Notes under the pieces: model-generated
What the model was told of the DNA's origin: nothing
Databases searched by the model: none
What the model saw: the letters and a program-made list of their open reading frames with translations, nothing else
Program-made: the position numbers and the translations under genes
Part shown: positions 1 through 64,000 of the stretch, piece after piece
Position numbering within the stretch: position 1 is the stretch's first letter
Layout: every line of letters starts with the position of its first letter
Assembly (NCBI RefSeq): GCF_030013595.1
Contig: NZ_CP122768.1
Strand: one strand, 5' to 3'
Length of the DNA stretch: 64,000 nt
Source: Escherichia coli
GTDB lineage: Bacteria > Pseudomonadota > Gammaproteobacteria > Enterobacterales > Enterobacteriaceae

Positions 1-1506
1 AGCGGTTTTCTTACCCAAAAACCGGGGATCTGCCTGACAGTTTCTGCGCCAGGATTCCTCAATGGTTTGACCGCATTGGCCAACGCAACGGTAAATGGTT
101 TTCCGATGATCATGATTAGCGGCTCCAGCGACCGCGCGATCGTCGACCTACAGCAAGGTGATTATGAAGAGCTGGACCAAATGAATGCGGCAAAACCGTA
201 TGCCAAAGCAGCATTCCGCGTTAATCAGCCGCAGGATCTTGGCATTGCATTGGCACGCGCTATCCGGGTCTCAGTATCGGGTCGCCCTGGCGGAGTTTAT
301 CTTGATTTACCAGCAAATGTCCTGGCCGCGACGATGGAAAAAGACGAAGCGTTAACCACGATTGTAAAAGTTGAAAATCCGTCGCCAGCATTATTGCCAT
401 GCCCGAAGTCAGTCACTAGCGCAATTTCGCTTTTAGCAAAAGCTGAACGTCCATTAGTTATCCTTGGCAAAGGCGCGGCGTATTCACAAGCGGATGAACA
501 GCTTCGTGAATTTATTGAAAGTGCCCAGATTCCATTCCTGCCAATGTCTATGGCGAAAGGGATCCTCGAAGATACACATCCACTTTCTGCGGCAACTGCG
601 CGTTCGTTTGCCCTGGCAAATGCTGACGTTGTCATGCTTGTTGGTGCACGACTGAATTGGTTACTGGCACACGGTAAAAAAGGATGGGCGGCAGATACAC
701 AGTTTATTCAACTGGATATTGAACCGCAGGAAATTGACAGCAACCGCCCCATTGCTGTGCCAGTCGTTGGCGATATTGCATCCAGTATGCAAGGTATGCT
801 GGCAGAACTGAAACAAAACACATTTACGACTCCACTGGTATGGCGCGATATTTTAAATATCCACAAGCAGCAAAATGCACAAAAAATGCATGAAAAATTA
901 AGTACAGATACTCAACCATTAAATTACTTTAATGCATTAAGTGCTGTGCGCGATGTATTGCGCGAGAACCAGGATATTTATTTAGTTAATGAAGGTGCAA
1001 ATACCCTGGATAATGCACGAAATATTATTGATATGTATAAACCACGTCGCCGTCTGGATTGTGGTACCTGGGGTGTCATGGGCATCGGTATGGGCTATGC
1101 CATCGGTGCTAGCGTGACCTCTGGTTCTCCGGTTGTCGCCATTGAAGGTGATAGTGCTTTTGGTTTCAGTGGGATGGAGATTGAAACGATTTGTCGATAT
1201 AACCTGCCGGTGACGATCGTTATTTTTAATAATGGCGGCATCTACAGAGGAGACGGTGTTGATCTCAGTGGCGCTGGTGCACCATCACCAACAGATCTAT
1301 TGCACCATGCAAGGTATGACAAATTAATGGATGCGTTTCGTGGCGTTGGCTATAACGTCACTACGACAGATGAACTTCGTCATGCTTTAACCACCGGTAT
1401 TCAGTCGCGCAAACCGACCATTATTAATGTGGTCATCGACCCTGCAGCAGGAACTGAAAGTGGCCATATTACCAAACTTAACCCAAAACAAGTCGCTGGT
1501 AATTAA
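1..1506 (+). CDS. oxc: oxalyl-CoA decarboxylase (TPP enzyme), 5'-truncated by window edge
   Basis: Reading frame is open from position 1; translation has TPP-enzyme character; conserved position upstream of yfdV-yfdE as in E. coli K-12. Confidence 0.85.
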   Translation, partial: SGFLTQKPGICLTVSAPGFLNGLTALANATVNGFPMIMISGSSDRAIVDLQQGDYEELDQMNAAKPYAKAAFRVNQPQDLGIALARAIRVSVSGRPGGVYLDLPANVLAATMEKDEALTTIVKVENPSPALLPCPKSVTSAISLLAKAERPLVILGKGAAYSQADEQLREFIESAQIPFLPMSMAKGILEDTHPLSAATARSFALANADVVMLVGARLNWLLAHGKKGWAADTQFIQLDIEPQEIDSNRPIAVPVVGDIASSMQGMLAELKQNTFTTPLVWRDILNIHKQQNAQKMHEKLSTDTQPLNYFNALSAVRDVLRENQDIYLVNEGANTLDNARNIIDMYKPRRRLDCGTWGVMGIGMGYAIGASVTSGSPVVAIEGDSAFGFSGMEIETICRYNLPVTIVIFNNGGIYRGDGVDLSGAGAPSPTDLLHHARYDKLMDAFRGVGYNVTTTDELRHALTTGIQSRKPTIINVVIDPAAGTESGHITKLNPKQVAGN

Positions 1507-1575
1507 ATACTGACATCGTCTCCTCTTGCCAACTCATTATGCGATGGTGAGGGGACCCTTATCGGAAATACTATT

Positions 1576-2520
1576 ATGCTAACATTTTTTATTGGCGATT
1601 TATTGCCTATTATCGTAATCATGCTGTTGGGTTATTTTAGCGGCAGACGAGAAACTTTTTCAGAAGATCAAGCCCGGGCATTTAATAAACTGGTATTAAA
1701 CTACGCTCTTCCTGCGGCTCTATTTGTATCTATTACCCGAGCAAACAGGGAAATGATTTTTGCGGACACTCGTCTGACCCTTGTATCACTTGTGGTTATT
1801 GTCGGATGTTTCTTTTTCTCCTGGTTCGGTTGCTACAAATTTTTTAAACGTACTCATGCAGAAGCAGCAGTATGTGCATTAATTGCAGGTTCACCTACCA
1901 TTGGATTCCTGGGATTTGCAGTTCTCGATCCTATTTATGGTGATTCCGTATCAACAGGTTTAGTGGTAGCAATTATTTCAATTATCGTTAACGCAATTAC
2001 TATTCCTATTGGTCTGTATTTGCTGAATCCCTCCTCAGGAGCGGATGGTAAGAAGAATAGTAATCTGAGCGCATTAATTTCTGCGGCAAAGGAGCCAGTA
2101 GTATGGGCACCTGTTCTGGCAACGATCCTGGTGTTGGTTGGGGTAAAAATTCCGGCAGCATGGGACCCAACCTTTAATCTGATTGCGAAGGCTAACTCAG
2201 GGGTAGCGGTATTCGCTGCGGGGTTGACTCTGGCTGCACATAAATTCGAGTTCAGTGCCGAAATTGCTTATAACACCTTCCTGAAGCTAATTCTGATGCC
2301 ACTGGCGCTGCTTCTCGTTGGTATGGCATGTCATTTGAACAGCGAACATTTGCAGATGATGGTACTGGCAGGCGCCTTACCGCCGGCATTCTCCGGAATC
2401 ATTATTGCCAGCCGGTTTAATGTCTACACCCGCACTGGTACAGCGTCACTGGCTGTGAGCGTACTGGGCTTTGTCGTCACGGCTCCTTTGTGGATTTATG
2501 TCAGTCGACTGGTTTCATAA
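1576..2520 (+). CDS. yfdV: AEC-family membrane transporter YfdV
   Basis: 314-aa highly hydrophobic multi-helix ORF; synteny oxc-yfdV-yfdE. Confidence 0.8.
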
Positions 2521-2522
2521 TT

Positions 2523-2531
2523 AATCATGTT
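2523..2531. repeat. IS1 target-site duplication, left copy (aatcatgtt)
   Basis: Identical 9-mer immediately flanks both IS1 ends. Confidence 0.85.
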
Positions 2532-2546
2532 GGTAATGACTCCAAC

Positions 2547-3050
2547 TTACTGATAGTGTTTTATGTTCAGATAATGCCCGATGACCTTGTCATGCAGCTC
2601 CACCGATTTTGAGAACGACAGTGACTTCCGTCCCAGCCTTGCCAGATGTTGTCTCAGATTCAGGTTATGCCGCTCAATGCGCTGAGTATAACGCTTGCTG
2701 ATAACGTGCAGCTTTCCCTTCAGGCGTGATTCATACAGCGGCCAGCCATCCGTCATCCATACCACGACCTCAAAGGCCGACAGCAGGCTCAGAAGACGCT
2801 CCAGTGTGGCCAGAGTGCGTTCACCGAAGACGTGCGCCACAACCGTCCTCCGCATCCTGTCATACGCGTAAAACAGCCAGCGCTGACGTGATTTAGCACC
2901 GACGTAGCCCCACTGTTCGTCCATTTCAGCGCAGACAATCACATCACTGCCCGGTTGTATGCGCGAGGTTACCGACTGCGGCCTGAGTTTTTTAAGTGGC
3001 GGAAAATCGTGTTGAGGCCAACGCCAATAATGCGTGCACTGGCGCGACAT
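2547..3050 (-). CDS. insB: IS1 transposase InsB
   Basis: 167-aa ORF matching IS1 InsB, -1 frame relative to insA (InsAB' frameshift arrangement). Confidence 0.9.
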
Positions 3051-3244
3051 CCGACGCCATTCATGGCCATATCAATGATTTTCTGGTGCGTACCGGGCTG
3101 AGAGGCGGCGTAAGTGAACTGTAGTTGCCATGTTTTACGGCAGTGAGAGCAGAGATAGCGCTGATGTCCGGCGGTGCTTTTGCCGTTACGCACCACCCCG
3201 TCAGTAGCTGAACAGGAGGGACAGCTGATAGAAACAGAAGCCAC
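2969..3244 (-). CDS. insA: IS1 InsA (zinc-finger transposition inhibitor)
   Basis: 91-aa [43 protein letters not shown]... Confidence 0.9.
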
Positions 3245-3299
3245 TGGAGCACCTCAAAAACACCATCATACACTAAATCAGTAAGTTGGCAGCATCACC

Positions 3300-3308
3300 A
3301 ATCATGTT
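3300..3308. repeat. IS1 target-site duplication, right copy (aatcatgtt)
   Basis: Identical 9-mer to 2523..2531. Confidence 0.85.
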
Positions 3309-3370
3309 ATTGATTTTACATAAATGCCGAAGTGTCTTTTCACCTTCGGCTTTTTTCAAGGCATAAGCAA

Positions 3371-4516
3371 ATGACAAATAATGAATGCAAAGGGCCGTTT
3401 GAAGGCTTATTAGTTATCGATATGACACATGTCCTTAATGGACCTTTCGGAACTCAACTTCTTTGTAATATGGGCGCAAGGGTAATTAAAGTTGAGCCGC
3501 CGGGTCATGGTGATGATACCCGCACATTTGGTCCCTATGTGGATGGACAGTCACTCTATTACAGTTTTATTAATCATGGCAAAGAGAGTGTGGTTCTTGA
3601 TTTAAAGAATGATCACGATAAAAGTATATTTATAAATATGCTTAAACAAGCTGATGTATTAGCTGAGAATTTTCGCCCAGGTACAATGGAAAAACTGGGG
3701 TTTTCATGGGAAACGCTACAAGAAATCAACCCGCGTCTCATCTATGCTTCATCGTCAGGTTTTGGGCATACCGGCCCGCTAAAAGATGCTCCAGCCTACG
3801 ATACCATCATTCAGGCAATGAGCGGGATAATGATGGAAACAGGGTACCCTGATGCTCCGCCAGTGCGCGTGGGTACCTCTCTTGCGGATTTATGTGGCGG
3901 TGTCTATTTATTCAGTGGAATAGTGAGTGCACTTTATGGCCGCGAAAAGAGCCAGAGAGGGGCGCATGTCGATATAGCGATGTTTGATGCCACGCTGAGT
4001 TTTCTGGAGCATGGTCTGATGGCATATATTGCGACAGGGAAGTCACCACAACGCCTGGGAAATCGCCATCCCTACATGGCACCTTTTGATGTTTTTGATA
4101 CTCAGGATAAGCCGATTACTATTTGTTGTGGTAATGACAAGCTTTTTTCTGCGTTATGCCAGGCACTGGATCTGACGGAGCTGGTTGATGATCCCCGATT
4201 TATCAGCAATATTTTACGCGTACAAAACCAGGCTATTCTTAAACAATATATTGAGCGAACGTTAAAAACGCAGGCAGCTGAAGTTTGGTTAGCCAAAATA
4301 CATGAAGTTGGTGTGCCCGTCGCGCCGTTATTAAGTGTGGCTGAGGCCATTAATTTGCCACAAACTCAGGCGAGAAATATGTTGATTGAAGCCGGAGGAA
4401 TAATGATGCCAGGTAATCCGATAAAAATCAGCGGCTGCGCGGACCCGCATGTTATGCCGGGAGCGGCAACGCTCGACCAGCATGGGGAACAAATTCGCCA
4501 GGAGTTCTCATCATAA
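3371..4516 (+). CDS. yfdE: Family III CoA-transferase (acetyl-CoA:oxalate CoA-transferase YfdE)
   Basis: Translation MTNNECKGPFEGLLVIDMTHVLNGPFGTQLLCNMGARVIKVEPPG... is CaiB/BaiF family; start chosen at internal ATG of the 394-aa ORF. Confidence 0.8.
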   Translation: MTNNECKGPFEGLLVIDMTHVLNGPFGTQLLCNMGARVIKVEPPGHGDDTRTFGPYVDGQSLYYSFINHGKESVVLDLKNDHDKSIFINMLKQADVLAENFRPGTMEKLGFSWETLQEINPRLIYASSSGFGHTGPLKDAPAYDTIIQAMSGIMMETGYPDAPPVRVGTSLADLCGGVYLFSGIVSALYGREKSQRGAHVDIAMFDATLSFLEHGLMAYIATGKSPQRLGNRHPYMAPFDVFDTQDKPITICCGNDKLFSALCQALDLTELVDDPRFISNILRVQNQAILKQYIERTLKTQAAEVWLAKIHEVGVPVAPLLSVAEAINLPQTQARNMLIEAGGIMMPGNPIKISGCADPHVMPGAATLDQHGEQIRQEFSS

Positions 4517-4571
4517 ATGTAAGATGTGCTGGTAAATAGCTCCCACATTTGAATATTGTGGGAGCCGCTAT

Positions 4572-7500
4572 TTAGTCATTTTGTTGACAGAAAACAGCTA
4601 TCTCCTGGTCCAGCTCTGCAATGTGTTCTTTAACAGAGTTCAGCAGCTGAAGAATTTCAGGCTTACTGTCATCTGAAACAGGTGTTATTTCTAACTGATG
4701 GCTAATATTAATCAACTTTTGCAAATTCAGGATGTTAGCCGCACCGTGGATGCGATGAATACACTGATGGAAAGTTCTGTTGTCGCCAGCTTCTAGTGCA
4801 TGAAACGCAGCGGGTAGATCTTTATGCGTTTCATGCTGGAAAGTCATGAGAATCTCCTGCATCAGTTGTAGATCGTTCGCCGTATTATTTTTCAGGGCCT
4901 CGATATCAAGGTGGCGATACTGAGGTGCAATAGGCGCAACCTGGTGTAACTGACTTAAATGTGTTTTCAGTACATCCAGGGTCAACGGTTTGAACAAACA
5001 TAAGTTCATGCCGCAATTTAACCCTTTTTCACGTTCGTTAGCCTGTGCGTTGGCTGTAAGCCCCCAGATGGGTAAGGCCGAATTTTGCTCACGGAGTTTG
5101 CGAGTCAACTCAAAACCATCCATATTCGGCATATTAACGTCAGTAATAAGCAGATCATAATGTTGCATACTGACTTTGTGTAGCGCTTGCACACCATCAG
5201 TGGCTTCATCAACATCATATCCTAATAGATTTAGCTGGCGTTTGAGTAATAGCCTGTTGGTCGGATGATCATCCGCGATTAATATGCTCAACTTTTCAGG
5301 GAGTGTCATAGGTTGTTCTGCTTTTGCCTCGACAGTCGCCACTTGTTGGGTAATTTCTACCGGGATTGTGATCGTAAATGTCGTTCCTATGCCTGGATGA
5401 CTTTCTAATGACAAATCGCCCTGCATGTTTTTAATTAATTCTTTGCAGATCATTAAGCCTAAACCAGAACCTGTTTGCTGACGACCTGCACTTGTTTGGC
5501 TATAGCGTTTAAACAGTTGTTGTTGTTCTTCCTGCGATAATCCACTTCCAGAATCCATAATCGTCATTTTGATTACAGCGTGGTTGTCATCAATGTTAAC
5601 CAGGGAGGTCGTAATTTTTACTGCCCCCTCGGTGGTAAATTTGAGAGCATTGCTCAGTAAATTAGATAAGACCTGCTTAAACGCCTGAGGGTCGATCTTA
5701 ACCAGGTAATGTTCAGGAAACGTACTGCTGCAACTTAATGCGATGGATTTGCTTGCAGCAATCGCACCGAAAGAGTGACAAGTGTTCTGGACTAAAGTAG
5801 GGATATCGACCCATTGTGGTTGAAGTTGATAGTTACCCGACTCAATTTTGTCGACATCAAGGATTTCACCAATTAAGCCGAGGAGTGATTGTCCGGTGGC
5901 GTAGGCAAGTGAAATCGCCTCCACCCGTTGTTCCTTGCTAAGACCAGAACCCGACAGAAGTTCCAGGAAGCCCATAATGGAGCTTATTGGTGTTCTTATT
6001 TCGTGACTCATTGTTGCCAGAAACTGACTTTTTGCGACAGTTGCATTGATCGCTTTATTTCTCTCTACTTCGAGAGCGTGAATTAAATCACGTGTCTCGG
6101 TAATATCTTGCCAACCACAAATATAAACAGCATGATCGCTGGCTGGCAGATTGCATAATGTATGCCAGTGATTAATGCATCTTTTCTCGATGCCATTATC
6201 AATTTCAAATACCTGTGTGTATATTGTTCGATTTTCTTTCGTTTCTGCTGTGACTTCATGCGCATTAGAAAAAACATCTTTAAAGGGTGAGTCACTGTTT
6301 TCTAATGGTAACATTGCATTTTTGTAGTAATCCGCAGTGAAATAATGTTCAAAAGCACTATTATGACTAATGACATTACCTTGCCAGTTTACAACATAAG
6401 TTGGATTCGGTAAGGAATCCGAGAGTGCTTTTCGGAATGATATTTGGTTTTCTAAATCACCCTGAATGACTTTACGACGACGAACTGAGCGTAACAGGTA
6501 GAATCCCCATAAAAGGCTACTGCCAACTAATAAAACGGATAATGTCGTGACAATATAAAATTGCTCGCTATAGAGGTCCCATGTGTCAATGGTCACATTG
6601 GGCATTTTAATCCATTTTTCCGTCAGGCGCAGAACTTCGCTTGGGGGAATTGCATTCAGAGCTTTATTAATAATATCCTTAAGTTCCGGTTCTCCGCGAG
6701 GAAAAGCGAACGAAAGCGATGCATTCTGAACGCCGGGAATAAGAAAATGATAAAGTTCATTAGGATAGTAATGGTCGATCATGTAACGCGAATTTAGCTG
6801 TGTCGCGACCAGAGCATCAAGTTCACCTTCCTTGACCTTGTGAAATGCAGCGCTGGCGTTATCGACTTTTATCCACTCTACCTCCGGATACATCTCTTTT
6901 AATTGCGAATGCAGCTCATAATAATATGGAATGGCAACTTTCATTCCTTTTTTTAATGTTTGTTCACTGTCAGGCGCTTTTTGCATGACAAAAACGTAAG
7001 GCGTTGTTATGAAGGCTTCAGCAAATAAAACATTATTTTCTCTATCTTCACTATAAATAGCACCGGGTAATATATCCCATCCGCCGGGATTCAGCTGTGT
7101 TCCAGCATGGATATTGTGTGAAACGGTGATCGGAGAAAAATTTAAACCTGTTTGCAAGGTAATAATATTAAGAATATCCCCCATAACGCCCCGAACCGAG
7201 CCATTTTCATCCGTCATAGAATAGGGAGGGGAGTAAGGATTTTCCAACACCTTTAAATCGGGATGCTGCTTAATCCACTGTTTTTCATGTTCAGTGAGTT
7301 CTAATGGTTTGTTCAGAAAGGCCAGGTTTCCTGTATCAAGCCAATTTTGTGATACTTCATAGCGAACTTCGTTTGTCAAAGCATCAACAAATCGATTGAG
7401 TACTTCATTAAGAACGACAGATTCTTTTCTGGTCAAGAAAAAATTATATTGACGCGGTGAGTTATAATATTTCACTACATTTAAGGAGTGAGTGAAATAG

Positions 7501-8165
7501 CGGGAAATCATACTGCTGGTAATAATGTTACTACCAATAAAGTAATCATTCTGTCCGGCTGAGACGGATGCTAATGCCTGATATAAATTTGTAAAAGAGA
7601 TAATTGTTGCTTTTGGAAATGATTGATGAATTACCTCATCTGGAGGGTAATTTGCTACCCGAGCAATATTTACTGGTTTTGATGAGGTAAGCGGTCTCAT
7701 TGAATCGTGAAGGGTGGTGACCAGCGCCGGAAAGGTAATTATCAGCGGTTTGGTTGCAGCAATGTCATCATTAAGAGGCGGCGAAGCAACTAAATGTGAT
7801 AACACTATATCGACTTCCCCTTCTGTAAGCGCGTCCATTGCTTTTTGATGATCTGCGTATTCCCGGAGTGTTAATTTGATATTTAACGCTCTTTTTAAAA
7901 GATTTAAATAATCAGCATTAATACCACGAACCCGTTGCTGCGAATCGGTACGCAACAAAGTAGCCGTTTGGGACTTGTGTACTGCAATCACAAGATTTTT
8001 TTTGCTCGCTAACCAACGTAATTCCTTGTTGCTCAGACGTAGTGGATCAAGCGTGACACGGTTGTTACTACTGATGCCACGATATTCGATGTAATCTTCG
8101 TCTGCGAAACTTATAGTCGACCAAAGACCACAACAGAGAAGAATAATATAGGGTAAAAACTTCAT
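4572..8165 (-). CDS. evgS: Hybrid sensor histidine kinase EvgS (periplasmic solute-binding-like domains, HisKA/HATPase, receiver, HPt)
   Basis: 1197-aa ORF with SHEIRTP H-box, receiver domain and C-terminal HPt; immediately downstream of evgA. Confidence 0.9.
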   Translation of the reverse strand: MKFLPYIILLCCGLWSTISFADEDYIEYRGISSNNRVTLDPLRLSNKELRWLASKKNLVIAVHKSQTATLLRTDSQQRVRGINADYLNLLKRALNIKLTLREYADHQKAMDALTEGEVDIVLSHLVASPPLNDDIAATKPLIITFPALVTTLHDSMRPLTSSKPVNIARVANYPPDEVIHQSFPKATIISFTNLYQALASVSAGQNDYFIGSNIITSSMISRYFTHSLNVVKYYNSPRQYNFFLTRKESVVLNEVLNRFVDALTNEVRYEVSQNWLDTGNLAFLNKPLELTEHEKQWIKQHPDLKVLENPYSPPYSMTDENGSVRGVMGDILNIITLQTGLNFSPITVSHNIHAGTQLNPGGWDILPGAIYSEDRENNVLFAEAFITTPYVFVMQKAPDSEQTLKKGMKVAIPYYYELHSQLKEMYPEVEWIKVDNASAAFHKVKEGELDALVATQLNSRYMIDHYYPNELYHFLIPGVQNASLSFAFPRGEPELKDIINKALNAIPPSEVLRLTEKWIKMPNVTIDTWDLYSEQFYIVTTLSVLLVGSSLLWGFYLLRSVRRRKVIQGDLENQISFRKALSDSLPNPTYVVNWQGNVISHNSAFEHYFTADYYKNAMLPLENSDSPFKDVFSNAHEVTAETKENRTIYTQVFEIDNGIEKRCINHWHTLCNLPASDHAVYICGWQDITETRDLIHALEVERNKAINATVAKSQFLATMSHEIRTPISSIMGFLELLSGSGLSKEQRVEAISLAYATGQSLLGLIGEILDVDKIESGNYQLQPQWVDIPTLVQNTCHSFGAIAASKSIALSCSSTFPEHYLVKIDPQAFKQVLSNLLSNALKFTTEGAVKITTSLVNIDDNHAVIKMTIMDSGSGLSQEEQQQLFKRYSQTSAGRQQTGSGLGLMICKELIKNMQGDLSLESHPGIGTTFTITIPVEITQQVATVEAKAEQPMTLPEKLSILIADDHPTNRLLLKRQLNLLGYDVDEATDGVQALHKVSMQHYDLLITDVNMPNMDGFELTRKLREQNSALPIWGLTANAQANEREKGLNCGMNLCLFKPLTLDVLKTHLSQLHQVAPIAPQYRHLDIEALKNNTANDLQLMQEILMTFQHETHKDLPAAFHALEAGDNRTFHQCIHRIHGAANILNLQKLINISHQLEITPVSDDSKPEILQLLNSVKEHIAELDQEIAVFCQQND

Positions 8166-8169
8166 GTGG

Positions 8170-8784
8170 TTAGCCGATTTTGTTACGTTGTGCGAATGTG
8201 TAAAGATCCATCAGTGATTTACATTCTAATTTTTCCATCAGGCGACTTTTATAAGTGCTGACAGTTTTGTTGCTGATGAACATTTTTTCCGCAATGTCAT
8301 TATTATCCTTGCCATCAAGAATATATCGCATGACACTAATTTCTTGTTTCGATAAGGAGTCGAGTTTTTGCTGGTCGGACGTTAAACTTCCAACAAACCG
8401 GTTGAGAGAGAAGGGGAAATAGCAGTAGCCATTTTTTGCAGCTTCAATAGCCGCAATGATATTGTTCATGCCTTCTTTTTTACTCACGAATCCATTAGCG
8501 CCAGCATCAGCACAATGTTTCCCGTAAAAATGGTCATTTTTAGCGGAGACGATAATAATAATTCCGCTATATTGGCGCTTCCTCAGCGTTTCTAACACCT
8601 GGATACCGTTAACTCCGGGGATATCGACATCAATGATGACGATATCAGGTTTAAGTGTTTCCACCCGCTGAACGGCACTTCCCCCTTCAGTCAACTCCGC
8701 TAAGATTTCAATATCGTTTTTGATCAATAAATTACGAATTGCTGCGATAGCAAGAGGATGGTCATCAATAATTATTGCGTTCAT
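8170..8784 (-). CDS. evgA: Response regulator EvgA (receiver + LuxR-type HTH)
   Basis: 204-aa ORF MNAIIIDDHPLAIAAIRNLL...; operon with evgS. Confidence 0.9.
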   Translation of the reverse strand: MNAIIIDDHPLAIAAIRNLLIKNDIEILAELTEGGSAVQRVETLKPDIVIIDVDIPGVNGIQVLETLRKRQYSGIIIIVSAKNDHFYGKHCADAGANGFVSKKEGMNNIIAAIEAAKNGYCYFPFSLNRFVGSLTSDQQKLDSLSKQEISVMRYILDGKDNNDIAEKMFISNKTVSTYKSRLMEKLECKSLMDLYTFAQRNKIG

Positions 8785-9008
8785 AGATTATTCCCTTGGC
8801 AATGAAGCATCTCCCTTCTCCCTGTAGTAATACAGACATAAGGCATCATCTCATTTTCTCAATAAAAATAAGAAAATTTGAGCTTCCTTTAAGATAATTC
8901 GACAAGTATACCATATAAATAGTCGGCATAAATGAAATGTCAACAATAAAATCAGGGATTGTACCGATGATTTATAGTTTCACATTAGCACTATAAGTCT
9001 TCTCACTA

Positions 9009-9026
9009 ATCCTACATGCGTAAGAA
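9009..9026. promoter_or_regulatory. Candidate EvgA box (ATCCTACA-TG-CGTAAGAA imperfect inverted repeat) in evgA-emrK divergent region
   Basis: Near-match to the recalled EvgA consensus TTCPyTACA...TGTAPuGAA; sits in the divergent promoter region. Confidence 0.35.
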
Positions 9027-9199
9027 TTGTATTGCAAAAGCTACGGTTTAGTCCTCTGTTGTTTTTTTTGCACCTCATTTAAATTAGGCCTCCAACGTTC
9101 CTGGGACAATGTGCAACACATGCACTGTGTTTGATATGAAGAATGAATACTCTTTTCATTCAATTCATAAATTTCATCTATGCGAAATGAGAGATAATA

Positions 9200-10363
9200 G
9201 TGGAACAGATTAATTCAAATAAAAAACATTCTAACAGAAGAAAATACTTTTCTTTATTGGCGGTAGTTTTATTTATTGCGTTTTCAGGTGCCTATGCCTA
9301 TTGGTCAATGGAATTAGAAGACATGATTAGTACAGATGATGCCTATGTCACGGGGAATGCAGATCCAATTTCTGCACAAGTTTCAGGCAGCGTCACTGTC
9401 GTTAATCATAAAGATACGAACTACGTTCGACAGGGTGACATTTTAGTCTCACTGGATAAGACTGATGCCACTATCGCACTCAATAAAGCTAAAAATAATC
9501 TGGCAAATATTGTTCGGCAAACGAATAAACTGTACTTACAGGATAAACAATACAGTGCCGAAGTCGCTTCAGCACGTATTCAGTATCAACAATCTTTAGA
9601 AGATTATAACCGTCGTGTGCCTTTAGCGAAGCAGGGGGTTATTTCAAAAGAAACGCTGGAGCATACCAAAGATACGTTAATAAGTAGCAAAGCGGCATTG
9701 AATGCCGCTATCCAGGCTTATAAAGCGAATAAAGCTTTAGTAATGAACACACCATTAAACCGTCAGCCACAAGTCGTTGAAGCTGCGGATGCAACCAAAG
9801 AAGCCTGGTTGGCGCTTAAACGTACGGATATTAAGAGTCCGGTTACCGGCTATATTGCCCAGCGAAGTGTTCAGGTCGGCGAAACAGTGAGTCCCGGACA
9901 ATCGTTAATGGCTGTCGTACCGGCACGTCAAATGTGGGTTAATGCTAACTTTAAAGAAACACAACTCACGGATGTACGGATTGGTCAATCGGTCAATATT
10001 ATCAGCGATCTTTATGGTGAAAATGTTGTGTTTCATGGTCGGGTGACAGGGATCAATATGGGAACCGGCAATGCGTTCTCCTTATTACCTGCACAAAATG
10101 CGACAGGGAACTGGATCAAAATCGTTCAGCGTGTACCGGTTGAAGTTTCTCTTGATCCAAAAGAACTCATGGAACATCCCTTACGTATTGGTTTATCGAT
10201 GACAGCAACTATTGATACGAAGAACGAAGACATTGCCGAGATGCCTGAGCTGGCTTCAACCGTGACGTCCATGCCTGCTTATACCAGTAAGGCTTTAGTT
10301 ATCGATACCAGTCCGATAGAAAAAGAAATTAGCAACATTATTTCGCATAATGGACAACTTTAA
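9200..10363 (+). CDS. emrK: Multidrug efflux membrane-fusion protein EmrK (EmrA family)
   Basis: 387-aa ORF with N-terminal membrane anchor and HlyD-like coiled coil; overlaps emrY start. Confidence 0.85.
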   Translation: MEQINSNKKHSNRRKYFSLLAVVLFIAFSGAYAYWSMELEDMISTDDAYVTGNADPISAQVSGSVTVVNHKDTNYVRQGDILVSLDKTDATIALNKAKNNLANIVRQTNKLYLQDKQYSAEVASARIQYQQSLEDYNRRVPLAKQGVISKETLEHTKDTLISSKAALNAAIQAYKANKALVMNTPLNRQPQVVEAADATKEAWLALKRTDIKSPVTGYIAQRSVQVGETVSPGQSLMAVVPARQMWVNANFKETQLTDVRIGQSVNIISDLYGENVVFHGRVTGINMGTGNAFSLLPAQNATGNWIKIVQRVPVEVSLDPKELMEHPLRIGLSMTATIDTKNEDIAEMPELASTVTSMPAYTSKALVIDTSPIEKEISNIISHNGQL

Positions 10364-11901
10364 TGGCAATCACTAAATCAACTCCGGCACCATTAACCGG
10401 TGGGACGTTATGGTGCGTCACTATTGCATTGTCATTAGCGACGTTTATGCAAATGTTGGATTCCACTATTTCTAACGTCGCAATACCGACAATATCTGGC
10501 TTTCTGGGAGCATCAACAGACGAAGGCACCTGGGTTATCACTTCGTTTGGCGTAGCAAATGCCATTGCGATCCCTGTTACCGGCAGGCTGGCACAAAGAA
10601 TAGGCGAATTAAGATTATTTTTACTTTCAGTCACTTTTTTTTCGCTGTCTTCCTTAATGTGTAGCCTATCGACCAATCTTGATGTGCTGATATTTTTTAG
10701 AGTCGTTCAGGGGTTAATGGCGGGGCCGTTAATTCCACTGTCACAGAGTTTATTATTAAGGAATTATCCGCCAGAAAAAAGAACATTTGCTTTGGCATTA
10801 TGGTCAATGACCGTAATTATCGCTCCGATATGTGGGCCGATATTGGGCGGCTATATTTGCGATAACTTTAGCTGGGGTTGGATATTTTTAATCAATGTCC
10901 CTATGGGGATTATCGTCCTGACATTATGCTTAACCTTACTTAAAGGAAGAGAAACTGAGACTTCACCGGTCAAAATGAATCTACCAGGACTGACCCTGTT
11001 AGTGCTCGGTGTTGGTGGCTTGCAAATTATGCTCGATAAAGGGCGCGATCTGGATTGGTTCAACTCGAGTACAATAATAATACTAACAGTAGTGTCAGTT
11101 ATTTCTCTGATCTCTTTAGTCATTTGGGAGTCGACCTCAGAGAATCCGATTCTTGACCTCAGTTTGTTTAAGTCCCGTAATTTCACCATTGGTATTGTGA
11201 GTATCACATGCGCGTATTTATTTTACTCTGGGGCAATAGTCCTTATGCCGCAATTACTCCAGGAAACGATGGGGTATAATGCGATATGGGCCGGACTTGC
11301 CTATGCGCCCATCGGCATCATGCCGCTATTAATATCACCTTTGATAGGACGTTATGGCAACAAAATTGATATGCGGTTATTGGTGACATTTAGTTTTTTA
11401 ATGTATGCGGTTTGCTATTACTGGCGTTCTGTGACATTTATGCCAACGATTGATTTTACAGGCATCATTTTGCCACAGTTTTTCCAGGGATTCGCCGTTG
11501 CCTGTTTCTTTTTACCCTTAACAACGATTTCGTTTTCAGGGTTGCCAGATAATAAATTTGCCAATGCCTCGAGTATGAGTAATTTTTTTCGTACCTTGTC
11601 AGGATCAGTTGGTACGTCGTTGACAATGACGCTGTGGGGACGACGCGAATCGTTACACCATAGTCAGTTGACAGCAACCATCGATCAATTTAACCCCGCG
11701 TTTAATTCATCGTCACAAATTATGGATAAATACTATGGTTCGCTTTCAGGAGTTCTTAATGAAATTAATAGTGAAATAACCCAGCAGTCACTTTCTATTT
11801 CTGCAAATGAGATTTTCCGTATGGCGGCTATTGCTTTTATCTTACTTACGGTTTTGGTTTGGTTTGCGAAACCGCCGTTTACAGCGAAAGGCGTTGGGTG
11901 A
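10363..11901 (+). CDS. emrY: MFS multidrug efflux pump EmrY (EmrB family, 14 TMS)
   Basis: 512-aa polytopic membrane ORF; synteny evgAS-emrKY. Confidence 0.9.
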   Translation: MAITKSTPAPLTGGTLWCVTIALSLATFMQMLDSTISNVAIPTISGFLGASTDEGTWVITSFGVANAIAIPVTGRLAQRIGELRLFLLSVTFFSLSSLMCSLSTNLDVLIFFRVVQGLMAGPLIPLSQSLLLRNYPPEKRTFALALWSMTVIIAPICGPILGGYICDNFSWGWIFLINVPMGIIVLTLCLTLLKGRETETSPVKMNLPGLTLLVLGVGGLQIMLDKGRDLDWFNSSTIIILTVVSVISLISLVIWESTSENPILDLSLFKSRNFTIGIVSITCAYLFYSGAIVLMPQLLQETMGYNAIWAGLAYAPIGIMPLLISPLIGRYGNKIDMRLLVTFSFLMYAVCYYWRSVTFMPTIDFTGIILPQFFQGFAVACFFLPLTTISFSGLPDNKFANASSMSNFFRTLSGSVGTSLTMTLWGRRESLHHSQLTATIDQFNPAFNSSSQIMDKYYGSLSGVLNEINSEITQQSLSISANEIFRMAAIAFILLTVLVWFAKPPFTAKGVG

Positions 11902-12008
11902 TGGTAAAAGCAGGGGGTTATAGCGGGTAAGACCGGGGATCTTAAGTCTGCGCCATCGGCAGCATCGCTCACCCAGGGAAAGGATGGCGATGCTGCATTG
12001 AAAATTAA

Positions 12009-13337
12009 TTAGCGGCCTTTTGCCAGATATTGCTCCATCTCTTCTTCCGGCACCATTCCACCTCCCGTCGCCCACACCAGATGAGTGGCATTACGCAGTT
12101 GTTCTGCGCTGAAACCGTGCATCTGTTGGTAACTTACTGATGCGCACACGCGCTGAGGCCCGGCCATACCCGCCAGTGCCGAAGGTTCAAGACGAATACC
12201 TTCTTCCTGCGCCAGCCAGCCAAGCATGTCATACATGGTTTGATCGCTAAGGGTATAGAAGCCATCCAGTAGACGCTCCATTGCCCGCCCGACAAAGCCT
12301 GATGCGCGACCAACTGCAAGGCCATCCGCTGCGGTAAGGTTGTCGATACCAATATCCTGAACAGAAATCTGATCGTGTAATCCTGTATGGACGCCTAACA
12401 GCATACAAGGGGAGTGCGTTGGTTCGGCAAAAAAGCAGTGAACATGATCGCCAAATGCCAGTTTAAGCCCGAATGCGACGCCACCAGGACCACCGCCAAC
12501 ACCACACGGCAGATAGACAAACAGAGGGTTATCAGCATCGACAATACGACCTTGCTCGGCAAATTGCGCTTTAAGACGCTGGCCTGCGACGGAATACCCA
12601 AGGAACAACGTGCGGGAATTCTCGTCATCAATAAAGAAACAGTTCGGGTCAGACTGCGCTGCTTTACGTCCTTCCTCGACTGCAACACCATAATCTTGCT
12701 CATATTCCACGACCGTAACGCCATGGCTGCGCAGTTTCGCTTTTTTCCATGCCCGGGCATCAGAAGACATATGTACTGTCACCTTAAAGCCAATGCGGGC
12801 GCTCATAATGCCGATTGATAACCCCAGATTTCCGGTTGAGCCCACAGCAATGCTGTATTGGCTAAAGAACTGTTTAAACTCCGGAGAAAGCAGTTTGCTG
12901 TAGTCATCTTCAGGCGTCAGCAACCCCGCTTCCAGAGCCAGTTTTTCTGCATGTGCCAGGACTTCATAAATCCCGCCGCGTGCTTTTATGGAGCCGGAAA
13001 TGGGCAAATGGCTATCTTTTTTCAGTAGCAGTTGCCCGCTGATCGGTTGTTGATATTCCTTTTCCAGCCGTTTTTGCATAGCCGGAATGGCAACCAGTTC
13101 TGATTCAATAATCCCCCCAGTCGCAGCAGTTTCAGGAAATGCTTTTGCCAGATAGGGTGCAAAACGGGATAAGCGCGCATGGGCGTCCTGAACATCCTGT
13201 TCGGTCAGGCCAACATAAGGTAAACCTTCAGCCAATGAGGTCGTGCCAGGATTAAACCAGGTGGTTTCTTTAAGAGCAACCAGATCCTTTACCAACGGAT
13301 ACTGGGCGATGAGCGAGTTCATTTTAGCGTTTTCCAT
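12009..13337 (-). CDS. dsdA: D-serine ammonia-lyase (D-serine dehydratase, PLP-dependent)
   Basis: 442-aa [34 protein letters not shown]... with PLP-lysine motif SGSIKARGG. Confidence 0.9.
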
Positions 13338-13354
13338 AGTACGTCTCTTTGCGC

Positions 13355-13573
13355 TTAGATGATAAATGACAGCAGGAATGTGCCCGCCAGAGCGACGACT
13401 GAAGCGATAAATGTCGCGGTCGTATAGTATTTAAATGTTTCATTGAGCGTAGCGCCGCAATATTGCTTCACCAGCCAGAAAAGCGAGTCCGTAACGATCG
13501 TGCAGCCAATCGCACCTGAACCGATAGCAATCGCAATAATTTCCGGGCTGATGTCGGGATACAGCGGCAGCAC
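13355..13573 (-). pseudogene. dsdX: 3' remnant of D-serine permease gene dsdX (GntP family), truncated by the csc island
   Basis: 72-aa hydrophobic ORF immediately upstream of dsdA with no full-length permease; csc genes begin ~240 bp further on. Confidence 0.55.
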
Positions 13574-13815
13574 AATGATCCATATTTATATTTTCTTCTC
13601 CAGATTGGCGATGCCAGTTGGCATGTTTTACCTACTTGTCTACATGGTTACTCGTTGGCGAGAACAGAGGCGGAATTGGGTACAATTGTCCGGGAATTAT
13701 TGTTATTTTTTATTGTATTGCCGTGTCGGGTGATAGGGCGTCGAGAATATCGTTGGATCTCGCCAGTGACGTCTGTTTCTGCTACAGTGCCCGTTTTACG
13801 GCAAACGGCTTGGGT

Positions 13816-14811
13816 ATGGCTTCATTAAAGGATGTCGCACGCCTGGCGGGAGTGTCGATGATGACAGTCTCCCGGGTGATGCATAATGCAGAATCTGTGC
13901 GTCCTGCAACGCGTAACCGCGTATTGCAGGCAATCCAGACCCTGAATTATGTTCCTGATCTTTCCGCCCGTAAGATGCGCGCTCAAGGACGTAAGCCGTC
14001 GACTCTCGCCGTGCTGGCGCAGGACACGGCCACCACTCCTTTCTCTGTTGATATTCTGCTTGCCATTGAGCAAACCGCCAGCGAGTTTGGCTGGAATAGT
14101 TTTTTAATCAATATTTTTTCTGAAGATGACGCTGCCCGCGCGGCACGTCAGCTGCTTGCCCACCGTCCGGATGGCATTATCTATACTACAATGGGGCTGC
14201 GACATATCACGCTGCCTGAGTCTCTGTATGGTGAAAATATTGTATTGGCGAACTGTGTGGCGGATGACCCAGCGTTACCCAGTTATATCCCTGATGATTA
14301 CACTGCACAATATGAATCAACACAGCATTTGCTCGCGGCGGGCTATCGTCAACCGTTATGCTTCTGGCTACCGGAAAGTGCGTTGGCAACAGGGTATCGT
14401 CGGCAGGGATTTGAGCAGGCCTGGCGTGATGCTGGACGAGATCTGGCTGAGGTGAAACAATTTCACATGGCAACAGGTGATGATCACTACACCGATCTCG
14501 CAAGTTTACTCAATGCCCACTTCAAATCGGGCAAACCAGATTTTGATGTTCTGATATGTGGTAACGATCGCGCAGCCTTTGTGGCTTATCAGGTTCTTTT
14601 GGCGAAGGGGGTACGTATCCCGAAGGATGTCGCCGTAATGGGCTTTGATAATCTGGTTGGCGTCGGGCATCTGTTTTTACCGCCGCTGACCACAATTCAG
14701 CTTCCACATGACATTATCGGGCGGGAAGCTGCATTGCATATTATTGAAGGTCGTGAAGGGGGAAGAGTGACGCGGATCCCTTGCCCGCTGTTGATCCGTT
14801 GTTCCACCTGA
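13816..14811 (+). CDS. cscR: LacI-family sucrose operon repressor CscR
   Basis: N-terminal HTH MASLKDVARLAGVSMMTVSRVMHN... plus periplasmic-binding-protein-like sugar-binding core; start set at internal ATG 13816. Confidence 0.8.
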   Translation: MASLKDVARLAGVSMMTVSRVMHNAESVRPATRNRVLQAIQTLNYVPDLSARKMRAQGRKPSTLAVLAQDTATTPFSVDILLAIEQTASEFGWNSFLINIFSEDDAARAARQLLAHRPDGIIYTTMGLRHITLPESLYGENIVLANCVADDPALPSYIPDDYTAQYESTQHLLAAGYRQPLCFWLPESALATGYRRQGFEQAWRDAGRDLAEVKQFHMATGDDHYTDLASLLNAHFKSGKPDFDVLICGNDRAAFVAYQVLLAKGVRIPKDVAVMGFDNLVGVGHLFLPPLTTIQLPHDIIGREAALHIIEGREGGRVTRIPCPLLIRCST

Positions 14812-14818
14812 TATTATG

Positions 14819-16252
14819 TTAACCCAGTTGCCAGAGTGCTCCATGTTGCAGCACAGCCACTCCGTGGGAGGCATAGAGCGACAGTTCCCGTTCTTCTGGC
14901 TGCGGATATATTCGGCTACTCATCACCGCCTCCCCGTCGTTAATAAATACTTCCACGGATGATGTATCGATAAATATCCTTAGGGCGAGCATGTCACCCT
15001 GCGGGAGGGGAATACTACGGTAGCCATCTAAATTCTCGTGTGGGTAATACCGCCACAAAACAAGTCGCTCAGATTGGTTATCAATATACAGCCGCATTCC
15101 AGCGCCGAGCTGTAATCCGTAATGTTCGGCATCACTGTTCTTCAGCGCCCACTGCAACTGAATCTCAACTGCTTGCGCGTTTTCCTGCAAAACATATTTA
15201 TTGCTGATTGTGCGGGGAGAGATAGATTGATGCTGCTGGCGTAACGACTCAGCTTCGTGTACCGGGCGTTGTAGGAGTTTGCCATTGCTCTCTGATAGCT
15301 CGCGCGCCAGCGTCATGCAGCCTGCCCAGCCTTCACGTTTTGAGGGCATTGGCGATTCCCACATATCCATCCAGCCGATAACAATACGCCGACCATCCTT
15401 CGCTACAAAGCTTTGTGGTGCATAAAAGTCATGCCCGTTATCAAGTTCAGTAAAATGCCCGGATTGTGCAAAAAGTCGTCCTGGCGACCACATTCCGGGT
15501 ATTACGCCACTTTGAAAGCGATTTCGATAACTGTATCCCTCGGCATTCATTCCCTGCGGGGAAAACATCAGATAATGCTGATCGCCAAGGCTGAAAAAGT
15601 CCGGACATTCCCACATATAGCTTTCACCCGCATCAGCGTGGGCCAGTACGCGATCGAAAGTCCATTCACGCAATGAACTGCCGCGATAAAGCAGGATCTG
15701 CCCCGTGTTGCCTGGGTCTTTCGCCCCGACTACCATCCACCATGTGTCGGCTTCACGCCACACTTTAGGATCGCGGAAGTGCATGATGCCTTCTGGTGGA
15801 GTGAGGATCACACCCTGTTTCTCGAAATGAATACCATCCCGACTGGTAGCCAGACATTGTACTTCGCGAATTGCATCGTCATTACCTGCACCATCGAGCC
15901 AGACGTGTCCGGTGTAGATAAGTGAGAGGACACCATTGTCATCGACAGCACTACCTGAAAAACACCCGTCTTTGTCATTCTCGTCTCCTGGCGCTAGCGC
16001 AATAGGCTCATGCTGCCAGTGGATCATATCGTCGCTGGTGGCATGTCCCCAGTGCATTGGCCCCCAGTGTTCGCTCATCGGGTGATGTTGATAAAACGCG
16101 TGATAACGATCGTTAAACCAGATCAGGCCGTTTGGATCGTTCATCCACCCGGCAGGAGGCGCGAGGTGAAAATGGGGATAGAAAGTGTTACCTCGGCGCT
16201 CGTGAAGTTTTGCTAGTGCGTTTTGCGCCGCATGCAATCGAGATTGCGTCAT
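14819..16252 (-). CDS. cscA: Sucrose-6-phosphate hydrolase / invertase CscA (GH32)
   Basis: GH32 signature WMNDPNGL near N-terminus; ~477 aa. Confidence 0.85.
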   Translation of the reverse strand: MTQSRLHAAQNALAKLHERRGNTFYPHFHLAPPAGWMNDPNGLIWFNDRYHAFYQHHPMSEHWGPMHWGHATSDDMIHWQHEPIALAPGDENDKDGCFSGSAVDDNGVLSLIYTGHVWLDGAGNDDAIREVQCLATSRDGIHFEKQGVILTPPEGIMHFRDPKVWREADTWWMVVGAKDPGNTGQILLYRGSSLREWTFDRVLAHADAGESYMWECPDFFSLGDQHYLMFSPQGMNAEGYSYRNRFQSGVIPGMWSPGRLFAQSGHFTELDNGHDFYAPQSFVAKDGRRIVIGWMDMWESPMPSKREGWAGCMTLARELSESNGKLLQRPVHEAESLRQQHQSISPRTISNKYVLQENAQAVEIQLQWALKNSDAEHYGLQLGAGMRLYIDNQSERLVLWRYYPHENLDGYRSIPLPQGDMLALRIFIDTSSVEVFINDGEAVMSSRIYPQPEERELSLYASHGVAVLQHGALWQLG

Positions 16253-16285
16253 TTTAATCATCCTGGTTAAGCAAATTTGGTGAAT

Positions 16286-16298
16286 TGTTAACGTTAAC
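16286..16298. promoter_or_regulatory. Candidate CscR operator copy 1 (TGTTAACGTTAAC, palindromic core GTTAACGTTAAC)
   Basis: Perfect 12-bp palindrome, present twice in the cscA/cscKB divergent intergenic region. Confidence 0.45.
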
Positions 16299-16349
16299 TT
16301 TTATAAAAATAAAGTCCCTTACTTTCATAAATGCGATGAATATCACAAA

Positions 16350-16362
16350 TGTTAACGTTAAC
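16350..16362. promoter_or_regulatory. Candidate CscR operator copy 2 (TGTTAACGTTAAC)
   Basis: Identical 13-mer 64 bp from copy 1. Confidence 0.45.
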
Positions 16363-16467
16363 TATGACGTTTTGTGATCGAATATGCATGTTTTAGTAAA
16401 TCCATGACGATTTTGCGAAAAAGAGGTTTATCACTATGCGTAAGTCAGATGAATTTAAGGGAAAAAA

Positions 16468-17382
16468 ATGTCAGCCAAAGTATGGGTTTTAGGGGATGCG
16501 GTCGTAGATCTCTTGCCAGAATCAGACGGGCGGCTACTGCCTTGTCCTGGCGGCGCGCCAGCTAACGTTGCGGTGGGAATCGCCAGATTAGGCGGAACAA
16601 GTGGGTTTATAGGTCGGGTCGGTGATGATCCTTTTGGTGCGTTAATGCAAAGAACGCTGCTAACTGAGGGTGTCGATATCACGTATCTGAAGCAAGATGA
16701 ATGGCACCGGACATCCACGGTGCTTGTCGATCTGAATGATCAAGGAGAACGTTCATTTACGTTTATGGTCCGCCCCAGTGCCGATCTTTTTTTAGAGACG
16801 ACAGACTTGCCCTGCTGGCGACATGGCGAATGGTTACATCTCTGTTCAATTGCGTTGTCTGCCGAGCCTTCGCGTACCAGCGCATTTACTGCGATGACGG
16901 CGATCCGGCATGCCGGAGGTTTTGTCAGCTTCGATCCCAATATTCGTGAAGATCTATGGCAAGACGAGCATTTGCTCCGCTTGTGTTTGCGGCAGGCGCT
17001 ACAACTGGCGGATGTCGTCAAGCTCTCGGAAGAAGAATGGCGACTTATCAGTGGAAAAACACAGAACGATCGGGATATATGCGCGCTGGCAAAAGAGTAT
17101 GAGATCGCCATGCTGTTGGTGACTAAAGGTGCAGAAGGGGTGGTGGTCTGTTATCGAGGACAAGTTCACCATTTTGCTGGAATGTCTGTGAATTGTGTCG
17201 ATAGTACTGGGGCGGGAGATGCGTTCGTTGCCGGGTTACTCACAGGTCTGTCCTCTACGGGGTTATCTACAGATGAGAGAGAAATGCGACGAATTATTGA
17301 TCTTGCTCAACGTTGCGGAGCGCTTGCAGTAACGGCGAAAGGGGCGATGACAGCGCTGCCATGTCGACAAGAACTGGAATAG
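16468..17382 (+). CDS. cscK: Fructokinase CscK (PfkB/ribokinase family)
   Basis: 304-aa ORF MSAKVWVLGDAVVDLLPE... with C-terminal GAGDAF motif. Confidence 0.85.
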   Translation: MSAKVWVLGDAVVDLLPESDGRLLPCPGGAPANVAVGIARLGGTSGFIGRVGDDPFGALMQRTLLTEGVDITYLKQDEWHRTSTVLVDLNDQGERSFTFMVRPSADLFLETTDLPCWRHGEWLHLCSIALSAEPSRTSAFTAMTAIRHAGGFVSFDPNIREDLWQDEHLLRLCLRQALQLADVVKLSEEEWRLISGKTQNDRDICALAKEYEIAMLLVTKGAEGVVVCYRGQVHHFAGMSVNCVDSTGAGDAFVAGLLTGLSSTGLSTDEREMRRIIDLAQRCGALAVTAKGAMTALPCRQELE

Positions 17383-17453
17383 TGAGAATTAAACGGCGAA
17401 GTCGCTCTTATCTCTAAATAGGACGTGAATTTTTTAACGACAGGCAGGTAATT

Positions 17454-18701
17454 ATGGCACTGAATATTCCATTCAGAAATGCGTACTATCGTTTGGCATC
17501 CAGTTACTCATTTCTCTTTTTTATTTCCTGGTCGCTGTGGTGGTCGTTATACGCTATTTGGCTGAAAGGACATCTAGGATTAACAGGGACGGAATTAGGT
17601 ACACTTTATTCGGTCAACCAGTTTACCAGCATTCTATTTATGATGTTCTACGGCATCGTTCAGGATAAACTCGGTCTGAAGAAACCGCTCATCTGGTGTA
17701 TGAGTTTCATTCTGGTCTTGACCGGACCGTTTATGATTTACGTTTATGAACCGTTACTGCAAAGCAATTTTTCTGTAGGTCTAATTCTGGGGGCGCTCTT
17801 TTTTGGCCTGGGGTATCTGGCGGGATGCGGTTTGCTTGACAGCTTCACCGAAAAAATGGCGCGAAATTTTCATTTCGAATATGGAACAGCGCGCGCCTGG
17901 GGATCTTTTGGCTATGCTATTGGCGCGTTCTTTGCCGGTATATTTTTTAGTATCAGTCCCCATATCAACTTCTGGTTGGTCTCGCTATTTGGCGCTGTAT
18001 TTATGATGATCAACATGCGTTTTAAAGATAAGGATCACCAGTGCATAGCGGCGGATGCGGGAGGGGTAAAAAAAGAGGATTTTATCGCAGTTTTCAAGGA
18101 TCGAAACTTCTGGGTTTTCGTCATATTTATTGTGGGGACGTGGTCTTTCTATAACATTTTTGATCAACAACTCTTTCCTGTCTTTTATGCAGGTTTATTC
18201 GAATCACACGATGTAGGAACGCGCCTGTATGGTTATCTCAACTCATTCCAGGTGGTACTCGAAGCGCTGTGCATGGCGATTATTCCTTTCTTTGTGAATC
18301 GGGTAGGGCCAAAAAATGCATTACTTATCGGTGTTGTGATTATGGCGTTGCGTATCCTTTCCTGCGCGTTGTTCGTTAACCCCTGGATTATTTCATTAGT
18401 GAAGCTGTTACATGCCATTGAGGTTCCACTTTGTGTCATATCCGTCTTCAAATACAGCGTGGCAAACTTTGATAAGCGCCTGTCGTCGACGATCTTTCTG
18501 ATTGGTTTTCAAATTGCCAGTTCGCTTGGGATTGTGCTGCTTTCAACGCCGACTGGGATACTCTTTGACCACGCAGGCTACCAGACAGTTTTCTTCGCAA
18601 TTTCGGGTATTGTCTGCCTGATGTTGCTATTTGGCATTTTCTTCCTGAGTAAAAAACGCGAGCAAATAGTTATGGAAACGCCTGTACCTTCAGCAATATA
18701 G
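17454..18701 (+). CDS. cscB: Sucrose:H+ symporter CscB (LacY-like MFS)
   Basis: 415-aa 12-TMS ORF; downstream of cscK. Confidence 0.85.
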   Translation: MALNIPFRNAYYRLASSYSFLFFISWSLWWSLYAIWLKGHLGLTGTELGTLYSVNQFTSILFMMFYGIVQDKLGLKKPLIWCMSFILVLTGPFMIYVYEPLLQSNFSVGLILGALFFGLGYLAGCGLLDSFTEKMARNFHFEYGTARAWGSFGYAIGAFFAGIFFSISPHINFWLVSLFGAVFMMINMRFKDKDHQCIAADAGGVKKEDFIAVFKDRNFWVFVIFIVGTWSFYNIFDQQLFPVFYAGLFESHDVGTRLYGYLNSFQVVLEALCMAIIPFFVNRVGPKNALLIGVVIMALRILSCALFVNPWIISLVKLLHAIEVPLCVISVFKYSVANFDKRLSSTIFLIGFQIASSLGIVLLSTPTGILFDHAGYQTVFFAISGIVCLMLLFGIFFLSKKREQIVMETPVPSAI

Positions 18702-19142
18702 ACGTAAACTTTTTCCGGTTGTTGTCGATATCTCCATATCCCTCAACCGGAAAATAATAATACAAAAATGCTTAGCCCAACTAATAATCACCTAATCCAA
18801 ACGCCTCATTCATGTTCTGGTACAGTCGCTCAAATGTACTCCGGATACGCGGTTCGCTGATTTCCAGGACATTGTCGTCATTCAGCGACCTGTCCCGAGT
18901 ATCACGGGCCTGCGAATTCATCAAGGAATGCATTGCAGAGTGAAGTATCGAGTCACGCCATATTTCGCTATCAGGATTCTGTATGATGGTTACATCGCCC
19001 GGCCCAGGGCTGTTTAGTCATCAGCGCTTTCTGACAGTGCTGAGATTTCAACCTGTTGCAGTAAAAATGAGTAGATATAGGGCAAGTGTGCTGCCAAACC
19101 CATCTTTTACGGGGTGAAGGTAGATTTGGTTTGAAGGGTATC

Positions 19143-19157
19143 TGGTGTCCCCTGCAG
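19143..19157. repeat. Prophage attL core: 15-bp direct repeat of the argW 3' end (tggtgtcccctgcag)
   Basis: Exact 15-bp copy of the tRNA 3' terminus found at 58665..58679; phage genes lie between the two copies. Confidence 0.7.
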
Positions 19158-19230
19158 ACATCTACTTGAGGCGGCAGGGGATTGATTGGAATGGTGTTTT
19201 TTAGATGTGAAAAATATTTTACCCGCTATT

Positions 19231-19431
19231 TTACCCATTGGCGCGGCTTAAGAGCTTATTTTTGAATTCACAATGGTCACGATATAACCATCTTGCTCGC
19301 CCGTGGATAACTTTGGCTTTTGGCAGGTCGCCGGACTTAATCCGGTCATAGATGAAGGTTTTACCGAATCCAGTATCGGCCATGATGAATTTCAAATCAA
19401 CCAGTGAATCAGGCTGTAGTTCGTGTTGCAT
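19231..19431 (-). CDS. AlpA-family phage transcriptional regulator / putative excisionase
   Basis: 66-aa ORF with small HTH (…LKFIMADTGFGKTFIYDRIKSGDLPKAK…); adjacent to attL. Confidence 0.55.
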   Translation of the reverse strand: MQHELQPDSLVDLKFIMADTGFGKTFIYDRIKSGDLPKAKVIHGRARWLYRDHCEFKNKLLSRANG

Positions 19432-19473
19432 GAGTGCTATCTCCGAATAGGGAATCGAACCTGCAAATCAGGC

Positions 19474-19498
19474 AATAAAAAACCGCCATCAGGCGGCT
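19474..19498 (-). terminator. Rho-independent terminator (minus strand) between the zinc-ribbon gene and the AlpA-like gene
   Basis: GC hairpin aaccgcc/ggcgg followed by a T-run on the minus strand. Confidence 0.5.
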
Positions 19499-19562
19499 TG
19501 GTGTTCTTTCAGTTCTTCAATTCGAATATTGGTTACATTGTTTTAATATATGAATAAATAAA

Positions 19563-19775
19563 TTAGCTTTTTTCGTTGCCTTCGCGTTCTTTATTAATTT
19601 TAACAAACTCGTTTTTACCACGCTCTCCAAATGCGTCTTTAGAGTCGTTGTATCCGCAATCGCAGCACACATAATCACCAGACCATCCACGCATTGTTTT
19701 TTCTTTTGCAATATTTCCAGAACCGCATTTTGGACAAGACATATCACTACCTCCAAAGCATGAGTGAGATGACAA
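19563..19775 (-). CDS. Small zinc-ribbon protein (CPKC...CCDC)
   Basis: 70-aa ORF with two Cys pairs; the overlapping 126-aa ORF in another frame was judged less likely. Confidence 0.4.
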   Translation of the reverse strand: MSSHSCFGGSDMSCPKCGSGNIAKEKTMRGWSGDYVCCDCGYNDSKDAFGERGKNEFVKINKEREGNEKS

Positions 19776-19838
19776 CGTAACATTGATTGGAGATTAACAA
19801 TAGATTGCTGATGTAAAAGATATGTATAAGCTTCGCTT

Positions 19839-20393
19839 TCAAAGTGGAGGCTCTGGTAGCGGCATCCAGTGTGACGGCTCACATACCACCTCAACACCGT
19901 TCATGTAAAAGAATTGAAATAACCCTTTACCTTTGTGAAACCCTACCATCTGCTCTTTTGTGTCTGAACAATAAACCAAAACATCTTCTTCGTTTGGCAT
20001 CCACTCACTACAGCTTATCCAACCATCTGGAATTACCGGAGAGTTGCCCGACATCTCATTCAACTTGTAAGTCTGGCTTACAGGTTTGGCTTCCAGTTCT
20101 GCAATGCGCTTACCTCCATCCGCGATTACTCCCTCGTAATATTCACGCTGCTCGTTGAGTTTTGATTTTGCTTCCTCAAGCTCAACTCTCAGCTTCCCTA
20201 CCGTTAGCGCAATATCCTCGTTCTCCTGGTCACGGCGTTTGATGTATTGCTGGTTTCTTTCCCGTTCATCCAGCAGTTCCAGCACAATCGATGGTGTTAC
20301 CAATTCATGGAAAAGGTCTGCGTCAAATCCCCAGTCGTCATGCATTGCCTGCTCTGCCGCTTCACGCAGTGCCTGAGAGTTAATTTCGCTCAC
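19839..20393 (-). CDS. Prophage early protein, DUF551-like C-terminal domain
   Basis: 184 aa; C-terminal ...PDGWISCSEWMP...HWMPLPEPP resembles the DUF551 family common in lambdoid prophages (recalled). Confidence 0.45.
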   Translation of the reverse strand: MSEINSQALREAAEQAMHDDWGFDADLFHELVTPSIVLELLDERERNQQYIKRRDQENEDIALTVGKLRVELEEAKSKLNEQREYYEGVIADGGKRIAELEAKPVSQTYKLNEMSGNSPVIPDGWISCSEWMPNEEDVLVYCSDTKEQMVGFHKGKGLFQFFYMNGVEVVCEPSHWMPLPEPPL

Positions 20394-20611
20394 TTCGAAC
20401 CTCTCTGTTTACTGATAAGTTCCAGATCCTCCTGGCAACTTGCACAAGTCCGACAACCCTGAACGGCCAAGCGTCTTCGTTCATCTATCGGATCGCCACA
20501 CTCACAACAATGAGTGGCAGATATAGCCTGGTGGTTCAGGCGGCGCATTTTTATTGCTGTGTTGCGCTGTAATTCTTCAATTTCTGATGCTGAATCAATG
20601 ATGTCTGCCAT
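20390..20611 (-). CDS. TraR/DksA-family C4 zinc-finger protein
   Basis: 73 aa with CCECGDPI...CRTCASCQ four-Cys motif. Confidence 0.55.
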   Translation of the reverse strand: MADIIDSASEIEELQRNTAIKMRRLNHQAISATHCCECGDPIDERRRLAVQGCRTCASCQEDLELISKQRGSK

Positions 20612-20709
20612 CTTTCATTAATCCCTGAATTGTTGGTTAATACGCTTGAGGGTGAATGCGAATAATAAAAAAGGAGCCTGTAGCTCCATGATGATTTTGT
20701 TTTTCATGC

Positions 20710-20991
20710 TCACCGTTCCTTAAAGACGCCGTTTAACATGCCGATCGCCAGGCTTAAATGAGTCGGTGTGAATCCCATCAGCGTTACCGTTTCGCGGTGC
20801 TTCTTCAGTACGCTACGGCAAATGTCATCGACGTTTTTATCCGGAAACTGCTGTCTGGCTTTTTTGATTTCATAATTAGCCTGACGGGCAATACTGCGAA
20901 GGGCGTTTTCTTGCTGAGGTGTCATTGAACAAGTCCCATGTCGGCAAGCATAAGCACACAGAATATGAAGCCCGCTGCCAGAAAAATGCAT
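20710..20991 (-). CDS. Hypothetical early protein (start uncertain)
   Basis: ORF in the pL operon, co-oriented with its neighbours. Confidence 0.3.
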   Translation of the reverse strand: MHFSGSGLHILCAYACRHGTCSMTPQQENALRSIARQANYEIKKARQQFPDKNVDDICRSVLKKHRETVTLMGFTPTHLSLAIGMLNGVFKER

Positions 20992-21001
20992 TCAGTGGTT
21001 G

Positions 21002-21193
21002 TCATACCTGGTCTCTCTCATCTGCTTCTGCTTTCGCCACCATCATTTCCAGCTTTTGTGAAAGGGATGTGGCTAACGTATGAAATTCTTCGTCTGTTTC
21101 TACTGGTATTGGCACAAACCTGACTCCAATTTGAGCGAGGCTATGTGCCATCTCGATACTCGTTCTTAACTCAACGGGAGATGCTTTGTGCAT
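21002..21193 (-). CDS. Hypothetical early protein (63 aa), upstream of exo
   Basis: ORF co-oriented in the pL operon; no function assigned. Confidence 0.35.
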   Translation of the reverse strand: MHKASPVELRTSIEMAHSLAQIGVRFVPIPVETDEEFHTLATSLSQKLEMMVAKAEADERDQV

Positions 21194-21344
21194 ACAGCCC
21201 CCCGTTTATTATTTATCTCCTCAGCCAGCCGCTGGGCTTTCAGTGGATTTTGGATAACAGAAAGGCCGGGAAATACCCAGCCTCGCTTTGTAACGGAGTA
21301 GACGAAAGTGATCGCGCCTACCCGGATATTATCGTGAGGATGCG

Positions 21345-22025
21345 TCATCGCCATTGCTCCCCAAATACAAAACCAATTTCAGCCAGTGCCTCGTCCATTT
21401 TTTCGATGAACTCCGGCACCATCTCGTCAAAACTCGCCATGTACTTTTCATCCCGCTCAACCACGACATAATGCAGTCCTTCACGCTTCATACGCGGGTC
21501 ATAGTTGGCAAAGTACCAGGCATCTTTTCGCGTCACCCACATGCTGTACTGCACCTGGGCCATGTAAGCCGACTTTATGGCCTCGAAACCACCGAGCCGG
21601 AACTTCATGAAATCCCGGGAGGTAAACGGGCATTTCAGCTCAAGGCCATTGCCGTCACTGCATAAACCATCGGGAGAGCAGGCGGTGCGCATACTTTCGT
21701 CGCGATAGATGATCGGGGATTCAGTAACATTCACGCCGGAAGTGAATTCAAACAGGGTTCTGGCGTCGTTCTCGTACTGTTTTCCCCAGGCCAGCGCCTT
21801 AGCATTAACTTCCGGAGCCACACCGGTGCAAACCTCAGCCAGCAGGGTGTGGAAGTAGGACATTTTCATGTCAGGCCACTTCTTTCCTGAGCGGGGCTTT
21901 GCTATCACGTTGTGAACTTCTGAAGCGGTGATGACGCCGAGCCGTAATTTGTGCCACGCATCATCCCCCTGTTCGACAGCTCTCACGTCGATCCCGGTAC
22001 GCTGCAGGATAATGTCCGGTGTCAT
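21345..22025 (-). CDS. exo: Lambda-type exonuclease (Red-alpha)
   Basis: 226-aa [43 protein letters not shown]... essentially identical in character to lambda Exo. Confidence 0.9.
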
Positions 22026-22807
22026 GCAGCCACCTTCTGTTCAGAGGCTTTCTGTTTCAGGAATCCAAGAGCTTTCACTGCTTCGGCCTGTGTCAGTTCT
22101 GACGATGCGCGAATGTCGCGGCGAAATATCTGGGAACAGAGCGGCAATAAGTCGTCATCCCATGTTTTATCCAGGGCGATCAGCAGAGTGTTAATCTCCT
22201 GCATGGTTTCATCGTTAACCGGAGTGATGTCGCGTTCCGGCTGGCGTTCTGCAGTGTGTGCAGTATTTTCGACAATGCGCTCGGCTTCATCCTTGTCATA
22301 GATACCAGCAAATCCGAAGGCCAGACGGGCACACTGAATCATGGCTTTATGCCGTAACATCCGTTTGGGATGCGACTGCCACGCCCCCGTGATTTCTCTG
22401 CCTTCGCGAGTTTTGAATGGTTCGCGGCGGCATTCATCCATCCATTCGGTAACGCAGATCGGATGATTACGGTCCTTGCGGTAAATCCGGCATGTACAGG
22501 ATTCATTGTCCTGCTCAAAGTCCATGCCATCAAACTGCTGGTTTTCATTGATGATGCGGGACCAGCCATCAACGCCCACCACCGGAACGATGCCGTTCTG
22601 CTTATCAGGGAAGGCGTAAATTTCTTTCGTCCACGGATTAAGGCCGTACTGGTTGGCGACGATCAACAATGCGATGAACTGCGCATCGCTGGCATCACCT
22701 TTAAATGCCGTCTGGCGAAGAGTGGTGATCAGTTCCTGTGGGTCGACAGAATCCATGCCGACACGTTCAGCCAGCTTCCCTGCCAGCGTTGCGAGTGCTG
22801 TACTCAT
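22022..22807 (-). CDS. bet: Lambda-type recombinase Bet (Red-beta single-strand annealing protein)
   Basis: 261-aa [40 protein letters not shown]...; overlaps exo start. Confidence 0.9.
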
Positions 22808-22812
22808 CCGTT

Positions 22813-23109
22813 TTATACCTCTGAATCAATATCAACCTGGTGGTGAGCAATGGTTTCAACCATGTACCGGATGTGTTCTGCCATGCGCTCCTGAAACTCA
22901 ACATCGTCATCAAACGCACGGGTAATGGCTTTTTTGCTGGCCCCGTGGCGTTGCAAATGATCGATGCATAGCGATTCAAACAGGTGCTGGGGCAGGCCTT
23001 TTTCCATGTCGTCTGCCAGTTCTGCCTCTTTCTCTTCACGAGCGATCTGCTGGTAGTGACGCGCCCAGCTCTGAGCCTCAAGACGATCCTGAATGTAATA
23101 AGCGTTCAT
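22813..23109 (-). CDS. gam: Gam, RecBCD inhibitor (short form; the long form may start upstream)
   Basis: 98-aa [41 protein letters not shown]... Confidence 0.85.
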
Positions 23110-23184
23110 GGCTGAACTCCTGAAAATGGCTGTGAAAATAGCGCCCGCGAAATGCCAGGCTGATTAGGAAAACAGGAAAGGGGG

Positions 23185-23328
23185 TTAGTGAATGCTTTTG
23201 CTTGATCTCAGTTTCAGCATTAATATCCATTTTTTATAAGCGTCGACGGCTTCACGAAACATCTTTTCATCGCCAATAAAAGTGGCGATAGTGAATTTAG
23301 TCTGGATAGCCATAAGTGTTTGATCCAT
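23185..23328 (-). CDS. kil: Kil (host-killing FtsZ inhibitor), 47 aa
   Basis: Internal start of the 89-aa ORF gives [36 protein letters not shown]...SSKSIH, matching lambda Kil. Confidence 0.7.
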
Positions 23329-23461
23329 TTTTTGGGACTCCTGGCTGATTAAGTATGTCGATAAGGCGTTTCCATCCGTCACGTAATTTACGGGTGATTC
23401 GTTCAAGTAAAGATTCGGAAGGGCAGCCAGCAACAGGCCACCCTGCAATGGCATATTGCAT
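23297..23461 (-). CDS. cIII: cIII (FtsH inhibitor), 54 aa; below the ORF-track length cutoff
   Basis: Manual translation of the minus strand: [54 protein letters not shown]. Confidence 0.7.
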   Translation of the reverse strand: MQYAIAGWPVAGCPSESLLERITRKLRDGWKRLIDILNQPGVPKNGSNTYGYPD

Positions 23462-23533
23462 GGTGTGCTCCTTATTTATACATAACGAAAAACGCCTCGA
23501 GTGAAGCGTTATTGGTATGCGGTAAAGCCGCGC

Positions 23534-23845
23534 TTAGGCGGCTGATGTTTCTTCTTTCAGGCTTTCGAGATATTTACGTGGGTCGTCGTAACATTGGCAT
23601 TCGCTGTACCAATCCACCCAGCGATCAGTAAGCCCCACCTCTGATAAATCTTCATCGGTAAGGCTCTCATCCCACATCTCAAGGCCGTTAGCATTGCAGT
23701 AATCAGGCTTGATGTTGTTGTCATACTGAAAGGCGTCATAATCAGCCAGTGCGTCCATCAGGCGAACACCCTCTTCAACACTTGCCACTTCTACAATGAA
23801 CGGCTTCATAGGTACTTGCGGGATATGCCAGACACGTAATTTCAT
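23534..23845 (-). CDS. Hypothetical early protein (position of lambda ea10)
   Basis: 103-aa acidic Cys-containing ORF co-oriented in the pL operon. Confidence 0.45.
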   Translation of the reverse strand: MKLRVWHIPQVPMKPFIVEVASVEEGVRLMDALADYDAFQYDNNIKPDYCNANGLEMWDESLTDEDLSEVGLTDRWVDWYSECQCYDDPRKYLESLKEETSAA

Positions 23846-23989
23846 ATTTCCTCCGTCAAAAAAATGCCCTCACACTGGAGGGCAAAGAAGATTTCCAATA
23901 ATCAGAACAAGTCGGCTCCTGTTTAGTTACGAGCGACATTGCTCCGTGTATTCACTCGTTGGAATGAATACACAGTGCTTATTCGCAGC

Positions 23990-24397
23990 CTACATAATCA
24001 TTCCGGTTATTATTACCATTTCAATATCGCTATCTTTCATAATGATTGGAGTTGAGTTATCAACTTTACTTTTACTCCATTTTCCTGCATCAGTTTTTAC
24101 CGCTCCACAATAAGAAAGCCAATCATCATCACAATGTTCTGGATCACTAATTCTGACAAGAACACGTGATAGTGCTTTTTCGATACTTTCATCACAATTA
24201 GCATTTGTGTAATTGCCGTGAGACAATTTCAAATCGTTAACTTCATCTTCATTGGCATCAAAAATATAGATTTCAGTCGACTCTGGAACATTTTCATAAA
24301 CCATTAAAACTTTCATTTTTACCCCATATTGTTTATGCCAAAAATAAAGGCCACCATTAGGCAGCCTTGTTGTTCTGTTTACCAAGTTCTCTGGCAA
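23990..24397 (-). CDS. AT-rich accessory ORF (moron) of unknown function between ral and the ea10-position gene
   Basis: 135-aa ORF (possibly starting at internal Met MKVLMVYENVPE...); local GC clearly lower than its neighbours. Confidence 0.4.
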   Translation of the reverse strand: MPENLVNRTTRLPNGGLYFWHKQYGVKMKVLMVYENVPESTEIYIFDANEDEVNDLKLSHGNYTNANCDESIEKALSRVLVRISDPEHCDDDWLSYCGAVKTDAGKWSKSKVDNSTPIIMKDSDIEMVIITGMIM

Positions 24398-24557
24398 TCA
24401 TTGCCGTCGTTCGTATTGCCCATTTATCGACATATTTCCCATCTTCCATTACAGGAAACATTTCTTCAGGCTTAACCATGCATTCCGATTGCAGCTTGCA
24501 TCCATTGCATCGTTTGAATTGTCCACACCATTGATTTGTATCAATAGTCGTAGTCAT
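24357..24557 (-). CDS. ral: Ral, restriction alleviation protein
   Basis: 66-aa ORF MTTTIDTNQWCGQFKRCNGCKLQSECMVKPEEMFPVMEDGKYVDKWAIRTTAMIARELGKQNNKAA, matching lambda Ral as recalled. Confidence 0.75.
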   Translation of the reverse strand: MTTTIDTNQWCGQFKRCNGCKLQSECMVKPEEMFPVMEDGKYVDKWAIRTTAMIARELGKQNNKAA

Positions 24558-24685
24558 ACGGATAGTCCTGGTATTGTTCCATCACATCCTGAGGATGCTC
24601 TTCGAACTCTTCAAATTCTTCTTCCATATCTCACCTCAAATAAGTGGTTTGCTGCCTAATTTCATTTTCTGGCGACCAACACAAG

Positions 24686-24958
24686 TCATCTTGCTGTCAG
24701 CTGTTTGGATTTCCTGTAGCCTGCCGCGTAAATGGCTACATTTGGAAGACAAGTTGAGCCTTCATATTTTCTGGTCAACGTTGTCAGTGTTATTACTTCT
24801 GCTCTCATTACTGGTTTGCGTTTGCATTGTAAGACCACTCGTGAAGGGGTTGGCCTGTGTAGCTTGTCAGAGCTGATCGCCTCCTGACTTTGCAGGTTTG
24901 CACGACGAGCTCTACGGCGAGAAGCTGCGGTGCCTTTAAATTCTGTTTTTCTGGACAT
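24686..24958 (-). CDS. N-like transcription antiterminator (arginine-rich motif; P22 gp24-like C-terminus)
   Basis: Arg-rich motif ASRRRARRA near the N-terminus; C-terminus ...VAIYAAGYRKSKQLTAR resembles P22 gp24; start set at internal Met. Confidence 0.65.
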   Translation of the reverse strand: MSRKTEFKGTAASRRRARRANLQSQEAISSDKLHRPTPSRVVLQCKRKPVMRAEVITLTTLTRKYEGSTCLPNVAIYAAGYRKSKQLTAR

Positions 24959-25397
24959 AGATTCCTCCCGAATAAACTTTGGCGATGCAATCTCGAAGCT
25001 CCTCCTGAGACGGTTGCTTCGGCATTGCATCCCACAGCTTATATGGTTGGGTGATCTGGCTTTTCAGCCACGTAGTCGAGTGTTCGACGTTGTTTAAAGA
25101 GCCTGCCAGTCTGCTCCGTTTGGCTTACAGCGTCCTGCTGACGGTTAAATAGTACGATATGTACTTTATTGGGTCAATACAATTTGTTCTAAAATGGGGT
25201 GATTTTTTATAACGCTTTGTATTTAATAGTGTTGTTTTTTAGCGTGGGTGTATCGCCTCGGCGATGTAAGGAGAGATCAGAATTGCGTGGTTTAGTGAGT
25301 TGTATCTATTTATTTTTCAATAAATACATTTGGTTATGTGTCTTTAGGTGGGGGCGTGAGGCAAAGAAAACCCGGCTCGGTGGCCGGGTTGATGGGA

Positions 25398-26255
25398 TTA
25401 TCGTTTATTTCTTTGATGTTTCTTTGCTGACTCAGCTTGAGTGTTTCCATACCTGCGTTTACCGCTATTGTTTTTTCCTCTAGGCTTGCCTTTTTTTCGA
25501 TCTTCCCACCAGTCAGGTGCCGGGTCTGGCTCAACATGTAAAGCATCGGCAAGTCCTGATATCAAGCTGTATGACTGAACTCCATCAATGTGCTCTGACA
25601 GTGATGGGGTAACATTCTGTCTTAGTGGATCAAGAATAAAATCAATACCTTTAATTCTGGCGTGTTTGGCGGCAGGCACAAAGTCTGAGTCCCCAGCAAC
25701 AAGGACAATTACATCAACAAGTTTTTCATAAGCTAAAGTCGTGATATCCATCCCTAGCTTGATATCAACTTGTTTTTGTTTGATGTCATAGTAAAAATCA
25801 TCATTTGTCAGTTCATCCCATTTTTTCGTTCCTTTCATCAGAGCATCAAGGGAGAATGTAGTTAGTTGCCATCGCTTATTATCAACAAGATTCCCTAATC
25901 TTAAGGCTGTTTTTCGAGTTTTTCTTAACTCTTCATGCAGCTCCGTTCTCAGAATATATGATTTTTCGAGTTTGAAATTCTTGCGACCAGGCGTCTTATT
26001 GCCAGGCTCAGGAAGTGGAAGGCGTGTTTGAATGTCGAGTGGTGGACAGTCATAGAAGTAAATTCTATAAAGCTCAAGCGGTTCCCTACGTTCTTGTGAT
26101 TGACGTTTTCCATTAAGATGGGAAAGAACCATTGACCATATTACTTTCATTATGCATTGCGCAGTCAGTTCATGCTCGGCGAAGTGTTTACGATGCGTAG
26201 CATGAACACGCTGCATGAAAAAACCCGCATCAATTAAAATTGCTGCTTTCTTCAT
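25398..26255 (-). CDS. NYN-domain (LabA/PIN-like) putative nuclease, in the position lambda uses for rexAB
   Basis: 285 aa; N-terminal MKKAAILIDAGFF and VIVLVAGDSDFVPAAKHARIKGIDFIL motifs typical of NYN domains; lies between cI and the pL/N region. Confidence 0.65.
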   Translation of the reverse strand: MKKAAILIDAGFFMQRVHATHRKHFAEHELTAQCIMKVIWSMVLSHLNGKRQSQERREPLELYRIYFYDCPPLDIQTRLPLPEPGNKTPGRKNFKLEKSYILRTELHEELRKTRKTALRLGNLVDNKRWQLTTFSLDALMKGTKKWDELTNDDFYYDIKQKQVDIKLGMDITTLAYEKLVDVIVLVAGDSDFVPAAKHARIKGIDFILDPLRQNVTPSLSEHIDGVQSYSLISGLADALHVEPDPAPDWWEDRKKGKPRGKNNSGKRRYGNTQAESAKKHQRNKR

Positions 26256-26263
26256 AAGAGTCC

Positions 26264-26323
26264 CAAAAAAATAGCCCAGAGCCGTTATGCAGATATTAAC
26301 AATTGTCTGCGAACGGGGCTGGG
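26264..26323 (-). terminator. Hairpin + T-run (minus strand) between the cI stop and the NYN gene start
   Basis: Inverted repeat gcccagagccgtt...aacggggctgggc followed on the minus strand by TTTTTTT. Confidence 0.45.
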
Positions 26324-26382
26324 CTTGGTTTAATTAATCTATGCCAAGTTGACTGTGCCGTCAACATAAAACTTACTTCCTA

Positions 26383-27042
26383 TCACCCAAACGTCTCTTC
26401 AGGCCACTGACTAGCGATAACTTTCCCCACAACGGAACAACTCTCATTGCATGGGATCATTGGGTATTGTGGGTTTAGTGGCTGTAGAAACACCTGACCG
26501 CTATCCCTGATCAGTTTCTTGAAGGTAAACTCATCACCACCAAGTCTGGCTATACAGAAATCGCCTGGCTCAACAGCCTGCTCAGGGTCAACCAGAATTA
26601 ACATCCCGTCAGGAAAGCTGGGCTTGGATCCTGTTGGTGCGGTCATGGAATTACCTTCAACCTCAAGCCAGAATGCAGAGCCACTGGCTTTTTTGGTTGT
26701 GCTTACCAATCTCTCCGCATCGCCTTTGGTAAAGGTTCTGAGTTCTGGAGAGAACATCCCAGCCTGAACATGAGAAAATACAGGGTACTCATATTGTTTT
26801 TTAACTGGGGCCGATGAGTATTCGCCAACAGGTGAAAATGTCCCGTCGTGGTTGAATGATATGTTATCAATACCAAGGTATTTAAACACCACACCAATAT
26901 CACTAAGAGATGGATGACGAGATCCGCGCAACCAGTGTCCAATCCCACCCTGCGTCATACCTAGCTCTTCGGCTAACTTCTCTTGAGTTATGCCGAGCTC
27001 TTTCATTCTGGATCTAGCCAGTTCATACCATTTCATTTTCAT
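26383..27042 (-). CDS. cI: cI-type prophage repressor (HTH_XRE + S24 LexA-like autopeptidase)
   Basis: N-terminal HTH (…[25 protein letters not shown]…) and C-terminal S24 peptidase-like domain; start could also be 27084 or 27036. Confidence 0.85.
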
Positions 27043-27152
27043 GTCCTTATTATTACGCTCTGTACTGGAACCATCAATGCACAATGTGTATTTTTGCTTG
27101 TATTTGGAAAGTACATATTGTATTTTTTATTCGAGGTTACTATGGAGGGCAT

Positions 27153-27368
27153 ATGAGCAACCTACGAAAATATCGAGAGTCACTGAATATCTCTCAAACA
27201 ACACTTGCTAAGGCAGTTGGATGCACACAGGGAGCTATCGGACATTGGGAATCTGGTCGTCGCTTCCCAGACCTTAAAACATGCCGTGCTCTTGTTGCGT
27301 GCCTAAATAAGTTAGGCGCAAAAGTAAGTCTTGATGACGTGTTCCCGCCGGAACACAAAGCCGCTTAA
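27153..27368 (+). CDS. cro: Cro-like HTH repressor
   Basis: 71 aa MSNLRKYRESLNISQTTLAKAVGCTQGAIGHWESGRR...; SD GGAGGG 4 nt upstream; divergent from cI. Confidence 0.8.
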   Translation: MSNLRKYRESLNISQTTLAKAVGCTQGAIGHWESGRRFPDLKTCRALVACLNKLGAKVSLDDVFPPEHKAA

Positions 27369-27509
27369 TAAGCGGAGCCGCTCTTTGTAACAACGGACAT
27401 TCGTCCTACGTCGCTGAAAAGCGAGTCCCAAGATATCTGACCAACTAAGGCCATATGCGTTTCCACGCATACCTTTCAACTAACTATTCACTATTGGAAA
27501 TCTTAAGAA

Positions 27510-27806
27510 ATGGAACGAACAAGTTACAGCAAACTATCACAGCGTGACGTTGATCGCGCAGAAACAGATTTACTCATCAACCTATCAACGCTTACCCAGC
27601 GCGGTCTGGCAAAGATGATTGGCTGTCATGAATCGAAGATAAGCAGAACGGACTGGAGATTTATTGCTTCGGTCTTGTGTGCTTTCGGAATGGCATCAGA
27701 CATCAGTCCGATTAGCAGGGCTTTTAAGTATGCGCTTGATGAAATCACAAAGAAAAAATCCCCGGCCGCCACCGAGGATTTTAAGCAAATTGATATGCAA
27801 TTCTGA
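27510..27806 (+). CDS. cII: cII-like transcriptional activator
   Basis: 98 aa; C-terminal ...KKKSPAATEDFKQIDMQF resembles the lambda cII tail; position after cro. Confidence 0.65.
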   Translation: MERTSYSKLSQRDVDRAETDLLINLSTLTQRGLAKMIGCHESKISRTDWRFIASVLCAFGMASDISPISRAFKYALDEITKKKSPAATEDFKQIDMQF

Positions 27807-27838
27807 GGGAATTACTGGATCAATCTACAGGGGTCATT

Positions 27839-28738
27839 ATGACAAATACAGCAAAAATACTCAACTTCTGCAGAGGTAACTTTGCCGAACAGGAGCGTAA
27901 TGTGGCAGATCTCGATGATGGTTACGCCAGACTATCAAATATGCTGCTTGAGGCTTATTCAGGCGCAGATCTGACCAAGCGACAGTTTAAAGTGCTGCTT
28001 GCCATTCTGCGTAAAACCTATGGGTGGAATAAACCAATGGACAGAATCACCGATTCTCAACTTAGCGAGATTACAAAGTTACCTGTCAAACGGTGCAATG
28101 AAGCCAAGTTAGAGCTCGTCAGAATGAATATTATCAAGCAGCAAGGCGGCATGTTTGGACCAAATAAAAACATCTCAGAATGGTGTATCCCTCAAAACGA
28201 GGGAAAATCCCCTAAAACGAGGGATAAAACATCCCTCAAATTGGGGGATTGCTATCCCTCAAAACAGGGGAACACAAAAGACACTAATACAAAAGAAAAA
28301 AGAAAAGATTATTCGTCAGAGAATTCTGGCGAATCCTCTGACCAGCCAGAAAACGATCTTTCTGTGGTTAAACCGGATGCTGCAATTCAGAGCGGCAGCA
28401 AGTGGGGAACAGCAGAAGACCTGACCGCCGCAGAGTGGATGTTTGACATGGTGAAGACCATCGCGCCATCAGCCAGAAAACCGAATTTTGCTGGGTGGGC
28501 TAACGATATCCGCCTGATGCGTGAACGTGACGGACGTAACCACCGCGATATGTGTGTGCTTTTCCGCTGGGCCTGCCAGGACAACTTCTGGTCCGGTAAC
28601 GTGCTGAGTCCGGCCAAACTCCGCGACAAGTGGACCCAGCTCGAAATCAACCGTAACAAGCAACAGGCAGGCGTGACAGCCAGCAAACCAAAACTCGACC
28701 TGACAAACACTGACTGGATTTACGGGGTGGATTTATGA
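27839..28738 (+). CDS. O: Replication initiator O (lambda-type)
   Basis: 299 aa; four iterons and an AT-rich tract embedded mid-gene; followed by P. Confidence 0.85.
   Translation: MTNTAKILNFCRGNFAEQERNVADLDDGYARLSNMLLEAYSGADLTKRQFKVLLAILRKTYGWNKPMDRITDSQLSEITKLPVKRCNEAKLELVRMNIIKQQGGMFGPNKNISEWCIPQNEGKSPKTRDKTSLKLGDCYPSKQGNTKDTNTKEKRKDYSSENSGESSDQPENDLSVVKPDAAIQSGSKWGTAEDLTAAEWMFDMVKTIAPSARKPNFAGWANDIRLMRERDGRNHRDMCVLFRWACQDNFWSGNVLSPAKLRDKWTQLEINRNKQQAGVTASKPKLDLTNTDWIYGVDL
28187..28310. other. Lambda-type origin of replication: four ~18-bp iterons (ATCCCTCAAAACGAGGGA-like) plus AT-rich tract
   Basis: Iterons at 28187, 28208, 28231 and 28254, followed by an A-rich segment 28272..28310. 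Confidence 0.75.
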
Positions 28739-29436
28739 AAAACATCGCCGCACAGATGGTTAACTTTGACCGTGAGCAGATGCGTCGGATCGCCAACAAC
28801 ATGCCGGAACAGTACGACGAAAAGCCGCAGGTACAACAGGTAGCGCAGATCATCAATGGTGTGTTCAGCCAGTTACTGGCAACTTTCCCGGCGAGCCAGG
28901 CTAACCGGGACCAGAACGAACTGAACGAAATCCGCCGCCAGTGGGTGCTGGCTTTCCGGGAAAACGGGATCACCACGATGGAACAGGTTAACGCAGGAAT
29001 GCGCGTAGCCCGTCGGCAGAATCGACCATTTCTGCCATCACCCGGGCAGTTTGTTGCATGGTGCCGGGAAGAAGCATCCGTTACCGCCGGACTGCCAAAC
29101 GTCAGCGAGCTGGTTGATATGGTTTACGAGTATTGCCGGAAGCGAGGCCTGTATCCGGATGCGGAGTCTTATCCGTGGAAATCAAACGCGCACTACTGGC
29201 TGGTTACCAACCTGTATCAGAACATGCGGGCCAATGCGCTTACTGATGCGGAATTACGCCGTAAGGCCGCAGATGAGCTTGTCCATATGACTGCGAGAAT
29301 TAACCGTGGTGAGGCGATCCCTGAACCAGTAAAACAACTTCCTGTCATGGGCGGTAGACCTCTAAATCGTGCACAGGCTCTGGCGAAGATCGCAGAAATC
29401 AAAGCTAAGTTCGGACTGAAAGGAGCAAGTGTATGA
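28735..29436 (+). CDS. P: Replication protein P (DnaB helicase loader)
   Basis: 233-aa ORF MKNIAAQMVNFDREQMRRIANNMPEQYDEKPQVQQ...; overlaps O stop. Confidence 0.85.
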   Translation: MKNIAAQMVNFDREQMRRIANNMPEQYDEKPQVQQVAQIINGVFSQLLATFPASQANRDQNELNEIRRQWVLAFRENGITTMEQVNAGMRVARRQNRPFLPSPGQFVAWCREEASVTAGLPNVSELVDMVYEYCRKRGLYPDAESYPWKSNAHYWLVTNLYQNMRANALTDAELRRKAADELVHMTARINRGEAIPEPVKQLPVMGGRPLNRAQALAKIAEIKAKFGLKGASV

Positions 29437-29723
29437 CGGGCAAAGAGGCAATTATTCATTACCTGGGGACGCATAATAGCTTCTGTGCGCCGGACGTTGC
29501 CGCGCTAACAGGCGCAACAGTAACCAGCATAAATCAGGCCGCGGCTAAAATGGCACGGGCAGGTCTTCTGGTTATCGAAGGTAAGGTCTGGCGAACGGTG
29601 TATTACCGGTTTGCTACCAGGGAAGAACGGGAAGGAAAGATGAGCACGAACCTGATTTTTAAGGAGTGTCGCCAGAGTGCCGCGATGAAACGGGTATTGG
29701 CGGTATATGGAGTTAAAAGATGA
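29433..29723 (+). CDS. ren: Ren (protection from Rex exclusion)
   Basis: 96-aa ORF MTGKEAIIHYLGTHNSFCAPDVAALTGATVTSINQAAAKMARAGLLVIEGK..., matching lambda Ren as recalled. Confidence 0.8.
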   Translation: MTGKEAIIHYLGTHNSFCAPDVAALTGATVTSINQAAAKMARAGLLVIEGKVWRTVYYRFATREEREGKMSTNLIFKECRQSAAMKRVLAVYGVKR

Positions 29724-29778
29724 CCATCTACATTACTGAGCTAATAACAGGCCTGCTGGTAATCGCAGGCCTTTTTAT

Positions 29779-30237
29779 TTGGGGGAGAGGGAAGTCATGA
29801 AAAAACTAACCTTTGAAATTCGATCTCCAGCACATCAGCAAAACGCTATTCACGCAGTACAGCAAATCCTTCCAGACCCAACCAAACCAATCGTAGTAAC
29901 CATTCAGGAGCGCAACCGCAGCTTAGACCAAAATCGGAAGCTTTGGGCTTGCCTTGGTGACGTTTCGCGTCAGGTTGAATGGCATGGTCGCTGGCTGGAT
30001 GCAGAAAGCTGGAAGTGTGTGTTTACCGCAGCATTAAAGCAGCAGGATGTTGTTCCTAACCTTGCCGGGAATGGCTTTGTGGTAATAGGCCAGTCAACCA
30101 GCAGGATGCGTGTAAACGAATTTGCGGAGCTATTAGAGCTTATACAGGCATTCGGTACAGAGCGTGGCGTTAAGTGGTCAGACGAAGCGAGACTGGCTCT
30201 GGAGTGGAAAGCGAGATGGGGAGATCGGGCTGCATGA
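29779..30237 (+). CDS. ninB: NinB (Orf-family recombination mediator)
   Basis: 152-aa ORF MKKLTFEIRSPAHQQNAIHAVQQILPDPTKPIVVTIQERNRSLDQNRKLWA... Confidence 0.85.
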   Translation: MGEREVMKKLTFEIRSPAHQQNAIHAVQQILPDPTKPIVVTIQERNRSLDQNRKLWACLGDVSRQVEWHGRWLDAESWKCVFTAALKQQDVVPNLAGNGFVVIGQSTSRMRVNEFAELLELIQAFGTERGVKWSDEARLALEWKARWGDRAA

Positions 30238-30761
30238 CTATCAAATCAAATACGCCAGCACACGACAAGGACTGCTGGCAAACGCCGCTTTGGCTTTTTG
30301 ATGCACTGGATATTGAGTTTGGATTCTGGCTGGATTCGGCAGCGAGCGACAAAAATGCTCTGTGTGCTCACTGGCTAACTGAGGCCGACGACGCGCTCAA
30401 TTCTGAGTGGGTAAGCCACGGTGCAATCTGGAATAACCCACCGTACAGCAATATCAGGCCGTGGGTGGAAAAAGCCGCTGAGCAGTGCATACAACAGCGA
30501 CAGACGGTAGTGATGCTTGTGCCAGAGGATATGTCAGTCGGATGGTTCAGCAAGGCTCTGGAGAGTGTCGACGAAGTTCGCATTATCACTGATGGACGGA
30601 TTAATTTTATCGAACCATCGACGGGGCTGGAGAAGAAGGGAAACAGCAAAGGCTCCATGCTGCTGATTTGGCGACCGTTCATCAGTCCTCGACGGATGTT
30701 TACTACCGTATCCAAAGCGGCATTGATAGCGATCGGGCAGGGCGTCAGGAGGGCGGCATGA
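30234..30761 (+). CDS. Phage DNA N6-adenine methyltransferase (Dam-like, NPPY motif), orphan
   Basis: 176 aa from internal ATG overlapping the ninB stop (ATGA); contains NPPY catalytic motif and an SAM-binding-like segment. Confidence 0.7.
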
Positions 30762-30934
30762 GGCGACAGCGACGAAGTTTCACCGACATCATCTGCGAAA
30801 ACTGCAAATACCTTCCAACGAAACGCTCCAGAAATAAACGCAAGCCAATCCCAAAAGAATCTGACGTAAAAACCTTCAACTACACGGCTCACCTGTGGGA
30901 TATCCGGTGGCTAAGACATCGTGCGAGGAAATGA
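30758..30934 (+). CDS. ninE: NinE-like protein
   Basis: [58 protein letters not shown]; start overlaps the Dam stop. Confidence 0.55.
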
Positions 30935-30984
30935 CAATGCTTTTAATTCAACCTGGATTTGGCCTTAGCATCAAAAAAGGACAC

Positions 30985-31338
30985 ATGTTTGGCGAGAAAG
31001 AGTCACAACGAAAAATGGTGTCTATCCGGTTGCCATTTATCAGTATTTATTGGCTAAACAGGGAGGCAACAAATTATTGGTATACATGCGCCAGAGCAGC
31101 ATTTAACGACCCTGACTGGTTTGTGAAAAACCACCATGCGGTTCGTCAGGCAAAGAGAAAGGCCAATACGACATACATGAAGGCGTATCGAAAAGCATGG
31201 AAAGAACACCGCGATCGATACCAGCAAGACATGGAAAAGCTTGAATCAGAAAACATGGAATTAAGACGAAAGCTTGGTGAAGCAAAACGAGACATTGATG
31301 CTTACAAGCGACTTTTTAATGGTGAAAGCCATGCTTAG
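30985..31338 (+). CDS. Hypothetical nin-region protein (start uncertain)
   Basis: ORF 30895..31338; basic coiled-coil C-terminus; overlaps ninE in another frame, so the start is unclear. Confidence 0.3.
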   Translation: MFGEKESQRKMVSIRLPFISIYWLNREATNYWYTCARAAFNDPDWFVKNHHAVRQAKRKANTTYMKAYRKAWKEHRDRYQQDMEKLESENMELRRKLGEAKRDIDAYKRLFNGESHA

Positions 31339-31507
31339 CCCATCCCAAACCCTTCAATACCAGAAAGAAAGCGTCGAGCGAGCTTTAACGTGCGCTAACT
31401 GCGGTCAGAAGCTGCATGTGCTTGAAGTTCATGTGTGTGAGCACTGCTGCGCAGAACTGATGAGCGATCCGAATAGCTCAATGTACGAGGAAGAAGACGA
31501 TGAATGA
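31331..31507 (+). CDS. ninF: NinF-like zinc-binding protein
   Basis: MLSPSQTLQYQKESVERALTCANCGQKLHVLEVHVCEHCCAELMSDPNSSMYEEEDDE. Confidence 0.6.
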   Translation: MLSPSQTLQYQKESVERALTCANCGQKLHVLEVHVCEHCCAELMSDPNSSMYEEEDDE

Positions 31508-32222
31508 GTTAATAAATGGCAATGCCATCAAAATGACAAGCATTGAAATCGCTGAGTTGGTGGGTAAGCGTCATGACAATGTGAAACGTACCATCGAAAC
31601 GCTGGCTAAAAATGGTGTTATCCGGCTTCCTCAAATTGAGGTTTCCGAAAGAATCAATAACTTAGGGTTCAATGTTCAGTACGAGCATTACGTCTTCGAA
31701 GGCGAACAAGGTAAGCGAGATAGTATTGTTGTTGTTGCCCAGTTGTCGCCAGAGTTCACCGCTCGCCTTGTTGACCGCTGGCGAGAGCTTGAAGAAACTG
31801 CGGCTAATATCCCCAAAACGCTACCAGAAGCGTTGCGCCTTGCTGCTGATCTTGCTGAGCAGAAAATGCAACTGGAAAACCAGCTCGCAATTGCCGCACC
31901 TAAAGTTGAGTTTGCCGATCGTGTTGGCGAGGCCAGCGGAATTTTGATTGGAAACTTTGCAAAGGTTGTTGGAATTGGTCAAAACAAACTGTTTGCGTGG
32001 ATGCGCGATCACAAAATCCTTATTGCTTCAGGTTCCCGGCGCAATGTGCCAATGCAGGAATATATGGATCGCGGCTATTTCACAGTGAAAGAAACAGCGG
32101 TCAATACAAATCACGGAATACAGATATCGTTCACCACAAAAATCACCGGGCGTGGCCAACAGTGGCTGACCAGAAAGCTGCTCGATAACGGAATGCTGAA
32201 AGTAACAGGGGAGGCTGCTTAA
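31500..32222 (+). CDS. Rha-family / KilA-C domain phage regulatory protein (antirepressor-like)
   Basis: 240 aa; N-terminal MNELINGNAIKMTSIEIAELVGKRHDNVKRTIETLAKNGVI (Rha-like) and a KilA-C-like C-terminal half. Confidence 0.6.
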   Translation: MNELINGNAIKMTSIEIAELVGKRHDNVKRTIETLAKNGVIRLPQIEVSERINNLGFNVQYEHYVFEGEQGKRDSIVVVAQLSPEFTARLVDRWRELEETAANIPKTLPEALRLAADLAEQKMQLENQLAIAAPKVEFADRVGEASGILIGNFAKVVGIGQNKLFAWMRDHKILIASGSRRNVPMQEYMDRGYFTVKETAVNTNHGIQISFTTKITGRGQQWLTRKLLDNGMLKVTGEAA

Positions 32223-32512
32223 TGGCCAATCTACGCAAAGAAGCACGCGGCAGAGAATGTCAGGTACGTATTTACGGCGTATGCAATGGCAATCCTGAAA
32301 CTACAGTTCTGGCACATTACCGGATGGCTGGAATTTGCGGAACGGGAATGAAGCCTGACGACCTGATCGGCGCATGGGCTTGTAGCGCGTGTCACGATGA
32401 AATCGACCGACGCACCCATAATCTCGACAACAAAGACGCCAGACTTTACCACCTCGAAGGTGTGATCAGGACGCAGGCGATACTGCTGAAGGAGGGGAAG
32501 ATTAAGCCATGA
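32222..32512 (+). CDS. DUF1364-like nin-region protein (Cys/His-rich, putative nuclease-associated)
   Basis: 96-aa ORF with CxxC...CxxCH pattern, typically found beside rusA. Confidence 0.45.
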   Translation: MANLRKEARGRECQVRIYGVCNGNPETTVLAHYRMAGICGTGMKPDDLIGAWACSACHDEIDRRTHNLDNKDARLYHLEGVIRTQAILLKEGKIKP

Positions 32513-32871
32513 ACGAATATCAGTTTGTGCTTCCTTACCCGCCGTCGGTGAATACCTACTGGCGAAGACGGGGAAGCCAATACTACATCAGCGATAAAGG
32601 CCAGAAATACCGAAAAGACGTTCAGCAAATCATTCGCCAACTCAAGTTAGACATTTTCACCAAATCACGACTCCGTATCAAAGTCATCGCAGACGTTCCA
32701 GACTCCCGCCGCCGCGACCTCGACAACATCCTGAAAGGTTTACTCGACTCCCTTATCCACGCCGGATTTGCGGAAGACGACGAGCAATTCGATGACATTC
32801 GCGTAATTCGTGGTGTGAAAGTACCAGGCGGAAGGCTTGGAATAAAAATCACCGAACTGGAGAACGTATGA
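32509..32871 (+). CDS. rusA: RusA Holliday-junction resolvase
   Basis: 120-aa ORF MNEYQFVLPYPPSVNTYWRRRG... with catalytic Asp cluster. Confidence 0.8.
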   Translation: MNEYQFVLPYPPSVNTYWRRRGSQYYISDKGQKYRKDVQQIIRQLKLDIFTKSRLRIKVIADVPDSRRRDLDNILKGLLDSLIHAGFAEDDEQFDDIRVIRGVKVPGGRLGIKITELENV

Positions 32872-33056
32872 ACGCCACAATTCAAACGATACCAGAACTT
32901 CTTATCCAGACACGAGGCAATCAGACCGAAGTGGCGAGGAGGCTTTCCTGTGCAAGAGGAACAGTGCTCAAGTACAACAGAGACAGCAAAGGCGAGCGTC
33001 ACGCAATAGTTAACGGCGTCCTGATGGTCAAACAGGGCAAGAGGGGAAGACGATGA
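32868..33056 (+). CDS. ninH: NinH-like small HTH protein
   Basis: 62 aa ...GNQTEVARRLSCARGTVLKY...; immediately precedes Q. Confidence 0.55.
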   Translation: MNATIQTIPELLIQTRGNQTEVARRLSCARGTVLKYNRDSKGERHAIVNGVLMVKQGKRGRR

Positions 33057-33676
33057 GACTCGAAAGCGTAGCTAAATTTCATTCTCCAAAAAGCCCGATG
33101 ATGAGCGACTCACCACGGGCTACAGCTTCTGACTCTCTTTCCGGTACTGATGTGATGGCTGCTATGGGGATGGCGCAATCACAAGCCGGATTCGGTATGG
33201 CTGCATTCTGCGGTAAGCATGAACTCAGCCAGAACGACAAACAAAAGGCTATCAACTATCTGATGCAATTTGCACACAAGGTATCGGGGAAATACTGTGG
33301 TGTGGCAAAGCTTGAAGGAAATACTAAGGCAAAGGTACTGCAAGTGCTCGCAACATTCGCTTATGCGGATTATTGCCGTAGTGCCGCGACGCCGGGCGCA
33401 AGATGCAGAGATTGCCACGGTACAGGCCGTGCGGTTGATATAGCCAAAACAGAGCAGTGGGGGAGAGTTGTTGAGAAAGAGTGCGGAAGATGCAAAGGTG
33501 TCGGCTATTCAAGAATGCCAGCAAGCGCCGCATATCGCGCTGTAACGATGCTAATCCCAAACCTTACTCAACCCACCTGGTCACGCACTGTTAAGCCGCT
33601 GTATGACGCTCTGGTGGTGCAATGCCACAAAGAAGAGTCAATCGCAGACAACATTTTGAATGCGGTCACACGTTAG
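33053..33676 (+). CDS. Q: Late-gene antiterminator Q (lambda-type)
   Basis: 207-aa ORF MRLESVAKFHSPKSPMMSDSPRATASDSLSGTDVMAAMGMAQSQAGFG...; followed by PR' and tR'. Confidence 0.9.
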   Translation: MRLESVAKFHSPKSPMMSDSPRATASDSLSGTDVMAAMGMAQSQAGFGMAAFCGKHELSQNDKQKAINYLMQFAHKVSGKYCGVAKLEGNTKAKVLQVLATFAYADYCRSAATPGARCRDCHGTGRAVDIAKTEQWGRVVEKECGRCKGVGYSRMPASAAYRAVTMLIPNLTQPTWSRTVKPLYDALVVQCHKEESIADNILNAVTR

Positions 33677-33718
33677 CAGCATGATTGCCACGGATGGCAA
33701 CATATTAACGGCATGATA

Positions 33719-33747
33719 TTGACTTTTTGAATAAAGTTGGGTAAATT
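33719..33747 (+). promoter_or_regulatory. Late promoter PR' (TTGACT-N17-TAAATT) with downstream qut region
   Basis: -35/-10 hexamers with 17-bp spacing immediately downstream of Q, as in lambda. Confidence 0.65.
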
Positions 33748-33888
33748 TGACCCAACGATGGGTTAATTCGCTCGTTGTGGTAGTGAGATGAAAAGAGGCG
33801 GCGCTTACTACCGATTCCGCCTAGTTGGTCACTTCGACGTATCGTCTGGAACTCCAACCATAGCAGGCTGAGAGGTCTGCAAAATGCA

Positions 33889-33948
33889 ATCCCGAAACAG
33901 TTCGCAGGTAATAGTTAGAGCCTGCACAACGGTTTCGGGATTTTTTAT
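33889..33948 (+). terminator. tR' terminator (end of 6S-RNA-like late leader)
   Basis: Inverted repeat aatcccgaaac...gtttcgggatt followed by TTTTTT, about 190 nt downstream of PR'. Confidence 0.7.
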
Positions 33949-33950
33949 TT

Positions 33951-34025
33951 GGGTCAGTCGTATAAAGGTCATTACGGAAGGCTGTTAACCTTCTTATCGT
34001 GGTTCGAGTCCACGCTGTCCCGCCA
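33951..34025 (+). tRNA. Candidate phage-encoded tRNA (anticodon GTT, Asn-like); atypical D-arm and one acceptor-stem mismatch
   Basis: Manual fold: acceptor GGGTCAG/CTGTCCC, anticodon stem GAAGG/CCTTC with loop CTGTTAA, T-arm CGTGG-TTCGAGT-CCACG, 3' GCCA. Confidence 0.45.
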
Positions 34026-34030
34026 AATAT

Positions 34031-34106
34031 GCTGGTTTAGCTCCAATGGTAGAGCGGTCGCCTTGTAAGCGAATGGGTAGCGGTTCAAGTCCGTTAACCA
34101 GCACCA
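34031..34106 (+). tRNA. Candidate phage-encoded tRNA (anticodon TGT, Thr-like)
   Basis: Manual fold: acceptor GCTGGTT/AACCAGC, D-arm GCTC-CAATGGTA-GAGC, anticodon loop CTTGTAA, T-arm AGCGG-TTCAAGT-CCGTT, 3' ACCA. Confidence 0.5.
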
Positions 34107-34348
34107 TAACTGAGCCGTAGCCACTGGCTATCCTGAATTCATGAGTGATAGTTACGCTGCGGCCTTCTACACATGATCTTCGTGAAAGCGGGTGACAGGA
34201 GGTCGCGCTAACAACCTCCTGCCGTTTTGCCCGTGCATATCGGTCACGAACAAATCTGATTACTAAACACAGTAGCCTGGATTTGTTCTATCAGTAATCG
34301 ACCTTATTCCTAATTAAATAGAGCAAATCCCCTTATTGGGGGTAAGAC

Positions 34349-34672
34349 ATGAAGATGCCAGAAAAACATGACCTGTTAGCCGCCATTCTCGCGGCAAAGG
34401 AACAAGGCATCGGGGCAATCCTTGCGTTTGCAATGGCGTACCTTCGCGGCAGATATAATGGCGGTGCGTTTACAAAAACAGTAATCGACGCAACGATGTG
34501 CGCCATTATCGCCTGGTTCATTCGTGACCTTCTCGACTTCGCCGGACTAAGTAGCAATCTCGCTTATATAACGAGCGTGTTTATCGGCTACATCGGTACT
34601 GACTCGATTGGTTCGCTTATCAAACGCTTCGCTGCTAAAAAAGCCGGAGTAGAAGATGGTGGAAATCAATAA
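34349..34672 (+). CDS. S: Holin S (class I, lambda-type)
   Basis: 107-aa [44 protein letters not shown]... with TM segments and dual start MKM. Confidence 0.9.
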
Positions 34673-35132
34673 TCAACGTAAGGCGTTCCTCGATATGCTG
34701 GCGTGGTCAGAGGGAACTGATAACGGACGGCAGAAAACCAGAAATCATGGTTATGACGTCATTGTAGGCGGAGAGCTATTCACTGATTACTCCGATCATC
34801 CTTGCAAACTTGTCACGCTAAACCCCAAACTCAAATCAACAGCAGCCGGACGTTACCAGCTTCTTTCCCGTTGGTGGGATGCCTATCGTAAGCAGCTTGG
34901 CTTGAAAGATTTCTCTCCGAAAAGCCAGGACGCAGTTGCACTGCAGCAGATTAAAGAGCGTGGCGCTTTACCTATGATTGATCGCGGTGATATCCGTCAG
35001 GCAATCGACCGTTGCAGCAATATCTGGGCTTCACTGCCGGGCGCTGGTTATGGTCAGTTCGAGCATAAGGCTGACAGCCTGATTGCAAAATTCAAAGAAG
35101 CAGGCGGAGCGGTCAGAGAGATTGAGGTATGA
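34656..35132 (+). CDS. R: Endolysin R (lytic transglycosylase, lambda-type)
   Basis: 158-aa [42 protein letters not shown]... Confidence 0.9.
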
Positions 35133-35596
35133 GCAGAGTAACCGCGATTATCTCCGCTCTGGTTATTTGCATCATCGTCTGCCTGTCATGGGCTGTTAAT
35201 CATTACCGTGATAACGCCATCGCCTACAAAGAACAGCGAGATAAAAAAGTCAGTGAGCTGAAGCAGGCGACCGCCACCATTACTGACATGCAGCAGCGCC
35301 AGCGTTCTGCTGATGCGCTCGATGCTAAATACACGAAGGAGTTAGCTGATGCGAAAGCTGAAAATGATGCTCTTCGGCGCAAGCTTGATAATGGTGGTCG
35401 GGTGTTCGTCAAAGGAAAATGCCCTGTGCCATCCTCAGCCGAAACCTCCGGCGCCTCCGGCATGGGCAATGATGCCACCGTCGAACTCTCTCCAGTTGCT
35501 GGACGAAACGTTCTCGGTGTCCGGGACGGAATTATCCGCGACCAAACAGCACTGAGAACGCTTCAGGAATACATCAGGACGCAATGCCTTCGATGA
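35129..35596 (+). CDS. Rz: Spanin inner-membrane subunit Rz
   Basis: 155 aa with N-terminal TM segment and coiled coil; overlaps R stop. Confidence 0.85.
35349..35555 (+). CDS. Rz1: Spanin outer-membrane lipoprotein Rz1 (embedded in Rz, +1 frame)
   Basis: [21 protein letters not shown]... lipobox-like signal and proline-rich body, nested within Rz. Confidence 0.6.
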
Positions 35597-35941
35597 TAGC
35601 GATAATTTTACTCATCATCCTTCACATCTGGCTCTGTAGACAGGGTGGTGATCACTTCTGGAGTGAATCCAGATTAAACATCTCATTGCTGATGCTTGAA
35701 GTTGAGCATCTGGCGCGCGGTAAGGGGCTGCGTTGAGATAAGAGCCAGTCATTACAAATACCAGGATTTAGCCTCGCATTCGCGGGGCTTTTTTATATCT
35801 GCAACAAACGCGCTTCACACGCGCGACTTATGAACACAGAACCTTTCAGGATGACCCTTGAGGATGCCGGTTTGGTGATCGGTGCCTTTCTGTGGGCCGG
35901 AATCCTGTGTGACAAGGTTCATCACTAAAAGGTGAGCACTG

Positions 35942-36484
35942 ATGAATTATCCAACTATCGTTAACGGCATCGATTTCCGAGAACTGATTTTTGTGGCAAA
36001 CAACGATCCGGTTACAGATTCTTTTATGGTGGCAAAAGCATTTGGAAAGCTGCCGAAGAACGTGGTTCGTGACATTGAGCGAACCATAGAAGCTTGCCCT
36101 CCTGAGTTTGATACAAAGCTCAACTTTGAGCTTTGCTATAAAAACAATGAGTTACAGAATGGTAAGCCGCAAAAATTCTACCGTCTACGCAAGGATGGGT
36201 TGATGCTTTTGGTTATGTCCTACACCAAAAAAGAAGCAATGCGTATCAAAATTGCTTACATCAACGCATTTAACTGGATGTACGCCATGCTTCAGGTTGG
36301 TCATCGTCAATTTGAAGAAGAGAGAAATGCCGTAATGCTGGAGTACATGAAAGAGAAGGATGTTGCCAGCATGTCAGGTCGCCTGCTAAATCGCTGGGGC
36401 AAAATTAAGAAGCCACAGTTGCTGGCTAGAATTGAACGCCTTGAACAGCACGGGCAAACCGTAATCCCCGGACTCATCAATTAA
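35942..36484 (+). CDS. Rha-family phage regulatory protein (second copy of the fold in this prophage)
   Basis: 180 aa MNYPTIVNGIDFRELIFVANNDPVTDSFMVAKAFGKLPKNVVRDIERTIE...; between the lysis cassette and terminase, as in P22. Confidence 0.6.
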   Translation: MNYPTIVNGIDFRELIFVANNDPVTDSFMVAKAFGKLPKNVVRDIERTIEACPPEFDTKLNFELCYKNNELQNGKPQKFYRLRKDGLMLLVMSYTKKEAMRIKIAYINAFNWMYAMLQVGHRQFEEERNAVMLEYMKEKDVASMSGRLLNRWGKIKKPQLLARIERLEQHGQTVIPGLIN

Positions 36485-36691
36485 CGGCAGTACCGCGAAA
36501 CAACCCAAGCCAGTAAGTGGGGAAATAACTGAAAGATGAACCTCCAGCCTTATGGCAAAAAAGATTCTTTGTGGTGGCGGACTGATGGAAAGACATCGGA
36601 TAGAATAAAACAGTGGCTAGGGTAGCTCCCGAAAAGCGGAATCGTCACCGCCAGCCACTGAATCTATGACGAACAACTAGACGAGGTTGAT

Positions 36692-36934
36692 ATGAGTGAA
36701 ATTGATAAAATAATAAATGGTACATGTAACTTTCAATCAATGCCGCCAGGTAGTTATGTAAAACAATGTAGTGAAATAGTTAATGGTCAGCTTGTAATGT
36801 CAAATGCAGGACGTGGAGTTTCTACGGATGAAAAAAAATCAATAAATGAAGCCCTATTAAGCATCAATGTTTTTGACTTGTTTCGCCCATCTTGGGTTAT
36901 TTTGCAAAATAGTAGTCAATTCCCACATTATTGA
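36692..36934 (+). CDS. AT-rich moron ORF (80 aa) of unknown function with its own terminator
   Basis: Low-GC ORF preceded by GAGGT SD; hairpin + T-run terminator 36953..36977. Confidence 0.4.
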   Translation: MSEIDKIINGTCNFQSMPPGSYVKQCSEIVNGQLVMSNAGRGVSTDEKKSINEALLSINVFDLFRPSWVILQNSSQFPHY

Positions 36935-36952
36935 TAAATTAATTAATAAATT

Positions 36953-36977
36953 GGTCGCTCAGGCGGCCTTTTTTATT
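36953..36977 (+). terminator. Rho-independent terminator after the moron ORF
   Basis: ggtcgc-tcag-gcggcc hairpin followed by TTTTTTATT. Confidence 0.55.
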
Positions 36978-37081
36978 GCCATCACAAAAGCCATTCCCTA
37001 CAGAGTGGCTTTGATAATGGCTTATACCCTACACGGGATAACTTAACTGATATCCCTTTTAACGGATAAACGGAGCCAACA

Positions 37082-37324
37082 ATGGCAGAGATTATTCCCA
37101 TGACTGAAGAACAGAAATTCCAGTTAGAGATTTACAAGCTGGTCATGAACCAGAACGCAGCCGCAGAAGAAGCATTTCAATTCATTGGCACTGACGAACT
37201 GAAGCTTGAGCTATTCAAAATTCACTTCCAGTCAGGTGGCGCTAATTCAGATATCACGACCCGAACTATCGAAGCGGTGCGTAAATCGAAGGAAGCGTTA
37301 GACCTGTTCACTACCGGAGCATAA
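37082..37324 (+). CDS. Hypothetical protein (80 aa) upstream of the small terminase gene
   Basis: ORF co-oriented with the late operon. Confidence 0.4.
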   Translation: MAEIIPMTEEQKFQLEIYKLVMNQNAAAEEAFQFIGTDELKLELFKIHFQSGGANSDITTRTIEAVRKSKEALDLFTTGA

Positions 37325-37403
37325 ACATGGCAACTCAAGGTTTCGACAACCCATCCAAATTCCGCGATGAATGGGATAAGCAAGCAGAAGGGAAATAATC
37401 AAT

Positions 37404-37892
37404 ATGGCAGCACCAAAGGGCAACCGATTTTGGGAGGCCCGCAGTAGTCATGGGCGAAATCCTAAATTCGAATCGCCTGAGGCGCTGTGGGCTGCTTGTT
37501 GTGAATACTTCGAGTGGGTAGAAGCTAACCCGCTATGGGAGATGAAGGCGTTCTCGTATCAGGGTGAAGTGATACAAGAGCCTATCGCCAAGATGCGAGC
37601 GATGACCATTACCGGACTCACTCTGTTCATTGATGTGACGCTTGAAACATGGCGCACATATCGCCTGCGAGAAGATTTATCTGAAGTCGTTACGCGAGCA
37701 GAGCAGGTCATCTACGACCAGAAATTCTCTGGCGCAGCCGCTGACCTTCTCAACGCTAACATCATCGCCCGTGATTTGGGCCTCAAAGAGCAGTCGCAAG
37801 TTGAAGACGTGACACCTGATAAGGGAGATCGCGATAAGCGACGCTCTCGTATCAAGGAGCTATTCAACCGTGGAACTGGACGCGATTCTTGA
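37404..37892 (+). CDS. Terminase small subunit (P22 gp3-like)
   Basis: 162-aa [53 protein letters not shown]...; precedes the large terminase. Confidence 0.8.
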
Positions 37893-39369
37893 TAACCTGA
37901 GCGACGAAGAGCAAATCGAGTTGCTCGAGCTACTCGAAGAAGAAGAGAACTACCGGAACACACACCTGCTATATGAATTTACGCCATACAGCAAACAGCG
38001 TGAGTTCATCGACGCCGGGCATGACTATCCAGAGCGCTGTTTTATGGCTGGTAACCAGCTTGGTAAGTCATTTACTGGTGCTGCTGAAGTCGCGTTTCAC
38101 CTTACCGGGCGTTATCCGGGCACAAAAGGCTATCCGGCTGATGGTAAATATGGTGGGGAGTGGAAAGGTAAGCGTTTCTATGAGCCTGTTGTCTTCTGGA
38201 TTGGCGGCGAGACAAACGAGACTGTAACCAAAACGACTCAACGCATCCTGTGCGGTCGTATCGAAGAGAATGATGAGCCTGGCTACGGCTCCATACCGAA
38301 AGAGGACATCATTAGCTGGAAGAAGTCTCCTTTCTTTCCGAACCTTGTTGATCACCTTCTGGTTAAGCATCACACGGCTGATGGCGTTGAAGATGGCATT
38401 TCAATCTGCTACTTCAAGCCATACTCGCAAGGTCGTGCTCGCTGGCAGGGTGACACAATCCACGGAGTGTGGTTTGACGAAGAACCACCATACAGCATTT
38501 ATGGCGAAGGGCTTACCCGTACCAACAAATACGGGCAATTCTCAATCCTGACGTTTACCCCGCTGATGGGGATGTCTGACGTTGTTACCAAGTTCCTGAA
38601 GAATCCCAGCAAGTCGCAGAAAGTGGTCAACATGACCATCTATGACGCTGAGCACTATACCGACGAGCAGAAAGAGCAAATCATCGCATCCTATCCAGAG
38701 CATGAGAGAGAGGCTCGAGCTCGCGGTATTCCTACGATGGGTAGTGGTCGAATCTTCCAGATACCGGAAGAGACGATTAAGTGTCAGCCGTTCGAGTGTC
38801 CTGATCACTTCTACGTAATTGGCGGGATGGATTTCGGATGGGATCACCCTCAGGCGCAGGTTCAGCTTTGGTGGGATAAGGACGCAGACACAATCTACGT
38901 TTCGCGCGTGTGGAAGGCGAAAGAAAAGACAGCTGTTCAGGCGTGGGGAGCCGTTAAACCATGGGCGCATAAAGTGCCAACCGCATGGCCCCATGACGGA
39001 AACCAGCACGAGAAGGGCGGCGGTGAGCAGCTTAAAGGGCAGTACGCGGACGCTGGTTTTATGATGTTGCAGGAGCATGCGACATGGCCTGATGGCGGTA
39101 ACGCTGTGGAGCCTGGAATCACTGAATTGCGCGACATGATGCTTGATGGTCGCTTCAAAGTATTCAACACCTGTGAGCCATTCTTTGAGGAGTTCCGCCT
39201 CTATCACCGTGATGAAAACGGGAAGATCGTCAAGCTTAACGACGACGTGCTATCCGCCGTTCGCTATGCATACATGATGCGCCGCTTCGCAAAAATGATG
39301 CGCGACATCAAAAAACCAAAAGAGAAAAAGATACCAGCCCCAATCAGGCCCATCGCACGGAGAACTTAA
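37870..39369 (+). CDS. Terminase large subunit (P22 gp2-like)
   Basis: 499-aa ORF with ATPase and nuclease regions; overlaps the small subunit end. Confidence 0.85.
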
Positions 39370-41535
39370 ATGGCCGACGAAAACAGACTCAATTCCATTC
39401 TGTGTAAGTTTGACGCAGACTGGATGGCGAGCGATGAAGCCAGAACCGAGGCGACAAATGACCTGTATTTTAGCCGAGTGTCGCAATGGGATGACTGGCT
39501 ATCAAACTACACCACCCTGCAATATCGCGGACAATTCGATGTTGTCCGCCCGGTTGTCAGGAAGTTGGTCGCAGAGATGCGCCGGAACCCTATCGACGTT
39601 CTCTTCCGACCAAAAGACGGTGCTAATCCTGATGCTGCCGATGTGCTGATGGGGATGTATCGTACTGATATGCGCCATAACACGGCAAAAATTGCCGTTA
39701 ATGTTGGCGTTCGTGAGCAGATAGAGTCAGGCGTTGGTGCATGGCGTCTGGTCACGCAGTACGAAGACAACGACCCAACAAGCAACAATCAGGTAATCCG
39801 ACGCCTGCCAATCCATGAAGCCTGCTCACACGTCATATGGGACGCCAACAGCAAGCAGATGGATAAGAGCGACGCTAAGCACTGCACGGTGATTAACGCC
39901 TTGTCACGCAATGGCTGGAAAGAGTTCGCAGAGGATTACGGTATTGATCCTGACACCTTGCCATCTTTCCAGAATCCGAACGATACATGGCTGTTTCCGT
40001 GGGTATCGAATGATGTCGTCTACGTCGCTGAGTATTACGAGGTCGAAGAGAAGAAGGAGAAGGTCTTCATCTACCGCGACCCGCTGACAGGTGAGCCGGT
40101 CAGCTATTACCAGCAGGATATCAAAGACGTCATCGACGACCTGGCTAATCGTGGATTCATTAAGGTAGCAGAGCGCAAGGTGAAGCGTCGGCGTGTGTAT
40201 AAGTCGATCATCACCTGCACGCAGATACTGAAAGACCGAGAAAAGATAGCCGGAGAGCATATCCCAATCGTTCCAGTGTATGGAGAATGGTCATTCGCTG
40301 GTGACAAGGAGTGCTACGAAGGAGTGGTAAGGCTGACGAAAGACGGTCAACGCCTTCGTAACATGATCATGTCATTCAACGCCGATATTGTTGCTCGTTC
40401 ACCGAAGAAGAAACCGACCTTCTTCCCTGAGCAAATCGAAGGCTACGAATACATGTACGGTGGAAATGATGACTATCCGTACTATCTGCAGAACAGGACC
40501 GATGAAAACGGTAACGACCTGCCGATTGGTCCAATCTCCTACATGGAAAACCCTGAAGTGCCGCAAGCCAACGCTTATATGCTTGAGGCTGCCACCAACG
40601 CAGTGAAAGAGGTGGCTAGTCTTGGTGTGGATGCGCAGGCAGCAAACTCTCAGGTCGCTTTCGATACCGTCAATCAACTGAACATGCGGGCAGACCTTGA
40701 GACATACGTGTTTCAGGATAACCTGGCTACCGCAATGCGACGTGATGGCGAGATTTATGCCTCAATGGTCAACGATATTTATGACGTTCCTCGTCATGTA
40801 ACGCTGACACTTGAAGATGGAAGCGAGAAAGACGTTCAACTCTATGCGCAAGTTGTCGATTACCAGTCCGGCAATGTGGTCACACTCAACGACATTCGTG
40901 GTCGCTATGAGTGCTATACAGACGTTGGACCATCCTTCCAGAGTATGAAGGAACAGAACCGCGCAGAGATTCAGGAGTTACTCACCAAGGTTCCGCAAGG
41001 TACTCCAGAGTTCCAGATGCTGATGCTGCAATACTTCACGCTCCTTGACGGTAAAGGCGTCGAGATGATGCGAGAGTACGCGAACAAGCAACTGGTGATG
41101 ATGGGGCTGAAGAAACCAGAAACACCTGAAGAGATGGAGATGGTACAACAGGCACAACAACAGCCGCAGCAGCCATCAGCAGAGCAAATTCAGGCGCAGG
41201 GTATCCTTCTGCAAGGTCAGGCTGAATTGCTCAAGGCAGAGAACCAACAGGCACAGATTCAGGTTGAAGCCGCCAAGGTTGAAGCCCAAAACCAACTCAA
41301 CGCCGCGAAGATTGCAGAAATCTTCAACAATATGGACCTCGACAAGCAGGCAGAACTGCGTGAGTACCTCAAGCTAGTAGGTCAATTCCAGCAACAGCGC
41401 AGCAAAGATGCTCGTGCTAACGCTGAGCTGCTTCTTAAAGATGCAGACCAGAATCATTCACAACGCATGGATTTCGCGAATCTTATGCGTCAAGTTCAAA
41501 TCCCCTCCGGCGGAGTAGCCGAGACACCTCAATAA
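39370..41535 (+). CDS. Portal protein (P22 gp1-like)
   Basis: 721-aa ORF with Gln-rich C-terminal coiled-coil barrel region typical of P22-like portals. Confidence 0.85.
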
Positions 41536-41548
41536 GAGAGAGTTAATC

Positions 41549-42460
41549 ATGGACCAAACCACCGACATTCAGGCTTCTGAAGAATTAACCCTGCCCGGCA
41601 ATCATGCAGCGGCATCTGCTGATGGCTTAGTTGTCGATAATGCCAACGACAACGCAGGTCAGGAAGAAGGCTTTGAGATTGTCCTGAAAGACGATGAGAA
41701 ACCAAAACAAGACCCGGCAACTAATGCTGAATTTGCCCGTCGCCGCATCGAACGCAAACGCCAGCGTGAGCTTGAGCAGCAGATGGAAGCGGTTAAGCGT
41801 GGAGAGTTGCCGGAGCACCTGCGGGTGAACCCTGAGTTACCAAAACAACCAGACCCTAACGATTATCTTTCCGAAGATGCACTGGCTAAGTACGACTATG
41901 ACCAGAGCCGCGCACTGGCTGCCTTCCAGCAGGCAAACAGTGAATGGCAGATCAAGGCTATGGACGCACGAAGCCAGGCTGTCGCCGAGCAGGGCCGCAA
42001 AACTCAGGAGTTCACCCAGCAATCAGCGCAATACGTCGAGGCCGCCCGTAAGCACTACGATGCAGCGGAAAAGCTTAATATCCCTGACTATCAGGAGAAA
42101 GAGGATGCATTCATGCAACTGGTGCCGCCAGCAGTCGGTGCCGACATCATGCGCCTCTTCCCGGAGAAATCCGCCGCTCTCATGTATCACCTTGGTGCTA
42201 ATCCTGAGAAAACACGCCAGTTGCTGGCGATGGACGGGCAATCCGCGCTGATTGAACTCACTCGACTGTCAGAACGTTTAACTCTCAAGCCTCGAGCAAA
42301 GCCTGTTTCAGAAGCCCCGTTACCTGATGAACCCATTCAGGGACACGCTGTTGCTGCAAATATCTCTGCGATTGAAAAGCAGATGGAAGCGGCAGCAAAC
42401 AAAGGGGATGTAGAGACGTACCGCAAGCTCAAGGCGCAACTGAATAAAGGAATTCGATAA
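41549..42460 (+). CDS. Scaffolding protein (P22 gp8-like)
   Basis: 303-aa acidic alpha-helical protein between portal and coat. Confidence 0.75.
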
Positions 42461-43755
42461 TGGCATTAAATGAAGGTCAACTGGTCACGTATGCTCTGGA
42501 TGAAATCATCGAAACCGTCCAGAACCTGACGCCAATGGCGTCCAAAGTGACAAAATACACCCCTCCGGCAGAATCCATGCAGCGTTCAAGCAACACCGTG
42601 TGGATGCCTGTTGAGCAGGAAGCGCCAACCCAGACTGGCTGGGATTTAACTGGCAACGCAACCGGGATTCTGGAACTCTCCGTGAAATGCAACATGGGCG
42701 ATCCGGATAACGATTTCTTCGAGCTTCGTGCAGATGACCTGCGTGATGAGCGTTCTTACCGTCGCCGCATCCAGGCATCCGCCAAAAAACTGGCGAATAA
42801 CATTGAGTCAGCGATTGCCAAACAGGCAACTGAAATGGGCTCGCTTGTTGTTCACGATACCCGCGCAATTGGTCCATCTACTGGCCTTTCTGGCTGGGAT
42901 TTTGTGTCTGATGCAGAGCGCCTGATGTTCTCCCGTGAGCTAAACCGCGATATGGGCATCAGTTACTTCCTGAACCCTGACGATTACCGCAAAGCAGGCC
43001 GCAACCTGGTAGATGGTGACATCTTCGGGCGCGTTACTGAAGACGCGTATCACAACGGTACTATTCAGCGTCAGATTGCTGGCTTTGATGAAATTCTTCG
43101 CTCACCGAAACTTCCCGCAGTTACCAAGTCAACCGCTACTGGTGTAACTGTTTCTGGTGCGCAGAAGTTTAAGCCGCAGGCATACACCCTTGATACCGAT
43201 GGTAACAAAGAGAACGTCGATAACCGTGTTGCAACGGTGACCGTATCCTCCACCACCGGATTTAAGCGCGGCGACAAAATCAGCTTCACTGGTGTGAAAT
43301 TCCTGTCTCAGATGGCGAAGAACGTGCTGACTGATGATGCGACTTTCTCAATCACCCGTGTGATCGATGGTACTCACATCGAAATCACGCCGAAGCCGAT
43401 TGCGCTGGATGACGCGTCACTGACAAAAGAAGAGAAGGCTTACGCTAACGTAAACACCTCTCTTGCTGATACCACTCCGGTAAACGTTCTGAACGTGGCA
43501 ACAACCACCGCTAACGTGTTCTGGGCTGATGACTCAATCCGTCTGCTGTCTCAGCCGATCCCGGTAACCCATGAACTGTTTGCTGGCATGAAAACGTCTT
43601 CCTTCAGCATTCCTGGTATTGGTGTTAACGGCATCTTCGCAACGCAGGGGGATATCAACACTCTGTCTGGCAAGTGCCGTATTGCTGTGTGGTATTCAGC
43701 ATGTGCTGTACGACCAGAGGCAATTGGTGTTGGTCTGCCTAACCAGACCGCGTGA
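42460..43755 (+). CDS. Major coat protein (P22 gp5-like, HK97 fold)
   Basis: 431-aa [36 protein letters not shown]...; followed by a strong terminator. Confidence 0.85.
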
Positions 43756-43761
43756 TAACCA

Positions 43762-43790
43762 GAGGGAGCTTCGGCTCCCTTTTTTATCTG
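43762..43790 (+). terminator. Rho-independent terminator after the coat gene
   Basis: gggagc-ttcg-gctccc hairpin followed by TTTTTTAT. Confidence 0.7.
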
Positions 43791-43799
43791 GAGACAAGC

Positions 43800-44054
43800 A
43801 TGACACACATGATCTTTCGTCATGGAGACATGAAGAAGTGGAAAGGCGTTGGATACGACTTTGAAATCGTGAAAGCCGAAGAGCTTCAGGAATATCTGGA
43901 TGCTGGCTGGTTTGCACATCCCGATGACCTTCTGAAGGATGTTGCAGAGTCAGAGCCAGAGCTAGAACCAGAGTCAGAGCCAGAAGAAAAACAGCGTAAA
44001 AAGCCTGGTCGAAAACCTAAGGCGGTAGCAGATGAACCTGACAACGAAGGGTGA
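43800..44054 (+). CDS. Hypothetical acidic protein between coat and gp4
   Basis: ATG 43800 preceded by GGAGA SD; C-terminus [24 protein letters not shown]. Confidence 0.4.
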
Positions 44055-44532
44055 TTTAGTTCTTGCGGCATTACGTAAGCTCGGTGTGGCATCAAATGCC
44101 ACGTTAACCGATGTCGAACCGCAGTCTATGGAAGATGGCGTCAACGACCTTGAAATGATGATGGCTGAATGGCTTGGCGGTGATGCGTCACCTGGGATCA
44201 ACGTTGGCTACATTTTCGCTGATGCAGATGTCGCTCCAGATCCGGGCGATGAGCACGGCTTATCAAATAACGCTATAAATGCCGTCATTTTCAACCTTGC
44301 CTGCCGCATTGCTCCAGATTATGCGCTGGAAGCGCCAGCAAAACTTATAACCACTGCCAGATACGGGAAAGAGCGACTCGTCAAACCGTCTGCAATGGAC
44401 AGAGCAAAAGCCGCTAAATGTAAGTCCGGTTATCCAAACCGTATGCCTGTTGGTAGCGGTAACCAGTTGGCGAAGTGGAATGGTTGGAATTACTTCCACC
44501 GAAAGGAACCTTGCGATAACGGGAGCGAATAA
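44032..44532 (+). CDS. Head-completion / tail-adaptor protein (P22 gp4-like)
   Basis: 166 aa, first ORF after the coat module in P22-like order. Confidence 0.65.
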
Positions 44533-45951
44533 ATGCCGATTCAGCAACTTCCGCTTATGAAAGGTGTCGGCAAAGACTTTCGAAACGCCGACTATATCGA
44601 CTATCTGCCAGTGAATATGCTGGCTACACCCAAAGAAATCCTGAACAGCAGCGGATATCTTCGCTCATTCCCTGGCATTGCCAAACGCTCTGATGTGAAC
44701 GGTGTATCTCGCGGCGTCGAGTACAACATGGCGCAGAATGCTGTTTATCGTGTGTGTGGTGGCAAGCTGTACAAAGGAGAAAGTGAAGTCGGTGACGTCG
44801 CCGGAAGTGGTCGCGTATCAATGGCGCATGGTCGTACATCTCAGGCGATAGGTGTTAATGGTCAACTGGTCGAGTATCGCTATGATGGCACGATTAAAAC
44901 CGTCTCAAACTGGCCTACAGATAGTGGATTCACTCAGTATGAGCTAGGTTCGGTTCGTGACATTACGCGCTTACGTGGGCGTTATGCGTGGTCAAAAGAC
45001 GGCACTGATTCATGGTTTATCACTGATCTTGAAGACGAATCGCATCCTGACCGCTACAGCGCACAATATCGTGCCGAGTCTCAGCCGGACGGCATCATCG
45101 GCATCGGCACATGGAGAGACTTCATCGTCTGCTTTGGTTCATCGACGATTGAATATTTCTCCCTGACTGGTGCAACCACCGTTGGTGCTGCTTTGTATGT
45201 CGCACAGCCATCACTGATGGTGCAGAAAGGCATTGCCGGGACTTACTGCAAAACGCCGTTTGCTGACTCGTATGCGTTCATCAGCAATCCGGCAACAGGT
45301 GCGCCGTCTGTATACATCATCGGCTCCGGTCAGGTATCACCAATCGCCAGCGCGAGCATTGAGAAAATACTACGCTCCTACACTGCTGATGAACTGGCTG
45401 AAGGCGTGATGGAATCGCTGCGGTTTGATGCGCATGAGTTGCTGATTATCCATCTTCCGCGCCATGTTCTCGTATACGACGCATCTTCAAGCGCCAATGG
45501 TCCGCAATGGTGTGTATTGAAAACAGGCCTGTATGACGATGTGTACCGCGCTATCGACTTCATTTACGAAGGCAATCAGATAACGTGCGGCGATAAGCTG
45601 GAATCGGTGATCGGGAAATTGCAGTTCGATATCAGCAGCCAGTACGACAAGCAACAGGAACACCTGCTGTTTACTCCGTTGTTCAAAGCGGATAACGCCA
45701 GATGCTTTGATCTGGAGGTGGAATCATCGACTGGTGTTGCGCAGTATGCTGACCGCCTGTTCCTCTCTGCAACCACTGACGGCATCAATTACGGTCGTGA
45801 GCAGATGATTGAGCAGAATGAACCGTTCGTTTACGACAAACGCGTTTTGTGGAAGCGAGTTGGGCGCATCAGGAAAAATGTCGGCTTCAAATTGCGCGTT
45901 ATCACTAAGTCACCTGTCACTCTGTCAGGCTGCCAGATAAGGATTGAGTAA
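44533..45951 (+). CDS. Tail hub protein (P22 gp10-like)
   Basis: 472 aa; position between gp4-like and the needle. Confidence 0.65.
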
Positions 45952-46799
45952 TGGCTGATTCGAATCTCAATGTGCCGGTAATCATTCAGGCTACACGGCT
46001 CGACACATCAGTCCTTCCACGCAATATCTTCTCGCAGTCGTATCTGCTTTACGTTATCGCACAGGGTACTGATGTTGGTAACGTGGCGAACAAAGCCAAC
46101 GAGGCCGGACAGGGTGCTTATGACGCACAAGTCAGGAACGATGAGCAGGATGTGATTCTCGCTGACCATGAGCAGCGAATTTCTGCTGCGGAAGCAACGC
46201 TTGTTAATCATGAGGAGCGAATCAGCCAGGCAGAATCAACTCTTCAGGAACATGAAACGCGAATCGCTCAGAATGAAAGCGATATTGCGTCGCTTGATAC
46301 CAGAGTTCAGTCGCTGGAGTCGCAGGTTTCAGACCATGAATCGCGCATCGATTCTCTGGAGTATGCCACTACTCGCAAAAAGTCAGAGGTTGTTTACTCT
46401 GGCGTATCTGTAACCATTCCGACAGCGCCGACCAACCTTGTTAGCCTGCTGAAAACGCTCACGCCGTCATCAGGCTCGTTGGCACCATTCTTCGACACCG
46501 TTAACAACAAGATGATTGTGTTCAACGAGAACAAAACCTTGTTCTTCAAGCTGTCGATCGTCGGGACGTGGCCCAGCGGAACAGCCAACAGGTCAATGCA
46601 GCTAACCTTTTCCGGCTCTGTTCCTGACACACTGGTAAGCAGTCGCAACTCGGCTACAACAACCGATAACATCCTGTTAGCTACGTTCTTCAGCGTGGAT
46701 AAAGACGGCTTTCTTGCCACAAATGGCAGCACGTTAACCATCCAGTCAAATGGTGCGGCGTTTACTGCCACAACTATCAAAATCATTGCGGAGCAGTGA
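45951..46799 (+). CDS. Tail needle protein (P22 gp26-like) with extended C-terminal knob
   Basis: N-terminus [43 protein letters not shown] resembles P22 gp26; heptad-repeat coiled coil; longer C-terminus. Confidence 0.75.
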
Positions 46800-47266
46800 T
46801 GGAAATAAAGCTCATCGATAATCCGGTGAAGCTTGCAGAATTCCTCAACAACCCGGCAAACACGGGAAATATCGTAGATAGTGGAGATAAATACTACATC
46901 AAGCCTGATGCGGTATACCTCGGCATCTACGAAGGATTAGTGCTGGCTGGCGTTCATGAAGTGCGTAACTTCTGGCATAGCGTTGTTGAATGCCATGCGG
47001 TGTACGACCCCGGATTCCGTGGTGAATATGCACTGCAAGGGCATCGATTATTCTGCAAGTGGCTTCTCGAAAACTCACCATTCCTTAACAGCATTACCAT
47101 GGTTCCTGACACCACGAAATACGGACGGGCAATTATCCGTTTGCTTGGCGCTACCCGTGTTGGTCACCTTGATGATGCGTACATGAGTAACGGAAAACCG
47201 GTTGGAATCACCCTCTATCAATTACCTCGTTCAAAATATGAGGAGCTATTAAATGTTAGTACTTAG
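46796..47266 (+). CDS. Head assembly protein (P22 gp14-like)
   Basis: 156 aa, positional. Confidence 0.5.
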
Positions 47267-47933
47267 CGAAAGCTTCAAGAATAAATTGCTTCCCATGAAT
47301 GGGTATATGAAAGGCGGCAGCGACTCCGGATCTAAAGCCCAGGCACGCGCAACTGAAAAGGGCATCGAACTGCAGCGTGAAATGTGGCAAACGAACATGC
47401 AGAACCTTGCACCGTTCACGCCACTCGCTAAGCAGTACGTATCACAGTTGCAGAATCTTTCCTCTCTTCAGGGGCAAGGTCAGGCGCTTAACCAGTATTA
47501 CAACTCTCAGCAGTATAAAGACCTTGCAGGGCAGGCACGCTATCAGAGTCTGGCAGCAGCAGAGGCAACGGGTGGATTAGGCTCTACAGCAACAGGAAAC
47601 CAGTTAGCAGCAATCGCACCTACACTCGGTCAAAACTGGCTGTCAGGTCAGATGAACAACTACAACAATCTGGCAAACATTGGCCTTGGTGCTCTTACAG
47701 GTCAGGCAAACGCTGGGCAGAACTACGCTAACAACGTCAGCCAATTGTATCAACAGCAGGCGGCAGCATCTGCGGCGAATGCTAACCGACCATCAGGACT
47801 GCAATCAGCCTTGGGAGGTGCCATGAGCGGTGCGGCATCAGGGGCGATGATTGGCTCTGTGGTGCCAGGAATAGGTACAGCTGTTGGCGCTATTGGTGGC
47901 GGTATTATCGGTGGTCTTGGATCATTGTTTTAA
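47253..47933 (+). CDS. Ejection protein (P22 gp7-like)
   Basis: 226 aa, Gln/Ala/Gly-rich with glycine-zipper C-terminus; positional. Confidence 0.55.
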   Translation: MLVLSESFKNKLLPMNGYMKGGSDSGSKAQARATEKGIELQREMWQTNMQNLAPFTPLAKQYVSQLQNLSSLQGQGQALNQYYNSQQYKDLAGQARYQSLAAAEATGGLGSTATGNQLAAIAPTLGQNWLSGQMNNYNNLANIGLGALTGQANAGQNYANNVSQLYQQQAAASAANANRPSGLQSALGGAMSGAASGAMIGSVVPGIGTAVGAIGGGIIGGLGSLF

Positions 47934-47942
47934 GGTGGGAAT

Positions 47943-49325
47943 ATGGCTAGTTGGCAACAAGGAATCAACTCAGGCGGCTTTCTTGCTGGTATCGGTGGGC
48001 AAAACTCAAATGCGCCAAAGGCAAGTGATGTAAGTGAGGCGTTGGCCTATATTCGCCAGAACAACGAAATGGAGCGCTCAGGTCGCAATAACATCGGCCT
48101 TCAGGCGTTGCAGGGGCTTGGTAGTGTCGCTCAAACATATCAAGCCGCAAAGCAACAGGAATTCCAAAAAGAATATGCGGCAGCCATCCAGTCAGGTGAT
48201 CGGCAGCAGGTGCGAGATCTGATGACCAAATATCCTGGTCAATTAGAGAAGATTCAGTCTGGTATGAAGTGGGCAGACGAAGACCAGCGCAATTCTATCG
48301 GCACCTTAGCGGCTGGCGCACGCCTTGCGTCATCGTCTCCAGAAGCAATGCAATCATGGCTGCAAAACAACGCCAAGGAACTGGCGCGCGTCGGTGTTGA
48401 CCCTAACAGCGTTGCTCAGATGTATCAGCAAAACCCTTCAGGATTTGGTGAGTTTGTTGATCACCTTGGAATGGCTGCTCTTGGTCCGATTGATTACTTC
48501 AATGTTCAGGACAAGATGGCTGGTCGTGAAATTGACCGAGGCAAACTGGCAGAGACAATCCGCAGCAATCAGGCTGGCGAGGCGCTAACAGCACGAGGCC
48601 AGAACATCACGATGCGCGGTCAGGACTTATCTGCTTCTACTGCGCGACGAGGTCAGGATTTGGCAATGCAGCGAGCGTCAACAAGACGAATCGCTGGGAA
48701 TGATGAGCGTACAGTTCAGTTATCAGATGGCAGAACTGTAACGGTAGGCGGGAAGCTTCACGGCGCTGGGGCTAATGCGTTCTACGAAGGCATCGACAAC
48801 GAGGGGAATATGGTTCGCGTCCCTGCTGGCTCTATTGCCGCTCCGGCTACATCGGCAGCAAGCGCGCAGAATTACGCAATGAAGAAAGATCTTGATGCAA
48901 TTTCTGGTGCATCAATTGACGATCTTGGCTTCATGACTGGCATTACAGGCTCTTCAGGTTCTCCTGCTCTTGGTGCAGATATTCGTAGCCGTGCATCTGG
49001 TGGTGATCAGAGGAAACTATACAACGCTGCACAGCGAATCCAAGGAAAGATGCAGAATCAGGGCATTGCAGCAGCCAGAGACATGGGGGCATCCGGTATC
49101 AACACCGTTGCAGAAGCAAAGATGTATTTTCAAGGTATGCCACAGGTTGATTTCTCAAGCCCTGAAGCACTGCAACAATCAATGCGCGACATTCAGCAAT
49201 ATACCGACAATTACAACCAGCAATATAACGTTAATGTTGGTAAATCTCAGCGGCAGCAATCTCAACCTGCACAGGTATCACAGCCAGCAGCCAGCAGTAA
49301 CTTTTCTTCACTATGGGGTGATTAA
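47943..49325 (+). CDS. Ejection protein (P22 gp20-like)
   Basis: 460 aa, positional. Confidence 0.55.
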
Positions 49326-51430
49326 TGGCTAAAGCATGGAAAGATGTTATCGCTTCTCCACAGTATCAGGCGTTAGCACCAGAACAAAAAGCGCAGGCTC
49401 AGGAGCAATACTTCAATGAAGTCGTGGCCCCGCAAGCCGGAGAAAGTGTAGAGCAGGCTAAGCAGGCTTTTTATGCTGCCTATCCACTACCATCAACGAA
49501 TGAAATAGACCGATACCAATCAGCAACTCAAAATATTCAACATACATCATCTGATAATTCTCTTGCGTCAGGGTATGCAAAGTTAGCTACTCAGCAAAGA
49601 GAGGGGCTTGAGCGTTCAGCAGAACAGGGAGCCAGTCTTGGGGCTGCGATGCGCGATGCTATAACAGGCGAAAGCCGAATGACTCCAGAGATGGAGAGAC
49701 TGCAAAATGTCGACCTTGCCCCAGAGTTAACCTCACTCAGCATGGATGCTCTAAAAGCTCGATGGTCTCAACTTTTCGGCTCTGACGCATCTCAGGAAAA
49801 GATTCTTCAGAGCATGGGAGCGAAATTAAGGCAGGATGAGAAGGGGAACACTATCGTTTCCCTGCCATCCGGTGATTATGCTCTGAACAAGCCGGGTTTA
49901 TCGCCGCAAGACGTGGCATCGTTTCTGGCTAATGCGCTGGCGTTTACACCAGCGGGCAGGGCTGGAACGGTGCTTGGTGCCATAGGAAAATCAGCAGCTA
50001 CAGATTTAGCACTACAGGGAGCCACCAGCCTTGCTGGTGGAGAAGATATTGATCCGTTACAAACGGTAATTTCTGCTGGCATTGGTGGTATTGGTAAGGG
50101 GCTGGAAAATACAGCGAGTGCGGTTTCGAGGGCTGTTCGTGGTGATATGTCGCCTGAAGCAAAGGCTGCTGTCGACTTTGCATCGGAAAGAAATCTGCCG
50201 TTAATGACCAGTGACATGCTGAAAGATAAAACCTTTATGCAGAGTCAGGCTCAGACATTAGGCGAAAGAGTTCCTTTTTTTGGAACCGGTAAGAATCGGC
50301 TGAATCAACAACAAGCACGAGAAAATTTAGTCAGAACATTTAGCGATGGTCTGGGTGGTATTTCTGATAAACAGCTTTATGAATCTGCGACTAAAGGGCA
50401 ACAAAAATTCATTGAGGCAGCAGGAAAGCGATATAACCGCATAATTGACGCTATGGGGGATACCCCTGTCGATCTCTCAAACACGGTAAAAGCTATCGAC
50501 AATCAGATTGCCGTGTTAAGCCGCCCGGGCAAATCTCAGGATAGAGCCGCGGTAAAAGTCTTGCAGCAATTTAAAGACGATATCACCAGCGGGCCAAATG
50601 ACCTGCGTCTGGCGAGGGAAAACAGAACCGATCTTCGAAAGCGATTTATGGCGTCATCTGACACTGTTGATAAAGATACGCTCCAGAAAGCCAGCGATAT
50701 TATCTACAAGGCATATACGGCGGATATGAAAAAAGCCGTAGCCAAAAATCTTGGAGCAGACGAAGCCATTAATATGGCAAGGGTTGATCGCTCATGGTCT
50801 AAATTCAATGACATGATGGGAAGAACGCGCGTTCAAAAGGCAATAGCCAGCGGCAAGGCCACGCCTGAGGATGTAACAAAACTCGTTTTTAGCCAAAGCC
50901 CATCAGAACGTTCTCAGCTTTACAGGCTTCTGGATGACAATGGTAGGCAAAACGCACGAGCAGCCATAGTTCAGAATGCTGTAGATAAGGCGACTGATCC
51001 GTCTGGAAATATCAGTGTTGAGAAGTTTATTAATGCGTTACACCGGAACAGGAAGCAATCAGCAACTTTCTTTAAAGGCGTACATGGAAAGGAACTGGAC
51101 GGCGTTATTAAATACCTCAACGATACAAGACACGCGGCAAAAGCGAACGTTCAAAACTTAAATGGTCAGCAGCTTTATGGATTGTTAGTTGGTGGTGGCA
51201 TCATAAACGCAGCAGTATTAGCGGGGATGCTAAAAACGGCTGCGTTTGTTGTTCCTGCTGCTGGTGCCGTAGGCGGAGCAGCGAAGGCATACGAAAGCCC
51301 TGTTATACGAAATGCCTTGTTACGTCTGGCAAATACGCCAAAAGGTAGCACAGCATATGACAGAGCGATCAGTACGGTCACACAATCGCTCACCAGAGTC
51401 GCACAGGCATCACAAAAAGAAGCTCAATAA
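49325..51430 (+). CDS. Ejection protein (P22 gp16-like)
   Basis: 701 aa with hydrophobic C-terminal segments; last gene of the ejection-protein block. Confidence 0.6.
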   Translation: MAKAWKDVIASPQYQALAPEQKAQAQEQYFNEVVAPQAGESVEQAKQAFYAAYPLPSTNEIDRYQSATQNIQHTSSDNSLASGYAKLATQQREGLERSAEQGASLGAAMRDAITGESRMTPEMERLQNVDLAPELTSLSMDALKARWSQLFGSDASQEKILQSMGAKLRQDEKGNTIVSLPSGDYALNKPGLSPQDVASFLANALAFTPAGRAGTVLGAIGKSAATDLALQGATSLAGGEDIDPLQTVISAGIGGIGKGLENTASAVSRAVRGDMSPEAKAAVDFASERNLPLMTSDMLKDKTFMQSQAQTLGERVPFFGTGKNRLNQQQARENLVRTFSDGLGGISDKQLYESATKGQQKFIEAAGKRYNRIIDAMGDTPVDLSNTVKAIDNQIAVLSRPGKSQDRAAVKVLQQFKDDITSGPNDLRLARENRTDLRKRFMASSDTVDKDTLQKASDIIYKAYTADMKKAVAKNLGADEAINMARVDRSWSKFNDMMGRTRVQKAIASGKATPEDVTKLVFSQSPSERSQLYRLLDDNGRQNARAAIVQNAVDKATDPSGNISVEKFINALHRNRKQSATFFKGVHGKELDGVIKYLNDTRHAAKANVQNLNGQQLYGLLVGGGIINAAVLAGMLKTAAFVVPAAGAVGGAAKAYESPVIRNALLRLANTPKGSTAYDRAISTVTQSLTRVAQASQKEAQ

Positions 51431-51448
51431 CTGGTTAGCCATGGATGG

Positions 51449-51637
51449 TTATTTCCTTAGCACATGAAACAATGTTTGCTTTAATTCCACCCATACAATT
51501 ATGACCACTATAGACAGACAAAAGAAACTGAATGCATTGGCATCACGATCGAAACCTTCTCCGGCACTAAATCCGTAAAAGGTCATAAAAAATATAAAAA
51601 TTGCGCACTTTGCAACGTTTACAAATTTTTTCTTCAC
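51449..51637 (-). CDS. Small hydrophobic membrane protein (62 aa, two predicted TM helices), antisense to the tail operon
   Basis: GTG start 5 nt after a perfect AAGGAGG SD on the minus strand; strongly hydrophobic translation. Confidence 0.5.
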   Translation of the reverse strand: MKKKFVNVAKCAIFIFFMTFYGFSAGEGFDRDANAFSFFCLSIVVIIVWVELKQTLFHVLRK

Positions 51638-52011
51638 ACCAACCTCCTTAGTTTTGCTCAGGATACCAGATGATACTTTATTGGTGGAGTGGTGTGTGAA
51701 AACGTGTCAACGACAAACCATCCACAACTTGGACGAATGATTTAGCAAAAAGTGCTATTTTTGGTGTTTAGTGTCATAGAAAAGTGAATAGCTCACTTTT
51801 CAACATTGCATGAAACTTGCAGGAAATGTGACATTACCTTATAGGTAATTTCGGCGAAAATGCAGTAAATGTGAAACGTAATGGTTTAAACATGTCGCTA
51901 AAGTGGTTGTAAGTTAGCCTCCGAAGGATTGCTGATAGCTTTGTTATAGTATTAAATGACATTTGACATAGTTGGATACTTAGCTGTGGCTATCAAGATG
52001 GAGGTGTGTTC

Positions 52012-52455
52012 ATGCTTACTTGTTTTGATGTCGCCGACTACTTCCTGTCGCGGTGTGACGAGGATAGCGGTGACACAATCTCTAATTTAAAATTACAAAA
52101 GCTTGTTTACTATGCTCAGGGGTTTTCATTGGCGTTGCTTGGTGAGCCTCTTTTTCAGAATAAGATGGAAGCTTGGATGCATGGCCCTGTTGTCCCTGAG
52201 CTTTATCGCCGTTATAAACAATATGGTAATGGAGCTATCCCTTCTCCAGAGTCTTTTGATGCTGAAAAATTCAGCGAAGAACAGTTAGAGCTATTAGAAG
52301 AAGTCTGGGATGTTTTTGGGCAATTTTCTGCCTGGAAACTGAGGAACATGACACACGAAGAGTCACCATGGAGATCAAACTATATTGAGGGTGTTGGTGG
52401 TTCTGAAATTAGCTCTAAGGAGATGGCAGAGTACTTTGCAACTCGGATTAACTAA
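52012..52455 (+). CDS. Panacea/DUF4065-like (SocA/GepA-type) protein, putative antitoxin-type component
   Basis: MLTCFDVADYFLSRC...NLKLQKLVYYAQGFSLALLGEPLF...AWMHGPVVPELY matches the recalled DUF4065 signature; GAGGTG SD upstream. Confidence 0.55.
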   Translation: MLTCFDVADYFLSRCDEDSGDTISNLKLQKLVYYAQGFSLALLGEPLFQNKMEAWMHGPVVPELYRRYKQYGNGAIPSPESFDAEKFSEEQLELLEEVWDVFGQFSAWKLRNMTHEESPWRSNYIEGVGGSEISSKEMAEYFATRIN

Positions 52456-52459
52456 CGAG

Positions 52460-52879
52460 ATGGCAAGAAAATCTAAAAGGATTATCCCCCCTGCTGAATC
52501 TACAGGTAAGTTAAAGTTAGGGCCGCAGTCAGGGGGGAATTCAGATCAAAAGAAACCGAAATTTTCATTCTGTTACATCCAAAGCTCTCACTGCATAACG
52601 AAATGCCAAAAAGATGAGAAAGCTGGCTTAGCTGATAAATTATACAGATTAAGTCAACTAACATGGGCAGAGATTAAGCAGCAAGGTAGGCATAAGCTTG
52701 GATTTGAGAAGATTGCAAGGGGTGCAATTAAAGCTGGTATCCCCGGTCATATAACGGAAGACGTAGATCATTTCTTGGCTTTTAGATTTGATGATTTGAA
52801 AGCCATGGTTGGTTATCGTCTTGGATCGACATTTTTTGTTATATGGCTTGATAGAGAGTTCAACCTATACAAGCACTAA
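52460..52879 (+). CDS. Unknown partner protein (139 aa), translationally coupled to the Panacea-like gene; candidate toxin/effector
   Basis: ATG 4 bp after the upstream stop; basic N-terminus, Cys/His cluster, C-terminal ...GYRLGSTFFVIWLDREFNLYKH; strong terminator follows. Confidence 0.5.
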   Translation: MARKSKRIIPPAESTGKLKLGPQSGGNSDQKKPKFSFCYIQSSHCITKCQKDEKAGLADKLYRLSQLTWAEIKQQGRHKLGFEKIARGAIKAGIPGHITEDVDHFLAFRFDDLKAMVGYRLGSTFFVIWLDREFNLYKH

Positions 52880-52881
52880 TA

Positions 52882-52908
52882 AAACCCACCGTCAGGTGGG
52901 TTTTTTTG
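52882..52908 (+). terminator. Rho-independent terminator ending the two-gene operon
   Basis: cccacc-gtca-ggtggg hairpin followed by TTTTTTT. Confidence 0.75.
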
Positions 52909-52923
52909 TTGGAGATAAAATGG

Positions 52924-53127
52924 TTAACCAAATCGATCCTTAAAGCGTCTATCGCTGTTGCGTCTCTCCATTTTACTGTTGCAGTACGGACAAAGATGCT
53001 GTTTCTTTCCATCGATAGTCCATGTGAAGTACTTTTTCTTAAATCCAGCACCACAGATATCGCAACTTCTTGGTTTAAACATACTGGCTATGAAGATAAG
53101 AACAACAAATCCTATGATCCATTCCAT
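52924..53127 (-). CDS. Small membrane-anchored zinc-ribbon protein (67 aa)
   Basis: N-terminal TM helix MEWIIGFVVLIFIASMF followed by CDICG...CPYC zinc-ribbon pattern. Confidence 0.35.
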   Translation of the reverse strand: MEWIIGFVVLIFIASMFKPRSCDICGAGFKKKYFTWTIDGKKQHLCPYCNSKMERRNSDRRFKDRFG

Positions 53128-53268
53128 ATCATGTACCTGTTTTAACTTTATTTTTTGATTTTTAGGGATTAATCAGAAACTTTATCTTGCGATTAAGCAA
53201 AGCTACTAGCTAACAAAAGAGTGCGTATACAATCAATCGTTTCACATCAACCTCAACAAGGAGAAATC

Positions 53269-53454
53269 ATGACCATAGAAGAACGCCTGAACAACATTGA
53301 GTTGAACCAAACCCTGCTTGACCAGCGACTTTCAGATCTTGAGCTTAAAGATCTGGATGCGCAAATATCAGAAGCAGAAGCCAAGCTCTCCAGCTTAAAC
53401 CACCGCAAGAAGCAAATCCGCAACAGAATTACTCAGGGACGCGGAAGCCGTTGA
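53269..53454 (+). CDS. Small coiled-coil protein (61 aa)
   Basis: ATG preceded by AAGGAG SD at ideal spacing; heptad-like MTIEERLNNIELNQTLLDQRLSDLELKDLDAQISEAEAKL. Confidence 0.4.
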   Translation: MTIEERLNNIELNQTLLDQRLSDLELKDLDAQISEAEAKLSSLNHRKKQIRNRITQGRGSR

Positions 53455-53463
53455 AATCCTAGT

Positions 53464-53781
53464 CTATTTTTTCTCAGAGCTCATATTGTAATAGGTGGTA
53501 TAAATAGAGATTGATTTCTGACATGCTTCAAGAAATTGCTGCGGAGTCATCCCGAGCCTTGCTTGCTCTGTAGTAAGGAATCTCTGTAAGAATTCATTCC
53601 CACCTGGCATGTTTGTAGATTCTTGGAATATTGCCATTTGTTTGATTGCACCACACATACCAGCCATTTTAGAAGCTATCATGAGGCCTTGTATTTCATC
53701 AAAACTGCTATCGTCTGATTTTGTTTCTGCGTTAGCTATGCTCGAGAGACACAGGAGCAATAGGATAGCGATACGTTTCAT
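53464..53781 (-). CDS. Secreted/periplasmic protein (105 aa, cleavable signal peptide), co-transcribed with the mnt-like gene
   Basis: MKRIAILLLLCLSSIANA signal sequence; start overlaps the mnt-like stop (ATGA). Confidence 0.5.
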   Translation of the reverse strand: MKRIAILLLLCLSSIANAETKSDDSSFDEIQGLMIASKMAGMCGAIKQMAIFQESTNMPGGNEFLQRFLTTEQARLGMTPQQFLEACQKSISIYTTYYNMSSEKK

Positions 53782-54029
53782 TTTTCACCATTGCCATGCA
53801 TACATTTTAACTTCTCAACATCATGCTCAAGCTCTATCAGTCGCGATGCTATAGTTGCAAGATCTAGTGCTTGAATGTGTTTGTTTTTTTCGGTCCATGC
53901 TTCAAGTGCTGCGACCATCTCAGCATTTAATGAACGAGAATTAGCCTCAGCCAGTTCAATAAGACGTTCCTTTATCTCTACAGGAAGCCTCAGATTCACT
54001 TGAGGGTTTTTGTACTTACGATCAGACAT
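53778..54029 (-). CDS. Mnt-like ribbon-helix-helix repressor (Arc/MetJ family)
   Basis: 83 aa; N-terminal ...NLRLPVEIKERLIELAEANSRSLNAEMVAALEAW RHH fold; divergent from the arc/ant pair as in P22 immI. Confidence 0.7.
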   Translation of the reverse strand: MSDRKYKNPQVNLRLPVEIKERLIELAEANSRSLNAEMVAALEAWTEKNKHIQALDLATIASRLIELEHDVEKLKCMHGNGEK

Positions 54030-54104
54030 CGGCGCATCCTGAATAATTTTTTACCACAGGATATGTAGGTATCTATTGACTATCAATGCGTACCTAAATA
54101 CTAT

Positions 54105-54121
54105 GTATGCGTACCACATAC
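54105..54121. promoter_or_regulatory. Candidate operator: imperfect palindrome GTATGCGTACCACATAC with ATGCGTACC repeated 21 bp upstream
   Basis: In the divergent mnt-like/arc-like intergenic region, just upstream of the arc-like start. Confidence 0.4.
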
Positions 54122-54133
54122 AAAGGAGCAAAA

Positions 54134-54280
54134 ATGAAAGTTAAGACATTAAGGATGCCAGAATGGCTGGAAAAGGCTTTGGAGCAGTCCGCGAAAAAGG
54201 ATGATCGGTCGTTCAGTAATGAGGTATTGAGGAGACTAAAGGAGTCAGTAGCTAAGGATGGAATTGTTTGTCCAGAATGA
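54134..54280 (+). CDS. Arc-like ribbon-helix-helix repressor (48 aa; below ORF-track cutoff)
   Basis: Manual translation MKVKTLRMPEWLEKALEQSAKKDDRSFSNEVLRRLKESVAKDGIVCPE; GGAG SD upstream; precedes the ant-like gene. Confidence 0.55.
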   Translation: MKVKTLRMPEWLEKALEQSAKKDDRSFSNEVLRRLKESVAKDGIVCPE

Positions 54281-54346
54281 GTAAAGCCCAAGCTATTGCG
54301 AGTAGCTCGGGCTTAAATCGCCAGTAAATTTTGAGGAAAAACTGAC

Positions 54347-55276
54347 ATGAAAAGTATAGCAACAGCAGTATCTACTATCAACGTGCCATTCCACGGCGCA
54401 GAGCTTTATGTCGTCAATCACAACGGTGAGCCGTACACCCCAATGAAACCTATCGTTGAAGGTATGGGTATGGATTGGGCTTCACAGTTTACGAAAATAA
54501 AGCAACGGTTTAAAACCTCCATTGTGAAAATCACAATGCAGCTTCCTGGTGATGAACAGTGCCGTGAGATTATTTGTTTGGCACTTCGCAAACTTGCTGG
54601 CTGGCTGCAAACCATCAGTCCAAACAAAGTCCGCCCTGAAATCCGCGACAAGGTAATCCAGTATCAGGAAGAGTGTGACGATGTGCTATACGAGTACTGG
54701 ACTAAAGGCCATGTAGTTAACCCACGCAAAGCTAAAAAGGCGTTGCCGGGTAAAATCACCACTGAACAGCAGGAAGCCATTAAACAACTCGTCATGAGTC
54801 GCGGTCAGTCTCTGCCAAAAGAAAAACAGGCTAAGGCGATGATCACCATGTGGTCGTCACTGAAATCCCATTTTGGATGTTCGTACAAAGAAATCAGTGA
54901 GGAGCAGTTTACCGAAGCACTGTCACTTGCTGCTCGAGTTCCACTTGAAGGTGAGTTCATTGGCAAACAAGAGAAGAAAACCAACGAGCTTTCTGCAAAA
55001 GAAGCAAACAGCCTTGTATGGCTCTGGGATTATGCTAACCGTTCACAGGCATTATTCCGCGAATTGTATCCGGCGCTAAAACAAATTCAATCGAACTATT
55101 CCGGCAGATGCTACGACTACGGTCATGAATTCTCGTATGTTATCGGAATGGCGAGAGACGTTTTAATCAATCACACACGAGATGTTGATATTAATGAGCC
55201 AGACGGACCAACGAATCTTTCCGCATGGATGAGACTTAAGAATAAAGAATTACCTCCTTCAGTACATAACTACTGA
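54347..55276 (+). CDS. Antirepressor (Ant-like)
   Basis: 309-aa ORF following the arc-like gene, in the position of P22 ant. Confidence 0.6.
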
Positions 55277-55376
55277 CAGATAACCAACGCAACGACCCAG
55301 CTTCGGCTGGGTTTTTTTATGCCCAAAATTCACCGTGGCCACGCTGCGGCGATTCATTGTATCTGGAGCAAATTAA

Positions 55377-57272
55377 ATGACAGACATTACAGCCAATGTG
55401 ATCGTATCGATGCCTTCGCAACTCTTCACTATGGCGCGTTCTTTTAAAGCCGTAGCCAATGGCAAAATTTATATAGGGAAAATTGACACTGACCCGGTAA
55501 ATCCTGAAAACCAGATTCAGGTTTATGTGGAGAATGAAGATGGCTCTCACGTTCCTGTTTCGCAACCAATAATCATTAACGCTGCCGGATATCCGGTATA
55601 TAACGGACAGATTGCCAAGTTCGTAACTGTGCAAGGCCATTCTATGGCTGTTTATGATGCGTATGGGGCGCAGCAGTTCTATTTTCCTAATGTGCTGAAG
55701 TATGACCCTGACCAATTAAGACAGGAGCTATCTAAGCAGACTGATGGTTATTTTTTTAACCTTCCTCAAGGTGGTGTACTACATGATGCAATAAAGTATG
55801 TAACACCAGAAATGTATATCAATACATCTTCAGATATTACATCTGCTATACAAAGTGCATTTGACAATGGAAATGTGATTGATATGTCAGGTAGAGACTG
55901 GACTCTTGAGAGAACAATCCATGTCGGTGATGGCACTGAAATAAAGTTAGGCGCATCAACAATTACATGTCAACTTGGTTCTAAACCTGCTTTTGACTTT
56001 AGAGGAACAGATAAAGGACTCCTGGTCACAGGAGGTAAGTTTATTGGTAATTGCTCTGCAGTATTTTATTTCCAAGGGACTACTGCTTTCCCTTCTCAAT
56101 CAGGTCACTATGCAAGAAAAATAAGAATATACGGCACAGATGCTACTTCAGATACGGATGAGATAATTGATTTCATCTATATGAAGGACGCTGTAAGGCA
56201 AGTTTTTATTGATTCATGTTATGCATATGTAAAAAACGGCATTACTGCAAGCGGGAAATGTGTGGAGGTGAAAGTCCAAAAAAGCATATTCAACTCAGGA
56301 ACTTCCGATCAAAGTTCTTCTAGGATAAGTCTAAATTCACCGTCAGGAGCAAGTTATTACAACGAAGGTTGGCATTTTAGTGATTGTACAATTGATGGAG
56401 TTGGAAAATCATTTAATGTTACCGATATATATTCGTTAACCATCAATGGAGGATTTATCGGTGGTGAGGTTGCGTTTGGACAGCCAATAACAACACATTG
56501 CCGTGAGATCGTACTCGGTGGTGGATTAATCATGAAAGGGCGTGTTACTTTCACGCCAACCGTACAATATGACTACAGGGCCAACATATCTCCTTCTCTT
56601 ATGTTTGGTAATGGTGGAGTTGGAAACGTGGTCCTTAATGCAGGTGCTTCAGGCATCAACGTTAGCACAAAACTTGAAAGTTCTGGTGTTTCAGGAGGAA
56701 CTGGCGTTATTGTTAATGAAGGATGTTCTAATGTTAACGTTGACCTGAGCGCTGATAATACGTATGAAAGACTGGCGTCATTCAATGGTTACGGACCAAG
56801 GTGTTCCGCTTTGATACGTAACTACATGGGAAGCTCTCACCCAATTTATACAGAGCGACCATTAAAGATTATATCATCGCCTGTCACTGACGACGCTGGT
56901 TCTCTGCAGGTTATGAGTTTTGTAAATATACCAGCAGGAAGCTATATTGTTGGTTCTGTTATGTCTGAGGTGAAAGTGACTGCACCAAAAGGTTCTAGAG
57001 GGAAAATTTCTCTTACCATTTCACTGAGTGGATTAACAGGCACATCTTCACAGGCGCTTATTGTAAATATTCCTGCCGGAATGGTTACCCCATCCGGTTT
57101 AGGTTGGGCTTCAAATGTTATTAGACCTCAGTTTGCGGCTGGAATAATGAGTATTGAAATACCATTTTATACAACCACAGACATTGCAGAATCCTCATTA
57201 TCTGTATCTAATTTCTCAGGAAATACAGCAATTGTTGGACTAAACTCTTACATTGGATATTTTTTGATATGA
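55377..57272 (+). CDS. Tailspike protein: conserved P22/Sf6/HK620-type head-binding domain + divergent beta-helix receptor-binding domain
   Basis: N-terminal ~113 aa [60 protein letters not shown]...VLKYDPDQ; remainder Gly/Ser/Thr/Asn-rich and repetitive. Confidence 0.85.
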
Positions 57273-57348
57273 TAGGAAATATCGTGTGAGAAAAATTATC
57301 GCAAAGCATCTAAACATGTGAAGATGGTGAGATACTTTGCGATATCAA

Positions 57349-58539
57349 TTATTCATTTTCATCAAGCCAGTCCGCCCACCACTGCATCATTTCTCTGCGC
57401 TTGTCTAGATACTGAGCATGGTTGTAAATCCCACGCACAGATCCGCCGTTGGCATGTGCCAGTTGCACTTCAATAGCGTCAGCAGGCCATTCGTGCTCGT
57501 TCATAATTGTGCTGAATTCATGCCTGAATCCGTGACCGCTTTCCAGACCCTCATAGCCGATTTGTTTGATCACAAGCAATACCGCGTTCTCGCAGATTGG
57601 CTTCTTCTTATCGTTGCGCCCTGCAAAAACAAACTCTGATACTGGTTTGGTGATGGAGCTTAACGTAGTGAGAAGTTCAACCACCTGGTCTGACATCGGG
57701 ACCACATGAATTTTGCGTCCCTTCATCACGCTGGCGTCGATGGTGATAATCCTGTTTTCAAAATCGACGTTCTTCCATTGCATGGAGCGAAGCTCTTTCG
57801 TTCTTAGGGCTGTATAACGTAAAACTTTTGTCGCAATAAGCGATACGATACTTCCTGAAAATGTTGCCAGTGCTTTGTTGAATGCCGGGATCTGGTCTGC
57901 AGGAAGAAACGGGAAGTTCTTCTTGCGGTATCCTTTCATGGCGTCTGCAAGGTCAGGTGCCGGGTTATATTTAGCCCTTCCGGTGACAATAGCGTAACGG
58001 AAAACCTCTCCGCATCTTCTGCGGGCTTTGTTGGCTCGCTCCATTGCACCGCGATCTTCAAACCTGCGGATTACTTCAAGAAGTTGCATCGGCTCAATAT
58101 CCTGAATTTCAAGACCGCCGATGATGGGTAAAATGTCGTCATCAAACATTTTGGCAAGTTCAGTCGCATACCCTACAGACCAGACTTGCTTCTTGTGCTC
58201 GTACCATTCCTTGTAAATGGCGCTAAAGGAATTGTTGTTAGACGAAGCCTTTTTCGCTTTTACCGGATCGATGCCAACCGAGATGTCTTTCCTCGCAGTC
58301 CATGCTTTATCCCTTGCCTCTTGCAAAGTCATAAGCGGATATTTTCCGACGGTCAGGATTTTCTCCTTACCGTCAATCTTGTAGCGAAGCTGCCATACCT
58401 TTTTCCCGGATACAGGGACATAAAGGTACAATCCATTACCATCGAGAAGGCGGTATGGTTTTTCTTTCGGCTTTGCTGCTTCAATCTGCTTAACGGTGAG
58501 CATGGGTAAAAATCCGGTGGGTAAAATTATTTTATCCAC
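57349..58539 (-). CDS. intS: Tyrosine integrase, P4-type (IntS-like); start possibly at internal Met 58503
   Basis: ...MLTVKQIEAAKPKEKPYRLLDGNGLYLYV... with C-terminal catalytic region (HGFRH ... Y); directly adjacent to argW. Confidence 0.9.
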   Translation of the reverse strand: MDKIILPTGFLPMLTVKQIEAAKPKEKPYRLLDGNGLYLYVPVSGKKVWQLRYKIDGKEKILTVGKYPLMTLQEARDKAWTARKDISVGIDPVKAKKASSNNNSFSAIYKEWYEHKKQVWSVGYATELAKMFDDDILPIIGGLEIQDIEPMQLLEVIRRFEDRGAMERANKARRRCGEVFRYAIVTGRAKYNPAPDLADAMKGYRKKNFPFLPADQIPAFNKALATFSGSIVSLIATKVLRYTALRTKELRSMQWKNVDFENRIITIDASVMKGRKIHVVPMSDQVVELLTTLSSITKPVSEFVFAGRNDKKKPICENAVLLVIKQIGYEGLESGHGFRHEFSTIMNEHEWPADAIEVQLAHANGGSVRGIYNHAQYLDKRREMMQWWADWLDENE

Positions 58540-58664
58540 TTTTTACCCGTCATGGAGTGCGGCTGTCAACGATCTGACGCGAACCATTACGAACTGTGAA
58601 TCTACGGAAGGCTTGATATTCAGGGGATTTTGCGGACTGGTACGGATGGGAGCGAACTGATAAA

Positions 58665-58679
58665 TGGTGTCCCCTGCAG
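58665..58679. repeat. Prophage attR core: 15-bp direct repeat (tggtgtcccctgcag) within the argW 3' end
   Basis: Exact copy of 19143..19157. Confidence 0.7.
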
Positions 58680-58739
58680 GAATCGAACCTGCAATTAGCC
58701 CTTAGGAGGGGCTCGTTATATCCATTTAACTAAGAGGAC
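58665..58739 (-). tRNA. argW: tRNA-Arg (anticodon CCU), argW; prophage attR at its 3' end
   Basis: Reverse complement reads GTCCTCTTAGTTAAATGGATATAACGAGCCCCTCCTAAGGGCTAATTGCAGGTTCGATTCCTGCAGGGGACACCA. Confidence 0.9.
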
Positions 58740-58814
58740 AATGCGGCATGAGTATACCCGCTAATGGACTGCGGGGTAAGTACGCTGCCGCTCGATTGCT
58801 TAAACCCTCGCCAT

Positions 58815-59747
58815 TTATGCCGGGTTTTTATCATTTTTCTTAATGTTTTCCGCACGTTCTGCTTTTTGGCGTGCTTCTGCTTTGCGCTTGTTGCTCATGT
58901 CGTTGCGGATCTGTGCATGACTCATTAACGCGAAGATAAAGGTGCCGCCGCAGATGTTCCCCGCTAAAGTAGGTAGTGCGAAGGGCCAGATGAAATCGCT
59001 CCAGTGCAGCGTACCGTTAAACACCAGATAGAGGATTTCAACAGAACCGACAACGATGTGAGTGGTGTCACCCAGGGCAATAAGCCAGGTCATCAATATA
59101 ATCACCACAATCTTTGCCGCACCCGCTGCAGGAAACATCCATACCATAGTGGCGATCAGCCAGCCGGAAATGATCGCGTTGGCAAACATCTCGCTGGGGG
59201 TGTTCTTCATCACATCCATGCCGATTTTGACAAATGCATCGCGAGTTTCTTCATTGAAGATTGGCATATATTCAAATGCCCACGCCGCAATACCTGTCCC
59301 GAGAATATTACCCAGCAGCACGACGCCCCATAACCGCATAAGTAAGCCAACGTTGCTCATTGTCGGTTTTTGCATGACGGGTAGTACCGCAGTCACGGTG
59401 TTTTCGGTAAATAATTGCTGGCGGGCCATAATGACGATAATAAAACCAAAGGTATAACCGAGATTCTCCAGCAAGAAGCTGCCCGGCACGCCTTCCAGTT
59501 CGACATGAAATATCCCTTTTGCCAGTAATGAAGCGCCCATCGACAGACCCGCCGCAATGGCTGACCACAGTAGTGCCATTGCGTCGCGTTCCAGCTCTTT
59601 TTCACCATCCTGGCGGATATGCTCATGAATTGCCATCGCCCGGGAGGGGAGTCGGTCTTCATCTATTTCTATTTTTTTGCCGCGCTCTTTTTCTTCGCTC
59701 TCAACTTCAATTTCGTCGCTGTGTTGATCAATTTTGTCGTTGTCCAT
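58815..59747 (-). CDS. yfdC: Formate/nitrite transporter-family inner membrane protein YfdC
   Basis: Polytopic membrane ORF; start set at internal Met MDNDKIDQHSDEIE... of the 349-aa ORF. Confidence 0.8.
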   Translation of the reverse strand: MDNDKIDQHSDEIEVESEEKERGKKIEIDEDRLPSRAMAIHEHIRQDGEKELERDAMALLWSAIAAGLSMGASLLAKGIFHVELEGVPGSFLLENLGYTFGFIIVIMARQQLFTENTVTAVLPVMQKPTMSNVGLLMRLWGVVLLGNILGTGIAAWAFEYMPIFNEETRDAFVKIGMDVMKNTPSEMFANAIISGWLIATMVWMFPAAGAAKIVVIILMTWLIALGDTTHIVVGSVEILYLVFNGTLHWSDFIWPFALPTLAGNICGGTFIFALMSHAQIRNDMSNKRKAEARQKAERAENIKKNDKNPA

Positions 59748-60040
59748 GGTCTCTTCTCTTGAATTAGCACGTATAGCTAAAGCGTAGCGGCTTTTTTGCT
59801 CGCAACTGGCGGGAGTTACTCTGAAAATGTAGAAAAGGCCGCGTTTGCCTTTTTCTGTTTCCATAGAATCAAGTAGCCTACAGGGCGGCGATTACCAGGC
59901 TATGATCAAATCAGCAAATCAGGGCGTCTGGACATCAGTTGACGTGCTGTTACAATCGCCCACACCTAAACAGGCGGATACGGTATCGTTCCGTCATGGA
60001 TGGCAAACTGCATAAGCCATAAAAAAACAGGGAGACATTT

Positions 60041-60796
60041 ATGAAGCTTCGCCTGTCGGCGCTTGCTCTGGGAACTACGCTTCTGGTGGGGTGTGCGAGT
60101 TCCGGTACAGATCAGCAAGGGCGTTCTGACCCGTTAGAAGGGTTCAACCGCACCATGTACAACTTTAACTTCAATGTATTAGACCCGTATATTGTTCGAC
60201 CGGTCGCTGTCGCCTGGCGTGATTATGTTCCGCAACCGGCGCGTAACGGTTTGAGCAATTTTACCGGCAACCTTGAAGAACCTGCGGTGATGGTTAACTA
60301 CTTCTTGCAGGGCGACCCTTATCAGGGGATGGTCCACTTTACCCGCTTTTTCCTGAACACCATTTTGGGGATGGGCGGCTTTATTGATGTTGCAGGGATG
60401 GCGAACCCGAAACTGCAACGGACTGAACCTCACCGCTTCGGTAGTACGCTTGGTCATTATGGCGTGGGTTATGGCCCGTACGTTCAATTACCGTTCTACG
60501 GTAGCTTCACGCTGCGTGATGACGGTGGTGATATGGTGGATGGTCTTTACCCGGTTCTTTCCTGGTTGACCTGGCCGATGTCTGTGGGTAAATGGACGCT
60601 TGAAGGTATCGAAACCCGCGCACAGCTGCTGGATTCCGACGGTCTGCTGCGTCAGTCGTCCGATCCTTACATTATGGTGCGCGAAGCGTACTTCCAGCGT
60701 CATGATTTCATCGCTAATGGCGGCGAACTCAAACCGCAGGAAAATCCGAACGCGCAAGCGATTCAGGATGATTTAAAAGATATCGATTCTGAATAA
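60041..60796 (+). CDS. mlaA: Outer-membrane lipoprotein MlaA (VacJ)
   Basis: 251 aa with lipoprotein signal MKLRLSALALGTTLLVGCASS. Confidence 0.9.
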   Translation: MKLRLSALALGTTLLVGCASSGTDQQGRSDPLEGFNRTMYNFNFNVLDPYIVRPVAVAWRDYVPQPARNGLSNFTGNLEEPAVMVNYFLQGDPYQGMVHFTRFFLNTILGMGGFIDVAGMANPKLQRTEPHRFGSTLGHYGVGYGPYVQLPFYGSFTLRDDGGDMVDGLYPVLSWLTWPMSVGKWTLEGIETRAQLLDSDGLLRQSSDPYIMVREAYFQRHDFIANGGELKPQENPNAQAIQDDLKDIDSE

Positions 60797-60804
60797 GAAA
60801 CAAA

Positions 60805-60840
60805 TAAAAAAGGTGAGTCGCAAAACTCACCTTTTTTGTT
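60805..60840 (+). terminator. Rho-independent terminator after mlaA (A-run/T-run flanked)
   Basis: aggtgagt-cgcaaa-actcacct hairpin followed by TTTTTT. Confidence 0.75.
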
Positions 60841-60977
60841 GTTATCCCTCAATTACCACAAGTAAAAGGAGATAAACCGACAATGACCCGGACGTAATGA
60901 TGTAAAAATACTGATGTTCGTCATTGACTATTTCCGATATTCAGTCGTTGAAAAATCAAAAAACTGGAAAAATAATT

Positions 60978-64000: not shown

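Follow-up and report, generated by a model that had tools for sequence, protein, structure and literature searches.

The ZnR locus and its reading frame

The window (the whole 64,000-nucleotide stretch of DNA analyzed) carries a 204-bp open reading frame on its minus strand, with an ATG start and a 67-aa translation (MEWIIGFVVLIFIASMFKPRSCDICGAGFKKKYFTWTIDGKKQHLCPYCNSKMERRNSDRRFKDRFG), for whose product ZnR is used as a working name. As the initial annotation described, it lies antisense to its neighbors, between the hairpin that terminates the plus-strand PanA-toxin operon and a coiled-coil gene (Table 1), and its ribosome-binding site is weak, with AGGT the only Shine-Dalgarno (SD) match. 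Read on the minus strand, the hairpin has a CCCACC/GGTGGG stem followed by TTTTATTAG, and it probably also ends the ZnR transcript.

Table 1. Features of the ZnR region, in window coordinates
Feature	Position	Strand	Basis
Hairpin AAAACCCACC-GTCA-GGTGGGTTTT, flanked on its two sides by an A-run and a T-run	52881..52904	.	Terminator scan (+), direct reading (-)
Inserted cassette of ~350 bp (ZnR plus 129 bp of 5' flank)	52907..53256	-	Megablast, Emek alignment, composition
ZnR CDS, predicted membrane-anchored C4 zinc-finger protein	52924..53127	-	ORF listing, homologues, dN/dS, frame openness, AF2 model
Weak SD AGGT, 7 nt before the ZnR ATG	53135..53138	-	Read from sequence
Frameshifted remnant, 5' end of a second sp105-like secreted-protein gene	53210..53254	-	74% identity to L014:6367-6440
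61-aa coiled-coil gene, phrog_7586	53269..53454	+	ORF list, PHROG
105-aa signal-peptide protein gene (sp105), phrog_19844	53464..53781	-	ORF list, PHROG
Mnt-like ribbon-helix-helix repressor gene	53778..54029	-	Pfam Arc PF03869, E 3.1e-10
Pmnt-like promoter TTGATA-17-TATCCT	54058..54086	-	Promoter scan
arc/ant promoter-like site, face to face with Pmnt	54076..54104	+	Promoter scan

Aligned with phage Emek, the ZnR cassette is a 350-bp insertion located precisely between the T-run of the terminator and the coiled-coil gene's SD; it is missing from Emek, phiv205-1, and Kapi1, phages that have one or both of the flanks. The cassette has a G+C content of 35.7% compared with 46.4% for the window, and the accessory genes next to it are likewise AT-rich (34 to 43% G+C). 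Most of the ZnR 5' flank is made up of the sp105-like remnant, which retains an SD (GAGG), a GTG start, and 11 codons (MKRLIVYALFC) before a stop; the matching sequence of a related locus opens an intact sp105-like gene. The 141 bp upstream of ZnR are identical across all E. coli-type loci, in which the coiled-coil gene is always located between mnt and ZnR.

The Mnt-like gene is on the same strand as ZnR, ~650 nt upstream, and its stop codon is overlapped by the sp105 start (ATGA), which puts sp105 second in the mnt transcription unit. The arrangement of Pmnt and the arc/ant promoter matches that of the annotated P22 immI region. Neither a consensus scan nor inspection by eye revealed a sigma-70-like promoter upstream of ZnR, although a weak or non-sigma-70 promoter could escape the scan, and no terminator-like site is predicted on the minus strand from Pmnt to position 52924. 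Transcription into ZnR most likely starts at Pmnt.

Spurious open reading frames of about this size are numerous in the window, and the length of ZnR is unremarkable by chance; what sets it above the chance frames is its conservation. Homologues form 18 protein clusters with 65 to 97% identity and were located at 43 viral and 22 genome loci; the exact protein is found on 425 contigs, and the frame is conserved in Escherichia, Salmonella, Citrobacter, Klebsiella, Yersinia, Edwardsiella, Pantoea, and others. Forty-five ZnR-related loci yield 31 distinct coding sequences, and the ZnR frame is the only one open in all 31. Variation falls mostly at third codon positions (column entropies of 0.52, 0.28, and 1.22 for positions 1, 2, and 3), synonymous sites are saturated relative to the window copy (pS of 0.8 to 1.1, with pN of 0.13 to 0.22), and indels are whole codons limited to the anchor segment. 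The start codon and SD are conserved in the family, most homologues having a strong GGAG or AAGGAG at the equivalent place, and decaying copies are seen at four loci (L047, L070, L072, and L077). On sequence comparison, ZnR is a member of a conserved, unnamed family and almost certainly a genuine protein-coding gene under strong purifying selection.

The initial annotation had left the coding status uncertain. Its doubt holds for this copy insofar as the SD is weak and no promoter is recognizable, but it does not hold for the frame, which is conserved with pairwise dN/dS of ~0.02 to 0.15; loss of the frame in homologous loci, which it had named as the refuting outcome of a conservation and synonymous-substitution analysis, did not occur. 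That ZnR is no gene at all, the true feature being a plus-strand ORF (52906-53145, 79 aa) or a noncoding element, draws on RefSeq, where PGAP places a 102-aa plus-strand ORF over the locus in UMNK88 and nothing is annotated in UMNF18, and on antisense frames being open in 14 to 16 of the 31 homologues. This is extremely improbable, however, with only the minus-strand frame open throughout, its start codon and SD conserved, substitutions gathered at its third codon positions (dN/dS of ~0.05), and no RNA family found over the ORF by an Rfam search; for the plus-strand ORF as the real gene, the substitution pattern is itself refuting.

It is a separate matter whether the window copy is expressed. 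Lacking a promoter-like site, with a weak SD, a convergent gene after mnt, and a gene remnant as its flank, it is perhaps poorly expressed, and the case for its expression is evenly balanced. One reading is that the family is real and this E. coli copy a silent passenger, promoterless, opposed by convergent transcription, and undecayed only since the insertion is recent, to which the presence of the segment in just 33 of 5,426 complete E. coli genomes lends some weight. Copies of the E. coli type also differ by so few substitutions that selection within that lineage is immeasurable. Yet these differences are synonymous except for one conservative I11V, the frame is intact in 12 of 12 E. coli-type viral loci, the exact protein recurs on its many contigs, and the path from Pmnt is free of predicted terminators, and we consider the silent-passenger reading unlikely.

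Predicted architecture and domain class

Residues W3 to F17 of ZnR are hydrophobic (mean Kyte-Doolittle value of 2.68) and precede two cysteine motifs, C22-x2-C25-G and C46-P-Y-C49, in agreement with the N-terminal transmembrane helix and CxxCG...CPYC pattern first noted for the ORF. The family has invariant C22, C46, and C49, with C25 retained in at least 90%. The AF2 model (pLDDT of 83 overall and 85 to 89 across the finger) has a helix at residues 2 to 16, strands at 34 to 38 and 41 to 45, and a second helix at 47 to 66. ZnR is thus predicted to be a bitopic inner-membrane protein with a helical N-terminal anchor of 15 to 17 residues and only Met-Glu-Trp outside, probably oriented N-out/C-in. 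The predicted Zn(Cys)4 finger starts four residues past the anchor helix, which would hold it tight to the membrane on the cytoplasmic side, and is modeled as a CxxCG knuckle, a beta-hairpin, and a CPxC at the start of a helix, a treble-clef topology. We regard this architecture and topology as highly probable. Of the membrane zinc ribbon proposed earlier, the anchor and the two cysteine pairs stand, but the modeled location of the second pair at the start of a helix points to a treble clef instead of a ribbon.

The predicted cytoplasmic part is basic (14 K/R and 5 D/E residues; pI 9.9), and its C-terminal helix is strongly basic, nonamphipathic, and always ends in ...F-K/R-x-R/K-F-G. Residues at the cytoplasmic surface are very highly conserved across genera, and the anchor varies in sequence yet is always hydrophobic, suggesting that the finger rather than the helix is the interaction surface. 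Clustered at 50% identity, the relatives found by a profile search make up 308 clusters, and fusion to periplasmic domains is seen in many. Some distant homologues have a signal peptide and periplasmic-type domains (e.g., Sel1) N-terminal to the anchor with the zinc module after it, and others have the module sandwiched between two transmembrane segments, arrangements in line with the topology predicted for ZnR; no Pfam model spans the zinc module in the long homologues. Distant metagenomic homologues are on contigs too short to show their context, except for a HIRAN fusion within a phage tail cluster and an island with VWA/PP2C genes.

No family in Pfam, PHROGs, NCBIfam, or PADLOC covers ZnR, with library matches either absent or generic to cysteine pairs and below threshold, and all database names for its homologues are "hypothetical protein." The published literature searched contains no paper with ZnR peptide motifs and no description of a membrane zinc-ribbon exclusion protein. 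Classical zinc ribbons resemble ZnR in having two CxxC pairs ~20 residues apart, and they provide the best, though subthreshold, library matches: PF09723 Zn_ribbon_8 (16.8 bits; gathering threshold 34.4), PF18912 DZR_2 (15.4 bits; 27 needed), and TIGR00270, the archaeal MBF1 N-terminal ribbon (22.8 bits; cutoff 110). The ZnR sequence has both CxxC knuckles and four putative zinc ligands, but in a classical ribbon both knuckles are on beta-hairpins within a three-stranded sheet, whereas C46 and C49 are modeled at the N terminus of helix 47-66.

The AF2 model has the knuckle, the beta-hairpin, and the helix with ligands 3 and 4 in its first turn that characterize treble-clef fingers, a class that includes LIM, FYVE, ArfGAP, ribosomal L24e, and Bacillus subtilis CsfB/Gin; ZnR differs from these known proteins in having its finger joined directly to a membrane anchor. 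HNH/EndoVII nucleases are built on a zinc-stabilized beta-beta-alpha scaffold, and weak structural neighbors of ZnR fall in both this and the treble-clef class, all below significance, as do weak Pfam matches to one treble-clef family and to HNH_5 (E 0.079; 13.3 bits, with 27.5 required). An HNH-like nuclease was rejected because the family has no conserved catalytic residue; there is no D-H motif or catalytic His/Asn pattern, and relatives have R, Y, K, V, or I in place of H44. A match to the Lar-like restriction alleviation family phrog_6422 is confined to the cysteine-pair region and is below threshold (E 0.021, 16.2 bits), and the solved structures matched by the sequence (best E 0.006) are spurious C2H2-linker hits to KPxxCxxCG. 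A tie to defense or anti-defense, raised when the ORF was first noted, gains no support here: no PADLOC-DB v2 model matches ZnR at E <= 1, and nothing links the gene to a known system.

Genomic settings of the ZnR family

In phages, ZnR normally takes the promoter-distal place in the mnt unit of immI-type modules and is followed by a terminator hairpin. The usual viral organization has ant and arc transcribed in one direction and mnt and ZnR in the other, with mnt divergent from arc/ant. In 27 of 30 assessable diverged viral loci, an Mnt-like gene ends 0 to 37 nt upstream of ZnR on the same strand; an Arc/Mnt-family gene is at the same distance in phages KP12 and Edno5 and in two Citrobacter loci, and in several loci the mnt stop and ZnR start codons abut or overlap. 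A terminator hairpin lies 3 to 20 nt past the ZnR stop in nearly all homologous loci, and the four loci scanned have promoter-like sites only upstream of mnt. Coexpression of ZnR with mnt is therefore probable for the family. The partners vary: the adjacent Mnt-like proteins are 31 to 100% identical to three references, and the antirepressor may be Ant, Rha, or KilA-type, with ZnR 63 to 82% identical to the window copy.

ZnR is not an integral member of the ant/arc/mnt module, since P22, Emek, CUS-3, and others lack it and it also occurs where there are no immI genes. On small plasmids and in some chromosomes it is placed likewise downstream of operons led by a ribbon-helix-helix (RHH) antitoxin gene; examples with RHH-RelE/ParE operons come from plasmid NZ_CP141991, Pantoea sp. 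A4, and Rosenbergiella. A terminator-like hairpin separates it from the upstream operon on the Klebsiella plasmid (a relBE operon) and at two further loci (L039 and L044). Standalone chromosomal copies are present in Proteus (between rbsD and dxs), Morganella (between an ABC-2 permease gene and a U32 peptidase gene), and Photorhabdus (between an ABC ATPase gene and an MFS gene); two Proteus and two Morganella loci show the same flanking layout. These copies have good SD sites and no RHH gene nearby, and no neighbor of ZnR is conserved across genera among the standalone loci compared. Sampled copies closest to the window ZnR are mostly on prophages or plasmids.

Candidate functions and comparison with known systems

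The explanation favored as a whole, tentatively, is that ZnR is a real gene for a membrane finger, carried as cargo of the mnt unit, whose product acts as a moron-type, exclusion-like protein. The product would be an inner-membrane-anchored zinc finger at the cytoplasmic face, with low constitutive production in cells whose element is quiescent. In the window it would be a horizontally acquired 350-bp cassette without its own promoter, most likely read by transcription that continues from Pmnt through mnt and sp105, antisense through the coiled-coil gene, and across ZnR to the hairpin. The basic finger might bind a conserved inner-leaflet ligand, which might be DNA or a protein on its way across the membrane, or else a host membrane protein at its cytoplasmic face, and could shield the carrier from incoming DNA in a manner like the superinfection exclusion of HK97 gp15 and P22 SieA. 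By this analogy, an exclusion or defense phenotype is conceivable but rather doubtful. Against exclusion, ZnR is far more conserved across P22-like podoviruses, contractile-tailed phages, and plasmids than exclusion proteins specific to an injection machinery.

One close parallel is HK97 gp15, a 62-aa single-transmembrane moron exclusion protein with chromosomal relatives (YebO) (PMC3594210). Like ZnR, gp15 has one N-terminal transmembrane helix and a short cytoplasmic tail, is an AT-rich insertion relative to sister phages, precedes a terminator, and is related to chromosomal genes (ordinary ones in Enterobacterales for gp15; those of Proteus, Morganella, and Photorhabdus for ZnR). The two are nonetheless unrelated (hhalign probability of 6% over 13 aligned residues, in the anchor only), and gp15 lacks cysteines and the C4 finger predicted for ZnR and has its own promoter, none being detected for the window ZnR. 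The gene for P22 SieA, an exclusion protein of the inner membrane, lies in the interval between gene 16 and mnt, and SieA types are <30% identical to each other (PMC10883804). ZnR shares that interval (ejection-protein gene to mnt), the strand of mnt, and a predicted inner-membrane location, but SieA has 164 aa, several transmembrane segments, and its own promoter, and a BLASTP comparison of ZnR with P22 SieA aligns 9 residues at E 1.3. The usual ZnR slot, after mnt and before the annotated mnt terminator, is filled in P22 by orf59a, which codes for an unrelated soluble 59-aa protein. Homology of ZnR to orf59a, SieA, or gp15 was rejected, all being unrelated, and the library and sequence searches found none to any characterized protein. 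Morons in the Hendrix/Juhala definition are extra DNA of differing composition, inserted between genes that adjoin each other in related phages, with their own promoter and terminator (PMC3594210). The 350-bp insertion relative to Emek and its low G+C content agree with this, but the hairpin is shared with the convergent operon and no promoter-like site was found upstream.

Several other functions can be considered. ZnR may regulate a conserved host inner-membrane protein or process, as MgrB, AcrZ, and MgtS do, benefiting the carrier with no role against foreign DNA. The conserved cytoplasmic surface, the variable anchor with the finger as likely interaction surface, and the standalone copies amid housekeeping genes are all consistent with this, but no neighbor common to the genera points to a partner, the near copies sampled are mostly prophage- or plasmid-borne, and the gp15/YebO case illustrates that chromosomal relatives are compatible with an exclusion role for a phage copy; the host-regulator reading is a real possibility, if somewhat unlikely. 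A place in RHH maintenance circuits, in which the tethered finger binds or sequesters an RHH repressor (Mnt or RelB/ParD-like) or the antirepressor and gives immI or toxin-antitoxin modules a further level of control, would account for the recurrence of ZnR directly after two unrelated kinds of RHH-led operon, for the abutting or overlapping codons, and for a link that holds across such divergent Mnt-like proteins. It is improbable, however, as P22 and most P22-like phages run immI without ZnR, the antirepressor changes type while ZnR stays similar, standalone copies have no RHH gene nearby, a terminator hairpin intervenes between relBE and ZnR on the plasmid, and the window ZnR does not adjoin mnt.

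A toxic membrane effector, of abortive-infection or toxin-like kind and held at a very low level by leaky terminators and RHH-repressed promoters, seems hardly likely either. ZnR is small, hydrophobic, and basic, occupies the toxin's slot behind an RHH gene, is translationally coupled in some loci, and would be limited in dose by the weak SD in the window and the upstream hairpins elsewhere. Yet the chromosomal copies have good SD sites with no adjacent antitoxin candidate, the relBE setting already has a toxin, and the anchor is a plain single helix without pore-forming features, the conserved part being the soluble finger.

The broadest form of the favored reading is that ZnR founds an undescribed, widespread family of membrane-tethered treble-clef proteins that are promoter-distal effectors of RHH maintenance operons (mnt of immI, relBE/parDE), acting either in entry exclusion or defense at the inner leaflet or as membrane-coupled regulators of the RHH circuit; in this full form it is speculative and unlikely to hold. 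If ZnR is expressed with the maintenance repressor, it would have a lysogen-phase function, a class that includes exclusion, defense, and host-modifying factors; among these, a zinc finger apposed to the membrane would be architecturally new. ZnR is easy to test, as it is a single 204-bp gene that can be directly cloned and assayed. RefSeq omits it (UMNF18) or calls the wrong strand (UMNK88) despite its conservation. In Enterobacterales, it ranks among the most conserved cargo genes of immI-type antirepressor modules, on plasmids and in phages of unrelated morphotypes alike, and its carriers include Klebsiella, Salmonella, Yersinia, and enterotoxigenic E. coli.

The ZnR gene and its conservation

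The gene for ZnR, a 67-aa protein, lies in a P22-like (Lederbergvirus-type) Escherichia coli prophage, within an accessory interval that runs from the gene-16-like ejection-protein gene to the tailspike and corresponds to the P22 immI region. The interval is organized with a 62-aa hydrophobic ORF, a Panacea-domain antitoxin gene, a downstream toxin-like ORF, a terminator, and ZnR, followed by a coiled-coil gene, sp105 (coding for a 105-aa signal-peptide protein and overlapping the stop codon of a Mnt-like gene), and then arc and ant. The initial annotation described a 67-aa ORF with an N-terminal hydrophobic helix and a CxxCG...CPYC motif, antisense to both the terminator and the coiled-coil gene between which it sits, and the coordinates and composition bear this out: residues W3-F17 are strongly hydrophobic (mean Kyte-Doolittle value, 2.68), and the cysteine pairs are C22-x2-C25-G and C46-P-Y-C49. 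Chromosomes of several porcine ETEC strains and of other E. coli contain the 391-bp segment around ZnR at 100% identity; it is present in 33 of 5,426 complete genomes.

Features of the accessory interval in window coordinates
Feature	Coordinates	Strand	Remarks
62-aa hydrophobic ORF	51449-51637	-	phrog_21338
Panacea-domain antitoxin gene	52006-52455	+	SocA/PanA
139-164-aa ORF	ends at 52879	+	overlaps antitoxin gene; phrog_8366
Hairpin terminator	52881-52904		one side of ZnR ORF
Insertion relative to phage Emek	~52907-53256
ZnR ORF	52924-53127	-	ATG start, 67 codons, MEWIIGFVVLIFIASMFKPRSCDICGAGFKKKYFTWTIDGKKQHLCPYCNSKMERRNSDRRFKDRFG
sp105-like gene remnant	53210-53254	-	SD, GTG, 11 codons, stop; just upstream of ZnR
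61-aa coiled-coil gene	53269-53454		other side of ZnR ORF
sp105 gene	53464-53781	-	phrog_19844
Pmnt-like promoter	54086-54058	-
sar-like antisense RNA	54280-54346	-	between arc and ant

The 62-aa hydrophobic ORF, directly past the ejection-protein gene, occupies the sieA position in P22. The ORF overlapping the Panacea-domain gene is unannotated by RefSeq in strain UMNF18 and has a weak PADLOC match to NsnC (E = 1.4e-5); the two genes probably form a PanA-toxin module. The sar-like RNA aligns with Rfam RF00262 along the full model length at 29.3 bits, a sub-threshold match (gathering score, 43) that would fit a diverged immI regulator of the P22 type.

Chance ORFs of ZnR size are common in the six-frame list of the window, so the ZnR sequence alone is no proof of a gene, and the sole Shine-Dalgarno-like element is an AGGT 7 nt 5' of the ATG. 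The ribosome-binding site is thus as weak as initially noted, but the doubt that was raised about coding is dispelled by comparison with relatives. Full-length homologues (66 to 69% identity, tblastn) are encoded by Klebsiella phages KP12, klb_E, and KpnBHU6 and by Edwardsiella phage Edno5; 18 ZnR clusters with 65 to 97% identity are present in the protein database, and scans of viral contigs and species-representative genomes yield 43 and 22 homologue loci, respectively. The exact protein is found on 425 contigs. Among 31 distinct coding sequences drawn from 45 loci, the ZnR frame is the only one open in all 31, with two antisense frames open in about half and the other three in none. Relative to the window copy, pN is 0.13 to 0.22 and pS is 0.8 to 1.1, with synonymous sites saturated, and closer pairs (dS, 0.1 to 1.3) have dN/dS ratios of ∼0.02 to 0.15. 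Column entropy at codon positions 1, 2, and 3 is 0.52, 0.28, and 1.22, length varies by whole codons and always within the hydrophobic segment, and the homologues have GGAG or AAGGAG 5 to 9 nt ahead of an ATG or GTG start. Because the reading frame is conserved, the ORF is a gene, and it is under purifying selection.

RefSeq leaves ZnR without annotation in UMNF18, and annotated copies are labeled "hypothetical protein." In UMNK88, a 102-aa ORF is called across ZnR on the opposite strand (WP_158414285.1; locus L084, 1457-1765, +); the substitution pattern makes a shadow-ORF misannotation very probable. A few copies (L047, L070, L072, and L077) are decaying.

Genomic contexts of the family

Of all the results, genomic context is the most informative about the family. 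ZnR begins 0 to 37 nt 3' of a same-strand Arc/Mnt-family ribbon-helix-helix (RHH) gene in 27 of 30 assessable diverged viral loci. The same holds for phages KP12 and Edno5 and for two Citrobacter loci whose ZnR is 90% identical to that of the window. The mnt-like gene diverges from arc-like and ant/Rha/KilA genes (ant and arc in one direction, mnt and ZnR in the other), and in several lineages the mnt stop and ZnR start abut or overlap (TAGATG, TGATG). Promoter-like sites are restricted to the arc/mnt divergent region in the four loci scanned, and at nearly all loci a hairpin (A-run, GCCCAC...GTGGGC, T-run) lies 3 to 20 nt past the ZnR stop. Pmnt is active in P22 lysogens. P22 itself has orf59a, unrelated to ZnR, between mnt and the annotated mnt terminator; the lysogenically active mnt unit therefore has a slot for cargo downstream of mnt. 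This tight placement was previously unremarked and, together with the ease of testing, gives ZnR moderate interest.

In a second context, an RHH antitoxin gene is followed by RelE/ParE, a terminator hairpin, and ZnR, an order found on 5.1-kb Klebsiella plasmids and in Pantoea sp. A4 and Rosenbergiella. On one of these plasmids (NZ_CP141991, 5,098 bp, Rop-type; locus L082), the ZnR unit adjoins a gene for a WYL-domain regulator and a pair of tiny ORFs, of which one has a CxxC motif of its own; the arrangement resembles a miniature accessory or defense island. In a third context, ZnR stands alone amid housekeeping genes, between rbsD and dxs in Proteus, an ABC-2 permease and a U32 peptidase in Morganella, and an ABC ATPase and an MFS gene in Photorhabdus; the flanking layout is the same in the two Proteus loci and likewise in the two Morganella loci. 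Variable Pantoea islands also hold standalone copies.

CCCAC(C)...G(G)TGGG hairpins with A- and T-runs recur near ZnR in the window and in L017, L023, L034, L039, L044, and L082: they lie directly past the ZnR stop, and several loci have a half-site or whole hairpin just 5' of the ZnR SD as well. These hairpins may be recombination joints that move a ZnR cassette between operon ends.

Insertion and transcription of the window copy

Alignment with phage Emek places ZnR in an insertion whose joints fall exactly at the terminator T-run on one side and at the coiled-coil gene's SD on the other; phiv205-1 and Kapi1 each have one flank without the insertion. It is 35.7% G+C, versus 46.4% for the window. 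The 141 bp 5' of the ATG are identical across all E. coli-type loci and are a frameshifted 5' remnant of a second sp105-like secreted-protein gene rather than a promoter region; neither a promoter scan nor direct reading found a sigma-70-like site in this flank.

The window matches the 12 E. coli-type viral loci, all of which have mnt 0.5 to 0.75 kb upstream of ZnR on the same strand, with the coiled-coil gene on the opposite strand between them. The sp105 start codon overlaps the mnt stop (ATGA), which makes sp105 another cargo gene of the mnt unit. Since the window scan predicts no minus-strand terminator between the Pmnt-like promoter and ZnR, the most economical reading is read-through from Pmnt across mnt, sp105, the antisense strand of the coiled-coil gene, and ZnR to the hairpin. 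Expression of this copy, with its weak SD, is the least certain point.

Protein architecture and proposed function

An AlphaFold2 model of ZnR (alignment of 19 sequences; pLDDT, 83) has a helix at residues 2-16, a loop with C22/C25, a beta-hairpin (34-38/41-45), and a helix (47-66) beginning with C46-P-Y-C49. In Grishin's classification, a knuckle, a hairpin, and a helix giving the last two ligands constitute treble-clef topology, and the modeled finger is therefore predicted to be a treble clef rather than a two-hairpin zinc ribbon. The initial proposal of a membrane zinc-binding microprotein is supported, with its zinc-ribbon fold replaced by a treble clef; no link to defense emerged, and PADLOC has no match for ZnR. 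The invariant residues are P19, C22, K30, Y33, T35, W36, I38, G40, K41, K42, L45, C46, P47, C49, K52, M53, F62, F66, and G67; hydrophobic residues of the anchor interchange freely among homologues. Past the anchor there are 14 K/R and 5 D/E residues (pI 9.9), and the C-terminal helix is polar and not amphipathic.

The two-residue N-tail is acidic and the flank beyond the helix is basic, so that an N-out/C-in orientation is predicted by the positive-inside rule. A profile search of 1.84 billion representatives returns 308 clusters (E ≤ 1e-10 for 80). Many matches are proteins of 90 to 300 aa that have a signal peptide and periplasmic-type domains (e.g., Sel1) before the anchor and the zinc module after it, and in others the module is flanked by two TM segments; this domain order supports a probable cytoplasmic location for the finger.

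ZnR would be a small prophage- or plasmid-borne inner-membrane accessory protein of an undescribed zinc-finger family. It is predicted to be bitopic, N-out/C-in, with a putative Zn(Cys)4 finger beginning four residues past the anchor, which would therefore be held against the inner leaflet and present a conserved, very basic surface there. It is probably made constitutively at a low level in cells carrying the quiescent element and, by analogy, would serve in some accessory role at the cytoplasmic face of the membrane. Our preferred version is that ZnR may interfere with incoming DNA or its delivery machinery, acting in superinfection exclusion, an analogy drawn from P22 SieA, an inner-membrane injection blocker (PMC10883804), and HK97 gp15, a 62-aa single-TM moron exclusion protein with chromosomal YebO relatives (PMC3594210). 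ZnR is encoded in the same interval as SieA and shares the phage/chromosome split with gp15, but it is homologous to neither.

However, the unusually strong conservation of ZnR among plasmids and phages of unrelated morphotypes speaks against exclusion and fits better with a small-protein regulator that has a conserved host target. The same conservation could point to a tie with RHH circuits, although some ZnR copies have no RHH gene nearby, the antirepressor partners vary, and there are immI modules without ZnR.

Among the distant homologues, P0118 (L059, 4001-4750, +), whose gene closes a cluster of phage tail genes, has the anchor-plus-zinc module fused to a C-terminal TM segment and to HIRAN, a domain that binds DNA 3' ends; this faintly hints at a DNA-related role. 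On three metagenomic contigs (L053-L055), DUF4236 and VWA genes follow the gene for P0081, a homologue of 230 aa that has a periplasmic domain and a signal peptide. This neighborhood is conserved, and the only contig of sufficient length continues with a PP2C phosphatase gene.

What the first reader, a model, noticed from the sequence alone, without database searches (positions are those of the whole stretch)
54086..54280. Arc-like gene missed by the ORF track, and candidate operators in the mnt/arc divergent region
A 48-aa RHH ORF (MKVKTLRMPEWLEKALEQSAKKDDRSFSNEVLRRLKESVAKDGIVCPE) precedes the ant-like gene. Upstream are two ATGCGTACC repeats 21 bp apart and an imperfect palindrome GTATGCGTACCACATAC. 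This reconstructs a complete immI-like circuit (mnt / arc / ant).
Basis: seen in the sequence. Interest (0 to 1): 0.3.

Follow-up and report, generated by a model that had tools for sequence, protein, structure and literature searches.

The report
P22-type antirepressor control module (immI)
The small gene is real and encodes an Arc-family repressor that, with a divergent Mnt-like repressor, conserved operator boxes and an antisense RNA, forms an E. coli prophage version of the classic phage P22 switch controlling an antirepressor; it is ordinary in kind and already annotated in RefSeq.

Summary
A 48-codon ORF (54134-54280, + strand) has a good ribosome-binding site. It matches Pfam Arc above the curated cut-off and is 31% identical to P22 Arc. 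In 24 distinct relatives it is under clear purifying selection: variable columns by codon position are 22/17/44.

The two ATGCGTACC copies lie at 54086-94 and 54107-15. The 17-bp imperfect palindrome lies at 54105-21. Alone they are only mildly unusual, but they sit in a 57-bp core that stays 81-100% identical where neighbouring synonymous sites are near saturation.

The layout is mnt-like (53778-54029, -), arc-like, a sar-like antisense RNA (54280-54346, -) with its promoter inside ant, then ant (58% identical to P22 Ant) and the tailspike gene. This is the P22 immI layout.

It differs from P22 in its operators and promoters. Three same-orientation boxes (T-r-s-r-T-A-y-C) are spaced 21 bp apart, and the two promoters stand back to back and overlap only at their -35 hexamers. 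An arc-less lineage keeps the boxes, which suggests the Mnt-like protein reads them; this is an inference.

The gene is not unknown. RefSeq calls it "Arc family DNA-binding protein" (WP_021528598.1). It is a new member of a known kind, of low to moderate interest.

The parts
53778..54029 (-). mnt-like gene, 83 aa: an N-terminal RHH domain with beta-strand PQVNLRLP, then a helical C-terminal tail
   Evidence: Pfam Arc at 3.1e-10. 42% identity to the P22 Mnt N-terminus. PDB 1mnt at 4.5e-5. phrog_795, the family that holds P22 mnt. RefSeq WP_001283828.1.
54058..54086 (-). Candidate Pmnt promoter: -35 TTGATA (54086..54081), 17-bp spacer, -10 TATCCT (54063..54058)
   Evidence: Promoter scan, 9/12. 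The TA...T positions of the -10 (54063, 54062, 54058) are invariant in 21-22 of 22 diverse relatives. Diverged relatives carry TACTAT here.
54076..54104 (+). Candidate Pant promoter: -35 TTGACT (54076-81), 17-bp spacer, -10 TACTAT (54099-104). The start site is inferred near 54111.
   Evidence: Promoter scan. Both hexamers are essentially invariant in 22 relatives. It sits in the same place relative to arc as the annotated P22 Pant.
54066..54073 (+). Box iii, TAGGTATC. It is a degenerate copy in this window and reads TGCGTACC, TACATACC or TGCATACC in diverged relatives. It lies in the Pmnt spacer.
   Evidence: 21-nt tandem family D1. Column counts. 21/21 spacing in 54 of 93 unique upstream regions.
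54087..54094 (+). It lies in the Pant spacer and abuts the Pmnt -35.
   Evidence: Positions 54089-54092 are invariant in 22 of 22 relatives.
54108..54115 (+). It lies at about +1 of Pant.
   Evidence: Invariant except for G/A at 54111.
54101..54125 (.). Its centre at 54113 falls on box ii.
   Evidence: Inverted repeat I4, 8/9 complementary. The arms TGTAT and ATACA are conserved in 20-22 of 22 relatives. The ATACAA element is duplicated 10 bp apart in loci with other Arc types.
54134..54280 (+). arc-like gene, 48 aa, with Shine-Dalgarno AAGGAG at 54123-28
   Evidence: RefSeq WP_021528598.1 'Arc family DNA-binding protein' has the same coordinates.
54280..54346 (-). sar-like antisense RNA covering the arc-ant spacer and the ant ribosome-binding site
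   Evidence: Rfam RF00262 at 29.3 bits, E = 0.004, below the gathering score of 43. Hits at the same position in relatives score 30-85 bits, seven of them above gathering. It folds into two hairpins like P22 sar, z = -5.9.
54353..54381 (-). Candidate Psar promoter inside the first codons of ant: TTGATA, 17 bp, TG-TATACT
   Evidence: Best promoter match in the region, 10/12 with an extended -10. Its offset of +7..+35 from the ant ATG is the same as annotated P22 Psar, 15097-15125 against an ATG at 15091.
54347..55276 (+). ant antirepressor gene, 309 aa, followed by a terminator at 55294-55313
   Evidence: Pfam P22_AR_N at 7e-45 and P22_AR_C at 5e-30. 58% identity to P22 Ant. Terminator scan.

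Best explanation
This is the secondary-immunity (immI-type) module of a P22-like prophage. The window is 100% identical to E. coli UMNF18.

Two back-to-back sigma-70 promoters share an overlapping pair of -35 hexamers.
- Pant reads rightward into the 48-aa Arc-family repressor gene and the antirepressor gene ant.
- Pmnt reads leftward into an Mnt-like repressor gene and a small secreted-protein gene.

Proposed working, by analogy with P22:
- In the lysogen, the Mnt-like protein keeps Pant shut so that no antirepressor is made.
- After infection, Pant fires briefly, and the Arc-like protein then shuts it down.
- A sar-like antisense RNA, made from a promoter inside ant, pairs with the ant ribosome-binding site and blocks its translation.

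The DNA targets lie in a 57-bp conserved core (54066-54122). It contains three same-orientation boxes T-r-s-r-T-A-y-C spaced 21 bp apart. One is in the Pmnt spacer, one is in the Pant spacer, and one is at Pant +1. The third box sits inside a TGTAT...ATACA palindrome.

My best guess, which is an inference, is that the boxes are the Mnt-like protein's sites and the palindrome arms are the Arc-like protein's site.

Shown here: the genes, their families, the selection acting on them, the conserved boxes and promoter hexamers, and the sar homology. Inferred: who binds what, the transcription start sites and the regulatory logic.
For: Gene identity:
- Pfam, PHROG and PDB matches.
- Identity to P22 proteins: Arc 31%, Mnt 42%, Ant 58%.
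- The layout matches the annotated P22 immI feature for feature, including the sar and Psar offsets.

The arc-like ORF is a real gene:
- In 24 distinct 48-codon versions the variable columns by codon position are 22/17/44.
- The N-terminal MKVKTLRMP is invariant although Arg7 uses all six codons and Leu6 uses five.
- Neither alternative forward frame is open in any of the 24 versions.

Operator and promoter core:
- The core 54066-54122 is 81-100% identical where arc third-codon positions are 38-54% identical and flanks are 19-38%.
- Of 93 unique regions upstream of Mnt-like genes, 54 have three boxes at 21/21 bp spacing. About 0.06 boxes per region per strand would be expected by chance.

Boxes assigned to the Mnt-like protein:
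- One lineage has no arc and no ant but keeps the Mnt-like gene. It carries TAGGTATC-aa-TGCGTACC-aag-TAGGTATC at 10-11 bp spacing across its own promoter.
- The boxes persist unchanged in loci whose Arc beta-strand is of another type.

sar:
- Hits at the same position in relatives reach 84.6 bits.
- The fold matches P22 sar.
Against: There is no binding or transcription data, and the start sites are only predicted.

Assigning boxes to Mnt-like and palindrome arms to Arc-like is weak:
- The arc-less evidence comes from essentially one closely related lineage.
- The Arc-like and Mnt-like genes were never found apart otherwise.
- All Arc beta-strand types share a (T/S)-x-R pattern, so they could all read the same boxes.

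Boxes 21 bp apart are too far for the dimer-dimer contacts used by P22 Arc, and no intermediate half-sites were evident.

The window's sar hit is below Rfam's gathering score (29.3 against 43).

The AlphaFold monomer model of the Arc-like protein is of low confidence (pLDDT 63). It shows only the two helices, as expected for a fold that forms its beta-sheet only in the dimer.
Confidence: 0.85

Rival explanations
1. The circuit is the same, but the three T-r-s-r-T-A-y-C boxes are the Arc-like protein's operator. As in P22, Arc would then repress both Pant and Pmnt through the boxes in both promoter spacers. The Mnt-like protein would bind the 17-25-bp palindrome at Pant +1, as P22 Mnt binds a 17-bp palindrome at the Pant start.
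For: The positions parallel P22, where O-arc lies in the Pant spacer and O-mnt at the start site. The Arc-like N-terminus is invariant wherever the boxes occur. All Arc beta-strand types found with the core share (T/S)-x-R. The palindrome arms are conserved.
Against: The arc-less lineage keeps three boxes next to the Mnt-like gene alone. A 48-aa RHH dimer has no obvious way to cooperate across 21 bp.
Confidence: 0.3
2. The repeats are not operators. The conserved core reflects only two strong promoters, and the ATGCGTACC repeat is incidental or a by-product of a 21-bp duplication.
For: The 9-mer repeat alone is only p of about 0.02, and the palindrome alone is not significant. Much of the core consists of -35 and -10 hexamers.
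Against: Promoter spacers and the +1..+12 region are not normally sequence-constrained, yet 54087-54094 and 54105-54122 are almost invariant across relatives with near-saturated synonymous sites. The same 8-mer class recurs three times in phase, and it recurs again at different spacing in a different promoter context.
Confidence: 0.07
3. The 48-codon ORF is a decaying remnant or a chance ORF, and ant is controlled without an Arc. This was proposed for CUS-3 and HS-1 type regions by Villafane et al. 2008 (PMC2629481).
For: The gene is absent from the CUS-3 GenBank annotation. [quoted passage not shown] Some PGAP annotations label the small ORF only 'hypothetical protein'.
Against: The codon-position pattern is 22/17/44 and conserved residues show saturated synonymous change. 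The ORF matches Pfam Arc above the cut-off. CUS-3 itself carries an intact 46-aa version at L001:1846-1985, behind the same core and ribosome-binding site.
Confidence: 0.02

Closest known systems
Bacteriophage P22 immI region (mnt - Pmnt/Pant - arc - sar - ant), as annotated in NC_002371
   Same: The gene order, strands and genomic position (between the ejection-protein genes and the tailspike gene) are the same. Both have two RHH repressors facing each other across about 100 bp. Ant is 58% identical. sar RNA and its promoter sit at identical offsets from the ant start codon. A terminator follows ant.
   Different: Arc is only 31% and the Mnt N-terminus 42% identical, and the DNA-reading strands differ: KVKTLRMP against P22 Arc PQFNLRWP, and PQVNLRLP against P22 Mnt PHFNFRMP. 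The P22 operator sequences are absent. Instead of two different palindromic operators there are three same-orientation 8-bp boxes 21 bp apart plus one palindrome. The P22 promoters occupy the same 30 bp on opposite strands, whereas here only the -35 hexamers overlap and the predicted start sites are about 60 bp apart.
Salmonella phage SEN22 (NC_028696) genes SEN22_18/19/20 and E. coli phage CUS-3 ant region
   Same: These belong to the same family. SEN22 matches at 84% DNA identity and has an annotated 48-aa 'Arc-like repressor'. CUS-3 has the same Mnt-like gene, core and ant.
   Different: CUS-3 carries a 46-aa Arc variant, 60% identical after the first 10 residues, plus a 67-aa Cys-rich ORF. 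Both are unannotated in its record, and its sar is much closer to P22's (84.6 bits). In SEN22 ant is truncated by a transposon.
Other ribbon-helix-helix repressors that read short repeated boxes, such as MetJ met-boxes, omega heptads and AmrZ (comparison from general knowledge; only AmrZ appeared in a search here)
   Same: These are small RHH dimers that read short sequence boxes repeated in phase. AmrZ is the second-best solved relative of the Arc-like profile (1.4e-3).
   Different: In those systems the boxes are adjacent, 7-8 bp apart. Here they are two helical turns apart in arc-containing loci and one turn apart in the arc-less lineage.

Membership tests
Arc/Mnt ribbon-helix-helix repressors (Pfam PF03869) | Sequence match to the Arc family profile above the curated threshold | tested here: met
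   The Arc-like protein scores 25.1 bits against a cut-off of 20.4. The Mnt-like protein scores 40.2 bits. PHROG 228. Profile against PDB: pArc at 4.7e-5 and Arc at 0.035.
Arc/Mnt ribbon-helix-helix repressors (Pfam PF03869) | Strand-helix-helix topology with an N-terminal DNA-reading strand | tested here: inconclusive
   The AlphaFold2 monomer model has an extended stretch at residues 1-9 and helices at 10-22 and 26-41, which is the right order, but mean pLDDT is only 63. The strand forms only in the dimer, which was not modelled.
Arc/Mnt ribbon-helix-helix repressors (Pfam PF03869) | Sequence-specific binding to an operator at its own promoter | not testable with these tools
   Only indirect evidence: the invariant N-terminal strand co-occurs with an invariant core.
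P22-type immI module | Divergent mnt and arc-ant transcription units between the ejection-protein genes and the tailspike gene | tested here: met
   The same arrangement was found in 80 of 80 viral loci recovered with the Arc-like protein.
P22-type immI module | Antirepressor of the P22 Ant family downstream of arc | tested here: met
   P22_AR_N and P22_AR_C domains, and 58% identity to P22 Ant. In relatives the downstream gene varies among several antirepressor types.
P22-type immI module | sar antisense RNA across the arc-ant spacer, with its promoter inside ant | tested here: met
   Rfam sar hit at E = 0.004, below gathering. It is supported by hits at the same position in relatives of up to 84.6 bits, the same two-hairpin fold, and a 10/12 promoter at the P22 offset.
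P22-type immI module | P22 operator sequences and fully overlapping Pant/Pmnt promoters | tested here: not met
   The P22 O-arc and O-mnt sequences have no counterpart here. The promoters overlap only at their -35 hexamers. This makes the window a diverged member, not a copy.
P22-type immI module | Mnt maintains and Arc shuts off repression of ant; Ant inactivates the prophage repressor | not testable with these tools
   Inferred by homology only.

The most novel reading that the evidence does not exclude
The conserved unit may be a portable 150-bp regulatory cassette. It would consist of the DNA-reading N-termini of two RHH repressors plus a fixed three-box, two-helical-turn operator array and back-to-back promoters. 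The helical bodies of both repressors, and the antirepressor cargo, would be swapped freely around this cassette. The Mnt-like protein would read direct repeats at either one-turn or two-turn spacing. That operator logic is not described for P22 Arc or Mnt. It would also overturn the published view that CUS-3/HS-1-type regions control ant without an Arc.
Probability: 0.3. Interest if true: 0.4.

Novelty: new member of a known kind. Interest (0 to 1): 0.25.

Why it matters
P22 immI, Arc and Mnt are textbook systems for protein-DNA recognition and antisense control. This E. coli/Salmonella prophage family keeps the circuit but uses different DNA-reading residues and a different operator layout. 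It is therefore a ready-made natural variant for studying how RHH specificity and promoter architecture co-evolve.

In practice the finding does three things:
- It confirms that short Arc-type genes are lost by length-filtered ORF calling.
- It shows that some published records and statements, such as the CUS-3 annotation and 'no arc gene in CUS-3/HS-1', are incomplete.
- It gives exact coordinates for binding and reporter experiments.

It does not reveal a new kind of system.

Tried and rejected
- **Separating the two proteins' sites by natural variation.** I scanned viral contigs for the Mnt-like strand and for the Arc-like strand. The Arc-like type was never found without the Mnt-like gene. 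Only one arc-less lineage was informative.
- **A P22-like fully overlapping Pmnt.** I looked by eye for a -35 near 54104-09 and a -10 near 54076-86. No acceptable hexamers were found, so I rejected this in favour of the conserved back-to-back arrangement.
- **P22 Arc 'TAGA' half-sites for the Mnt-like protein.** Its Gln-Asn-Arg strand pattern matches P22 Arc. One TCTA at 54072-75 is present, but it is not conserved in relatives, so I rejected this.
- **The palindrome at 54104-54122 as a leftward terminator**. The T-tract is poor and no transcript is expected there, so I consider it unlikely.
- **The palindrome as a 5'-UTR hairpin of arc mRNA.** I rejected this because the left arm lies upstream of the predicted start site.
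- **AlphaFold2 monomer model.** Its confidence was too low to justify a fold search.
- **Literature search.** I found no experimental work on this variant's operators in the held library.

Full report
**1. What is in the sequence**

- A 48-codon ORF runs from ATG 54134 to TGA 54278-54280 and translates to MKVKTLRMPEWLEKALEQSAKKDDRSFSNEVLRRLKESVAKDGIVCPE.
- AAGGAG (54123-54128) lies 5 nt upstream of the ATG.
- The mechanical ORF list gives 54107..54280, 57 aa from an upstream ATG. That is under the tool's 60-aa default, which is the likely reason a length-filtered ORF track did not show it.
- ATGCGTACC occurs at 54086-94 and 54107-15, 21 bp apart.
- GTATGCGTACCACATAC lies at 54105-21, with 6 of 8 symmetric pairs. 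The repeat finder extends it to 9-nt arms, 54101-09 and 54117-25, that are 8/9 complementary.
- A repeat of 9 bp or more in this 104-bp spacer arose in 108 of 5000 dinucleotide shuffles.
- The palindrome alone is not significant, at 2187 of 5000 shuffles.

**2. Where the window comes from, and existing annotation**

Window 53750-54400 is 100% identical to the E. coli UMNF18 chromosome, and close copies occur in 225 of 5426 complete E. coli genomes.

RefSeq already annotates the ORF at the same coordinates as WP_021528598.1, "Arc family DNA-binding protein". Its neighbours there are another Arc-family protein on the left, "phage antirepressor Ant", and "phage tailspike protein". Salmonella phage SEN22 annotates its copy as "Arc-like repressor". 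The gene is therefore not unknown.

**3. Family assignments**

| Protein | Evidence |
|---|---|
| 48-aa Arc-like | Pfam Arc PF03869 at 25.1 bits against a cut-off of 20.4; PHROG 228 "Arc-like repressor"; 31% identical to P22 Arc over 39 residues. A 14-sequence profile hits single-chain Arc at 4.7e-5, AmrZ at 1.4e-3 and Arc at 0.035. |
| 83-aa Mnt-like (53778-54029, -) | Pfam Arc at 3e-10; 42% identical to the P22 Mnt N-terminus; best solved relative is Mnt, 1mnt, at 4.5e-5. |
| Ant (54347-55276) | Both P22 antirepressor domains; 58% identical to P22 Ant. |

An AlphaFold2 monomer model of the Arc-like protein was of low confidence (pLDDT 63). It showed an extended N-terminus and two helices, which is compatible with the RHH fold but does not prove it.

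**4. The ORF is a gene under selection**

A scan of viral contigs returned 80 loci encoding relatives, from 100% down to 58% identity.

- Among 24 distinct 48-codon versions, variable columns by codon position are 22/17/44.
- Neither alternative forward frame is open in any of the 24 versions.
- The N-terminal MKVKTLRMP is invariant even though Arg7 uses all six codons and Leu6 uses five.
- Every one of the 80 loci has a divergent Mnt-like gene carrying PQVNLR(L/M)P.
- The loci inspected have an antirepressor-type gene downstream, though of several different kinds.
- Both repressors keep their DNA-reading N-termini while the rest of each protein diverges. One example is a 46-aa Arc variant that matches only in its first 10 residues but sits behind an identical upstream region.

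**5. The intergenic core**

I aligned 43 unique upstream regions and made column counts on 22 diverse ones.

- A nearly invariant block spans about 54062-54122.
- In pairwise comparisons, 54066-54122 is 81-100% identical. Arc third-codon positions are 38-54% identical, the mnt-side spacer 19-38%, and the 11 bp between the core and the ATG 18-73%.
- This is purifying selection on the core, not recent shared ancestry of a larger segment.

The core contains two promoters:

- Pant is TTGACT (54076-81), 17 bp, TACTAT (54099-104).
- A leftward promoter is TTGATA (54086..81), 17 bp, TATCCT (54063..58).
- The key TA...T positions of the leftward -10 are invariant, and diverged relatives read TACTAT there.
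- The promoters therefore stand back to back and overlap only at their -35 hexamers. In P22 the two annotated promoters occupy the same 30 bp.

**6. Boxes**

| Box | Coordinates | Sequence in window | Position |
|---|---|---|---|
| iii | 54066-73 | TAGGTATC (degenerate here; TGCGTACC in many relatives) | Pmnt spacer |
| i | 54087-94 | TGCGTACC | Pant spacer |
| ii | 54108-15 | TGCGTACC | Pant +1 |

- Box ii is nested in the palindrome, whose arms TGTAT and ATACA are themselves conserved.
- Among 93 unique regions upstream of Mnt-like genes, 54 have three boxes at 21/21 bp. About 0.06 boxes per region per strand would be expected by chance.
- TGCGTACC occurs only four times in the 64-kb window, and two of those are here.

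**7. Who binds what**

This cannot be settled by computation.

- A scan for the Mnt-like strand found a lineage with no arc and no ant.
- Its Mnt-like gene is preceded by TAGGTATC-aa-TGCGTACC-aag-TAGGTATC, at 10-11 bp spacing, across a TTGATA-17-TAGAAT promoter.
- A LexA-box-like palindrome and hypervariable cargo genes follow.

Caveats:

- The arc-less evidence is essentially one lineage.
- The same core also occurs with other Arc strand types (PSTVRFP, PVSVRMP, PSSVRFP), but these share (T/S)-x-R with KVKTLRMP and so could have the same specificity.
- Two of those types have an extra ATACAA element 10 bp downstream of the first. That is a weak hint that ATACA is the Arc-side element.
- The Arc-like type was never found without the Mnt-like gene.

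I rate "boxes = Mnt-like, arms = Arc-like" at roughly 0.55-0.6 and the reverse at about 0.3.

**8. sar**

- Rfam's sar model matches 54280-54346 on the minus strand, at 29.3 bits and E = 0.004. This is below the gathering score of 43.
- The same position in relatives scores 30-85 bits. Seven are above gathering, and CUS-3 reaches 84.6.
- The RNA folds into a 5' hairpin plus a terminator hairpin, as P22 sar does, with z = -5.9.
- The best promoter match in the region, TTGATA-17-TATACT with TG at 10/12, lies at 54381..54353. That is +7..+35 of ant, the same offset as the annotated P22 Psar.

**9. Comparison with the literature**

- Villafane et al. 2008 (PMC2629481) describe this variable "ant moron". 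They state that CUS-3 and HS-1 apparently lack arc genes and may control ant differently.
- CUS-3 in fact carries an intact 46-aa member of this Arc-like family at L001:1846-1985, behind the same core. It lies inside a stretch annotated only as the "bsq2 boundary sequence".
- I found no experimental study of this variant's operators in the held library.

**10. Verdict**

This is a diverged member of the P22 immI kind. It is already annotated at the gene level, and its uncharacterised operator and promoter layout differs from P22's. Interest is low to moderate.

Noticed in passing
window 54280-54346 (-), promoter 54353-54381 (-): A sar-like antisense RNA and its promoter lie at exactly the P22 offsets. 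The Rfam hit is below gathering in the window but well above it in relatives.
   Followed up: yes
L001 (CUS-3, CP000711) 1846-1985 and 1982-2185: CUS-3 has an unannotated 46-aa Arc-like ORF and a 67-aa Cys-rich ORF inside the 'bsq2 boundary sequence'. A 2008 paper states that CUS-3/HS-1 apparently lack arc.
   Followed up: partly
window 54036-54041 and 54057-54062: The inverted repeat ATCCTG / CAGGAT links the mnt Shine-Dalgarno region with the Pmnt -10. Relatives keep complementarity with different sequences: CCATG/CATGG in L030 and L031, ACTC/GAGT in L034. It might hide the mnt ribosome-binding site in read-through transcripts. It remains unexplained.
   Followed up: partly
L131, L134, L153, L159, L161, L166, L175-L177, L181, L182, L197, L200: One lineage has an Mnt-like gene, three boxes at 10-11 bp spacing and a LexA-box-like palindrome (TTGTATATGTATACAG). 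Completely different cargo genes begin immediately after the palindrome, so this looks like a hot spot for variable genes.
   Followed up: partly
L109, L110, L135, L142, L160 (upstream of their arc genes): Loci with other Arc strand types carry a tandem duplication of the ATACAA element, 10 bp apart, between box ii and the ribosome-binding site.
   Followed up: no
window 52006-52455 (+) and 52460-52879 (+): A Panacea (SocA-like antitoxin) domain gene is followed 4 nt later by a 139-aa ORF. That ORF matches phrog_8366 (unknown function, 7e-66, full length) and is not annotated in UMNF18 RefSeq. This may be a toxin-antitoxin pair inside the ant region.
   Followed up: partly
window 52924-53127 (-): A 67-aa ORF has an N-terminal hydrophobic segment and two CxxC pairs, with weak zinc-ribbon hits. 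A similar ORF is present in L043. It is not annotated in UMNF18 RefSeq.
   Followed up: no
window 53464-53781 (-): A 105-aa protein with a signal-peptide-like N-terminus has a start codon that overlaps the mnt stop (ATGA), so it is probably co-transcribed with mnt. It matches phrog_19844 (unknown function). Relatives carry different genes in this slot.
   Followed up: partly

Follow-up and report, generated by a model that had tools for sequence, protein, structure and literature searches.

The tailspike gene at 55377..57272 (+ strand) raises the question of whether one phage protein joins two parts of different history, and if so which host glycan its receptor-binding part recognises. The gene lies in the window, by which we mean the whole 64,000-nucleotide stretch of Escherichia coli DNA that was analysed (contig NZ_CP122768.1, assembly GCF_030013595.1). 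An earlier note, made from the letters of the sequence and its open reading frames, had described the product as a mosaic in which a conserved head-binding domain is fused to a divergent receptor-binding domain (RBD). It predicted from this an O-antigen specificity different from those of P22, Sf6 and HK620, and perhaps an enzymatic activity of its own. The modular swap itself is textbook biology in the P22 family and will not surprise a specialist. What is new here is a specificity cassette that is uncharacterised, the way in which it has recently spread through prophages at argW, and a tentative link to the O147 and Shigella flexneri serotype 6 O-antigens.

The tailspike gene and its prophage

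The gene begins with ATG in the list of open reading frames and encodes 631 amino acids followed by a stop. A ribosome-binding site, GGAG, was read directly from the sequence at 55365..55368 (+), 8 nt 5′ of the ATG. E. coli assemblies at NCBI contain the identical protein, P0109. Pfam assigns residues 1–113 (55377..55715, +) to PF09008 Head_binding with the whole profile covered (1–113 of 113, E 5.5e-67), identifying them as the head-binding (particle-anchor) domain. These residues are identical to Sf6 gp14 at 104 of 113 positions (92%) and to P22 gp9 at 86 of 113 (76%), which bears out the description of the first ~113 residues as resembling the head-binding domain of the Sf6, HK620 and P22 tailspikes. 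In a phmmer search the best PDB matches were Sf6 gp14 (7sg7) and P22 gp9 (8tvr, 2xc1), and in each case the N-terminal part alone was aligned. In-situ virion structures of Sf6 gp14 are on record as 7sg7 and 7ukj.

By its gene content, the prophage around the tailspike gene is P22-like (Lederbergvirus-type) and apparently complete; it is inserted at argW. Among the virion genes in the window, Pfam identifies the P22 portal, P22 coat, gp10, an Sf6-type needle knob, gp7 and gp20; the large terminase is also present, and a 701-aa open reading frame without a Pfam match occupies the position of gp16. Directly upstream of the tailspike gene is the antirepressor gene ant of the immI region (54347..55276, +; Pfam P22_AR_N and P22_AR_C), and a terminator-like hairpin is found at 55294–55313. 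On the other side lies a convergent IntS-type integrase gene (57349..58539, −), identified by Pfam Phage_integrase and Arm-DNA-bind_3 and by the JX2 annotation. The gap between the tailspike gene and int is 76 bp and holds no O-antigen-modification gene. The integration site, on the attR side, is the tRNA-Arg(CCU) gene argW (58665..58739, −; ARAGORN and Rfam): phage similarity stops at ~58679, within argW, and yfdC and mlaA come after it. The tailspike gene thus closes the virion module after immI, a layout shared with the prophages of strain JX2 and of two further carriers, L002 and L020.

A mobile receptor-binding cassette

The junction between the two parts had been placed near the residues VLKYDPDQ, and three independent lines of evidence (E. 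coli genomes, the ends of phage matches, and polymorphism among carriers) agree with this position. Within a set of 5,426 complete E. coli genomes, 1,133 match only nucleotides 1 to ~354 of the tailspike gene, and the whole gene is matched in a single one, strain JX2, by both megablast and word-11 blastn. The phages phiv205-1, CUS-3, Sf6, HK620 and others match the window as far as ~55708–55730, and match it again from ~57356 on the integrase side; a nucleotide comparison found no deposited phage matching the DNA between ~55730 and ~57356. For the third line, the window was compared with four other carriers, namely JX2 (which is L001), L002, L017 and L020. In all four the final mismatch of the head-binding block is at 55695, the density of polymorphism drops sharply beyond it, and the next mismatch 3′ of the junction is at 55778, 55801 or 56441. 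Mismatch positions, match ends and pLDDT together place the recombination junction in the interval 55696..55778 (+), amino acids 107–134, which comprises VLKYDPDQ and the flexible neck. The receptor-binding-domain cassette itself extends over 55731..57272 (+), on the basis of its identity across carriers, its composition and its rarity.

Relative to the window, the head-binding segment of the four carriers has 23–36 substitutions in 339 nt (89–93% identity), the receptor part has 3–11 substitutions in 1,476 nt (99.25–99.8%), and the integrase side is 96.7–99.8% identical. The receptor part is therefore more conserved than the head-binding segment in all four carriers and more conserved than the integrase side in three, being equal to it in L002. 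The carriers represent different backgrounds, differing in their immI regions and chromosomal flanks. The tailspike reading frame is intact in all carriers examined, with just 1–4 amino-acid changes in the RBD, and the GC content of the receptor-domain DNA is 39% compared to 48% in the rest of the prophage. Because the receptor part is better conserved than the sequence on its head-binding side in every carrier, and than that on its integrase side in three of the four, these alignments carry the signature of a horizontally exchanged cassette that has moved recently between different P22-like prophages.

Sliding-window identity shows a further discontinuity inside the cassette. The segment 55797..56276 (+), amino acids ~141–300, is 95–100% identical in nucleotide sequence to the epsilon15-like tailspike P0002 (locus L003), while elsewhere in the gene P0002 and the window are 50–76% identical and the remainder of P0002 follows P0003. 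Since near-identity to P0002 is confined to this segment, the tailspike gene contains, as judged by nucleotide identity, a second, intragenic mosaic.

The receptor domain belongs to a broad and divergent family

In phmmer searches of the PDB, the C-terminal part of the protein has no sequence similarity to the P22, Sf6 or HK620 tailspikes beyond residues ~170–190. No Pfam family, NCBIfam model or PDB chain matches the receptor domain by sequence, and when searched alone it matches no PHROG at E ≤ 0.1. The full-length protein has PHROG 8280 (‘colanic acid degradation’) as its best PHROG; we attribute this match to the anchor domain, because the receptor domain alone has none, and reject the identification as a colanic acid spike on that ground. 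The C-terminal 518 residues are, as noted earlier, rich in Gly, Ser, Thr and Asn, with a combined share of 36.9% as against 23% in the N-domain. They had also been called repetitive and β-helix-like. This stands for the structure, in which AlphaFold2 predicts stacked β rungs, but not for the DNA, where a search of the receptor domain for tandem repeats found none.

Pfam does not find PF12708 (Pectate_lyase_3) in the tailspike even at E ≤ 1, and the cap motif GDGxTDDTxAIQ is degenerate, reading SSDITSAIQ. A profile of the family searched against the PDB matches the cap motif only, in GH55, PfbA and phi29 gp12, and matches the Sf6 cap region marginally (E 1e-3 to 3.5e-3). One relative, P0015, carries PF12708. 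Given this relative and the cap-motif matches of the profile to GH55, PfbA and phi29 gp12, the kinship to PF12708 is a remote one.

A word-indexed search found 18 related clusters. When 1.84 billion representatives were scanned exhaustively with HMMER, 95 clusters passed E ≤ 1e-3, and 57 of these also passed E ≤ 1e-30. Nearly all of the 95 span residues 38–515 of the 518-aa module. The anchors attached to the relatives are of several kinds: the P22-type PF09008 (P0010), the TSP1/gp66 N-domain PF18668 (P0004–7, P0018 and P0023), and an epsilon15/phiV10-like N-terminus (P0002, P0003 and P0013). In the P0002 locus the spike gene is followed by two holin genes, a GH19 endolysin gene and an Rz-like gene.

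Among deposited phages, tblastn found four records with a match to the receptor domain, at 31–33% identity: two of Kagunavirus ‘phage 26’, the Uetakevirus PAS61, and part of an Aeromonas jumbo-phage fibre. Phage 26 is 33% identical over 89% of the domain (E 2e-56) and PAS61 is 32% identical over 88% (E 7e-49); none of the 50,697 deposited phage genomes contains a match above 33% identity. On sequence, the receptor domain is a member of a broad PAS61/phage 26 RBD family, within which it groups with the subgroup P0002–P0008 (46–71% identical) and apart from the PAS61-like P0010 and P0013. According to the earlier note, its reading would fall if the C-terminal domain aligned over its full length with a tailspike already characterised and of known specificity. 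No such alignment was found: the nearest named relatives, PAS61 and phage 26, are 30–33% identical, and their own specificity is just predicted. To our knowledge, no member of this family has been studied biochemically.

Predicted structure

Residues 114–631 were modelled as a monomer with AlphaFold2 from an alignment of 72 sequences, giving a mean pLDDT of 93.2 and a pTM of 0.87. The neck, residues 114–131, is disordered in the model (pLDDT <50). A cap helix at residues 154–164 precedes a predicted right-handed parallel β-helix at residues ~167–500 (55875..56876, +), and residues ~513–631 (56913..57269, +) form a C-terminal β-sandwich with all-β secondary structure and high pLDDT. On the model of the P22 and Sf6 spikes, the sandwich is presumed to be a trimer-stabilising or distal binding module.

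A Foldseek search of the PDB places the Sf6 tailspike first (E 1.4e-9, TM 0.40, 12% identity), followed by Klebsiella and Acinetobacter depolymerases, the CBA120 TSPs and HK620. Structural alignments to spikes of the Sf6/P22/HK620 type have 10–12% identity. The receptor domain as modelled is thus a canonical tailspike-depolymerase fold, and the view that it is unlike its P22, Sf6 and HK620 counterparts holds for sequence, where no match extends past residues ~170–190, alongside a fold that is the same as in the Sf6 and HK620 spikes. The chemistry cannot be read from the fold, because hydrolases, lyases, epimerases and the non-enzymatic adhesin PfbA all give equally strong matches, in every case at ≤15% identity.

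Conserved residues and a candidate catalytic centre

Conservation was calculated across 72 family members. Three candidate catalytic carboxylates stand out: E297 in the motif GK.VE (56265..56267, +; 89% conserved), E330 in the motif YNEGWH (56364..56366, +; 94%) and D340 (56394..56396, +; 94%). Two further acidic residues are conserved, D350 (56424..56426, +; 94%) and D460 (56754..56756, +; 90%). The other conserved positions are D153 (88%), Y245 (92%), R274 in the motif AVRQVFID (82%), K294 in GK.VE (94%) and Y328 in YNEGWH (82%).

For the PAS61 tailspike, two acidic clusters have been proposed in silico as the active site (PMC11522302). PAS61 residues E404, E437, D447 and D573 align with E297, E330, D340 and D460 respectively, and all four are kept. 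At the positions of PAS61 E491, E521 and D541 the tailspike has E377, S407 and N428, so that two of these three are lost. Taken from the alignment, the most likely arrangement is an acid/base glycoside-hydrolase centre that would be formed by E297, E330 and D340, with D350 and D460.

A possible O147 substrate

The single typed lysogen that carries the whole gene is JX2. Its O-antigen cluster contains rmlBDAC, wzx and wzy of the ‘O147 family’ and two glycosyltransferase genes, together with a gne-type gene and a UDP-GlcA-epimerase-type gene. We note that wzzB of JX2 is a pseudogene. The O147 wzy is present in 6 of the 5,426 complete E. coli genomes, so that a gene landing at random would fall in an O147 genome with a chance of ~0.1%. 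The nearest chromosomal relatives of the window are porcine ETEC4069-type strains, which are just 99.0% identical and lie outside the set of genomes with the O147 wzy.

The RBPs of Lederbergvirus and Uetakevirus prophages have been reported to track the O serogroup of the lysogen, and an O147 subtype is absent from the subtypes surveyed there (PMC10408124). Our literature search found no paper that pairs O147 with a tailspike. The O147 polysaccharide has the backbone of S. flexneri serotype 6 without O-acetylation, and its repeat is →2)-α-L-Rha-(1→2)-α-L-Rha-(1→4)-β-D-GalA-(1→3)-β-D-GalNAc-(1→ (PMC4206707). The JX2 genome suggests, from this one typed lysogen, that the tailspike is specific for the O147/S. 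flexneri 6 O-antigen. The broader prediction of the earlier note, an O-antigen specificity different from those of P22, Sf6 and HK620, is plausible given the one typed host, O147. A bolder version is that the cassette is the first identified depolymerase for the O147/S. flexneri 6 backbone (Rha-Rha-GalA-GalNAc) and represents a β-helix spike family that is new in biochemical terms, perhaps as a lyase acting at the 4-linked GalA by means of K294, E297, Y328, E330, D340 and D350. We offer this version tentatively and consider it more doubtful than not.

Alternative readings

The lyase chemistry can also be considered independently, as a rival to the hydrolase centre. The receptor domain would then be a polysaccharide lyase that breaks an O147-type glycan at its Rha-(1→4)-GalA bond, through β-elimination at the 4-linked uronic acid. 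The 4-substituted GalA of the O147/S. flexneri 6 repeat is the chemical prerequisite for this reaction (PMC4206707), and it keeps the reading live because it makes β-elimination chemically possible. The conserved K294, R274 and Y245 could serve as base or acid, with the acidic cluster as a possible site for Ca2+. However, scores just as good are obtained with hydrolases of families GH28, GH55, GH87 and GH110 and with the Sf6, HK620 and CBA120 spikes, which are hydrolytic. The same centre is found in the O146-linked relatives, and probably in spikes for many other glycans, where 4-linked uronates are not required, and the substrate assignment on which the lyase depends is itself uncertain. We therefore regard a lyase as unlikely, and prefer a glycoside hydrolase.

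About as improbable is a receptor other than the O-antigen, that is, a K capsule, an O-antigen capsule or colanic acid. There is a precedent in CUS-3, an argW P22-like prophage with a capsule-specific spike, the K1 endosialidase, and Pas et al. found that some RBP subtypes span several O groups and suggested K-antigen targets for them (PMC10408124). PHROG 8280, with its colanic acid annotation, is the top PHROG for the full protein, but as described above that match comes from the anchor and the RBD alone has none at E ≤ 0.1. Nearly all E. coli have colanic acid, but the cassette occurs in 1 of 5,426 genomes, a rarity that a rare serogroup would explain better. Furthermore, relatives of the RBD belong to spikes of Uetakevirus and Kagunavirus phages, and such spikes are as a rule specific for O-antigens. 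An O-antigen remains the preferred receptor.

It is very unlikely that this O-antigen is O146, as it would be if the tailspike had the same specificity as the PAS61/phage 26 subtype. Pas et al. (2023) assign RBPs to one subtype at ≥30% identity and ≥60% coverage (PMC10408124), and the RBD is 30–33% identical to the phage 26 and PAS61 spikes over 88–89% of its length. This identity lies right at the subtype threshold, however, half of the acidic residues put forward for PAS61 have been substituted (S407 and N428), the tailspike falls in the separate subgroup P0002–P0008 rather than with the PAS61-like P0010 and P0013, and the sole typed host is O147.

Finally, we give hardly any weight to the idea that the prophage is defective and its spike either decayed or limited to binding, without an enzymatic function. 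The presence of the non-enzymatic β-helix adhesin PfbA among the top fold matches might suggest this. However, the reading frame is intact, has a ribosome-binding site and lies inside a complete virion module, at least five different backgrounds carry the cassette in almost the same form and with few changes at the amino-acid level, and the carboxylate cluster shows strong conservation among the 72 relatives.

Proposed mechanism and significance

We propose the following mechanism. Residues 1–113 attach the spike to the virion at the tail hub, as their homology shows. A short flexible neck (residues ~114–140) follows and leads to the right-handed parallel β-helix (residues ~167–500) and the C-terminal β-sandwich (residues ~513–631) that are indicated by the predicted structure and the fold comparison. 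The spike is expected to be a homotrimer, like all studied spikes of the same architecture. By the same analogy, a host surface polysaccharide would be bound along the β-helix and cut endolytically, which would let the phage advance towards the outer membrane. The E297/E330/D340 cluster, with D350 and D460, would most likely be the catalytic centre and act as a glycoside hydrolase, and the most likely substrate, from the one typed lysogen, would be the O147 O-antigen, identical in backbone to that of Shigella flexneri serotype 6. The receptor domain appears to be a horizontally exchanged cassette that also occurs on epsilon15-like and TSP1/gp66-anchored spikes and that has spread recently among different P22-like prophages. 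Taken as a whole, the explanation of the gene as the tailspike of an argW P22-like prophage, working through an anchor, a neck and a β-helix and carrying an exchanged cassette, is one that we favour with good confidence.

Receptor domains of tailspikes are the main determinant of the serogroup that a podophage infects. They are used as typing reagents, as glycan-cutting enzymes and as swap-in modules for engineered phages. If the O147 link is true, the cassette would yield a reagent suited to O147 ETEC of pigs and perhaps to S. flexneri 6 as well. This is a vaccine-relevant serotype, and its O-antigen is unlike that of all other S. flexneri.

Comparison with known systems

Sf6 is the closest of the well-known systems. 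Its tailspike gp14 is an endorhamnosidase (PDB 2vbe/2vbk, 7sg7) acting on the Y-type O-antigen of S. flexneri. The head-binding domains are 92% identical, and in both genomes, P22-like and integrating at argW, the spike gene is the last late gene and adjoins int. Both spikes consist of an anchor, a neck, a right-handed β-helix and a C-terminal β domain, which in our case is predicted, and Sf6 is the top Foldseek match. In contrast, the RBDs have no pairwise sequence match and are 12% identical in the structural alignment (TM 0.40), and the Sf6 spike gene is separated from int by oac, where here there are 76 bp only.

The likeness to the Uetakevirus PAS61, predicted to be O146-specific, and to Kagunavirus phage 26 lies instead in the RBD, which is homologous over ~89% of its length and has the same predicted fold. 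The link of PAS61 to O146 comes from host range and in-silico work only. These spikes differ from ours in their anchors, which are of the epsilon15 and TSP1/gp66 types, and in an RBD that is 30–33% identical. Moreover, the second acidic cluster of PAS61 is lost here, and the typed host is O147 (JX2 only) as against the predicted O146.

The closest relatives of the RBD are P0002 (71% identical), P0003 (61%) and P0004–P0007 (46–48%), which come from metagenome or Logan assemblies and align end to end; P0002 has in addition the 480-nt stretch of 95–100% nucleotide identity. They differ from our tailspike in belonging to other phage types with different anchors, epsilon15-like in P0002 and P0003 and PF18668 in P0004–P0007. 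The tailspikes of P22 (gp9), HK620 and CUS-3, by comparison, have RBDs that are unrelated in sequence. Their activities are those of an endorhamnosidase, an endo-N-acetylglucosaminidase and an endosialidase respectively, and they are the classical cases of anchor and RBD shuffling in P22-like phages. On sequence for the first two features and by prediction for the third, the tailspike described here is a member of this P22-like class in its anchor, its gene position and its fold.

Recombination within the receptor domain

The epsilon15-like tailspike P0002, found in a Logan assembly (L003:8001-10199) and related to the window tailspike through its receptor-binding domain, is itself recombinant. 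Window positions 55797-56276, which encode the proximal part of the β-helix, match P0002 with 95-100% nucleotide identity across approximately 480 nt, while outside this stretch P0002 follows P0003, another epsilon15-like relative. P0002 thus demonstrates that P22-like and Uetakevirus-like spikes have recombined within the receptor domain.

In E. coli JX2, the only strain with a complete genome that carries the receptor cassette, the annotation marks wzzB, the regulator of O-antigen chain length (L005:23647-24624), as a pseudogene interrupted by an internal stop. This could alter the modal length of the O-antigen in the JX2 lysogen.

Antisense signals and RNA elements

A strong σ70-like match, to the consensus only, scores 10/12 and includes an extended −10 TG. 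It lies on the minus strand at 57295-57322, in the 76-bp gap between the stop codons of the tailspike and integrase genes, and would read into the tailspike gene from its 3′ end, in the antisense direction. The coding region for the head-binding domain is overlapped by an antisense ORF of 132 amino acids (55317-55715, minus strand) with a TTG start; this ORF is without support and is most likely spurious.

Elsewhere in the prophage, Rfam identified a lambda cIII thermoregulator element and an int-alpA-type sRNA, at 23416-23474 (minus strand) and 36610-36672 (plus strand). Two phage-borne tRNAs, Asn-GTT and Thr-TGT (33951-34106, plus strand), were found by both ARAGORN and Rfam.

Attachment site and adjoining chromosome

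The 30-nt segment at the 3′ end of argW, adjacent to the integrase gene (58665-58694), is repeated at the left end of the prophage as two abutting halves, located at 19143-19157 (15 nt) and 19451-19466 (16 nt) and separated by approximately 293 bp. These may represent a split attL, arising perhaps from an insertion, or perhaps as the traces of two successive integrations.

The AT-rich block at 60750-62500 (31-35% GC) is a variable chromosomal islet adjoining the integration site. It contains an ORF of 424 residues on the minus strand (60978..62252), with mlaA on one side and fadL on the other; JX2 has the 352-residue yfdF at the corresponding position.
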